Shown: positions 1-64,000, numbered from the stretch's first letter. The stretch is 64,000 nucleotides of DNA from Lingula anatina (GCA_051362555.1 CM120641.1:4402001-4466000); one strand, 5' to 3'. Numbers and translations are program-made. Notes: generated from the sequence alone by a model not told the origin.

Positions 1-578
1 AATTGTCTTATTATTAATACCAGAAAAATGTTTTATTTTATTTATTTATTTTTATTTTTTTTGCATATTTAGAAAACATATTTGATACGTGTCACAAAGT
101 ACTTAAAAAAAACAACTAAAAATGAGAAATCTTAAAAAATTTCAATGTTGAAACAAGTAAATATTATGTAATATGTGAGGAAATATAGTGCCATTATCTC
201 AGGTATTGTGCAGTTACCCAAAATATTGCTTCTAATGACCATTTGTGTTTGTGCTCGTCTTTGGTTTATGTAATCGTTGTGATCAATTTTTCTTGTAATT
301 GTTGGTGGTAGTATTTACAGTTGTAAGAATTATGTCCTTTTGACACCCTTTTACCAATAAAATGTCAAGAATATGTGGATATATTTTAAAGTGCATCATT
401 TTTACCTTATCCTGTCACTATTAACTGCATGACAACCTGTTAGATAATGTGTGCATGGGCAAAGAATCCCACGATGTACTTGTGTTCCTATTGTCTCTTA
501 CCTAACATCCATGATTCACAATAATTAGATGGCCACATTAAACAGTAACTGTTATATCACTTTGTCTTCACCTTCCAG

Positions 579-3500
579 GAATGCCTCCACCAAGGTTTGT
601 CATCCTGAGTGCCACTGAGGTAGAAATCCACTGGGAAATGCCAGCCAACCCTAATGGCATCATCACCCAGTTCCGTCTGATCAGAAACCCTGTGGGTGCC
701 ATCTTTTCTGGGGCCAACACTACTAGAATGTACATCAACCGTGGTCTCACCCCAGGAACGAGCTACAGCTATGTTGTCCAAGTTGTCTCCAAGGCAGGTT
801 CTGTATTCAGTGAGGCACGTGATGTGACAATACCATCTATCACCCCAGCTGGTATCCCACCACCGAAAAATGCCACTGCCTTGAGCGACTCACAGATTTA
901 TGTTGCCTGGGACCCTCCTGCTCAGCCAAATGGTATGATAGATCAGTACAAAGTGTTGCTGAATGGAGGCTCACAAAATGAGATGGAGACTGGCGTTGGA
1001 CTTGACTTTAGTGCCACATTCGCATACTTGGAGCCATTCACACTGTACAATGTTCGCATCAGAGCATGTATCAGAAATATTGAAAATAGCTGTGGCACTG
1101 GTCCTGGAGTGAATGTACGTACCTTTGAGGCTCCGCCTCAGGGGCAGCTTCCACCTGGCCTGGTGGCTAATGGAGCCAGTGTGGTTACTGTAGCATGGGA
1201 CCCTCCAGCCAGTCCTAACGGTATCATCACAGAATACAGAATACACAGGAGAGAGTTTGGCACAACAGTCGAGTTGTTGATCAATGTTCTCAACAATGCC
1301 ACATTCACTTTCAGAAATGCTGGCCCTGACCTCAAACCATTTACAGTATATGAGTACAAAGTTACTGTAGCTAATTCTAAAGGTACCGCAGTCAGCCCAT
1401 GGGCTAGTGTTCGCACACTTGAGGCGGCTCCACAGAATCTGGCTGCCCCAGTTCTTTCAACCAACAGTGCTTATTCCCTCCAGGTGTCATGGTCTCCTCC
1501 AGTGAAACCAAATGGTGTAATCACAAGGTACAAGATAGAGTACAGAGCAGTCCCCTTGGACCCTACTGTCACCACACCAGTTCTTCATGTCACAGTGAAT
1601 GGAGACATAACTCAGACCAGCTTCAGTGGACTTGAACCATACTCACAGTATGCTGTACGTGTAGTTGCTAACAATTCAGTAGGTGGCATTGTGAGCACTT
1701 GGCAGATGGCAACAACAATGGAATCCAGCCCATCTGATGTTGGCAACTTCACTGTTGAAAAGGTACCAAATGGACGCTCCGTGATTTTAAGATGGGAGGA
1801 ACCTGGAAAACCCAATGGGCGCATCACAGGATACAGTATATATGAGTATGGAGAGTATGTCAATGCAATATACACTGGTCTAACCAGATACTTTGAGTTC
1901 CGCAGGTTGTCTCCATACACAGAATATGCTGTACACTTGGAGGCGTGTACAAGTGTAGGGTGCGCCAGGTCACCTGCACAGCATTTCTTTACAGCAGAAA
2001 TTGCCCCTTCAGACCAGGCTCCACCCACTATGGGAGGAGCCAATGCCACCCATGTCAGGTTGTTATGGAAACCACCTGTCAATGCCAATGGAAGGATCCA
2101 AAAGTATGAGGTAATCAGAAGGACTGTGGGTGTGATTACCAAGCGTGCTGTCTCGGATCCTCTGGTTGTGTATTCTACCAATAAATCAGCAGACTCTTAT
2201 GAATATGTGGACTCTGGCCTCCGACCTTACACACAGTATGAGTACAAAATCAGAGCTACCAATTCTAAAGGATCTGTTGAAAGCAGCTGGCTAACTGTAA
2301 GCACAGATCAGTCCTCTCCTGAAGGTTTGGCACCCCCAACAGTGGAGTATGTCAGTGGCAGTGCAGATAGGTTGCAGATTAGATGGACAACACCTTCAAC
2401 AGCTAATGGCATCATACAAAGCTACCAGTTACAACGTAATGGAAGCACACCGTGGAGCTTTTCGGCTGATGATACCAAGGAGTATGTGGATAGCAATCTG
2501 AATGCCTTTACCACCTACAGTTATACCATTACTGCCTGCACTGCTGGTGGCTGTACCACAAGTCAGCCAACTTATACACGCACTAGGGAGACAGCTCCAC
2601 TGTTTGTAAACCCTCCCAGTGTCAGAACAGTCAGTTCTACCAGTTTGGAACTCGCATGGGTCACCCCACAGATTACCAATGGTGAGATTCTGTCCTATCA
2701 ACTCAAGATGGATGGAGTGGTTATCTACTCTGGAATCCAACTGAGACATGTGGCTGAGAACCTAGTGTCATACAGAGAGTATCGCTTTGTGATAACGGCA
2801 TGCACAGGAGGTGGTTGCACTGACAGCGCTTCCGTGGTCGGTCGTCCTTCTGAAGATGTACCTCGAATCATGCGAGCACCGACCCTGAATGTGCTCAGTT
2901 CCAATGCCATTGAGATAAGGTGGCAGGAACCGGACCAACCAAATGGGGTCATCACAGCCTACGAGTTACGTAGAGACAGTAAGTTAGTTTACTCTGGCCC
3001 AAGTACTTCCTACTCTGACTACGGTTTATTGCCAGGGGTGGAGTATGCATATGTTGTCACTGCAATAAACAACCAAGGTAGTGTGAGCAGCCCAGAGGTG
3101 AAGGCCACCACATACTCCTCCTCACCAGAGGGCCTCTTACCCCCAGTTCTCACTCCAGAATCCTCCTCAGAGATTCAGGCAACATGGCAAGCACCTGCTC
3201 AACCCAATGGAAACATCTACAACTACACGCTGTACAAGGATGATGAGGTGGTGTATTCAGGTACCCAGTTCAGCTTCAAGGTGACTGGTCTGCAATACTG
3301 GACAACCTACTCTTTCAGAATTCAGTCTTGTACAAACTCCGGCTGTGCAACAAGTACAGCTAGTAGAGCACGGACCTTGGAGGGCCCACCCTTGGGGCAG
3401 AATCCCCCCACTATGCTGCCCCTGGCTGATGGTTCAGGAAAACATGTTGGTGTGAGGGCGGAGTGGTTGCCACCATCTCGTCCCAATGGTGTGATCACTA

Positions 3501-6500
3501 TGTATGCTCTGTATAGGAGGACAGTGACCAGAGATGAAGCAGGTAAATGTTCAGGTCATATCTGCTGTGATACATGCTGCAATATATATAGTGTGCATAA
3601 ATACTGCTGTGATACATACTGCTGCAATACATACCAGTGATCTAAGCACTGAAAAAGTGAAAAAAAAAACTGCACCTGACACAGGTATATTATACATTTT
3701 TAATACAAATTTATCTTTAATAGTAGAGATATGTCTGTGTGGCTGGCTTATATTGTATTGAGTTATATTACGTACATTGCATGATGATGTACATGTATTA
3801 ATACGTGATTTTATAATCATCTCCATCTGTGTCCTGGCAGGGCGTTCCTCCTATGGTGCCCCAGTTCTGCTGTATAATGGCACAGCTCTGCTGTATGAGG
3901 ACCGTGACCTGAGTGCCCTCCTGGCGTACACTGAGTACCAGTACATGGTGACCGCCTTCAACTCCGCAGACAGAGTCAGCAGCATGTGGCAGACTGTGAC
4001 CACATTTGAGGCTCCCCCTGAAGGGGTACCACCTCCCAGAGTGCAGGTAAATATCACTGGAGTAGTTTGTGGTCCCTTAGAAGATGAGGAGACCACTTTT
4101 GTTTTCTTTTTTCTTCTGAACAACCTTTCCTTTGTGATAAATTTTAATAGTATTGTATTTGGGTAAGAAATGTATGTTACCCTTGTAAATAAATGTTCAG
4201 GTTTAGAAATATGCTGGATGGGAGGCAGAGGTACAATACATACAAGAAGGTTATTTGTTTACTGCCCATGGTGCTCATCTAGATGCTGACTGAAGGAAAA
4301 ATAAGAAGGCATATTTTTCTTATCAGCTACTGTACAGACTATGCCTAGCATAAATCCTAATTGCTTAGTGTATTACTAAATGTAAATTGCAGGATGTAAC
4401 AGCCACTAGTGTGAGAGTAGAGATTTTGAAGCCTTCAAAGCCCAATGCGCTGGTCAACAGCCTCAGCTATAATGTCATAGTTGATGATACAGTGGTAAGA
4501 TTTCATGTGACGTTCTGCTAACTGACTCAATAAATTTACTTACCTGTGATGCCAGTCTCATGTTTGTGAGAAAGATGCACTCCACTGCTGTGCTTAATAG
4601 TCATTGTCCAACACTATCCAACATAAAACAGTTATATGCTGACACAGTAGTTTTAAGAAAAATGTAATTTCAGATAATCTGGATTTCAATTCGCCCTTGA
4701 TAGTGTTGATTTTATGTTTTGAAAGTTATACAATCATGTTATCTTCAGATTGCTAATTCAATATCTGTTAGATGGTGTTTTTCTTCTGAAAAGAAGTTTT
4801 GATGTTTCTTTCATTATCCTTTTAAGGTCACCAGAAGTACATTCCTTGTCCAAGAGGTGACAGGTTTGCAGCCTTACACAACCTATGCCATCCGTGTAGA
4901 GGCCTGTACCTCTGCAGGCTGCACTACCAGTAATGCCACCTATGTTAGAACACTACAAGCACCACCCACTGGGCTGGCTCCACCCATTGTATCCAGTATA
5001 ACCAATAGAAGTTGTGTTGTCACATGGGCTCCTCCCACTTATCCCAATGGTATACTAGTAAGGTAGGCTAAAACCAGTGTTGTTTAGGTTTAAAAAAAAC
5101 TTACATATAAAGTCTTCTTGATTAAAAGTTGCTGTCACTGTGTTTGTAATATGGGTTGATGATTTATTATTGAACTCGTGATAACATGTTTGATAGGCAT
5201 TACCAACTTATTCTGCTCTAATGATATAATTATTCTTTATATTCATACAATTCCATAGAATAGCATTATGAATTTCAAAATCTTTTCCCTCTCACCTATA
5301 TTTTCAAGTACCATACACATTGTATTGATATACAAAACTTCCATTTCCAGGTTTGAGCTCTCCTACCACCTGTCCTGTCCTCCCCCTTACCAGCCCTTCA
5401 ACACTAGTGGTCTGTGCCAGGCCCAGGGTCCATATACCATCTACTCAGGCCTAGAGCTCCAATACACTGTGCCTAACCTGCAGCCATACACTAACTATGA
5501 GTTCCAGGTCAATGCCTTCAATGAGCTGCCAGGGGGAGTGGCTAACCCAGGCTGGACCAGGATGACCACTCTGGCTGGAGGTAGGGGTTTGTTTGATTGA
5601 TTGACTGATTTGTTAAATGATTGGTTGGTTGATTGATTGATTGATTAGTTGATTGATTGGTTGATTGATGTAAGGGTAATGCTGAGAATATATTTTTCTG
5701 TGTGTACTTTATTTACTGAAATGAAAATCCAAATTTGACCTCTTCTACTTTGATATGGCTCAATGACCTTATATATTGTAACATATACTTGTACCGTACA
5801 AGCTATTGCAGCTGGCATATTGTCACATGAATCACTAAAAAGGAAAAAAAGAACGATATCTAGTATATTGAAACATAGTCAAAATCGTAATCATAGAGTT
5901 TCCTGCATCTCCAGGAAAAGAAGAAACTTTTTCCATTAGCACAAATGCTGTCTTTTAAATGTTTCTCACCATCACATTTTATTATTATTTCTCTTCCAGT
6001 CCCAGAATATTCCACGCCCCCCAGGCTGTCCAAACAGGGCACCACAGTTGTAGTGGACTGGTCAGATAGCTTCCAGCTTAATGGAGAACTGCTGACCTAT
6101 ACTTTGCTGGCAGATGACCGCAAGACATACACTGGATTTGAGACCAGTGCTGCAGTAGAGAGGCAGACCAAAGAACAAAGTGAGTTTGGTGCTACAAATG
6201 CATGCACATACGCACGGACACATGCACACGCACATACACACACACACACACACACATGCATGCACATATACATGCATGCTTTTATGAATAACCTCAATTA
6301 TTCATAACCCAACAAGTTTTCTGACCCCTGATCCCCTTTTTAACTTTCAAGAATTAACAGTGCTGAACTTCTGAAACTCTATGTTGGTGTTAAAAGTGAC
6401 CTAAATTTTGAATTGTTCTTAACCTGTAAATTGTGATGTGTGTCAAATGTTTGTGTTGGGATTCCAATATATCCAAAGCTAGCCCACAATGTGTCAATTT

Positions 6501-8721
6501 TCTAATCACACACAAACGCACACTTGTATATAATATTTATGTGTTTACAGTTATCCAGTTTAAAGTCCGTTGCACAACAAAGATGGGTGTGGCTGAAACT
6601 CCAGTGATAGTATTTGACCCAAGCTCAGCAGATAATGTTGGTAAGTTTTCTGTGCTAGATTGCTGTATAAATAACACAGTATGATATTGCACTCTGTACC
6701 AGAATATTTCATAAGATAACCTGTATAAGTTTTGAAAAGATTTCTTATCTAACTCAGCTGTAGACATAGGAATAACCACTACATGTTTTTTATCCCTTGT
6801 GAAATTTATTATGCAGTAGTCTCTTCCCCAGTAAAATTAAAGGCTTGTGTACTCACAAGCAATATTGTAGCTTTAAACTATCACATACAATGGAAAGGCT
6901 GTTATTGGACATTAATTCTAACATCTGTTCTAACATTATTACAGCACCATCAACAACAACAGGTATATTATTCGTAGACAATTTATTACTTTGCATGTTA
7001 CACAGAAACATTTTCAGAAATATTTTTATTGTGATATGAATATTTTAGGCACCATCTGCAAGTGTATAATTACAATTTTATCAGCACACTATTTGTTAAA
7101 GCATGTATAGATTTGTTGAATTTCACAAAGAAAATTTTTTGTTTACTGACAGTTCATGTAAATGCACAGATTTCTTTTTTATTTTCATTTACATTGAACA
7201 CTTAATTACTGGGTTTTTAATTGTTTGCTTTGATAAACATGTCAAGCCAGTGGAAATATAAAATAGAAAGAAAAGCATGCACATTTTTTATTTTGTTAAA
7301 CAAGATATTATGAGATGAAATGACCAAAACACAGAGATAGATTGCATAACCCAAGTTAAGAATTAGCTTTCTCAGATTCATGGAATATGTACAATTGTGC
7401 AGATTGTAGTCCTACAACTATTTAAACCTACTGTCATTGAAGACAAACAGTCACATCCAGCAATGACTTATTGCCATGAATATTCAGCTATTCAATTTCT
7501 ACAATCCTTGTTCTAACAACAGATGAGAGTTCATGTATAACTTCATTTAATCAACTCTCTAGCTCCTTTTGTTCTCCAGGAACAGTGGCTCCATCTGTTG
7601 CCCCACAGATCCAGCTCCCATTTTATCAGGAAGTGTGGTTCATCGCAGTGATTGCACTGGTGGCATTGCTGCTACTGATGACAGGCATAGCGTGCTGTCT
7701 GCGCTACTCTGGAACCAGAACGCCCTATGTGAGGGAGAGGATGCCTCTGCAGCCCAGACAGAAGAAATATGGCAATCAGATTGGATATTGTGTGGATCCT
7801 TATGATGGAAGCATTATTACCAATGTAAGGAAAGTTATGCTATATTTGAATGATGTGTCTGTATTTTATAATAGTAACTATAGGATTTAATTAAGTTGAA
7901 ATGTAGTATCGTTACACTTTATGCATCTAACACAATTAAATACTGCTTCAGGACATTCCTCAGAGATCTCCCAGTCAGACAGGTAGTGTCAGAGGTCGTG
8001 CACAGAAATACATGTTGGATGACCATGAAGAAGGTTTTGTGAACCCCGCATATTCCACAGCGTCCATGCGCAGCAGGAGTAACAGTTTTGTTGATGTTTC
8101 ATTTGATAAAACGTCGAAGTCGTCAAAATATTTGGATGATGATGATGACCCAATGTGGGATGGACATGTTCATGACAGTGGCTTGGTTAGTATGGCAGTA
8201 AGTATAAGGGGAGGGGCATTTGTTTAATGGGAGATAAGGGAAAGGGATGGTTCACATGTTATATGTGTATATGCATATCAGACCTTATTTGAAACAGTAA
8301 TCACTTTGAATACCAATACTGTGAACTTGGAAGCCCATATGTGGTGTCACGAGCTGGGTTCAGTGGTTTAAGTAAAGGGACGAGGAAATGGATGGTGTGG
8401 GGGGGGGGGGGTTGGAGGATGATTGAGGAGGCAGATATAAAGGGGGATGATCTTTTGATATCTTCATTGGTTAAAATATGAGCCATCCTGTAACCAGCAG
8501 GTGGAATGCCTAATTAAAGATGCCGACTACCAATAATTTATTGTAATTTTTCAAACCATTGGCAAGTACAAATGTCCTATCTTCTTATGGGTATGTCAGA
8601 CTGATAAAGATTTTATTCCTTGCTTTCCCCACAGGGGCAGTTTGATGATGATGACTACGCCTCCAGTCATCCAGTAAGTGTCACCAAGGAGCAGACAGTC
8701 TTCACAGACACTCATTTATAG
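579..8721 (+). CDS. USH2A: Usherin (USH2A), 3' portion: FN3 repeats, transmembrane helix, cytoplasmic tail with PDZ-binding motif; 5' end lies outside the window
   Basis: Frame-consistent GT-AG exons: 579-3542, 3841-4046, 4393-4494, 4827-5062, 5351-5580, 6000-6179, 6551-6640, (6945-6962 possible microexon), 7580-7824, 7952-8185, 8635-8721. Tandem FN3 repeats (W.PP..PNG.I..Y; L.PYT.Y; ACT..GC..S), TM segment FYQEVWFIAVIALVALLLLMTGIACCL, C-terminus VSVTKEQTVFTDTHL*, which matches the known usherin DTHL PDZ ligand. Confidence 0.95.
5594..5668. repeat. (GATT/GGTT)n microsatellite in usherin intron
   Basis: Imperfect ttgattga/ttggttgg tetranucleotide run. Confidence 0.8.
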
Positions 8722-10038
8722 CACTCCTGACTAACATTGTATCCATTTATATCTGATACCTAAAAGAACACTTATGGCGGCCATATTGTCTCAAGTTCTG
8801 TGCCTGTTTGGTGCTGACATCTGTAGGATTTTAGGAGCCAATAATAGCTGAAACGTCACATGCTAAATAGGCTAGCCCAGTGACAAATACAGTGACAGGG
8901 TTTTCAGCCACGTGTAATCTGAAGTGAATGTGTACAAGACTGGTGCTGTTGAAACTTGGGATCAGGGAACACCAGTCAAATGCCATGAGATTGCTTTTAC
9001 TGTGAAACCTACCATACAAAGAGATTTGTTATTATTACGATTGCTCTATACAAAAGGGTATATAAAACAAGGATATTAAAAATTTTTTTTATATTTTTAC
9101 TCTAGGGAACATTAAGTACAAAGAGATTTATGTGTGTAACCCTTTTTTAAATCTCTTTTTGATGAGATAAATTTTTGTGACATATGGATCTTCACAATAT
9201 TTTGTTGACCTGTCCATTCTTTATATTTATTCATTTAGTTGAAAACTTTGCTAGTCTTTAACCGTCCACATATTATGTATTAAGCAAATATGCATTCTTA
9301 GTAACTTACAGCAATCTTTTAAGTGTTTACATTTTGAAGATATATTTTATATTAAAAACAGCTTCTTAAAGACCAAATATTATTAATATTTTTCGTGTTT
9401 TATGCATCATTTATGCACTGCTGAGCCAGAAACTCATTCCCTCCTCACCACTGTATTTACCGTCCACAAATATATTTTATAAGCATTTAAATGTAGGAAA
9501 CATAAGATCTGTTTGCAACCCATGCCTGTGATGGGAATGTTTGTAGGTTCTTTTATGTGGAATTTTTTTTTTATTTAAGAAGTCCACAATATTATATAAA
9601 TTTAATATCTTATTTTTAACTTTACACCTATACTGGTTGTATGTAGCCTAGCTGAATAATGCAAGCTTGCCAATGCATTTACCAAGCCCATTTAAACTGG
9701 TCACAATTATAAAGCATGCGCATATTCATAGTTACCAAAGATTGTTTGTATGTTAATGATTGAATTATGTAAGTTTTGTTTTTGCTATACATTGGTAGAT
9801 GCCCAGCTACTGTTTGTTGCTTTTTTACATTCCACAATATTGGTTGTGCTGGCCATATACTTCAGAGTTAGTGAGCATAGATTGAACATATATTTATGTA
9901 TGTTTTCTTGTTATATAAGACAATGTATTCCAGGTTGCTTTTAGTAGCTTCTTATACATTCCAGATAAACTAAGTCAAGTTGTCATCTGATTTTTTTTTT
10001 AATGTTTGATGATGGTATGCAGTTTTAAATCTTTAAAA

Positions 10039-10040
<2 letters not shown>

Positions 10041-10075
<35 letters not shown>
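10041..10075. repeat. (CA)n microsatellite
   Basis: Perfect CA run between the usherin and zinc-finger 3' ends. Confidence 0.95.
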
Positions 10076-10078
<3 letters not shown>

Positions 10079-10828
10079 TGCACACTTATGAAATCTCACA
10101 CTTAAGAAGCTAGCTTAGTGAAGAAGCATATACAATAGAGTGAGCTTTTGTGTGATACTATAACATTATAAAGAGTTGCAAATATTAATCATTTGTGCAG
10201 CTAAATAATCATTGTGGATTTGAGATGAAATTTAATTAATTTTGTAATACATGCTCAATCTTATTCTAATTCTTGTAGAGCTCTAATCAAAACAGCAACT
10301 AATGATTTTTTTCTATGCACTTATTACAGTCTAAAGGATACTCTTACAAAAACCTTTTTAGATGCATGTTCTTGATGAAATTAATTTGTACTCAGTCAAT
10401 ATTTCAGAAATTAGCAATTATGCCTGACTAAATGTTCAGGGTAACTTCAATTTCTCACATTTTCTATTAGTCAAGCAATGTACATGCTGTAAAGATAAAG
10501 ACATCTTGAAAGAGTAAATTATTGAATCAAGCCAGGAGTTTGTTTAATTGTCATATAGCAATTTTTATTGCTATGGAATATTTGAGTCTGAAGTCTTTAC
10601 TATTTTCTTTAATCTTATCGTCAACCAACCCCTGGTCTTTCTCTTTCTCTCTCTCTTTCTCTCAGTTATTTAATTAAATTTTTTTTTCTTTTAAAAAATT
10701 AATAGTTTTTGGTAAATATACAAAACTTTCAACATATTGCAAAGTTTTTGGCAACAAAATTTCATTACAAGTCTCTTTAGTTGAGTTTTAAGATGATCTT
10801 TTATTCAACAGTGCAATCACACTAGTGT

Positions 10829-13344
10829 TTATTTGACATTTTTCCCACCATGTATTTTTTCGTGTCTACCACAGTCACTTTTTCTAGCAAATTTCTTACC
10901 ACAGGACTTACATGTATATGGCTTTTCTCCAGTGTGAATTCTCTCATGTTTCACCAAAGTGCTACTCTGCGTGAAAGCTTGTCCACAAAAATGACACTGA
11001 AATGGTTTATCATTTGTGTGAATTCGCTCATGTCTTGCACAAATTTTCTTCTGCGTGAATGTCATTTTACAAAAATGGCATGCAAATGGTTTTTCTCCAG
11101 TGTGAAGTCTTTCGTGAAACACAAGATCCATTCTCTGCACAAATCCATTGCCACAGTATTGGCATGTGAATGGTTTGTTTAAAGTATGAATTTTTTCATG
11201 TTTGACACAAGAACTTCTATCAGAAAATGCCTTTTCACAGACACTACATTTAAAAGGTTTTTCACCCGTGTGAATTCTTATGTGTCTAATGCTGTCACAT
11301 CGATGTGCAAATGCCTTTCCACAGAACTCACACTTGTACAACTTGTCATTCTTGGGGCGTTCCTGATGTTTGCTTGTTGGAACTTTCTGGGCCTCACCAA
11401 GTATAACAGGACTACCCGATTCCAACTTGTTGCAGCAGTTTTCATTTTCTGTGATGAGAAAAACATCTTTTTTACTTTCAGTGTCTACTCCAATAGTGGT
11501 TTGTTTAACTGAAGTATTGGTTTGAAATGAACTTTTATCTGCCACTATGGGGTGCTCTCTTTGTGCAATATGCAGATCAACCTCTATGTAATTTTTACTG
11601 GAAACTGAAGCATGTCCATTATCAGCCGTCAATGAAAAGTTTCCATCTTGAAATTTAACAATATTTTGAACTGGTTTTAAACAAGTGTCAGTAGAATTTA
11701 CAATCAGTCCATTATCAGCTGTGGCTTGAAAGTGTCCTTCCTGTATTCTGTGGCCAGTTTCTGCATGAATCTCACAGAAGTTGGAGGTCTCTCTTTTTTC
11801 AACCACATCCCCAGGGTTGACTTGTTTCACAACGGATGTCATCTCAGCTGTAGATTTAATAAATGACTTTGGAAAATTTTTATCTTGTTTTGCATCACCA
11901 TTATTCTGGCCTACCACGGTATTAACTGCATTTGCTTGAATATCAGGTAAACTTGAAAGATTGGACTGTTTATTTTGTACTTTGCGAGCATGTATTCGTT
12001 CATGCCTTCCACAGTCACTATTCGAAGCAAATTTCCGTCCACAATACTTACAGGTATATGGCTTTTCTCCAGTATGAATTCTTTCATGTTTCACCAAAGT
12101 GCTACTCTGTGTGAATCCCTGGCCACAATAATGACACTGAAATGGTCTTTCATTAGTGTGAATCCTTTCATGTCTCTCCAAAGTTTTCTTCTGTGTGAAA
12201 ATCATTTTACAAAAATGACAGTCAAAAAGTTTTTCTCCAGTGTGGATTCTTTCATGCAGCACCAGATCCCATCTCTGTATGAACCCATTCCCACAGAACT
12301 GACAAATAAATGGCCTATCATAATTATGAAGTCTTTCATGTCTGACGCAAGCAGCTTTCTGGGTAAATGCCTTTTTACAGACTCGACACAGGAAGGGTCT
12401 TTCGCCAGTGTGTACTCTTTCATGCTTGATATTATCACTTTTCCTTGAAAATACCTTGGTACAATATTTGCACTTGTGTAAAGTTTTACCCTTGGGTGAA
12501 TTTGGTTGTTTGGCTATTACACTGAGACAACTCAAATCTGAGGCACTGGAATTACTTTTGTTTTCTTCTTTGAAATTATGTGCATCTATACTTTTGGAAT
12601 CACCATCTTCAGGGGCCTCATCATCGTCATACATGGATGATGATTCACTCTTCTTGTGTTTGTTACAATGAGGGGATATTTCCTCTTGTATCTGGTTATT
12701 GTGTGGAACCTGTTCATCATAACCAAGTGTATATTCCTTTGTCATAACCCGAGTCATAAGGAGATTAACAATTCTGGAATAGAAAAATCAGATTAAAATA
12801 TATCAGTCATGCACAGTAAAAGAACTGTGTTCAGATATTACTAATTAAAATATTTACAAAAATCTAAAATTCAAGAAATTTGCATTTATTTAGCATTTAA
12901 TATTACAAAATGACTCAAATATGTTGATTTTTCAGCACTTAGGCACTTCAATTTTGGGATTTTACAGAATTGTTAGAAATCACTAAGACAAAACTCATGG
13001 ATCTTAAACGATCAACTGTCTTTTAAAAATGCAAAATTATGCTGTGCAGATCAGCAGCAAAATCAGAAAATAGTAATATTATTATGATGACAATCATGCA
13101 TAATTATAATAAATAAATGAATACAGTGCTCTGGCAGACACAAATTTCATTCTTTTCTTTAAAACCTGTTCACAGCTGCTTACTTCAGCAAAAGAAAATT
13201 ATTTACAGTACATGTATATATCCAATATTGCTTTCTTCATTTCCATTTCTTCTTTACAAATGAGATAAAAGCAGAGTAAGAAGAGATTAATTAAAATAAA
13301 ATACTAATTTACCTATTTAATTTATCAGGTTTTGGTGCAGACAT
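10829..13344 (-). CDS. C2H2 zinc-finger protein, 12 fingers in two 6-finger arrays
   Basis: Main exon 12773-10829 with CxxC-x12-HxxxH fingers and TGEKP-type linkers. An upstream exon (ATG at 13344 to donor at 13313) splices in frame to give MSAPKPDKLNR|IVNLLMTRV. A probable non-coding first exon has its donor at ~13593. Confidence 0.9.
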
Positions 13345-15451
13345 GATGTCGATAGATCTCTTTTCTGGAATGCAGAAAAATATGACAAAACTGGAAACTT
13401 TTCCAATATTGCTGCAGTACTTTATCTATTCCTACAGTCTACTTCTATAATATAGGGTTTTTAACTAGCATGAAAAGACAAGAAAGCACAAAAACTTTAT
13501 CCGTCCATCATAAGCACTGACGTAAATGTTGAACAAGCTTTAACGATTACATGTACCTTTAATAATAACAGTGACAATGCAATACGTCTTACCCCCTCCA
13601 CTTGCTGTTAACGTTAACGAGGATTCCAAGCGGCGTATACGCTAGCATAGGGCATGAAATTCAGCTTCATAAGGGCAGTGATCACAATGATGGAATATTT
13701 AATCCTTTCTGATACATTGACCATATTGTTACACAGTCTGTGCGTGGGCCAAACCTGACTGGGAGAGCGATGAGTGCAAATGGCCGCTCTACAGTAGCTG
13801 CAGCAAAGTGCCGCTGTTTACTATATTGTGCTTGTTGTGGATCTATTAGCGCAACTAACACACTTGCATCTGCATGATCCGTTTGGAGGAGCGGTGAAAC
13901 GCTAGGTTTTTTTTTCTTTTTTAACACACTTAATGAATACACTCAATAAAAGATGGACTTTGGAATTAAAGAGTGGTCTTTTTGAGGTGAATTACATACA
14001 CTGGGCAGATTCACACTGCGCCTATTTAGGGGGATGTACTTGGGGGTTTCTGAATTAAACTAGAATTGTTCATGATGCCACAAAATGCTGCAAGTAGTAG
14101 ACCATTATTACTACAATCAATATCATCTTTCTTTCGCCTTCTACAGTTCCTTTATTACATTCATAATAAAATTTACAATCTCTTCTTGTAAAAATGTGAG
14201 AAAGTTGTTAAATATGGACTGTTCATATGTATGTGAATGTTAATATATATACTTTTACTAACCAGCAACCAGCATTAAATTTCTCAGCTGAAAGTAAGAC
14301 AAAATATAAAATTTCATATATTTTAGCGAAATATTGGTCAGTTTGTCATTTGATAATATAAAATATAAAAATATAAGCATTTTACTGCAGTTTCATAAAA
14401 AATATTAGTCTTTGATTTACCTCGTTTTATCTTAGATCTTATCTTAAAGTAATGATACCAGTATGATTACTACTGAAAGCTTTGCATTCGTTGATTCATA
14501 AAAATTAGCTAAAATAATTGTAAGTTGAAAAATAAAATCACATATCTATCCATCTTAAGACATAGGTTATCATAAAAATTCTCCACTGTCATATCCAGCC
14601 ATGATGTATCTGGTGCCCAATACTGGCACAAAACAGCTTGATTGCAATTAATACCCATTATCTCTCTGAAATCCTTTATCTGGATAAATACAATAAGTGG
14701 TGGATGGGAGACATTACTCAGGGAAATTACATTGTTTTAGGGTCATCCATTTTATTATCACTTTCACAGGTTTACAAACCAAACAGTAGAGGGTTGGTAA
14801 TGCCCACTGTACACTTTGGAAAAATAATAAAAATGAATACCCTAACTGCTGTCATAGGCCATAAATTTTAGATTTTCACCTTGTACTCTCTGAAGGGGGG
14901 AGGATAAAAATGGAGCACCCCTTACAGCAGTGTGTGCCCAACCAAACCTGGGCTTTAATATGGCACCTTAAATAAGAATTTGGATATTTAACAAATTGGT
15001 ATAAAAAAGATGATGCATAGTTATATTGTGCAAATGAACAAATACTTTCATGGATGATTATGTATATCTTTATCATCCAGTGCATAATTAAAATAAAGCA
15101 CTTTGTCCGACTAGACATCTGGACTGTAAAATATAATAATGTATTTCAGTTTACAAATCAAGGCTCTCACAAATTGATATCTAATAATGGGTAAAATTCA
15201 ACCTAATGGTTATTCTAACAATAATGATAAAAATATAATGAAAACATAATTAAGATGAAAAATTAATTGAGACTATTATACAGGGAAAAGTTATCATCAG
15301 TACAGATGAGCTATGTAATTTTTGTTTCACAAAACTTTCTACTGGCTACTCTATTTCATTAAAGGCGTGCAAAGCAAGTCCTAGCTGTACAAAATTGATG
15401 ACAAACAAATGCTAAAAGCTAAAGTTGTAAGTCATTATTCAATGCTTTGAG

Positions 15452-15482
<31 letters not shown>

Positions 15483-15644
15483 GATGCATTTTTAGGAATG
15501 TATTTATCTTGAAACAAGAGGCTATAAAAATAATTTCATTTACATTATTTGAAAAGCAAAATCAATAGGTAGTACTGCTGATGCAGCAAAATCTCTGTCC
15601 ATGAGGAGAACAACGGAAATCCAAGAACGTTTTTCTAAAACTTA

Positions 15645-18383
15645 TTATTTTTTCCAAAATTTTTTGGGTGTCCATTTCTTCTTTTGCTTCTCCCTAACTT
15701 TTGGGAGTTCAAAATGGTCCAAGGCATATTCATCAGCAGGTTCTCCTAAATTTTCTTCTGCTAACACATCACTCTTTCGGCTGTCTGAGTCGGAATCATA
15801 AATGGCAGCATCATTTACGAGTTTAGTACCAGGGAAAGGTGGTGGAAGACGGTGTTTTGGCTTAGGAGGTGGAGGAGGTGGGCCTCTTGATGCAGCATCT
15901 TTTTCGTCATTGGAGAAATGGTTCTCATCTGTCTGTGGTACCAATGGCAATGGTTTGTTACTCTTCTTGCTCATGAGTTTTGTTTGCCTCACTGTGCCAT
16001 CCACTGGATAGTAGTTCTTTGCTGGAGCTACTAATTCATGTAGTTGTGAGGAAGTTGGTCTGTTTTCAGGCAAAGGATGCCAGCACTGTTTCATGATGTC
16101 ATAAAAAAGATCTGCCTTTTCTAGAGGTGTTTTCTTATTTAGCTTTCCTTTAGTAGAAGGGAAGTCCATAATTTTGCCCTGTTTGACAAATATGGCTGCT
16201 TCTCGGTTGTTCTTCTCTGGATATGGTGGCTGCCCATTGCTGAGAACTTCCCAAAGAAAGATGCCAAAGGCCCACACATCAGACTTTGTGCTGTATACGG
16301 CTTCTTCCAATACTTCTGGTGCAGCCCATTTCACAGAGATTTTTTCATTTTTGCAAGCCCTGTAGCGGTCATCTTCTACATATCTTGCCATCCCAAAATC
16401 TGCTAACTTTGCATGGAAACTTTCATTGAGGAGGACATTTCTGGCTGCAACATCACGATGCAGTATATATCTCTGGCGCTCAAGGTATTTCAAAGCAGAT
16501 GCAATGTTCTCAAAGACATCGAAGTAAGGCAGATCTGAGACTTCATTATTCTTCAGCCATTGTCGAAGATTTCCACATGGCATCTTCTCCATAACGATGG
16601 CAAATGGTTCTTGTGAAAAGCGAACTCCCACCAGCTTTATTATGTGATCATGGCATAGGCGCATCAAGGTCTGTGCTTCATTCAAAAAGTCATCCTCAGC
16701 TGAATCGGAAACATCTTGTGTATGGAGCATTTTTGCAGCCACATCTTGGGTTTTTAATGTAGCATTGACAACAATACCAAACTGCCCATTTCCAAGCTTT
16801 GTGCCTTCTTGGAGGTCATCTTCAATCTCAAAGGATTTCTGGTAGTGATGACCAGGTGTGATGGCAAGGTGGGCTTCTTTAAATGGACGTCTCAGTCTTG
16901 TGACAAGTCCATATCTGCTGCAGCGGAAATAGTTCACCAAGTCCTTAAGTGTTGGAAACACGCGGTAATCTCCACCAAGACTAAACTCTCTGTCTTCTTC
17001 TTTTATTGGATAGGGCCAGACTTGGCCAAACTCATCACAAACTGCTAGGTAATAACCATCATTCTTGGAGGAGGGATAGACCATGAAGCAGCCTTCTCGT
17101 TTTCTTTGCTGAAGCATAAAAGTGGCATTCTTGGTAGTAATGCGAATGGGATAGAACCATGGTTCTTTTTCAGGTCCACCATAAAGAGAAACCTTTGAAG
17201 CTGGAATGCAAAAAGATCTCCCATCTAAATCATAGGCAATGCATGCAGGTGGTTGGTCTCTCAGATAGTCACCGCTGTGTTCTATCAGGAGTGGTGTTCC
17301 TTCTTTAAGGCATACAGCATTTTCTTCAACTTTACAAAATTCAGCGCCATCTACCTGTATGACTGGGTAATTGGAAGTGGACTGTCGTCGAAATTTTTTT
17401 GCTACCAATTTGGCTCGTGTAGCTTTCTCCCCAGCAGCTGACTTCAAGGCAGATTTGTGATCATCTGTGTACTGTGGCTTTATCACTTTTCTTTCTCTCA
17501 CATTTGCATAATCGGGTTCCTTGTCTTCTTTGTTTTTGTCTTTGTCTAACCTCTGCAATGCCGCTGCCACTTTCCCACTCCCAGCATTGGGTTTTGGCAT
17601 TACCTGAGGTTTTTGCTTCACTGCTGTCTCAGCTCCACTCTTTTTCTCCAAACCCTCAGGAATAAGGAAGAATTTTTTGCATGCAAATGTTTCTGTGCAA
17701 TTTTGAGATGGCTGTGGAAAATCTTCATCTAAAAACACCTCGCTGAAGTCATGCAAAGGAAGGACTATTACATCTTCTTTAAGAAAGGCTTCAACTAGCT
17801 CATCTGGTTCATGGGCACTTGAATAACGTGACTTTTTAGAGTATTTGGATTTGGGTTTGGTGCCTTTTCTGGCTTCTTGCCTTATCTTTCCTACTTCAGA
17901 TATCCCCATGTTGGAGACATCTTCTGACACCAAGATGTACCCATCATTGTCCAGCTCATCTTCATACAGATGATCAGTTGTGTCATTTGGATGAACGGTC
18001 CCCACATTATCTTTTATTGACTCCTTTGTTATGGCTGCCAACAGATAACTTGAATCATAAAAATATTCATCATCATCCCTCTCCTCTTCCTTGTCAAATG
18101 CATCTTGAACGAGGTTTCTCAAATGTTCTTGGCCGGTTTCAACAAGAGCTTTCATTAAGACCTTGAATGCTGCGTCCCCACGATGCGAAATAATTTCTAG
18201 GAACTTTTCACAGCTCTTTTGACGAGTTTGACATTGCCGTACATCTTCATGCATGTGGTCTGTGAGCACCCCTTCCTGTATCAGGTGAGCACTGAACTCT
18301 GGGTCCAACACATCCAGGTCACGGATTAGAGCCACTCTACATTTGTTCAAGGCTTTGCGGTACTCTTCACGCATAGACCCCAT
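15645..18383 (-). CDS. CARD - degenerate SH3 - degenerate SH2 - Tec-family-like tyrosine kinase (912 aa, single coding exon)
   Basis: N-terminal CARD pattern (MREEYRKALNKCRVALIRDL...LIQEGVLT...FLEIISHRGDAAFKVLMKALVETGQEHL). SH2-like segment (EPWFY...EGCFMVYPS...FPTLKDLVNYF). Tec-like GLVTRLRRP linker. Kinase motifs GNGQFG, VAAK, HRDVAARN, DFGMARYVEDDRY, VKWAAPE, SDVWAFG. Acceptor at 18391 and a 5'UTR exon donor at 19337. Confidence 0.9.
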   Translation of the reverse strand: MGSMREEYRKALNKCRVALIRDLDVLDPEFSAHLIQEGVLTDHMHEDVRQCQTRQKSCEKFLEIISHRGDAAFKVLMKALVETGQEHLRNLVQDAFDKEEERDDDEYFYDSSYLLAAITKESIKDNVGTVHPNDTTDHLYEDELDNDGYILVSEDVSNMGISEVGKIRQEARKGTKPKSKYSKKSRYSSAHEPDELVEAFLKEDVIVLPLHDFSEVFLDEDFPQPSQNCTETFACKKFFLIPEGLEKKSGAETAVKQKPQVMPKPNAGSGKVAAALQRLDKDKNKEDKEPDYANVRERKVIKPQYTDDHKSALKSAAGEKATRAKLVAKKFRRQSTSNYPVIQVDGAEFCKVEENAVCLKEGTPLLIEHSGDYLRDQPPACIAYDLDGRSFCIPASKVSLYGGPEKEPWFYPIRITTKNATFMLQQRKREGCFMVYPSSKNDGYYLAVCDEFGQVWPYPIKEEDREFSLGGDYRVFPTLKDLVNYFRCSRYGLVTRLRRPFKEAHLAITPGHHYQKSFEIEDDLQEGTKLGNGQFGIVVNATLKTQDVAAKMLHTQDVSDSAEDDFLNEAQTLMRLCHDHIIKLVGVRFSQEPFAIVMEKMPCGNLRQWLKNNEVSDLPYFDVFENIASALKYLERQRYILHRDVAARNVLLNESFHAKLADFGMARYVEDDRYRACKNEKISVKWAAPEVLEEAVYSTKSDVWAFGIFLWEVLSNGQPPYPEKNNREAAIFVKQGKIMDFPSTKGKLNKKTPLEKADLFYDIMKQCWHPLPENRPTSSQLHELVAPAKNYYPVDGTVRQTKLMSKKSNKPLPLVPQTDENHFSNDEKDAASRGPPPPPPKPKHRLPPPFPGTKLVNDAAIYDSDSDSRKSDVLAEENLGEPADEYALDHFELPKVREKQKKKWTPKKFWKK

Positions 18384-18692
18384 TTTATACCCTGCAAATG
18401 AAAAAAAAAATAATAAAATTTAATAAATATCTGCATTTATGTAATGACATATACTGTCTGCTACAGCACCAACAGAAGCAAGGGCTTCCACAATTATTAC
18501 TTTTTACAGATATTTTCAAACAAGGTACATGTAAACACATAAAAAAAGAGCAAAATCAGGGCATATTTAAATACGTTTTCATTTTTACATTTTCTTTCAT
18601 ATGAAAAGGTGGATTCAGTAACTGTTGATCTACATGTATGTCATCAAAATAAAACTGCAGCAACATGGAAATAAAATTTTGTATGTCCCACT

Positions 18693-18848
18693 CAGTGTTT
18701 GCCTCTTAGGAAAATAAGTTGCTGGACCGAAAGTCCAGCCATCTTGAAAAGTAGCTGGACTGAATGTCTGCCGGGTGGGAAAACTTCTCAGCCCGTCCTG
18801 AAAGTTGTCAGCCCCGGGCAGACCGTCCAGCCTTAATTTCTAACACTG
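18693..18848. mobile_element. Probable hAT-type MITE in the 5'UTR intron of the kinase gene
   Basis: Terminal inverted repeats CAGTGTT...AACACTG. Flanks gtcccact / accccact (6/8 match, degenerate 8-bp TSD). Internal repeated gctggac/gtccagc subterminal motifs. Confidence 0.5.
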
Positions 18849-19028
18849 ACCCCACTTCATTTAGTAGGTACAAATGTACTTCACCTATCAAATTTTAATG
18901 GTTAACTCAGACAAACAGAGTCAGGCTCAGTGTCAGATTTCAATTAAAATCTCCCTGGAGTTAAACCTTTCTGCGAGTTCAGCATACCAGTATAAAGAGG
19001 CCTACACATTCTGCCAGCTAGTGTATAA

Positions 19029-19240
19029 TTAGTATAGTATAGTATAGTATAGTATAGTATAGTATAGTATAGTATAGTATAGTATAGTATAGTATAGTAT
19101 AATAATAGTATAGTATAGTATAGCATAGTATAGTATAGTATAGTATAGTATAGTATAGTATAGTATAGTATAGTATAGTATAGTATAGTATAGTATAGCA
19201 TAGCATAGTATAGTATAGTTGTACTGTAGAGTAGAGTAGA
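19029..19240. repeat. (TAGTA)n pentanucleotide microsatellite
   Basis: About 200 bp of near-perfect tagta repeats. This explains the spurious YYTIL-repeat ORFs. Confidence 0.97.
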
Positions 19241-19549
19241 GTAGCTAGGGTATATAAGTGATAACAACTCACAAAATTCACAAACGGCCTGAACACAGAA
19301 AGTTGAAATACGGGTACTGTGTTATTTATTGCTTACCTGTCCAAGTCTGGCTTGTAGCTTTTATTCGAGCATTTAGTGACTTTGGGTTAATCACCACTAG
19401 AGTCTACCATTCGGCTTCCAAATCATTTACCTATAGATCTGATAGATCGGCTGATAGATTTACCTGAAAACTACGCAAACTACTTAATCTAATAGATCGG
19501 CTGATGGATTTACCCGAAAACTCCTACGCAAACTTCCTACACACTCTAC

Positions 19550-19960
19550 GCATCGTTACTTCCGCACCTATAGCTTCATAAATTCCAAACTGCTGCCTCG
19601 ATTTCGGCACAGTGGCTTATGTTCAATTTTCGACATATATATACGTAAACGAGGTCATTTAAGTTACAGAGTGAGTCTGACGCATCGGATACAGTCACTA
19701 GCTGGGCAAAACCACGTTATCTAAGGTCCGGGATGGAAATCCCGAGGTTACCAAGTGGGCTGATCAAATATTAGCTGATCAGCCCTAGTTTCCATGGCAC
19801 ATATCCTAATAATAGGCCAATTTACTGTATTTCAATAGGCCTAACTTAACCCTCACCTTTAAAATATTAGGGCCTATTTGCATTTTCTGTCTTTTCGACG
19901 AAGTCTGCAAAGTGAAAGTAAGAAGGCTAAAAGAATTCTCCAGATCGACACACGAGTCAC
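19550..19960 (-). promoter_or_regulatory. Putative promoter of the CARD-kinase gene with kB-like, IRF-like and ETS-like motifs
   Basis: CpG-richer region upstream of the 5'UTR exon. GGAAATCCC at 19735-19743, AAAGTGAAAGT at 19909-19919, ACTTCCG at ~19558. Confidence 0.45.
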
Positions 19961-20521
19961 TGACGAGGGGCACGTAGGCATACAGTGTACCTCTTAGTGT
20001 ATAGTGTTGATGGTAGGCCTAATAATTAAAACCTGTGTAAACTAATATAAGGTATACCCTAGTGCGCACTCAGCGTTGAAACGACACAAATTAATGCCAT
20101 AGAGTCCTATTTAAATAGATTACTGATTATAACTTATGAGAAAGAGAACTCGGAAGTAGTGTTCATAAGTACGTAAATTCGCAAGAAAGGAGACTACTAC
20201 ATGTACATATGTAGTAAGTAATTAAATAGAGAAATGTTAAACTGATTAAATCAATAAACAGGATAAAGATAAACCAGCGCAAAAGTAATTGATTAACCAA
20301 AAAGTGTTTATCAAGTACCAATTTTCAAATTTGCAAATAAAATTCATGATTCCTTCGTTTTAGACCCTACTCGAATAAGTTAATTCCTTGTTAATAGGCC
20401 TACTGGTACATGTACCAGATGAATAAATGTGCTTCCAGACACAATGCCCCTATTAATTAATTATAATTAATTAATAATAAATAAATACATGAGAAGTACC
20501 AATACATAAATAAATATACGA

Positions 20522-20598
20522 AAAACAAACAAACAAACAAACAAACAAATAAATAAATAAATAAATAAATAAACAAATAAATAAATAAATAAATAAAA
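20522..20598. repeat. (AAAC)n/(AAAT)n microsatellite
   Basis: Compound tetranucleotide run. Confidence 0.9.
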
Positions 20599-21292
20599 TA
20601 GACACTCCAGTTAACAAAGCAACTGAAAATGAATCAGAGACGGTAAAATCGATGCATTTCTCTTTCGCAGGTAATCTTAAATTTTATTGAAAAACCAAGA
20701 CATGTCACTGCTCAAAGAAAAAAGAGCAAACAAAGAAATAAATGGGTAGATACATCGATAAAAGAATACATCATTAGAATTGTCGATAACGATATAGTTT
20801 AAAGAGAATAGAGCTTCTAGATAATCATTTTTTTTTTGCATTACATAAATCCCCTTTATTGCCAGAAACATTTGCATATTTCAAAAAAATATTAAAGAAT
20901 TTTAAACTGCTTTTATAAAATATACCCCTTAAAAGCTAGGAAGCAGAAATTTAAACTGGTATGCCCAGTTTTAACTAACCAATGCGTCTAAAACACGCCA
21001 GGCCAGAGATTTAATGTGTGCATTTCATCAATATGCATGTATATTATCAGTGATGTAATCCTATTTGTCCCGGCTTTTACAGAAAAACACAGCACGTCAG
21101 TGTTCGTATTTACACCAAGACTGCAGTTCTAAAGTATACAACAGTCGCCTCACTTATAATTTTTACAGATAAGTGAGTTGTCGCCGTTTCTATTGGCATT
21201 TTGAAAATGTACAACGGTTCAACTTCTCGGTAGTATTAGAAAAAGTTTTGCAGTCATCCCTGCCGTAAATGAAGCACTTTTCTCGACACCTT

Positions 21293-24200
21293 TTAAAGTT
21301 GCATTTTTCTCATTTGCTCTTGTATCCAGTCGTAGTACATAGAGACCACAGTGTAGACTCCCGGCTTTTTGGGCCATCCACAACCATCTCCGAAACTCAC
21401 TAAGCCTACAATATAATGAGGGAGGAAAAACATAAGGTGGCAGTTATAACACATAAAAATGCCGTAAAAACATTTCTGTTATGAATAAATCGCATCAGAT
21501 AAATCTTAACATTTTTAATCTAGATTTACGGGGAACGTGTATGCTGACATTGTGTAAGTCGACATTTAGCTTGTGTAGTGCATGCATCATTACCCTCTCC
21601 TTTGTGCCATCGGTTTATAGGCATACCCTATTTGGGCAGGTAGGCTTACTTGTAGGCTTATACCCTGTTGATGGCACCCAATAGATATTTCGCTTGTAAG
21701 CAAAATATTTGTTAGTTTCTTCGACGAGAGGACGGCTGTGATGATGTTTCTTTACTATAAAAATTGTTCTACTTTTCATTTTTTTTTTTTTTTTTGTTCA
21801 ATATTGAATTTTTTTGCTGTTGCAATTTTGCACAATATACACAAATGTAGGTAGCCTGAGCGAAATCAAATTGAACTGAATGTATGTCCATTATCAGCTC
21901 TCCCAACCAATGCTTTAAATATTTAGAAAATTCCAAAACTTACCGAAAAGATACCATTTCCCGTCATGTGGGCACATCAACGGCCCTCCGCTGTCCATCT
22001 GAAAAAAAAAAAAAACGTATAGAATTTGAAGCTCTTGAAAAGGTACATTCAAACTGGAGAAAAATAAAAAACTACCCTTGTTCGTGGTTAAGATTGTGTG
22101 GGATAATGCTTGAAACTGATGCTATAAACTATGCTTGAATTGTTTGTGAAGTACATGTAGAACCATTTGTTAATAGAAAAAAAGACAAACTGTAATAAAA
22201 GTTGTTGCAATTGATATACTGAATCTGTTCACCTACATTAACACAACTAATTTTCAAACTTGAAATCTTGCGGCATCTACATGTAACAACCAGATGGCAT
22301 ACAGTATCTATAATTTGATTGCATGTGAACGGCAGTTGGACCAATTTCCATTTGAAATTGACCCTGTGTGAACCGTACCTTGCATGAGTCTCTCCCGCCT
22401 TGCAGACTAGCTGCACACGCCATTGTGTCAGAAATATTGAAGGACGGCAGCAGATTTCGACACGTTGTCATTTCCAAAATCGGCACCTCCACATAATACA
22501 GCTTGTCGCTCCACTGCCATCTCGGTATCTTGTCGTTTGACTCTGCCTCTGAAATTAAAACACAAGGAAAATTAAAATTAAAACCCATACATTTAATTGG
22601 TGATGTTTGCAGTTTAACCACTTAATTTTAGTCCGACAATGAAACTATGATATTACCGATGATTTAAAAGAGAACAGATTTACGAATGTAGTTTCAAATT
22701 TTTTGTCATTTTTTCGATACGTCGACTTGAAAGCAAAGTGACACTGCTGCAAGGGTTTTATTCCGATGAAAAATAAGAACAAAACGTAAATAATAATACT
22801 GTTCGAGTCTGAACGAGAAGGTTGCTAAAGCAGGACAGAGCAAACAGACCCCTTATTAAACAGTTGGCTCAGAAGGCTGAAGTACATATACACTGTACAT
22901 CGACGACAGCTAACATTTTCTGGAATCACTTTATCAATAAATAAAGCGTGATAATAATAATTATAATAAATTTATGATCAGGCAGTGGTATCTGTATATT
23001 ATATTTTACTTCTCTTTTTATGTTTTTTTTCACTATATGAATATGACTCTTATAGTAAAAAATAAATAATTAGATAAATAAAAGGACAGAGACCGTCAGC
23101 AACACCCGTCATGAGATTTACCCGGTACATACGTTTAGAAAAGCCCCAACCAGCGACAATGCATTTGGTTCCGCCATCTTCTCGGAAGGTAGGCAAACAG
23201 ATAGGGCTGACGTATTTACTCCCTGCCACAGGTCGGTCAAGTTTCACCAACGTCACATCATTGTTCAGAGTTGCTGGATCAAAATCTGGATGGTTTTCCC
23301 ACGTAGCTACAGTATAAACTTGCTCAGAACCCTCCTCCAGTAGCAGGTCTGACTCTCCAAGCGTGATCTGCCACTGGTCTAGTCTTTCACTAAATTAATC
23401 ATAGTAGGTTTTGTATAATGAAAATACATTTTAAACACCATTTGCTAGTGGTGAGCGCGCTCGCGCTCGCGAGAGAGAGAGAGACAGAGAGAGAGACAGA
23501 GAGATCAACTGTAAATTACTGATGATCATAACAGGATATACATGTACTTGTACCTCGATTAATATACATATGCAATTAAAGGAGAATCAATTAAGTCGAT
23601 AGCATAATATTTAGATAACAGCAAATATCTAATGAGCAAAAAAAAAAAAAATTATTTGAAATACATGCAGCTAAGAGAGTTAGATACCGCCACACAACAA
23701 AACAAAATCAGAGAGAGAGGGGATATAGAAAGAAAGAGTGATGATAACGATAAAAATATCAAATAATTTCTCAGTTAACACCCGTGGTATTTTCATCAAT
23801 CATCTTTATTCCAGCCATTAACTATGTTTTAATACAATAATATGAAAATAGATGTGTTCACAGAGAAATATGGATGATATTCTTCAATGTAAAAAGAATA
23901 GAGAAAGGACGTGGCACACATGGAATACACGATACATGTAACTTACCCGAAAAACGTAGCACAGTGAGCCGCAGTGAGCATAAACTGTGGGGCAATAAGT
24001 ACTCCTCCACACAAATGACCCAGTATAGGGGGGCGACCATAAGCTATTTGTGCCTACAATATATGATAGAACATTCGACTGTGAAAAAGATGTACATTTC
24101 ATTGGCATTGACAAATAAATGAAAAAGGTGTAATTGGCACTTTGTAGCCATTTCAGTCTTAAAAGTGAACTGCGATTTACAAAATTGCACATACTGTATA

Positions 24201-25427
24201 TCGATTTGTAGATTTGCCAGAAAGCAATATACACAGATTTACTCAAATAAAGATGAAATATTTAACACCAATAACCGAAATTTGCAAGCGTATATTGCAA
24301 CTTTGTATCTTATCAAAATTCCATAAACTTGAAATGATTGCTGTGGCACTTCCAGCAGAAAGCGCATCATCTGACCCACGTATTCTCTAAGCAATTAAAA
24401 GGGTACAAGATCGATTTTAGGCAGAGGAAAGGAACTTATATATTGCAAAGAGAATTATTCCCTATTCCCCCTAGAATAGATAGATCGTTATTTTAGAAAT
24501 TGCGGTGAGCGAAAAATTCCATTACCCCCATCATTTCATTACGCGTTGTGACCAAATGCGCGTATTTTTGACACTTTTAAGTCATTTTTGCTTAAGAGTC
24601 GAACTTTCTAATGCGCTCAATTTGGGCCAAATAATGCAAGTGAATAATGATTCATCCCGTAAGTGTCGGTGGTAGCATTTTGGATAATGATATTCAAATA
24701 ATGGTGCGAAATGGTCTTTTCAAGCAACATTTTTGTTCGAATAACTGTGGTTCATCTCTTTTTCCTGACCAGTGTTTTTATTTGGAAATATCATTTATCA
24801 TCATGTTACGTAAACTTACCTGTTCTTTTGCTTTCAGTATTTTAAAACGTACCACGTAAAACACCATTCACCTTATAAAGCACCCTGAATCAACAGACCT
24901 CACCTCTGTTAACAGTCAAAACCTAACGGAGGAGCGCATACTCTGTAGAGTTTTATTTACCCTAAGTTCTCAAAAACACAGTAACACTCGTTCAATTCTA
25001 ACACCCCAACTTCAAGAGAAGTCACCGTGACTCTCCCCCATACCTCTATACCGACAACTCTGCGTTACCTAGTTAAATCAGTAGAGATCTAGAAAAGAGG
25101 CGGTATATTAACTCACCACCCAAGGCCAGTTCCCTGGCTCTGCGGGTTTACCACCGATGATCCTCTTTCTACTGTCTCTGAATCCGGGCGTGGGGAGACT
25201 CTGAACGCCGCATTGGTGTGATGGAGGTTCTGTAGGGGGGAATTTGGATAGAAACTCTTTAAGGCCCTTGTCATCTGTGGAACCGGGTTTTTCTTGCCAC
25301 CATTTGTTATCTTTAAACCATAGCCGGCCGTGCAGTTGGTTTTCTTTATATGGAAAATGGTGGTTATATTCCCATGAGTTACCGTTGAAAATGAACCGGC
25401 CATCCGTAGTTGGTATGAGCCCGCCAG
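21293..25427 (-). CDS. Trypsin-family (S1A) serine protease 1; 5'-most (signal peptide) exon uncertain
   Basis: Exons 25427-25117 (QCGV...RKR|[15 protein letters not shown]), 24053-23947 (LCGGVL...LTAAHC), 23389-23133 (NNDVTLVKL...PICLP...AGWG), 22548-22379 (...GGRDSCK), 21998-21944 (MDSGGPLMC), 21405-21293 ([16 protein letters not shown]...*). Catalytic His/Asp/Ser and Asp189 are present. Confidence 0.9.
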
Positions 25428-28400
25428 CTGAAATTAAAGGGACAAGCTTGACAGGTTACGGTTATTTGTTTAGTTTTTTTTTTCATTGTGATAACTGTAG
25501 TGTCTTTGGCTGTGCTCACCGTTTTGTTTTAATGTATTGGCGTGAACTTAATGCTTCATGAGACGATTTCGCTTCACGGGAGAAAACCAGTTTTTCACAT
25601 GACTGATCTAATCATCTTCTCCATTCCCTGTACGACATCTGTTTTGATGCGTAAATGTAGGTCTACAAGAGCAGTGCTCGTGACAGGCAGAGAAAAATAT
25701 GTACCATTGCATGCTCAGTTTTCATCTCATTACCTGAATTTTGAATTAGGTTGGACCTTTTTCTGTTGTTGGAAAACACGTGTAATGCAATGATTGCTTT
25801 TTTATTTCAATTAGACAAATTAGAAAGTATTGATTTTATGGAAATGACTCGGAAAATAAACACTGAAATTGTCCCATCAAGTACATCAAGTAAATGATGT
25901 TCAAGATCGCAATAGTTCTAATTCACTAGTTCGGAAAAAAGGAAAAAAAAAAAAAACGGGTATAAATTAAGGTTTCGGTGGTCGTGCTCGGTCAAGAAAA
26001 GGTCGTCTTTTACGCGTACGGTGATTAAGTGACGGAGTGATTCCTTTGAAAAATATTCGACGACGTCATTAAATTTGCTTATGTTTTATTTCGTGTCAAT
26101 ATTCCGCGGGCATCTCTTTTACTGGCATTCATATCCAAATCATGTGCTACAACCATTTGGAAAAATCACAATATCATTTTAAGATAAATGAAAAATACAG
26201 AAAAAAAGAAAAAGAAAAGGAACAGAGAGAGAGAGAGAGAGGGGGGGAGAGAAAAGATAAAAATAAAAGAAAAAATAATTGTATCCCAACCGACAGTGTT
26301 GAAAAAACAAATGCTTGGATAATCATCCATTTAATTCTGGCTTCAGATACTTGGATAACCATGTATTCACTTCTGGCTAATATTGACTAAAGAAAAACTG
26401 TATAATAAACTTTTAAAAAACATTTTAGTACGGTTTACTACATCTTTTTTCTAATTCAACAGAGCTTGGCTACCTTTAACTTTCTACGAAACTAGTGGAT
26501 GAAATAAATAATTAATCTTAATACAAATGACACCACGTCGAGACACTGTAAACAGTAAGCAATTAGAAATAATTTGGCAGCTGCTCCTACTGATATTCGT
26601 ATAAATATAAAAACAATATTCTACCTGATAACTGAAAACAGATCAGAAGAACCACTATCAAACTCATCTTCATCCTTGCTATATATATAGTCACAGTTGT
26701 GGGATCTTATTAATAAATAAGGTGTGAGTCTTCAGCGTCCTCACTCCACCACGGCGTCAAAGGGGTCCAAGTTAGCTTGAGCGTCCTTTAAAACTGGCAC
26801 ATATTCTGGACATAGGTCTTGGTATACCCATGGAGAACGTCAGCACAATGTGTTTCCCTCCTCAACTCCTCATTAAGCGCCGATAACATTCAACAAATAT
26901 CGCAGTTTTTGTAAAAAGCTCTAAAGACGTGTTTCTGTTGCCAGCACGAGCTGTTGAACCTTTTGCGCCTGTCCTTGGTTCTACCCTATCGTTAAGTGGC
27001 TACTAACAACGCATAGGTGTTGAATTCTACTTTGTTATTCTACTCTGCATCAATTTGGAGGAACTGTTTTGTCGATTCAAATAAAAAAGGAAGCGAAGAA
27101 AGAAAGAAAAAGAAAAATTACATTAAAAATTGCGTCAAAAATTACAACAATCGCAGAAAGGTCCAACTATGACGGAGTGCTGTCATTCAAAACGCTTCAG
27201 TCACGTTTTGATATTTTTAAGAGCAAAGGGAGTCATTAAACTGCATTTGTTCGTCAATATATCTATTTCCTAACAATACTGTATCTGCTGAGGGCTCTCG
27301 TACTCTACCTTATCCATCAATCTCTATTAAGTAATGACTAAATTCCTTTTTCCCAGACGTACATAATATCTGTCAATATCGTAAAGGGGTGTTTGTCGAG
27401 CCAGGCAACGCAGCCATGCTATCTCCGAGTTATTCGATTACAGAGGCCAATAGAGACAGTGAGGCATTAGGATTTCTCATATCATGATGTGCTCTTTATT
27501 AGATTACCATTACTTTACTTTATTAAGCATGGGGAGTACAGGGACATAGGGTCGAATGCTCAGCTGCTGTGTTTGAGCCATACTAATATCCTCTGTATTT
27601 CCCTCTACGGCGTTCGTATTTCATTTATGCAAAAGTTCCAGACGAGTGAAGAAGAGAATGATTTGGGGATTATTATTACCTAACCTAGAAATATTAAAAG
27701 AAAGACTGAGCGATTTGTTTGTTGATAACTGACTTGGCTTTGAAACACCCACTGTGCAGATGATATTTATCTACATGTATATATTTTAGATACCATCGTA
27801 TCATACAAAATTGAGAACCAATAAAAACTAACGATGTGTCACCCCCCAAAAAAAGCTTCATTAAATTAAATGTAAAAATAAAGTAAAAAAAGTGTCTAGC
27901 ATGCCAAAGGATTAGTCTTTGACTACTGCAAATAAACAATGCGTTTGTTGTCTATTATCTATTTATTTTGGTGGGTTGTCCCAGCTACAGTGTCTCTCGT
28001 GACGTAAGGAGACGGATGTAATATTGGCGCCTTTGGTCTTTTATTAGAATATGTACGCTTTTACAATTTTTTTTGGCAATATGGCACGCTTCTTAAATCT
28101 TAAAGGATAAAAGAGTTTTTAGAAATTTTTATCAATATCATTTCGGTCGTTTTTTATTTTTGAGAAAAACGTTCTCGTCATATGTCGGCGTGTCATTAAA
28201 TATATACAAATGTTTTATATGACATAGTCATCATCTCACATCAATCGATCTCCAATTAAAGCATTACGTGTACGATAGCGTTTTTTTATGTTACTTCAAC
28301 TAATTCTGTTTAAATGCACAATACAGTTATATCATACAGTGCTAATTAATCACAAAATCCAATTAAAACACCATTAGTTGGCGTCATTGATCTTTACGTA

Positions 28401-29897
28401 AGTGTTTGTACCGTCCCATCATCATAACTATCACTGAGTTTGTACTTGGTCTCAGTATCGTTTCCTAAGCTTATACATGTGTATTCCCTGCATTTCCCGA
28501 AACTCTTTGTAGGCGTTTGATAATTGATTTTGTGATGGATTGAATTTAGTGATAGTGTGGTCATGTCTTACACTGCTTGCCACAGGGATCTGCCATCTCT
28601 TGTATCTGCTTCTTCCACGCAGGCTGAAAGATTCCCTTGATAGTTACGGGAGTAAAATGAAAACTTTTAAGATAAGAAACGCGTCTAATCTTAGATACCG
28701 GAGCTCCGCCGAAACAAGTGTCCAGGGGCGTTCACATTTGTCGTTTCGTAAGTGGTGACCATGGCTATTTGATTTCACGCTTTCTACCTTCGTAGAATAT
28801 TGATTTTTAAAAATTAATGATTTCGGTTAAAATGTTATTCGTGGTTACTTTACGTAGTGCAAATACAGTATACTGCGGCCCACAGGAGCCTGTACTTGCT
28901 TAATTCAGTAGGCCAAAAAGTGCCAAAACGACTAGGATTTCGTGGATTTCGCATTTTGCAGGACCTCGCATAATTCATCCAAAAGCTATGTGTCTCTCTG
29001 AACTGGATAAACATTTGAAAAGAGTAAACGTCAAGAAAAGGAAGGGATTTTTTTTTTTTTTTTTGCAATCTCCTTGCCTGCACTACCGTCCCGGACGTTA
29101 TTGGACTTTGCTACTGTAATAAGATAACGATAGTCTTTTTATTTTAATAACACTGGAAGGCCACATTGAGCTGAAACCAACTGAATGTGGAACGTGAGTA
29201 TCATATTTTCTCACGCCTGGTCACACTGCATTGAAGGAAAGGAAGAAGAACTAGTGAGAGTGCCATTTTTGTAAGTGGTTAAAACATCATCACCATCCCA
29301 TTTAGAGTTATTGTCCTGGGGGGTGCCCAGGGGGGATTGTCCTAGAATCGGACAAAGGTAATATACCGGTCAGGACTACAGTTTTAAGATACATGTATAT
29401 GAGAAACTAAACAAAGGCTTATTATTAATTTGCTTGACTATTTTATTGACAACTGAAAATCTTAATAAAATGTTAAAATACCATATTGATAAATGGCAGT
29501 GGCACATTAAAAATTAAGCCCGCTTCAAATCGACGGATGAAGAGATAGATTTTTAATTGTCTTTCGATATTTTTTACTGGGAGACTACACAATGAATCAG
29601 TCGAGTTTTCTATGCACATCGTAAATGATGCTTGTTACAGTAGCCCCCATGGACACTGCTAAATACTCGTTTGTAACGCATTCAACATAATTGAGTTTTT
29701 TTCAATCCCGAATATTTCCATATAGAAAGAAATGCAATAAAATGAATTCAATTCATAATTCATTTTATAGACGTTTTTCAAATGTCAGCCATAAGGTACA
29801 GATGTACCTGGGTTAGTTCACGTGTGCTTAATGTTGATGAAATGCGTGTAATGCTTTGAATAGACGTTAGCTACTGTGTAATTCAACAGGATATAAA

Positions 29898-30687
29898 TTA
29901 GTTGGTTCTTATCGTTCTCTCGATCCACTTCTTAAATTTCGCCACGTCAGTGTAGATTCCAGGTCCGTTGCCGCATCTTAGCTGTCTTGTCTCTTGCTCT
30001 TCTCTAACATTTTCCTCGTCTGCAATTATTTCCTTCAGTGGCATTACGAAAGCTGGCGGCAGTTGAGACTGAACACTGTATAGACGGTCAGGACCATTTA
30101 GACCAAGAGAGGTTACTCCTACAAGTACAATAATTTTTGATATGAAATTAATTTTGTGAAAGATTGCCACACTTGTTTTAACTATAAAAGTGTTTTTCTA
30201 ATACGGAGATGTGATGAAGCATCTCACCGAATTAACATAAATAAACGAATGAGAATTATCATACGAACAAACTCTTCATTGGAATTTTAGGATAAAGAGA
30301 GAGAGGGGGGAACGGTTGGTAAAAATCTTCTGTGGATACCAAATGAATTGTAAGGTAAAAGAAAGATAAGTTGATGAATGGTAAAAACCAAAGAAAGTAA
30401 TTGCGGTAGGTGTGGCAAGTCGAATGTGATAGTTTTACTCAATGGATGCAGTAGTTACATCCACTGTCAGGAATGCCTTCACTGCGGTTCTCAAAATGGG
30501 CAGATCAATTGTTCGTCAAACTATGAGCAAAAATAGAAATAAATTAAAATCAAAATGGCAGGAATATGCACCGGGCTTGCAACCTCGTGAATACCTACCA
30601 TACAATATCCACCTGTTCTTATAACGACATGCAAGAGGACCGCCGCTGTCGGCCTGAAATAATAATATGACTTATTCCAAGCCTGTG

Positions 30688-30738
<51 letters not shown>

Positions 30739-33700
30739 GCACAAACCTGGAACAATTTTAAAGAAGACGATTCGAAAAGCTTCAACATGAATTGCTCTGA
30801 TATTTTGATACTCACTTCAGAATTTCAATAAATAACAATTCACAGGGTGCAAGTATATAACTGAGTGAAAATAAATAATGTATGAAGAATAAAGCCTCAC
30901 GGAACAGGCATCAGGCACAGGCGGGTCTCCAGTCTCTCCAGCACAGAACATGTTCTTGGTCAATTTCACACCCCTCTCACCGTAGATACGCGAGCACTTT
31001 TTGTCGCTCAATGCAGGGAGTTGAGCTTGGTTCAGATTTCCATTATAATATGGGCCTAGAATATAGGATTTTCGATGATTATCTCTCAGTTTCCCCACTA
31101 CTATCTTATCTTATTATTTCTTGTTCATGAATGTGCAAGCCACAAGAACCGTGCCCTACACTTAACCCATTCCTAGATCCGAAGTAAGTCTATTTTCGCA
31201 CCATAAATGTATGATTTCATCAAATACCAGTCGTTTTATGTTGATAATACCATGTTCTTCCATTTTTTTCTACCATTTTCATGAATCCAGCTGAAATACA
31301 TGTATAATTAAAATCTAAGACGCAGGATTTGAACCCCCCCCCCCCTCGGCTTGATGGCCATTTTGTCAAGAGTATTCCATTTTTTTCCTTCCTACTTACC
31401 GTTTTCGGTGTCTCCCCATCCAGTGATATAGCACAGCTCTCTGCCTCTACGCCCAGGCGGTAATTTCCCGAGACATATTGGCTGCACGAAATCCGTCATG
31501 TCGGCCGATTCGTTGAGCTTTAACAACGCAATGTCTGCATCGTACCTTACACTTCTGTTGTACTTGGGATAGAGCAGTAATTTCTGAACTTGGAACGTTT
31601 GTTCTGTTGATTCTTGCATGTTTTTGTTATATTTTCCAAGCTGCACATACCACCTTCTTTCGTCTCTGAAGTTTATATCTACCCCGCTGAAAGGCAATGA
31701 AAATAAAATTTATTGGTGTATTCAAAACTATGATCGATTAACTTTTAACCTATGAAACTGTTTATGTTGTTTATTTTAGATAAATGTCATTCCTTTCTTT
31801 TAAAGATGCATAGACAGAGTAGACATGTCAAAATATCGCTATAAAACCCGACCAAATGGCAACATATAGTTTCGAATTGTATAACTTTAAGAGATACTGT
31901 AGAGTTTCAATACATTATTTTCTAAAACCTCATAATTCCCCAATCTTTATAAGGAAGTCAAATTACGACCAGAAATTTTAAGATGCTTTTTTTTTTGCTA
32001 ACAGAGTCATTAATTTGGGTTATTTCATTTTATTTATTTATTTACGTTTTTTAGCATGAGGATTTTGTTCATGTTGTGTAACTTGTGTTTATTCATGTTG
32101 TGTAAGAAACTGGTAGTAGAAATTTGCTTGCGTTATGATTACAGGGAATGTACACAGCTGTACCCCCTTCTGGTACTTTGTAAAGTAAAAATGGTTTCAA
32201 AGCAATTAACAAAAGATGAAGTAATTAATTAGTAAAAAATGAAAATGCCATTTCAAAAAGATTATAAAAACGAGACAAACATAACTGTTATGTTTTAAGG
32301 CTTGTGAAAATACCTTAAAACTTGGGCGAATATAACAATTTCCTCCAAGATGGACTGCCCAGCGTGTAACTTCCTGCCAAGTACATCTTTTTTGTATCGA
32401 GGGTTATAAATTCAAAGCTTTCACCATGAACAATAGTTTATTAAGTCCATCGACTGTGAAAAATGATAAAGACACATGCCCTAGTGTTTAAACGAATCGA
32501 CACTTAATCACGAATTCATGAAAAATGGGGTAGCAACTGCGAGAAGCCTAAAGGAATCGATTATCATTTCTTATGATATTTCTATCTGAATAAATACCCC
32601 CCGCTAATTTCGTTATGGTTTGTGACATACCTCTTATATGAGATAACATTTCTACATGCACCCTTGTGTGAAATCTAAGTACACATAAACGAGTAAGCGC
32701 CCCCCATTCCAATTTCAATTTCAGAGGCCCTTTTTTTGATGAAGTGAAAAAGAAATATCGATTTTGAGCTGTTATAGGCGGTCATTAATCAAAAGCTAAT
32801 TTAAAATGCCAGATACTCACTTAAAGCCTAGATTACATTTACCACGGGGGCTGCACGATGAAATCGTTTGCCATTTTCCGTACTATTTTTTGACATGGTA
32901 AATGGCTATGGACAACGGCAAGTACGTTTACATAACGTGCAGGTACCGTGCCATTTCTAAGCCATAGACATGACCTTGACGTCACGTGAGGAAAATCGGT
33001 TTTTCGGTTAAAGGTGATCGTCCGGAGCCCTTTCAGTCTCCTTGCATTACGGACATCGTATGGCAAATGTAATCTAGGCTTAAGTTTCATTAATTATCTT
33101 TATACTTAGTATTTTTTGGCTTTCGTTTGTGGGTCTGCATGTGTATGTATTTGTGTGTGCACTTGGGTCTGTGTATCGGTGTGAGTAGGGGAAAGAGGTT
33201 TGCAAGATTCTGAGAAATCACGTAGCGTCCCGGCTTACGGTAGATCATCAAAGCAGTGAGCTGCTGTAACAATCCAGTCCTTGTTTACTAGGGTTCCACC
33301 ACACAACGCCACCGAAGAAGTCAGCACTGGCCGTGTGGGGTCCAGAGATAAACGAAACCGGAGCAGAGCCTGGAGATCGCAAAAATATAAAAAATGGTAG
33401 AAAACAAAAGATTCCTTTCATATTGCCATATAAAGTTGGAGAGAATCTACATCGTGTTATTTCTATCTATTAATTAGTAGGTTTGATATCTTTAGTTGCT
33501 AAAAGTTTTCATTCACATAGGATAAAATTTAACTGAAGAAAATTTAAATGACTGATAAACAGTATAAAAATATAACAACAAAAACTAAAACCATTGTTTT
33601 TTTTTTCATAGTTTCATAGTGATTCATAGGTTTTCAAGCGTATGACACACAAAAAATTATCAAAAATGATAAAGAATCATTAATTTTATCTGGTCGACAA

Positions 33701-34762
33701 CAAAGGAAAGGAAGTGTCCTTTAATTGTTTTTTTCTTCGCACGTTTTTAATGAAGCGTTGACATGAAGATATGCCAAGTTACTGATATTTCACTTTGGTG
33801 CCATTCTTAGACATTGATGATCAATGGTCTCGCAAACGAAAACAATAAACAGTGCCTCTAAAAACTTATAATCGGATCCCCCCCCCCCTCTCAGTATCAT
33901 TTCAACCGCCCCACGTATCGCACCTGCCAAGGCCAGCTGCCTCTCCTGGCGTTAGTCCCCATAACGATGCGGAGACTTGGTGCTTCTTCATCTTCGGCAT
34001 CCCGTAATAAAGGTGAAATGATAGGGTTGCCACATTTGTATTTGGGCTTGTCGTCTGGCTTAACTGAAAATAAAAGTTCAGAGTTTTCGGATTTTATTAT
34101 TAATAGCTAAATTTTGTAAATAGAATGGAATGCTGTTACAAAATTAGAACATTTTCTGGATTTACAGTGTGCTGTGTAAAGAAAGAAAAATTGTTTACAA
34201 TCCTATCCATCCTTGCCCAGCCACCCCTCACAGTAAAACCAAAGTTTTTAATAGTTATTAATCAGATGCGCTAACAGCGTTGTTAAAAAATCTTTAAACA
34301 TAATTATTTTTAGACCAATGAAATTCAATCAGGAACAGTTTTGAGACATCAATCTATCAGTCACGAGTTCTATTATTGGCATATGGAAATCAGTGCATAC
34401 AAATGTATCAGTGACAGCCTGTTTTGCTCACATTCCGCCCATGATAATGTTTGATAGTACTTAGCTTCCAGATAAGGAGTTATTTGCTTTGCCTGCCAAA
34501 TATCGCAGGGAAATCCCTAATTTCACTTTCAATTATTTCAATACGCACACGTCATCATTATCGACTTGTAAGGAATTTCATTATGAAATTTAAAGGTATT
34601 GTCTAGCGATGATTTGTGAGAAAGAGGAGACTGCCTATTTTTCGCTTTGGAGGGAAAATCCCGGATAAGATAGCTATAAACGATGAACTGACCAGATGTG
34701 AATTGGCATTATTCAAGTGTCAATACGATTATATTAAAAGGGATTTCCATGTATATTAAAAT

Positions 34763-34803
<41 letters not shown>

Positions 34804-35946
34804 TTATTTTTACGTACTCCAACCGGAAATAAAAAGTAATTATGATGCAAATTATACCAAACAGTTTTCTTAGCCTAGAAAGGACACGTGCTCCTTTCTT
34901 TAGGCAAAAGCAAGAGACCAAAGAAAAATTTTTTTTACAGATTATCAGATTAAGAATTGAATGTTTCCTGATATAAGTACTATGCTGCTGACAGAAAAGT
35001 AAACAATATCAGTATAATGCTAAATAATTTACGATCACTGAAGTGTTTTATGCATTTATGGCATTTTTAAGATTTATAAGTGATGTTTATTATGCATGTA
35101 CCAAGAGAACATATTTGTGAAACGTGTAACAGTGACAGAAATAAAATATAATAAAAGTGACAGAAAATTATATACAATCCTCCATGGAAGTATTTTTCCC
35201 TTAGCAAAAAATCATTTCCTGTCTAAAACGAATTTAGCCACACCCTATCAGTGCTCACTAAGCTCAGTGTATCAGAGTGAAGTCAAAGTCATCGCTGAAA
35301 GAGAAAACTCTTTTTTCGCTGGGTTTTGAAGGAAAATTACTCTGTAATAGACAAATCCTTATTGATATGATTTTGTGATAAACTGTTCTCATCCTGTTGC
35401 GATTTTTGGTAATTATTTTTGGTATCATTTTTGGAAATTACACCATTTTGCCGAGATTTCCTAAATAATTCATGTCATCATTCTTGCACGGTACATCTTC
35501 AGAAAGTGTTCTATACAAATGCTCTTAAAGTAGACAGCATCTACGACGACTTTACCTACTTCTTTCTGTTCCCAGTTCACAAACCTTTTTTTAAATCGTC
35601 AAGATTTAAAATAAACAACGATTGCCATGTATATTTCATTTTTCTGATCTTATTCCTTAATAAGTATAACCATCCAATTCAAGAAAATCTTTCCGGTATC
35701 TTAACCCTTGTTCAATAGGTAAACAGTTATCTACATTACTATAATAATTTCCTGGGGTGAAATTGATACAGAGGGGAGGAGGGATCGTAAATTACAAGTT
35801 AAGATTTGATCTTATTACGCAAATGGACACACAGGTGGATTATCCAGTTTAATTCTGGTACGTCATTAACGTCTGTATCTACAGCAACCCTTACCTGTTG
35901 AAATGCACGCTGCAAGCAACAACGTCGCGGCGAGAGTAGGCGACAT
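29898..35946 (-). CDS. Secreted trypsin-family (S1A) serine protease 2
   Basis: Exons 35946-35895 (signal peptide MSPTLAATLLLAACIST), 34063-33924 (KCGNP...LR|IVMGTNARRGSWPWQ), 33369-33239 (LCGGTL...VTAAHCF), 31686-31400 (DADIALLKL...ITGWG), 31055-30901 (...PDACS), 30653-30599 (ADSGGPLAC), 30118-29898 (GVTSLG...CGNGPGIYTDV...*). All junctions are phase-consistent. Confidence 0.92.
30690..30735. repeat. (GA)n microsatellite
   Basis: Perfect AG run in an intron of protease 2. Confidence 0.95.
34508..34748. promoter_or_regulatory. Cluster of NF-kB/IRF/ATF-like motifs in intron 1 of protease 2
   Basis: GGGAAATCCC 34508-34517, TTTCACTTTC (IRF-E, reverse) 34521-34530, CACGTCA 34548-34554, GGGAAAATCCC 34652-34662, GGGATTTCC 34740-34748. 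Confidence 0.5.
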
Positions 35947-36880
35947 CTGGTGAGTGGATGGTATCTTGACAGACCGTCAGCCACCCGTCTAATCTGTCTG
36001 CTTGTACAGAGGTACGAGTTATATGGTCGAAGATAAGGTCCAATCAGTGTGACATCGGAGCCTCCCCGGCAACGCGGGCACATGGCAGCCGAAACTGCCG
36101 ACGTGTCAGTAGCAAGTCGCGTTGGAGATAATTAAAGATTTCGGAGAGACAACACCTTTGCGCACGAGGTGAAGGTTGACTCCTAGTTACACTGCTTTTG
36201 TTTCTGAACGACGAGAGATAGGCCAAACATTACGTGGCAGATGGGTTACATGTTTATTTCGTGATGTCTGCTATAGTTGTGGTTTATAGGTGTGTGTCAC
36301 CTATGTGCTGCAGGTGTGTTGTCACACGTGTCCAGCCCAACTTCTGGGACATATATTGATAACATTTTTCATAATAATATCAAGCACATCGAGGATGTAT
36401 ATAGGCAGGATAGGCTAGGAGTGACATATAGAAAAGATTTCAAATATTTCAAAGAAAAAAAGATGAAAGTGGAAAAAGTGTGTGTGTGTGGGGGGGGGGG
36501 GGGGGTATGCTATGATTCTAAAATCGTTTTAGATATATAGAAAATTCAACCCCAAATAATCTAGCATTCAATTTCAAAGATCAAGTTAATTGTCTGATTT
36601 TAAAATACTGCCGTACATGTAGGCAAACGCTTTAGGTAAAACAAAGAACAGCAGATGAAATACCTGCACCGATAGATACAATGGTAAATATTCCACGGCC
36701 TAAGCACGCTATGAGGCGAATCTAGCGGGGTGGGGATGGTCACGTGTCTCCCACCCCTTATACCTCCTATAAAAGTGAAGATAATCTTGAATGTACCAGT
36801 AGGCTTAATATTGAACTATGCAGGGGAAAATTTTTCTACCCCAACCTTTACCCACACTTTACCTTCTCCCCCAAAAATTA

Positions 36881-37049
36881 GGCCGCATTCAGAGCAGTGG
36901 ATTAACTAGTCCGAGGGTCAAATATGGTCGATCCACAGGGTATCTATTCAGTGTCTATTAGCAGATCAGACGACAAGCTTAATTTTAGTGGGTCGCCATA
37001 TTTGACCCTCGGACTACTGGGTATTTAGTCCACTGTTCTGATTGCGACC
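36881..37049. mobile_element. PIF/Harbinger-type (Tourist-like) MITE
   Basis: Imperfect inverted arms of about 55-60 bp (GGCCGCATTCAGAGCAGTGG...TAGTCCGAGGGTCAAATATGG vs CCATATTTGACCCTCGGACTA...CCACTGTTCTGATTGCGACC), flanked by TTA on both sides (3-bp TWA TSD). Confidence 0.75.
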
Positions 37050-37436
37050 TTAGACCCCGGATGGATCCGCCAGTGTAAGTCACGTATTTATTCAAGCATC
37101 CAAGAATAGATATCTTGATATTGAGTTCCACTTCAACGGCGCTGTTGCTATGCCCACGCCCTTGACTTGCGTAGAACGTGAAGAGATAATCCCCACGTTT
37201 ATAATCTCCGGGATAGAAACCAATGATTTCCCTCTATTTCTACATCTTTCGGTGGCGTGTAAGTGGGGTGTTGGTGTTAAGGCACTTTGTTAATTTATCA
37301 GTGAAACCTGTCCAAACTTTAAGGCGCGTGTATTACTCGATACATTTGAGGGTACTGTTTGTTACTTAAGTTGTTACACCTAGCTGTGATCGGAGAGAGA
37401 AAAATTCGCTCTCACTTCGATCCATTAGCAGCAACG

Positions 37437-40400
37437 ATGAAACTTCAGATTCAGTTTATATCTATTTGCACAGCGTTATTATGCGTATCTGGCGTAAAAT
37501 TCAACGGTAGGGTGCTTAAAATTAAACATCAATTTTCTTTGAATTTTTAAAACAACTCTATTACACTTTTCACGTTTCCTGTCCTTTTTTTCAGTTTGGG
37601 ATGATATCCGCCTTGTGGGTGCAAACAGCCATTACAAAGGCCGTGTAGAGGTGCGGAGAGACGGTGTTTGGGGGACAGTATGTTCGGACAGGTGGTCTCT
37701 TTACGACGCCCATGTAGCCTGCAAGCAGCTGGGCTTTGATGGAGCGGCCATAGCCAGGACAGGGGTAATGGACACCTGCTTGGACCATAAAACAAAATTA
37801 TAGATTCTAAGTTTCCTTTGCTTTTCCCAATTTCAACTTGTTTTGAAATATTTCTTTTCAAAGTAGGAAAAACCGATAGGACTGTGGCGGTAAAAATACA
37901 AGTGTGGTAATCGAAGTACGGGATAGAATATTTTAATTCTTATGCGACTGCAATTGTTTTAAGGCACATTTATACTTTGAAACTTGGCTCTACATTTTTT
38001 TTCATTTATCAAAATTTCAATTGTGAATCTGTAGTTTTAGGTACGAAATGGAAAGGTTAATTGTTGTGGCTTATCAGAGATATCTGAAGACCAAACATAA
38101 CCCACGTAACAACTAATTTCAGGCATTTTATGGTGCTGGCACCGGCCCCATTCATCACGATGACTTGAACTGTAAAAACATCGAGAACACTTTAGACGAA
38201 TGCCCAGGCAGACACGGTGGGCCTTGACACTGCTTCCTATCGAAGTAGTATTAATCAGTATCTTCTGATTTTGATGCAAAACATCCAAAAGTATATATAA
38301 ATAGCAGTAAGCCTTTATATCGTTTAAAAGGGAACACAATGGCAAAAGGTGGCAACGATTTTCGTTCTATCAAAACAAAACTTGAAAAGAAAAAAATAAT
38401 AAAACGCATTGTTTTGAATGAAAGGAAAAAATGAAATTACATTGATGAGAGAAAGGTATGAAAATGCTACTATAATTTGCTTAAAGCAAACATTTCGTGC
38501 CAATATTTTTCCTTTCTTAGCAGTTCTTTATTGATGTTGTCCAGGTAGCAGCGACTGTACACACGAAGAAGATGCCGGTGTTGACTGCATCAAACCATCG
38601 CCTCAAGCTAAATGTAAGTGATGGCTCTAGTTTACATCACACGGCTGATTGACGCAGATTATGTCATTGTTGTACAAGTTAGCGTTTTTGTATGCGCACG
38701 GGGTGGCTATAAATATATCAAACACGGGGATTTGAAATAAAAATAGTGGAGTTATTCGTTGACGATAAGTCCAGGTGCAGTTCATGCAGGTTTGAAACTT
38801 GGATAAAGGTTTTTAATTGATCATTTTGATATTGTGTAGCGAGGAATAAATGTGAATTACTTAATACTCGATATTTCGAGGGTTATCTATCACGCACAAA
38901 TGAAGATTATCCTTTTTATCTAAAAAAAAAAAACAAAAACAAAAATGCGCAATATCAATCCGCTAATAGTGGCAGTAGTCAAGATGCACAATCCTGATTT
39001 GTTGGAAACGTCCATTTTTATGGTTTAGTTTTTACGCTCTAGGATATCAGCTAGATACCCTCCATATATCCATCATACTAAGGATGTGAAACAACCTTGT
39101 AACACATACTTGTGTTCTGAAAACCCGCCATACATAAACTGCCTGCTTCATTTTTCAAAAAAAAAAAAAAAAAAAAAAGGAGTCATCGTGTAAGAGTTTA
39201 TCATAAACATTCTGATATTCTCCTTCTGATATACTACTATTATTAACCTACTATACCATATAAACCTCCCTACCTGCAGTGCCAACGTGTCGTCCAAACC
39301 AGTTTCTGTGCCAACACTTCAACATGTGTATTCCTGCGCGCTGGTCATGTGACGGCGATAATGATTGCGGAAATAACGCCGATGAAGCAGACAATCTTTG
39401 CCACGGTAAGCTAAAGATGATAAATATAACGATATAAACTAAATCTATTACTCACGACTTCAAGTGATGGCATAAAATAAAAAAGCATCGAGTAAAAAGT
39501 GAACCGTGAGCGATGAGTATCAAACCAAATACACGCATCTTGAAATTATCAGCCAATATAGAAAATGGAAACAAAATAATGGAAGAACAAACCGAAAAAT
39601 ATTAGTCGCCGGTGTTTAACTTTCAGCACCGATCAACACCGGTAATAACTCCAATTCCCTGGTTATGGACGACGACAGCGGCGGTGACGGGCAGTCACGG
39701 GTACAGGTCGTACTGAAGTTAGAGGGCGGGAAACTTCCAAACGAAGGCAGAGTAGAGGTCTTCTACAACGGGGAATGGGGAACAATATGTGATGATAATT
39801 TTGGTATGACAGAAGCGGATATTATATGCAGGGAGCTGGGGTTCAGGTGTGTATGATACTATAATGTGCAGGCTAATTTACATTCAGAGGTGAAGATAAA
39901 AACTGCCCTCCAATCACGACCTCGATTAAAATTGACTTAATATATACTCATCTTGTACCCTTCCTTCTAATTAATTCTGGTTTTCTATTCTCCTTGTGCA
40001 TTTCTGACTGTTTAAATTATTTCTATATTTCAAGCTTCTAAAAACTTTGTGATTACAGAGGGGCCGCAGGCACACGTGCTAACGGCTATTACGGCCAGGG
40101 GAGCGGTCGTATCTGGATAGACGAACTCAAATGCACAGGCAATGAATACAACATCATGGAGTGCACCAGGAACCCGTAAGCTACAGTGACTTTGATTTCA
40201 CAATCTCATGTCAAGGAGTCCCATATCATTTCTACAAAATTGTTGTAAAAATCTAAAAATTTTATATCTAGCGTGTTTGACAATTGTCAATTTGAAAAAT
40301 ATAGTACTTCCGCGTGTAAAAAAGGTTCACGGAAAACTGAAGTGAATCCTAAAATAAGATAACTCAATTATGTTTCTGAAACAGCTCGACCCTTTATATA

Positions 40401-40775
40401 ACAAGTTAACACAAATGTTGCACACAACGTGTAGTCCAAGAGCACTGCTATTGAATACACCTATTACACTGTGTTCTAGCACAGTGAGCTATATTTTTGA
40501 TATTACTTCCCTTTACAGATGGGGGACCAACGACTGCAGTCACGCCGAAGACGTCGGAGTTATTTGCCAGACTAAGAACTTAATCGTTGCCCCAGTCGCT
40601 AATGTAGTGACAACCACCACCTTGGCACCCAAAGGTATGGACTGCTACGGGAAATAAAGCGACATTAAAAAAACTGAAGTGATTTTATCATACCATACAC
40701 CTCAATATGTCTTTCTCAAAATGAAATCATCCACTTGCGTCACGTTTTTCTTCTCATGCTATTAGGTTAGCAAAA

Positions 40776-40830
<55 letters not shown>

Positions 40831-42348
40831 AATAAAATAAAAAGTAAAAGAAAATCATCCCTCATATAAACCTTACTCATGTAAAGCGTTGTGACAAAGT
40901 CATTATGTGAACAGTCCCCCAAATAACGATTTCATCACTATTAATATTATGGATTATTACATATCTTTCATACGCTTAGTTGATTAATCGTCTCATTCTA
41001 CATTTCCTCCTACAGTTTGCGGTGTCCCACTATTCCGAGCCAACATGGGGCGTATTGTTGGCGGTTCCTTAGCTGCTAAGGGATCGTGGCCGTGGCAGGG
41101 GTCTCTACGCCTTCTCTACTCCAACGGAGGTTCCGCCCACACTTGTGGTGCCACTCTGGTTGCTCCAAACTGGGCCGTCACAGCCGCACACTGTTTCGGG
41201 CAGTAAGTATAAGGGTTTGTACTGTACCTTTCACAAAAGCGCACTCTTTATAAACTGGTGCAAGACGGTGGCAGTTTGTTTCTGAACCAATTTATGTCAA
41301 CTACGGTTCTCTCAACATTCACGAAGCGGATGCTACCCACCACTTCCTTATAGATCAATGGAAATCACTTTTGCTTGATGTTTTTGAGTCTGAAACTACT
41401 GTCTAGAATAAAAAAAATATTTGTAAAAAAACTGAATTTGGTAAAAACAATTTTTAAACTCGCTGTTGGACAGTTTATTACACAATTTCTCTTTGTTTAA
41501 TCCTTTAATTCATTAGGTCAAGAGATCCCAATGGCTACAAAATCCGTTTCGGAGAGCACGATCAACGTTACTGGGAACGAACTGAAGAGGACCGCCGTGT
41601 GTCCAAACTGGTCATGCACTCTCAATATAATGTTCGTCCCCACGCCAACGATATCGCCATGTTAAAACTGGACACTCCCGTCAATATGGCCAGCCCTTAC
41701 GTCAACACCGCCTGCCTGCCGGACGCTAATGAGGTCTTTGACAGCCATGACACTTGCTTTGTCACTGGATGGGGGAGCACACAGGGTAATGGCAACTTGG
41801 AGGGCGAAACCGGGGGGGGGGGGGGGGGTGGTAATGTGATAAAAAGGAGTAAATCTTTCAAGAAATAGCCATTCCATAAAACTGTCTTCGTAGACTAGTA
41901 AAGTTTTAGTTTTAAGATGACTTAAAGTTCGAAGAAGTATTAGCTACTGCACTTAAAAGACTAGATAAGACAAGTTCTTTAAATGAAATTCTTGTCTAAG
42001 TTTGAAACCAAACTTCAGCTTTCAGAGAGAGAACTTCTGATGCGATCTGAATTTACCTATCTCTTGCAAAGGTATTGTTATCAGACAAGAACATCATTCA
42101 AATACATATGCCTATAGTGAGATTACTTTATAGCTTTTCATTTTATGTTTAAGGAACTAGCTACGGATTTCTACTAAACCAAGTGAACGTTCCAATCATT
42201 AGTAATTTTGATTGTTGGCGTTCTTATGGTAGTACTATACTGGACAGCATGCTGTGCGCAGGGTATGTTCAAGGAGGAAAGGACGCCTGTCAGGTAACTA
42301 CGTGGTGTTAATGCCAAGGTTACGACCAGAATCTAGGCGTGGTGGTTC

Positions 42349-42400
<52 letters not shown>

Positions 42401-42721
42401 TTGCGATGTGTCCTTTGTTAACATACCTGTAAATTGTATGACGATTTAATTCAGAATCAGATGATAAATTTGTCGAATAGAAGTTCGTAATTAAATTGAT
42501 CGGTGGTTCGATAATGAATCTCGAATAATCAGCAGTAAAAGGGAAAGTTTCGTTTTCAGGGTGACAGTGGCGGCCCCTTCGTATGTATCAAGAACGGGCG
42601 GTGGAAACTGGCAGGAATCGTGTCTTGGGGCAGAGACTGTGGCGCCGTCTACTCCCCGGGGGTCTACACGCGCGTGTCCAAGTATCTAAACTGGATCAAC
42701 TACATCATTCAAAACGAATGA
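37437..42721 (+). CDS. Modular serine protease: signal peptide-SRCR-LDLa-SRCR-trypsin (neurotrypsin/Tequila-like architecture)
   Basis: Exons 37437-37506, 37595-37764, 38123-38216, 38545-38613, 39280-39405 (LDLa CRPNQFLC...[13 protein letters not shown]), 39627-39846, 40059-40175, 40519-40634, 41016-41202 (R|IVGG...TAAHC), 41517-41785 (NDIAMLKL), 42154-42293, 42560-42721 (GDSGGP...SWG...PGVYTRV*). SRCR motifs GRVEV, WGT(V/I)C, CxHxED(A/V)GVxC. Confidence 0.93.
40774..40812. repeat. (TAAA)n microsatellite
   Basis: Perfect aaat run in an intron. Confidence 0.9.
42350..42402. repeat. (TTTA)n microsatellite
   Basis: Perfect attt run in an intron. Confidence 0.9.
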
Positions 42722-43337
42722 AAGAAAAAAAAAAAGAATATGGAAGCTTGTAATGTTTTCGCTTACATCGCTGCTACTCTGCAAATGGACAACTCGGCTT
42801 TTAATGTGTGATTTTATTTACAATAATGAGAAGAAATTTACATGCGATTTACACGGATGCTGCTTTTTATTCCTGGTTTTGCAACTGAGGGTGCTCTTTT
42901 GGATGTTGCTGCTGTTGTAAGTCCTACAGATAGTTCTTTGCGGGGTGTATTGCGTCCAAAGAATCAAATACTGCACACTGATCTTTCGTTTTTTTCTCGC
43001 AAAGCCGATGGTGAAGCGACAATGATAAAAACCCGCATGTCCTTTATATGAATTAGAGATTCATCTTTACAATAAACCTCATTTTAAGAAGTGCCAACTG
43101 ATATCTATATTCAAGAAGGTGTCAATTCCACTTTCGTGGATACATTTATGATAAGTCAAATTTCGATGCTTAGTAGTTTAAATTTCAAGTAACCACAGAA
43201 ACCGTTTTTTTTTATTTTTTTCAAGCACTTGCTATTGTTTATGAAGGAATTCCTGGTAAAAAAGGTGATAATAGATGCACTGGATGTGAGCATGATACCA
43301 ATAGGTCTTATGCCCCCATGATTTTATCTAGTTTTGT

Positions 43338-45757
43338 TTAACGCGGCGACGCCGCACTGTTTCGCCTTCCAGAAGTCTTAGGCACTCTTAAGGACGCCAT
43401 GCTTAATGACTTTTTACTTTTCCTCTCTGTGCTTTTGGATTTTTCTTCTTGCGACGAATCTCTGTCTCTCCTGTTCTTTAGATTGGCTACTACTGACCTC
43501 TGGCGGCTTGTTGGCCGTCTGCTACTTGTAGGTCGATCCTTGTTTTCCTTACTTTCTTTCTTTGCGAGTTGAGCTGGAATTAAGATTTGAGGAAAAATGA
43601 TAAAATATTTACTTTATAAAATGGAACTCTCATTACGATCAATGTAAGAACTTTATTTAAATTAATTTAAAGCAAAGAATGCGCTTTTAACGTAGAAATA
43701 AAGCGAATTTTGTCAGAGTTTAACATCTTGCTTGAATCTGTTACAAAATTCGACATACTATATGTGGTATTGTATGGACGTTAATAACTGCGAGGGATGG
43801 CTATGATTGAACGAAGTTTAAATGCAGTATTTTGGGATGAAAGGAAAAACCGTTTCAAATCAGTTCCCATTTATCAATTTTAGCCAAGTTGTCACCGCCT
43901 TTGTCTGAAAGTTCTATTTGCAAAAGCTAATTTGGTTGGGAATCCCCACTGATAAGATATTATGTAACTTATCAAAAGCAGAACACATGCTTTTGTTTTT
44001 AAAGCAACATATGTATCCAGGAAGAATTTCACCGTCCGAGATATCCTCAGCTACTATAAAAGTTTCTTCGAGACAACAGCTAAGGTTTAGTTATTTGCCC
44101 CACCCCTCCCCCAAAACGGTGACTTGACATGCATGTAGGAAATATTTGAACACGAATAAATCTCTGCTGTTTTGAAAAATCTTTTATAGAAACTGAATTA
44201 ATACTAAGGTTCCACAGTCTTTTAGAATTTGTTTTGTTTTACCTCAGTCATAAAAAACAAATGAAAAAATATATATTTCTGATGCCCCATTGAATGATTA
44301 ATGATTAATTTTTAGTTAGTTATCTGTCTTGGCTGAGGTCTGCGCTCTTGAAGAGCTTTTCTAGTCTTACCCATGAAATTTTCCGTAATAATTTGATCGT
44401 CTTTTAGAAGTGGAATGTATTGATATTCAGAGTCTTCCGAATCTAAAAAAGAATAGATAGAAAAATAGATAAATAAGATAAAGATCATAGATAAAATATT
44501 GTTTTTTTTTTAATTATAGAAATAACATATCCACTTTTGGAAGGAAATGCGCTTTTCAATACCTATTTTCTAATACCTCAATGACTTGACAACATAAAGA
44601 AACCGCATAATTTAAGGAGAAATTCATGGGTACATTAGCTTTTTCGTTGATACAAGTTAATCTAATCGATAAACAACCTCATTTAAACATTTCGACAACT
44701 TGAATGATTAACGTGTTTCTTATCAATTGAGACATTTATTCTGAGACCTTGTCACTCTTTGTTTGTACAGAGATGGTGGTGGTGTTATTACAAGGTGTAT
44801 ATAGCAGAGTTATATATACCCGATATATGTAGGCGACAAGAGATTCAGTTATTGGCAAGAGCCTATCTAGAATGTTTGTAATAAACGTGACAGTGTGATA
44901 ATTCTACTCACTGTCCACCTGTAGGAGAACGAACGCTTGGCGTGGTGTAAGAAATTCATTTGCGTAGCGCCGCGGGGACTGTCTTAGATTTTTAACGTTT
45001 CCTTGTACATCTGAGAGTTCTATGTCGCCTGGAAGAAAATTACAGCTTGGTTAATTAGTTCGGCATGTTACAAAGACATAGATCAATATGGTATCCATAT
45101 CAAAACAGTATCGAATTAATATTTACAAAGAGATTGCGCTACAAGAAAACGATTTAATTAATCCGATATGCACTGGCTAGCCCCTGAAGTAGCAAAATTC
45201 AAAACTTACGATTTAGACATCTACAGCGTTCTTTTATACAGTTGAGCAACAGGCCCACCCGGCACTGGGGGTTGAAAATAGCTTCATGTCCCTCTTAGAA
45301 GTGAAAAATGGAGAATTATATGATTTATGTTCGGTCTATGGCCAACTAGAAGGCAATACATTTTCTTTCATTTTGCCAAGTCACTGTTTACCTTTCTATA
45401 AGGCAAACAAATACGAAGTCAAGACAAATACGAAGTCTCGCCCCGATGTTAATCACAAAATATTTTGCCTTTAATGTTCAAATAAAATGATTTATTTTCG
45501 ACAATTGTTTGCCCAATGAAAATATCAACCAAACGTGTCACTAGTCTGCCTTTTCATTTTTCTCTCACACACATTCGGTCTCCCAAAACTATCGAACGTA
45601 AAAAATCTGCAGTATAGTCAAAACTGAATTCCTTCATACTCTTGTCACACAGACTTTTTTCAGAGAGAGAGGAAAAGAGTGAGTGAGTGAGAGAGTGAGT
45701 GAATGAGTAGTGTGAGAGAGGTTAGCTCTTACCTCCGTATTTCACCGTAATGAACAT
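43338..45757 (-). CDS. CXorf65/C22orf15-like (DUF4732) small protein with basic C-terminal tail; absent from the ORF track
   Basis: Exons 45757-45733 (MFITVKYG), 45293-45210 (EGHEAIFNPQCRVGLLLNCIKERC), 45028-44912 (DIELSDVQGNVKNL...YANEFLTPRQAFVLLQV), 44442-44371 (EYQYIPLLKD), 43573-43338 (K/R/S-rich tail). The pattern MFIxVxxG...NxxC..LL..I...I.L....G..K...YA..L..R...Y.PLL matches the CXorf65/C22orf15 family as I recall it. Confidence 0.8.
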
Positions 45758-46794
45758 ACTTCCACTACAGTCAGCCGTCTTTGCAGCTCCTCTTGGTCCC
45801 TCAATGCTTATTTTCTCTCTGGTGTTGGCTGCCTAATTCACAGGGATAGAGAAAGCCCGGTAGCGTCATTGTTGCTAAGAGTGGAGCCGTATTTGGTATA
45901 TAAATTTGCCATTTATTTTAGCAGTATTTGTTTTCTGCCTTGATAGTTATGCCTGCTCCCGATGATATTGAGTTAGTAAACGCTGACAGGATAAGCCGGC
46001 TACAAAGCTTTTTGTTTACTCTGGGGTCTGTAGAGCAAGCAAACCCGCTCCTTGGTTTAGTCCACTTGCTCCTCGAGACGGTAATGCTGTATGGGGGAGA
46101 GACATTTATTAATCCTATGGCTGGTCGGGGGCATTTGGTTACCTATTAATAAAATGTATGGCCTCAGGAAATAATGAATCATTATAAACTGACCAGGGTA
46201 GGGTTTTTAAGAAAAATAAACGGTTGAAATACCATGACGGACAAGGTCGTTCAGAAATCTCATTTCGCTTACGTAATTAGAATTCATTCCATTTTTGGAT
46301 CTATTTTTGATTTGCTTTTATCTTTTTAGGCTAATTTTTTGGTTCTTCTTTTTAATTCGCTTTCTTATAAAACTAAGAAATATTTTACACATTCATCGCG
46401 GTTGTCATTCTGCCCATAAATCGCATTTCTATGTTTTGACGGGTATTTCACTGAAATTGATTTAAATCTTATCCAGAGATTTTACCTCTTAAATACCGCA
46501 CCTTGATGTAATCTTAAATGGATGAAAAATGAAAAGAAGGGAGAGGAAATGTGCACTTTGGTACTTTTGTCACCGTTACGTTTCCAAGTAAAAAAACTAG
46601 GTGATTATTTCATAGATGATCATTTCTGTTAATTCTCCAATCTCATATCGTCACGAAGGATAAGACACCGCGATAACGGGGGAGTACGTATAGAGACACC
46701 TGTACTTAAAAAATAATATAAAATGGCCCGGAACCGATTTACTTTTATTTGAACGATAGCCTGTATCAAAGGTAACATATATGGTAAAGTCTTA

Positions 46795-46963
46795 CAGGGG
46801 CGGATCCAGAGATATTTTCTGACAGTCTTCCAAATTATCTTTGTTGAGCCAACTTCCAATTTTTGACCGTCTTCCGACAGAAAAAAATAGATACCCGTCA
46901 ATGTAAACTTGAAAATCTGACCGTCTTCCGGAAGACCCAGAAGACGGCCTAAATCCGCCCCTG
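46795..46963. mobile_element. hAT-like MITE, copy 1
   Basis: TIRs CAGGGGCGGAT...ATCCGCCCCTG. Nearly identical along its length to the copy at 51260-51425. Confidence 0.85.
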
Positions 46964-47813
46964 AAAGAGGCCATATATATAACAACATGACATTATGATA
47001 AAAATCAAATGAATTACGAGCGCCACAGAAAAAAAAATCTGGTTTTTAAAAGTTTCGACTTTCGTATTCTTCAATACGTAAGCAGAGTGCCTAAAATATA
47101 CACAACATTAGAATGTATGGCGCGTTTGCAACATTAAGCCTCTTCATATTGACATAGGTTGATATTTTAAAAGCTTCAGAAGCTCTCGAAAGTTGCAAGT
47201 GTTCCTGTTAAGTGCAATCATTAAACATGCATGCCTGGGGGGTATCAAATAAAACTCGCTTTCGCGTCTTCCGGGTGATTCAAACATCCCACGTCCGCTG
47301 GGACTTTAATATACACAAAGCACCGTGTGTATATAAACCGTGGTCCTTAAGTTTTTATGTATAAAACTGCACGCCCCAATGAAGCTGAAAGTTCCGAGTG
47401 CTTCTGGCCATTCTAGCTTAATTGAAATTCACGGCTATAACTTCCACATTGCAAACAATACTTTTTCTTTCGTTTGTCTACTGTGCCAACCTACTTTTCA
47501 GCTAAGTGAGAAGAAGTTACTCTTTTATATTTTAAATAAATTGAAGAAAGCAGAAGAAGCCGATATGGGAATATGTGAGGCAGACCAACCAAGGGAATAG
47601 ATACTTTCGTGAGCCAACCAAGAGAGAAAACACTGAAAACTATAACGTTTCGAGTGCCAAAATAAGGCACGTTTTTCCACCGATGGCGACCAATTAAACT
47701 GTGGGCCAATTATTAAACCCCTACCCAGAGATTAAACTCATTATGATTTTCAGAAGATATGTTTTCATTTTCTTGCTTGAGATTAGACCATAGTGGGTAA
47801 GAACTTCAGACAC

Positions 47814-47827
47814 GTCTCCATGGTAAC
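47814..47827. promoter_or_regulatory. RFX X-box motif
   Basis: GTCTCCATGGTAAC fits the X-box consensus GTYNCY-AT-RGNAAC and lies between two probably ciliary/flagellar genes. Confidence 0.5.
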
Positions 47828-49063
47828 GCAGACTTATGGACTGATGGAGACTTAAAATCTCCAGCGAATGAGAAATCTCTTATTTTAAATATATGAACAA
47901 AATAGTACAGAAACTTTCTTTACATGGTAAGACTAAGAACTGTTCGAATTTTTACTCTCACAAAGTAAAGTCATACAAAGATATGGGTCTATGAAATACA
48001 TGAAAGTACATGTAGCAGGCACTGTCACTTTAGATTATACATAACGGAGCCCTGGAAAACGAATTGCTTCATCGTTTCCCCTTCAGTCCACATTGCACTA
48101 GATTATGAACTGTCTTGTGTCATAGCTCAACCTAAAAACTGATAAAGCATTTTCAATATAATAAAACATAGAATGAATAAAGAATTAATTTTCTTTTTAT
48201 TCAGCAGAATTTTACAAAATTTTGAGAGCATGTGTAACTATGTCAGCGTCAGTATGGCACATAATTTAAAAATAAAAGTTGAAAAAACTTTAAGGAAAAT
48301 AAATATTTTGTCAATCTCTTTTAAATCAGTGGAAGGTTTTAATTTAAATAAAAAGAATAACTGTATCTTTAGTTTAATAATAATTTTCATAGCTTTTTGC
48401 GAATTCACTAAAATATTTACACAGCATTCCATACACTTTGACACAAATTAAAAAAAAATATTTACATTCAATATCAAAAAGAAGATAGACAGCCCTTATA
48501 AACATACAAACTTTACATATCACAGTTCAAGTGGAATAATGTTCTTTTCCTTATTGAAGTTCACTCTGAAAGCTGATTCATTTTTAAATGAAATAAAAAA
48601 AGTAACAAAAATTTTGATTAAAAAATTAAAATAATTATTTTGGAAAAAAATTCTATTTTGATATCTGACTTTCTTCCAAACAAAGGTCTCTGGTCTTTCA
48701 TACAACTACATTCAAGCACTGAAATGTATTCAAACAATTTGGAAACTGTGTATGCCATAACAGGTGGGTTTTCAGACACACTTTCCTTTGGAATTACCTA
48801 ATTAGGTCTCTTGAGATTCCAGAACTTATAAGCATCAAGGCCAAATAGATCACTGGTTCTGCCTCGTTATACATATGTTCCACACCTTAAATGTGAAGCA
48901 TGTGTCACATTTCAAATGTGAAGCAGGTATCCCATTTCAGCTGTGAAGTACATGTATCAACATGCCTCTGGGTTTGGCATTTTTCTCTCTTACTCATGGT
49001 GGCACTAGACAAGATTGTGATATGAATTCATCCTATATTGCAGGGAGTTTCTGAATTTTACTT

Positions 49064-51228
49064 TTAGTCCTTTCTGGTTTCTTTTTCCTGTTATACTGAC
49101 CACTAGGATGCCTTTCTGAGCCAGCGTCAGAGTTGAGAGAGTCTGTAGTGTATGTGCGACTTAGAGGACCTGCGGAGGTAGGGAAATTAGGTGGAAGCTC
49201 AATCTTTTGCAACTCCTGAAAGGTAAAATGTTATTTTTTTCATAAAATAGCAGATTACATTTTAATTTTTATCAAACTATTTCTGCAAAAGTATCCATAA
49301 AGCCAACTTAAAAAATTAATGAGTACCTTTAAAGCTGGCCCATCATAACTGTTACTATCACCTGACATTTATTACAAAACTGTTCCTTCACTTTCAAATG
49401 ACAATTACCAAACAACTAAGATGTGAGTTTATGAATTCCATATTGTAAGTCATACGGCTGAGTACCATATATATATATAATGCAAATTTTCCTCTATTTC
49501 TAGAAAATTATAACAAAGTTGCAGGATGTTACATCTTTTGCACTATTACATTTATTACTATTACTATTACACTATTTTGTTCAGTACAAAGAGAATACAA
49601 CATAGTCTTTGGTGAAACTTTGTTAGTTCAGAAATATGGTCAAGGAAATTTGTATATAAATCTATCGTGTGACTTACTGGAGTGAGCAGTGCATGGAAGG
49701 GTGAGCACAGTTTGCCTGTTCTAGAGGCCTGCTTGATATCTATCTCTCCAAAGGCATCCCGCCTTTCTTGACGGTCATGCATTTTTCTGGCTAGGTCTTT
49801 GTCAACTTTTATACCAAGTTTAGACTGGAATAAAATATTAAAACCTTTATTGTACAACAATAATAAATCACTGAAATTTATTTAAAAACAAAAATATCCG
49901 GTAGGATATCCAAAGCCATTTGGACTAAAATGTTAATCAATGAAAAAAACCGAACATTGATTTTGCAACTCATTGCAATTCATAAGTTTCTAGCACTTTT
50001 AGTAACTGACTTAGCAAAACTACATACATGTATTCCCTTTTCATTAACTTGAAGTTCTTATCTTTTCTATTACATAAAAAGTAAATCAAAGTATCATTTT
50101 AATAAAAACTTAATTACTTTTGGGGAAGCAGAGAAAGTTCCAAATGCAAATGTCTGTGCTCTGTTGGGCATTGTTGGCATGGTGCTTTCTGCAGCTCTAT
50201 CTGTGCTTATTCTGTTCATTCTGGTGTCTATTGTTACAGACTTTGCTTTTACTGGTATCTAAAAAACAAGAGAATAAAAATATAATTATAATTAAAAAAA
50301 CAATTACTTGACAAAATAATTAGTTATATACTAGTATAATTTAATTCCTTATGAGAAAAGTAGCTATTTAATTATATTGATATTTTTCAGTACAATGAAC
50401 AAGATCTGGCATATTGCCAACTGTATGATATTTGGAACTTTTTTGGCATGTACCAAATACATATAACACCTAAATATATTGACAATTCCAGATATCAGTG
50501 TGCACTCTCAATTATTTTTGTCAACAAATGCAAATTATTTACTTATATGGTATTGTGAATATTAATATTTACACTAAAGTAAATACAAACACAATCACTT
50601 ACATCAGCTCTTTGTATAGAGACTGTACTAACAGCTCTTGAATCCTGGGCTGTGGCTGCACCCTCATCTCTCTCAGTTTCTCCATCTGTAGATGGCGCTA
50701 GTGGTATGTCTTCATCCATAAGTGTCTCTCCACGTTCAATAGTAGGAATTTCATCATAGTTAAAAAGTGAAGAATCTTCTTTTCTCTTACATGGACTAGA
50801 AACTGCTGATTCTGAGATATTTGGCATTTTGGGACTCTTTTCTTCTTCTCCTCCATTGCTTAAATCTGTAAAATATTTCATAAAATATTTATCTTTTGCA
50901 CTTGAAATGTGCATGTGAAATATGCAAGTCCTGTTGTATGCCATAAACATTGATTGACATTAATGCGCATTAAAATTATTTAAAAATTATATGCCATAAA
51001 AAAATCCAAAATCTTTATAAAAACAATTTTTTGTTAAACTTACTTAGTTTGAACTCATCTTCCTCCACTGTCCAGGGGGTCTTGGGGTGTGCCCATGTAG
51101 AGGGATCGTCTAAATTCCACTGCTGTTTCTGTGAAAATAGAGGAAAAAAATATCACCAATCAGTATATGACTGTTGCAACTAAAAAATATAACAGCACAA
51201 AATTGGATGTTTCAGCTTACGTATGCAA

Positions 51229-51260
<32 letters not shown>

Positions 51261-54200
51261 AGGGGCGGATCCAGAGATATTTTCTGACAGTCTTCCTAAT
51301 AATCTTTGTTGATCCATCCACTTTTTGACTGTCTTCCGACAGAAAAAATTAAATATCCGTCAATTTAAACTTGAAAATCTGACCGTCTTCCGGAAGACCC
51401 AGAAGACAGCTTCAATCCGCCCCTGTAATAATAACTCTATTCCTACCTGTCCAAATGTTCCAACATAATGACCATCCAGATTCCAGAGCCTAGCTGTCCT
51501 GTCAGTGGATGCTGTCAGAATAAAATGGAGGTCACTTGAATACTCCACATACTCTGTGCTAACAATGGCCGAGTCATGTGCTCTCCAGCCAGCCAATAGC
51601 GGGGGTCTATGCCTGATTCGCTAAAATAAAAACAAATCTTCAAGTTATGAAGTTCTTTATATTTAATTCATTATATTTCTATTTAGGGAAGGATGAAAAA
51701 TGCACTGATTGTATATATATAGGCAAAGACCATGTAGCTGCTACTAGGGATTGCACTTGTAACTGAGCTGATTTGAGGAACTCTACAAATTAACAAATCT
51801 CCAAATTAATACTTCATGTCAACACTAAGACACTGCACTATGAAAGCCATAAACAGCTGCATTTCACTCACCCTCTCCTCAGCCTTCAGGCAGTACTCTG
51901 AGATGTCCCAGACAGACACATGTCCCTGGGTGTCCCCTGTCACCAGAATACTGCTATCTGGATCTGAGCACATCCCCAAAACAGACTCATCAGGAAAGTC
52001 TGACGCATAGAATGAACCTAGAAGCAATGTTTATTTGCATGAATTATTACGTTTACTGGTATTTAAACCAAGTTACCGGCTTTCAGTTCTTTTAAAGAAA
52101 ACGTTTCACAAATTTGCCTTGTATACAGAACATAGGAAACGCTTATGTTTATTGTGTTAATATGCACTGCAACCTTATGTATGTATATGATTATCTATAA
52201 CCATAACTTACCCATAAAAAACAAAAAGCATTTAAAAATACCCTGAAAATTCAACAATAGGATAGAAACTGCATTTCTCAATTTCGACATAAAGAATATT
52301 CATTTAAACAAGGAAGGTAAATGGAAGCTAGAGAAACTTTGTTATTTGAAATTATCAGTATTTCCATACCAAATTCATGTTTCTTATTGTATATGCTCCA
52401 CCACCTGAGAACACCCGCCTCACTGGAGATAAGAAAGGCACAGTCCAGGTATTTGCCATGAGCACGATTGTGGAGGAATAGCAGCTTATCCACTGGGGCT
52501 GCTTGCCTGGAACGCAAATGGATGTATTATAATGTGGAATGGCCCTATATGTGATTTAAACTTGATTTCTATACAATTACGTAATCAATGTATACATGCG
52601 GACTAATAAAAACTTTAAAACATTCGTTAAAAATACTTTGATTTCTACTTAAGTCAACAAATTCTTCACAACTAACCAACTCTCCCTAAAATAGCTGCCT
52701 TGAAAATAATGCCTTACCCTTTGGCAGGTTTGTGTGATTTTCTATGTCTTGAGTTTGGTCTGCTTGGTGGCCGCTCTGGGTCTGGACTGATGTCAAACTC
52801 CTGCATTCTCTTGTCACTGTGCATAGAAAATGAAGAAACAATAAGGATTGTAAAAAATATATTACTGAAATTAATAAATTAAAATTCAAATATATTTATC
52901 CCTATAATTAATGAAAAAAATAAAACAAGAATTATACTGAAATATGTAGTTTTTCATTTAGCATATTTAAATTGTCTTAATAATCATTTCACATTCCTCT
53001 GTCACCACTATGTACTGGGTATCTTAAAAGGATACACAAAATATAAAGCGTTACACATTCTGTCTGATTATATTCTTCATCAAGCAAAGGCACTTACTAG
53101 TACAAGTATAATTCAAACTAATACATACATTTTGACAGGCTGTCCCTTTCTTAGCCTGAGAAACAGTTTGTCTGTGTCAGTGCTCCAGACCACTATCTCT
53201 CCATCAAATGTCCCAGTGGCCAGCAAGTTTGGTGGGCAGTAATCCACTGAGAGGATGTCTTCTTTGTGGACTTGACCACCTTTCCAGTTAGTTTCTGCCT
53301 TAATGTAGGTGTTCTGAAATTACAGTTGAATATTTCTGGTTATTTTTGCCAGATAAAACAAAAAAATGACATATTTAATTCAGAATTAAAGATTTATCAA
53401 TAAGTGCTTGTAATGATGGTTTCACAAATCTGTCAGCAAACAACGTCCCAATGTAAAGTACTTGCTGGTACCAGTACACAACATTCTGTCACAACCAATG
53501 CAATGTCTCAACTACCACAATATTGCAGGGCGGTCACCATGTCATGTACACAGTAAACTGTACTTACATCAGCATGAGAGTCATCATACAGAGTTATCAG
53601 CCTACTCCAGCCCACTGCCAAAATGATCCTCTTGTCACTGAAAGGAACAATGCCTGTCACCTCTGCCTCTGCTACTGCCTCCAGTTTGTGCAGGTTGTGG
53701 CCATTTTGGAAGTTCCATACCTAGAATGGAAAAAATCAGTGAGAGAAAAAATATTGTCACACACAGGAGTACTACATCTAAACATTAATTTTTCAAACAT
53801 AAAATATCTTAACATATAATTTACAATAAACTAGTGTTAATGCAATAAAACAGAATTATCATAGATCGATTGTGTGCATTCCAAATATAATAATTGAAGT
53901 CTGATCAAAATTGTTAGTACCTTGATAGTTCCATTTCTTGCTCCAGTAATTAGCCTTCTCATCTGTCCATCAAACACCATCGATGTTATCTCTTCCTCAC
54001 CGTGTGCATTACTTAGCATTAGAGCCTTGCTGCCTGTGTCTATATCCCAGGTAGCTATGGTAGAGTCATCAGAACCTGTCACAACCTAAAACACAATGCA
54101 CATGAGAGGGAGCTCACCTAACACATTTTTCATTTTTAGTCTAAGACAAACCATAAAATTAATCTGAATAACTAATGGTCAAAACAGACTTAATATTTTG

Positions 54201-54933
54201 TCTAAAAGTTACACCCAACATTTGTCTCAAGATATTTCATGAAACAGAATTCTCATATTATGACAATTTACATACATAGTTAGAAATCGTTGCAATATTT
54301 CAATCACGAGGATCATCTATCAGCATCAATTTTCATGCAATACACAATTAACATGTTACACTTAACTTTGAGTAACCATGTCTAAAACATAAAGCAAATG
54401 TCTGACAAACTCACTAAAGACAATATTGTTTACAAACAAAAAAAAAAACATACTTCAACTAAACACAATTCCATAGTTTCACCCACCTGTTTATAGAAGG
54501 TATTATATATTGCACAACACAGCTGTGTCTTATGTGTGGTGGGGTAGTTAGTCCTCTCGTTATACGACTGACCCAGCCTCAGCACTCCTATGTAGTCATT
54601 ACAGCTGACCACGAGGGCGTGGTGAGGGGGGTGCTGGAGACGGAGGGGAAAGGGACCATGCTCTGGGATACGCCCATGTACTGTGCTGGGGAACTTCATG
54701 ACCACAGTCTGCAGACAGGTGTGCTCTTTTAGATCCCACACCTTCACCACCTGGAGTGATATGATGAAGTTTTGTAAGCAAAGATATGTGCATTGACAGG
54801 ACCTTTCATATGTGTACAACTGTACCATAACATTCATGCGTTGTTCTATGTACTTGACAGCATGTTATAGATACAACAAGGTGTATGTATATTCTCAAGT
54901 TGGTGTGAGGTACTCTCTCTCTATCTCACACAT

Positions 54934-54964
<31 letters not shown>

Positions 54965-57900
54965 CACAATAGTATCCAACTTACATACGTAAAAATACCT
55001 AAAAATATTCAAGTATTGCCTGCATATATTAAACAAAATACATCACATCTGGGTCTTTGCTTTTGACACTAGCTGCAGTACAATAGTATACTTACAGCAT
55101 CCCTTGAATAACTGAAGAACTGCACCAGCTCTTCATGTATGACCACATCAATGACCCCAGTAGCATGTCCCTGCAGTATGGCCACTGGTTTACTGACTAC
55201 ATAGGGATTCCACACCCTCAGGACGTGATCAGCACTGCCAGTCACCAGGATGTTCAGGGTCTTGTTGTGGTCAAAACATTCAGCGCCCTACAATGTGAAA
55301 AATTATGCTATATTTCAGGAGTTTAGATAGGAATTTTTATTTAATTAGTCACATGCATGTGATAAAAGCTGCAGTACCAAAGGAAGTTGCCAAAATTCAC
55401 TATTTTATTTTACTGATCTCACTGTGTAACACATTTGGGATAATTCACCATCAGACAAAACTAAAATGGATTCTACCAAGTACAAACAAGCCATAGAATT
55501 TTAAATATCATGTTAAGCAATCAGGCTGTGCACTGACATCAACTGAATGAATTATGTTCACAAAAAAGATCTGTACAGCAAGTGTTTTAAGTGCTCACCT
55601 TATTCATTTTGAAAACATATGGCCTCTTCTTTTTCTGTATGTCCATGATGACTATAGAGTTCCTGGGGCTAGCACTAGAAGAGATGATACCATCATTGTC
55701 TGGGAGATACATTACTTTACGAATGATGTCAGGATGGATGTCTTCTATCACCTCTAGACAAACACACTTAGAGTGGAACATGAGATCCTGGAATTGTAAA
55801 AGGTTAAACAGGTTTTCATTTTGGATGAGATGAAAAAAATTTTTTTTCTTTCAACAGGCCTTTCTTCTTGTAAAATATGGAGGGGGGGGGGGGGGGTACT
55901 AATTAAAAATTTCCCCAGAAGACAACAAAATCCATAAAATCCATATCACAAAATGCATGAAAATGATGAGTAACAGGAGCAGCAGGATAACTAAGCTTAC
56001 CTTAAAGAATATCTTAGTAACTCCTTCAGAAGTGGTGTGTTGGAATGGTGTTTCAAACAGCTGTGTGATGGGTTTTTTAAAGTAAAACAAATAGATGGAG
56101 CCACTGTCCATGCCAGCAATCAGCAAGGAATCACCACTGGGATTCTTTGAAAAAAGTTAAATTCAAAGCATGGTTATTTACAAAAATATAAAATAAATTT
56201 GAAGTTTTGTAAAAGTTCTTAATCATCATAAATATAACAACCCTCTATGTTTGTGATTAAACTATACAATAACCAAAAAGAACAAGGAATTAGTCTTCAG
56301 TATTGCTGTACACATATTCCGGCCACTAGGTTTTGTCATGTATTGAACCAAGAAAATATATGTTTTACTCACTTTTCTATCAAACCAGTATGTCAAACAG
56401 TAGGGTACATCTGGTATTGCTGAAATAAAAAAGGACAATCATAGTAGTAATTTAAAATGGAATACATATGGTAGTCAGTGCATAAATTAATTCTTAGAAC
56501 ATTAGGAGTCAATTACACAGCTTGATATAATGATAAGTTACAATAGTTTTTAAGTTTCTTTACAAGTCATATCAGAAAATGGTTCATACAGACCACTATT
56601 TAGGAAACTTGTTTAAATCTTTATCAATATTTGGTTGATTGAAATTAAAGATATTGTTTAAGGAATAGCCTGTTCTTCACTGTTTACATTGCTCTGATAT
56701 TTTTTTTTGTTATCTAAAAATACATCATGAAACAATATTCTCTATTGAAAATAAACTTACAATATAAATGAAACTCTTCAAAATATTTTGACGTTGATGT
56801 GTCATAAAACCTCAGATCTCTGGAAGTTGATGCTATTGCAATTTTATTGGAGTTTGGCATGTATGCAGCATCTGTGACCCACATGCTAAAGCGGCGTTTC
56901 TGTCCACCAGCAGACGGTTCTTCTTGTGTCATGGTATGTGTGCCCGCCAGAGACAGGTTGGGTGTCCACACACTGATTGCGCCCTCCTACAATATATTTT
57001 AAAAATCAAGAAAAATATGATAATTATGACCTTAAACTCCTTAAATCTTATAAAAAAATTAAGTCTTGATTATATCAATACCAATATCCCCAAAGCTCGA
57101 CTGATCTTCCAACATACTGTAGCCTGCTAATTCAGGTTGCATGCCCCATGTCTAAGTTTACAGTCAGTTCAGGAAAGACTTTTTTAATAGATTGGGTTGT
57201 TGCGAAAAAAGAAATAATGAAAGTTTTTGGATACAAGTACTTAACAATTCTATGATAAGAATTCAACATGACCCAGATGCAACATATGAAAGTCATTTAA
57301 TTTTGAAAAAACACCAGCCAGAAATTTAAGTTATTCCAGATCTCCCAGAATCAGTCTCGTTTGAGGACTAAAACTATGTCCACCATAACATAAATCTGAA
57401 ACTTATTTGTAAGTACCATAGATCAATAACATTGAAAAGGAATCCTGTACACACTACATTTTGACAAAAAATGTCAAATAAGACATATTAGGACACTTAA
57501 GTCTATTGTTCAATAATGACAAACACATAATACACGAAGATTGTTTTCAGGTCTCCACCTCCCATTGATCTGTTTCAATTATGCATGAGTATACCTGGCA
57601 ATGCCCCAATGCAACGTGCCGTAAATAACATGTCTGAGTCATGTTTTGTTAGGAGATTAAACACACAACAGAACAACACATCAAACAGGTAGTTTTGCAA
57701 CAAAGAAGTTAATTAGTGCAGGTTACGTCAGGTGTGTAATGATACAATATTGTGTCACATGTTATGGAATACAACAAAGGATCCAACTACTGTATTGAAG
57801 AGATTACTACCTGAGTGAAAAAATGAAATTGATTTAGTATATCATATTAAGGGGTGTGGATTCAGAAAATTAAATCTATGTTAATGTAACAAGAGTCCTT

Positions 57901-60697
57901 TTACCCCCAGTATATACAAATAAAAGTTGTATACCAATAATTATAATAATAATAGTAATAATAATAATGGTAATAATAGCAATAATAAATTGTCTGTTTA
58001 TACTCAGTGTGTATACCTCACCTATGTCAGTATACCAAGTTTAAGAGAACAGATGAAACAAGTATTTATAGATGCAGGGGATTTTAACAAATATTTGAAA
58101 GGTGAGAGTTGAAAACTAATATCACTCTTACCTTGCTAATGGTTACAAATCTGACAGGGTTCTCTACTGCTACTATTCTGCATGTTGGTTCTTGCTGGAA
58201 AGAAATTTATAAAACAAGATTTACCGGTATGCCAAATTAATGAAAATGCATGAAAAGCTCTGCTAACATATGTGAACTTTTATTGCATTTAGTTTGCTCT
58301 CCTTGAATTATACAAAGCATGTGAAAAAATACTTCTAGTATTTAGATTCAGTAAATAGCTCACAGACAATTTCAAAATTCATACAAAATGAATATATAAA
58401 CTGAAGTAATCTAAACCAACAGAGACAACATAAGTAAAGATACGTAAGCACACAAACAGCCATGTAATGTACTAGTACACCCACCAGAAGAATATCAATA
58501 AGAAATAAAGAGTTACATGTACTTGGGATTTTATTTATTAAAAAAAACTGAACTGTTCACAAAATACTCACACATTTTCAAATAATATTTCAAAACTATT
58601 ATTATCAAACTAGCACACTTACTGCCTAATATCCCCAAGAAGGCAAAGTGTAAGGAAACGAAAATGTTAGATTCAGACACGTTTAAAACTATTTAGAAAA
58701 CAGAACTGTGTTCATAACTGTTGATTATTAAAAATCTTTTGAATAGTGTTGGTAAAATGAGATGTTTTTTTCAGATGTTTTTTTCAGTATTTCTTGAAAC
58801 TTCCATTAATATTTAATTCTATTCAACGTCTGATCTGAACATGACATGAGCTCAAATATCCAGATTATGCATTTATTGCTTTTATATAACTTGAAATGGC
58901 ATAAATGAAAAGACCAAAATAGCATTTGTATTCATTATAGTGTAATTTTACCCAGTGCAAAATTAGTGTATCATACAATGTTATTTCTAGTTGCTGATCA
59001 CACACCTAGATACATCCATAGAACTGATAATTCTGTCTTTAAGTGAACTGTCAACTGATCTATACCTCAATACATGCAAGTTCACTCAGATAAACAAGTT
59101 CACATTAATTCCCTTTTTGTAACCATAACACAACATGGTCAGGTTTCAAGGAAAATAATGAAACTAGTCAAAGCCATTAAACTCAGTAAGTGGTAACATA
59201 CTCCTGGCACCTTGCACTACATTTACATGTACATGTAGTTATAACTGGTTCATTTTACAAACCATAGGCATAGTAATAATGTTTGTCAATATGCTCGGGT
59301 ATATTTCAGTAAAATAATTTGTTTCTGAGTTTTTGAAGATATTGTAGTACATCTAAATAGCATTTTGTGAAAAAGGTATCCAACTTGTTAACTTAGAAAA
59401 GCTCTAAACAATATCAATGATCTTAAGTTTTTTAAATTATAAAACATATCAACTGACACATTTGACTTAGTGTTTTTTATATGATACTTAATGTATTCTA
59501 TACATATCTGAACTCATTTTTTACATGTCTTACTCTAAATATCTATAATTTCTTTCTAAAAGTTCTTACCCTGTTATGCAAGATATGGCGAATCTTTGGG
59601 TCGACCAAAAATGGGATGAGCTTCTTGGTTCTAAGATAATCATTTTCTCTGTATTTGAGCAGCATGTATGTGGCAAACTCTTCCCAGTCAACATAGCCAT
59701 CTGCTGAAGTGTCAAGCTGGAAAACCAAAAATGAAAGTCTTGTGTTAAAAAAAGTATTCATTTAAAATAGATTGTGCTTGATGTGACATCATCTAAATTC
59801 TTAGATGTGATATCTTGCAGAATGTGATGTTGTGTTAGCTGTGGCATTGTGTTAGTTGTGATATTGTGCTTGATGTCACACACTATCATAGGACTATGCC
59901 TAAAGTGACAATATGATTAATATGGAATATATTTAATGAGATTATGAAAGTGTGTTAGACATGATATTGTAAATTCAATCAGAATACCATACTAGAGGTA
60001 CAGACAGAGAGGGTTGTGTTCATTTACAATGCAGTATGATGTAGACATTCTATATATCTTATCACATTTACATACCTTGTGTGAAATCATATGAAGTTTA
60101 TATCTATTTCAAAGCAATGAATGTTATCAATTTGGCAGGTTTGTACATACTATCTTATTAATTTTTTAAAGCATATCTGATAATATTTTGCCAATTAATC
60201 TTGTACATGAACTACTGGTATGGTAATTGAGGCCTTATTAGGTCTCCAATAAAAAACAGCTTCCTTTATCGTGGATTTACAACATCTAAATTACTGCACT
60301 GATATTGAAATCTATTCATGTGTGTTTCTAAGATATCATACATCACTCCTGAAACTACTCTATGGAACTACTGGAATCTTGCTTAATATGTACTTACTTT
60401 GCTAAATAATTTTTCCAACTGGTCATCATATTCTCTGGTCTGCAGTGTATTTCCAATGGCCTCCTTGAATTCTTCCACATTTAGTGCCCCAGGCTCTCTG
60501 ATCTCGTAGGTGGTAGGTCTATAGGGAGAGTTAGACTCCACTGTGATAGGGGGAGGGTCATGGTTTTGAAAAAATCTCATCAATTGGTGAAGGTGCTGAA
60601 GCTTGAACTTCTGCTCCAACTTGAGATTCTCATCTTGGTTGAAACTGGAAGAATTAAAAATTTGAACTAGGTTTGTGTTTGTGACAGCTTCCTCCAT
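49064..60697 (-). CDS. EF-hand + WD40-repeat protein (WDR49/EFCAB8/WDY-like)
   Basis: 21 phase-consistent exons: 60697-60398, 59716-59570, 58194-58132, 56986-56761, 56419-56373, 56144-56001, 55787-55599, 55287-55096, 54750-54487, 54085-53921, 53720-53568, 53313-53129, 52816-52718, 52506-52370, 52017-51872, 51620-51447, 51128-51044, 50865-50603, 50258-50118, 49824-49678, 49215-49064. EF-hand LFSKLDTSADGYVDWEEFATYML. WD repeats e.g. VTGSADHVLRVWN, VTGSDDSTIATWD, LTASTDRTARLWN. Confidence 0.9.
51260..51425. mobile_element. hAT-like MITE, copy 2 (intron of the WD40 gene)
   Basis: TIRs CAGGGGCGGAT...ATCCGCCCCTG, flanked by TAATAATA on both sides (8-bp TSD, although within a (TAA)n run). Confidence 0.85.
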
Positions 60698-63600
60698 TAT
60701 TCAATTTGATCATCTGTGCTTCAATTATTTTGTTCCAATATCTTTTTTGAGCAACTCCAAGAAAATCTCTCTCAGTAGATTGTAATCCACTACATCTTTT
60801 TCAGTGACAAAGCCATCTATATTCCACTCTTGCCAGTTTGTATTTTCACAAAAATCCTCAAAGGCAGCTCATAGAATTTTCCACAAAGATTCAAATTCTG
60901 CCTGAAGCTTGAAGGTCCCTGCTTAAAGGTACGGAACTGCTAGATACATGAAGATCACTTGGCCTGAGAGGCAAAGGTTCCACTTAATGGTTTTAATAAT
61001 AAAACAGCCATAATCTCACTCCCTCACAGGTCAGACACACCAGGATTTCTTTTCAAACAATATCACACTAAACCTTTGCAAATTTAAAGCTTGATCTTTT
61101 ATGCAAATAAGGTTGCTAATATTAGTTGCTGCACTTCACAAACAATGTGACATGAATAAGAGCGATGCAGCAGCATTCATTGCCTATATTACCCTTGATA
61201 AATTCCCTGCCTGGCATTATAAATAAGGGATAAACTTAATACATTTTACCAGTAAAAGGTTATCTTAAATTTACACAATTGATGTTCAGGCTCTACTGAT
61301 GGGGGACACATTTTTGGACCATTGCAATTACGAGATATTTCATTAATTTTTTTCTAAGATAGGTTTTATTTAAAAGGAGACCACATTTTCTCATTGACAA
61401 GAGTTTTGATAAGTAAAATACAAGTAATATCATCATTTTCTCTGTATAATATTCCAAAAATCCATTCCATCTTTTTATTCATTCATTAATTTTTGCAATA
61501 TTATATTTTTATCAGTTCCAAAGACATAATACTGTATTGTTCTGAAGATTATCGCTAATAAGAACTGATTAGAGTTAATTGCTATGTAATATTCAGTATA
61601 GATCAAGATTATATAAAGATTTTAAAAAAGTAGATAAATAAGTTGTATAACCTATGACAATTAATCAAATGTTACCTATGACAAAAAAAAAAACTTTATA
61701 TTTTCTTTAAAGACTTGAAAGACATGGTATACTATGACTAAACCTCATTAAACATTAATCCCTACACAATACTTGATATGTTATAATGAAATATAGTACA
61801 TCAAACATGTCATTAAAAACACATATAAAATAAAGAAAATATCAAGCATGTCATAGAGTTTGACCACCCATCAACACATAAATCAAAGAAAGCCAATTTT
61901 TCTAATTACCTAAACTATTCATGGTTACATTATTGATCTGATTGATCAACATACCTTCCTAAATCCATACCTCATGGAGCAATTACTGAAAACAGTTGGA
62001 AAACTGCCCTAAAATTCCCCTCACTTCTCACCCCTTGTAACTCTTTTCCTACAGTTATATTATACTGGGCATATGGGTCACAGTTTAATTGAATCAGAGA
62101 AAGCTGATAAATTGTGTTCTATAAGATGTTTTTCATTGAATTGGTATCCAGGTGTGAGACTTGACTTATCTTTTATAAACAGGTCATTTGTGGATTTTAA
62201 TTGCAGCTCTTTCATTCATGCTGTATTTTATTGCATTAAGTTGCTGACTAGAAGTCGATCATTACTAGTAAAAAAAACATGGAAACTGCAGCAAAAATTA
62301 GCCAAGTTCTGACAAAAATGAGATTAACTGACATAAAGCTACCAAAATTAAAATAAAATTTCCTTTAGATTTTAATGCAGTGATCCTCAAAGAAAAAAGA
62401 AATTTGCAGACAACAGGTCTAAAACTAACAAATTTCAGTGAAGTATCTACAGTAGTGGTGTCTTTATTTCTGGCAATCTATATTACAGTAACTTAAAACC
62501 CCACTTATAATTGCTTTATTTGGAATTCAAAATTATGAAAATAGGATATTCCACTGTTGGTGAATATTTTAGGGTTATTTCCGCCTTAAGTTTAAAATAA
62601 ATCACATGACACCTTGAAATGTTTATCAGTTCTATATCAAAATCTGGTAAAATCTGCTTATTTACTGTGTGATCAAAGGTAAAAAACGATTTCAAATTAA
62701 CTCTTAAATATGCCATAAAAATTCTGAATTATTCTAAAAATTTATGTATAATGCAATAACTGTACCAGTACTTTCATTCATTACTTAACATCAGTGACAC
62801 TAAATAAGTCAAAACAAAGAAGCGTAATTTTTAATAATTTAAGTATGAATAAGATTCATTATTTAGCACTTTTTAAGTGTAGATTTATGATATTTGTTAT
62901 AGTATAATAAAAACCAAGAATATTTTAGTATCAAGTCATTACTAAGATATTTTTCTGTTGATTTTGCCACATTAGATACAAATACTTCCCAAGTGTCTCC
63001 CCATTGTAGAGAAATGAAAACCAGCAAAACATACTTAATGCTATTGATATCCAAACCAACATTTCAAAACAGAAAATTCAAATCTACCTTTCAATGAGAA
63101 CCTCAAGTAAATCTTCATAGTCACTAGCCATCGTAGAATACTCCTGCAGAACGAGTTACATCTATAACACTGGCATCTTGCCTCAGTTGTTTCTATTGTT
63201 AAAGTCATAGGACAAATCAATTGGATGTATTGATACTAAAATGATTCCCAAAGACCTCAACTTGCAAGTCCTTCATTCTGGCATTTCAAAAAAATCAATC
63301 AAATGCACCCAGCAGAAAAACATCAATTTGTTTAGATACGTTGGAAAAGAGTTTAAAGACTACTTTAATTGTTATCATTATGTTACAGGGGTAAATACAC
63401 ATACACATCAATGTTGTTTCAGGATATACAGTCACTTCAGGAAAATATATCAATATTGGGTGACACGTGAGAGCAATTTATGGTTGTTTTTCTACGATGG
63501 TAGTTCACCCGTGAGCAGTGAAAGTAACCTCAAGTCAAAGAGTAACTCTATTTAGTGGATCAGGAAACCTGTTAATTTGGTCCACTTTGGATAAATTTGT

Positions 63601-64000
63601 ACAGCTTTGGTATGTGCTGTGGATCAATATGTTTACTGCAAAAAATGTTTAATTCTACTACGTCATTGAGCTTCAAAACAGATGATAAATGGAGAGAGAG
63701 AGAGTGAGAGTCTAAGAGAGAATCTTTTGTCCAATACTAATGATAGAAACAGAATATACCTAGTAAGTAACTATTAACAAAAAGCGCAACTTGCAATTTA
63801 CAAATAAAGAAACTGATTCTTAAGAACAAAAACATAATATTTAGGTTATTGCAAATAGCTTATTGTCAGAATTTTTTAGGTTTATTTGCTAAACATGTAG
63901 CCTAGAGAGTTAAATATCACTCTCTGACAAACAAAACAAAACCATTAACCCTTCTTTGAGCAGCTTTTTTTTTTCATTTTATTGTGCTTTGTTTTTAGGA

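Follow-up and report, generated by a model that had tools for sequence, protein, structure and literature searches.

The window analysed here comprises 64,000 nucleotides of the Lingula anatina genome (GCA_051362555.1 CM120641.1:4402001-4466000), and positions are counted from its first letter. Its minus strand contains a gene for a 912-aa protein in which an N-terminal CARD is followed by a linker, an SH3 predicted to be split, an SH2, a tyrosine kinase domain and a tail. Elsewhere in the window we find the 3' part of an FN3-repeat receptor gene with a 3.1-kb exon (542-7890, plus strand), which we take to be usherin-like, a C2H2 zinc-finger gene with two internally similar finger arrays (10829-12787, minus strand), and exons of several serine proteases, presumably trypsin-like (21300-31700, minus strand; 41509-41868, plus strand). 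Neither paralogues of the kinase gene nor other CARD genes occur within these 64 kb. The features of the gene are as follows, from its 5' to its 3' end:

19337-19369, minus strand: upstream non-coding exon, 3' end (donor CAG/GTAAGC at 19337; 5' end not mapped)
18392-19336, minus strand: 5' UTR intron with a MITE-like repeat (acceptor TTTGCAG at 18392)
15645-18383, minus strand: coding sequence, 912 aa, single exon (open reading frame, Pfam, RNA depth, no joints listed)
18105-18359, minus strand: CARD, aa 9-93 (Pfam, six-helix model, family profile against the PDB)
18003-18071, minus strand: post-CARD helix, aa 105-127 (recognisable family-wide; low pLDDT)
17937-17939, minus strand: Tyr149 in an acidic DGYI motif, candidate phospho-site (Tyr in 18 of 20 aligned rows)
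17763-17798, minus strand: SH3 N-terminal piece, strand A and first RT-loop strand, aa 196-207 (model, alignments, motif)
17316-17762, minus strand: predicted disordered RT-loop insert, aa 208-356, carrying Tyr292 (DYANV) and Tyr305
17181-17315, minus strand: SH3 C-terminal piece, aa 357-401 (BTK alignment, model; canonical WW and NY residues missing)
16884-17159, minus strand: SH2, aa 409-500 (Pfam aa 413-486, E 1e-7; BTK and structure alignments)
17076-17078, minus strand: Tyr436 at the SH2 betaB5 Arg position (alignment)
16035-16808, minus strand: Tec-related tyrosine kinase domain (Pfam PK_Tyr_Ser-Thr aa 526-783, E 3e-69)
16362-16364, minus strand: activation-loop Tyr674, equivalent to BTK Y551 (alignment)
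15831-15881, minus strand: proline-rich segment PPPPPPKPK...PPPFP (PPxPPKP-like motif in 24 of 42 family members, shuffled mean 0.02)
15648-15689, minus strand: polybasic aromatic C-terminus, net +8 in 14 aa, candidate membrane anchor (similar patch in 29 of 42)

The reading frame opens with an ATG at 18383 and runs without internal stop to the termination codon at 15645. Raw RNA reads cover it entirely, from CARD to tail, in four of four runs, at a depth that is modest in each (tissue and treatment of the runs are unstated), and no splice joints are listed inside it in these runs. In two stranded runs the depth lies on first-mate-plus, which indicates minus-strand RNA. In run X7 at least 18 reads stop aligning at the splice acceptor just upstream of the ATG, and their loose ends match 28 of 30 letters at 19340-19369. 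If the upstream exon extends that far, its in-frame reading meets a stop codon 78 nt ahead of the ATG and contains no Met; the CARD is thus the true N-terminus, with no PH exon upstream. A PH-coding exon upstream is rejected, since the spliced 5' exon is non-coding. The sequence-only reading of this locus had supposed that the CARD stands where a PH module once stood, and this agrees with what we find, as no PH-TH was detected and no room is left for one upstream. The 5' UTR intron itself holds a 156-bp MITE-like repeat with CAGTGTT terminal inverted repeats (18693-18848), on which RNA reads from other repeat copies pile up, and a (TAGTA)n microsatellite of about 38 copies (19030-19244). Tec genes are multi-exon, unlike the single coding exon seen here, and the family may have arisen from a retrogene.

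Runs X7 and X9 show many fixed differences from the window. Both carry the same species label, and their divergence over 15500-19000 suggests a separate population or a cryptic sister species. Among the 39 listed of about 170 differences within the reading frame (X7/X9), which fall in 36 codons, those in the kinase are silent in 11 cases versus 4 replacing, and those in the linker silent in 2 versus 5 replacing. The public record of the protein (P0050) holds only the last 490 residues and begins at residue 423, so that the CARD and the SH3 are invisible to architecture searches.

The CARD, first proposed from the DNA alone, is borne out by Pfam (E 2e-13, 50.5 bits against a cut-off of 23.9) and by a six-helix model with a pLDDT of about 90. 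A family CARD profile built from 10 rows was run against the PDB, and among the best 60 of 99 rows the scores were 66 bits for caspase-9, 62 for RAIDD, 50 for Apaf-1, 48 for CARD9, 34 for BCL10 and 24 for MDA5, with MAVS absent from these 60. By profile comparison the CARD resembles those of caspase-9 and RAIDD, a similarity to human and worm structures that names no partner. An RLR/MAVS-type CARD, one of the earlier suggestions, is not favoured, given that RLR CARDs score far lower in this ranking. A complex prediction with four copies of the CARD reached a score of 0.35, versus 0.36 for one control. N-myristoylation of the N-terminus (MGSMRE) was considered and set aside, because the motif is not conserved in relatives.

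Pfam returned no match to SH3, PH or the BTK motif in the 912-aa protein. What had been described as SH3-like is upheld for the C-terminal half, by alignment to BTK and by the model; the domain as a whole has no Pfam match, is degenerate and is predicted to be split. In both AlphaFold2 models an ordered island at aa 196-207 (mean pLDDT 94 over aa 196-205) is followed by a disordered stretch and then by four strands at aa 357-401. A fragment model superposes on the SH3-SH2 of ABL with Z 14.8 and an rmsd of 5.5 (151 of 163 residues) and on that of HCK with Z 14.7 and an rmsd of 6.2 (154 residues), in both cases starting in the island, and its top Foldseek matches are SH3-SH2 tandems. The SH3 is accordingly modelled as split by an insert of ~140 aa in the RT loop, its predicted first strand lying ~150 aa upstream. 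In the family alignment the first-strand motif is conserved, at a distance from the second piece that ranges from 42 to 604 aa. In the Owenia protein P0124 the insert is missing and the alignment to HCK runs from the RT loop onwards; with a profile of 18 canonical SH3s this protein alone scores (10.9 bits) among 44 family proteins. The canonical ligand surface (ALYDY, WW, PxNY) is absent and the ligand-binding aromatics are missing. The SH2 is likewise recognisable as such, the Pfam match supporting the initial description, and is altered where it should hold phosphotyrosine: at the betaB5 position the binding Arg is replaced in all 42 family rows (Tyr in 40, Phe in 2), against Arg in 20 of 20 Tec rows, and the alphaA2 Arg is gone as well. 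In BTK, the mutation R307G at the betaB5 site is reported to impair phosphopeptide binding strongly (PMC7210950). With an SH2 that lacks the Arg and a predicted split SH3 that lacks the aromatics, the module differs from the standard Tec reader.

The kinase domain appears catalytically intact by motif, as had been claimed: VAAK (K551), the alphaC Glu (E569), HRDVAARN (D644/N649), DFG (D662) and Tyr674 are all present, together with the GLVTRL linker. Its highest-scoring PDB sequences are full BTK modules (196 bits over aa 381-778), versus 173 for ABL1, 171 for HCK and 168 for SRC. A fold search with the full model retrieves the tyrosine-kinase fold, with Fes, Syk, Abl and Ret tied and the subfamily not discriminated. 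The Pro of the P+1 loop, typical of tyrosine kinases, is Ser in this protein and is kept in 12 of the 42 family rows. The tail after the kinase domain extends over 127 aa with proline-rich and polybasic segments, and its basic patch, present in 29 of 42 members versus a tail-shuffled mean of 6.3 (maximum 13), is found in none of 20 Tec rows.

The distribution of the family was explored by several searches. A first one gave five close relatives, one of them from Capitella teleta. From a profile search of 1.84 billion representatives (50%-identity clusters) the best 150 matches were used, and Pfam was run on the five first relatives and on 91 proteins that were in this list or linked to it. Besides the Lingula anatina gene, at least 20 representatives pass the Pfam CARD cut-off, four near-copies being left uncounted. 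Thirty proteins were looked up and four of them are named, two from Owenia fusiformis, one from Branchiostoma and one from Montipora; both Owenia proteins are CARD-SH2-kinase, which places the family in annelids too. The CARD is retained across deep branches of the family clade, and Pfam finds a PH domain or BTK motif in none of the 42 family rows. In 21 of these rows the CARD is undetected even with a family-built profile, and many of them look N-terminally truncated; the sub-clade of P0047, P0048, P0053 and P0054 (support 100/99) begins at the post-CARD helix, and its missing CARD may be a real loss. The activation-loop Tyr is present in 38 of 42 rows, and YED[IL]-type sites occur in long inserts of family members. 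All five catalytic residues are kept in 23 rows. At least one is missing in the other 19, including 6 of the 18 with a Pfam CARD, and these members are predicted pseudokinases, situated on several separate branches; catalysis thus seems dispensable in many paralogues. A profile word-search with a 20-row alignment matched only the partial record of the protein itself and one plant kinase, and ESM Atlas searches with two homologues gave no CARD-bearing cluster among the families listed, small clusters lying outside that search.

Phylogenetic analysis places these sequences with the Tec kinases. A first tree of SH2 plus kinase (70 rows, LG+G4; incomplete kinases and multi-kinase matches without an adjacent SH2 excluded) unites the 42 family rows and three tandem modules in one clade (100/99), sister to a coral DED kinase (97/84) and inside Tec (100/96). 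In a second tree, computed under a site-mixture model from 42 rows that exclude predicted pseudokinases, the family (100/100) is again sister to coral DED kinases (97/85), and Tec plus family is recovered at 98/91. The AU test rejects a grouping of the family with Src/Frk/Abl rows (p=0.018) but does not reject the family as sister to all Tec and DED rows (p=0.06). Within this sampling, which contains no Fes/Fer or Syk, a family that is Tec-derived or Tec-sister is well supported. The Tec affinity noted in the sequence-only reading is thus sustained by the PDB ranking, by both trees and by the rejected Src/Frk/Abl grouping. A common death-fold ancestor of the DED and CARD kinases is suggestive only, the branch that unites them being short and joining two long stems.

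Taken together, the gene is real and expressed, and its architecture is conserved. Since three defining Tec features fail (PH-TH, SH3 groove, SH2 arginine), we treat the group as a family of its own, one that is new to the listed animal tyrosine kinome. The suspicion that the architecture falls outside characterised families is in line with the open literature: full-text searching of open PMC/bioRxiv brought up no description of SH2 tyrosine kinases headed by a CARD or a DED, a search that leaves aside InterPro and subscription papers, older SH2-domain surveys among them. The text of the holozoan tyrosine kinome paper contains no CARD, death, annelid or Capitella, and one of its supplements no CARD, DED, Capitella or Lingula, its GitHub data being outside the search. 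Other death-fold shuffles are described in PMC2575513, PMC5094078, PMC4342544, PMC8662601 and PMC9573974, with no CARD-SH2-kinase in the available portions of these texts. The CARD-Tec family is apparently undescribed so far.

How might such a protein work? BTK is reported to be activated when its PH-TH modules dimerise and Y551 is trans-autophosphorylated, and activation is reported to require a distinct surface of its SH2 as well (PMC7210950 and PMC10132808). We propose, with about an even chance of being right, that the Lingula protein is a Tec-derived cytoplasmic tyrosine kinase in which a CARD replaces the PH-TH and which is switched on by CARD clustering instead of lipid binding. In keeping with this, the nearest relatives outside the family also begin with a domain for homotypic interaction, a DED in Montipora and a SAM in Branchiostoma. 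The CARD would dock on a cell-death or immune platform, of CRADD/CARD-caspase or CARD-CC/BCL10 type, or self-associate, and the crowded molecules would phosphorylate one another on Tyr674, just as BTK molecules do on Tyr551 when their PH-TH modules dimerise. The active kinase could then phosphorylate acidic tyrosines in its own linker, in the RT-loop insert and in platform proteins, which would give outside SH2/SH3 adaptors places to dock. Its own SH3-SH2 pair would no longer read ligands; with an SH2 that lacks the arginine and an SH3 that lacks the ligand groove, the pair is likely kept as an allosteric clamp. The basic C-terminus may supply the membrane contact once given by the PH, and on these platforms catalytically dead paralogues may act as scaffolding or as a brake. 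As to partners, CRADD and the CARD caspases-2/-Y are reported in annelids, molluscs and brachiopods by lophotrochozoan surveys, which record no APAF-1, PIDD or ASC (PMC11463336). An Apaf-1 apoptosome is thus unlikely in annelids, contrary to the apoptosome-like platform first suggested, and with a CARD of caspase-9/RAIDD likeness, CRADD/CARD-caspase platforms are the likelier partners. Annelids have also been modelled as retaining a BCL10-dependent paracaspase (PMC5978004).

A wider scenario, which we offer tentatively as possible though on the unlikely side, would have an ancient "death-fold Tec" lineage predate the split of corals and bilaterians. In it the PH-TH would have given way to a head able to polymerise, a DED in corals, a CARD in annelids and their kin and a SAM in amphioxus, and tyrosine phosphorylation would have been wired directly into caspase-activation platforms; on the CARD branch the SH3 and SH2 would have become non-reading and the RT loop a phospho-scaffold, with pairs of active kinases and pseudokinases tuning the output.

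Other explanations deserve consideration. The CARD could be a private module for dimerisation or autoinhibition, in a kinase engaged in ordinary growth, adhesion or developmental signalling apart from caspases and immunity. The PH-TH of BTK is reported also to stabilise autoinhibition (PMC7210950), which would suit such a role. So would the modest-depth expression in all four runs, whose tissue and treatment are unstated, and the conserved PPxPPKP and YED[IL] motifs, which fit generic adaptor docking. Nevertheless, the CARD retains the caspase-9/RAIDD pattern, and the family diverges fast and gives rise to pseudokinases repeatedly, features that are commoner in immune genes; we consider this alternative fairly unlikely. 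A second possibility is that the family consists chiefly of CARD decoys or scaffolds which damp caspase activation, kinase activity being secondary. The inactive members predicted on several separate branches (19 of 42), the likeness of the CARD to a caspase prodomain and the long disordered inserts rich in motifs all speak for it. Yet the Lingula anatina copy and 23 of the 42 rows keep the five catalytic residues, and the differences in the kinase domain are mostly silent among the 39 listed of about 170, and we regard it as distinctly unlikely. Finally, a fusion that arose by chance, recently or through mis-assembly and serves no conserved function, as the public record that begins at residue 423 without a CARD might suggest, is very improbable given that RNA depth is unbroken over CARD and kinase with no joints listed and that at least 20 other representatives share the architecture, including the two named Owenia proteins.

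If the protein is indeed a Tec-derived kinase switched by its CARD, the family is a candidate link, within one chain, between phosphotyrosine signalling and death-fold platforms, for which mammals use separate Tec/BTK and inflammasome proteins. The two fused functions already meet in mammals, as mouse Tec is reported to be needed to assemble a caspase-8 inflammasome (PMC4256681). With APAF-1, PIDD and ASC reported absent in annelids, the family provides a testable candidate for the control of CARD caspases there. Additionally, it amounts to a natural experiment on the Src module, in that a PH-less kinase with an arginine-less SH2 and a split SH3 could reveal the role of an SH3-SH2 pair unable to bind ligands.

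Among known systems, the Tec kinases (BTK, BMX, TEC, ITK, TXK; Btk29A) share with the family the SH3-SH2-kinase order, the GLVTRL linker, the Y551-equivalent Tyr and the position in the tree. The family differs from them in the CARD in place of PH-TH, the split and degenerate SH3, the change of the SH2 Arg to Tyr, the 127-aa tail, the single coding exon and the many pseudokinase paralogues. One Tec kinase, Txk, lacks the PH domain and the BTK (TH) motif (PMC8662651). RIPK2 also combines a CARD and a kinase in one chain and is reported to form CARD filaments (PMC6168553), but its CARD is C-terminal, its kinase is a Ser/Thr RIP kinase and it has no SH3 or SH2; CARD-bearing RIPKs are reported in vertebrates only (PMC9573974). 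In the Lingula protein the CARD is N-terminal and the kinase matches tyrosine kinases.

An SH3 fold broken by a variable insert, as predicted here, has a counterpart in the MAGUK and CaV-beta proteins. Their HOOK insert precedes the last SH3 strand, whereas the insert of the present family follows the first strand, within the RT loop, and can be as long as about 600 aa. The interruption of the MAGUK/CaV-beta SH3 by the variable HOOK is described in PMC12650144. In Branchiostoma, XP_078669492.1 (P0051) has the order SAM-SH2-TK-SH3-SH2-TK, with both kinase modules in the family clade; it differs in its SAM head, the tandem modules, a canonical SH3 and the Arg in its first SH2. The kinase after that first SH2 is a pseudokinase. 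Another tandem protein of the clade, P0060, has three kinase stretches and possibly a decayed N-terminal helical domain. The DED-Tec proteins of Montipora (P0127, P0200, P0201) include two paralogues in M. foliosa. These DED-SH3-SH2 "TXK-like" proteins (XP_068754925.1 and two from M. foliosa) carry a DED where the family has a CARD and keep a canonical SH3 and an SH2 with its Arg, and they offer a parallel in the form of a death-fold head on a Tec module in the family's sister group.
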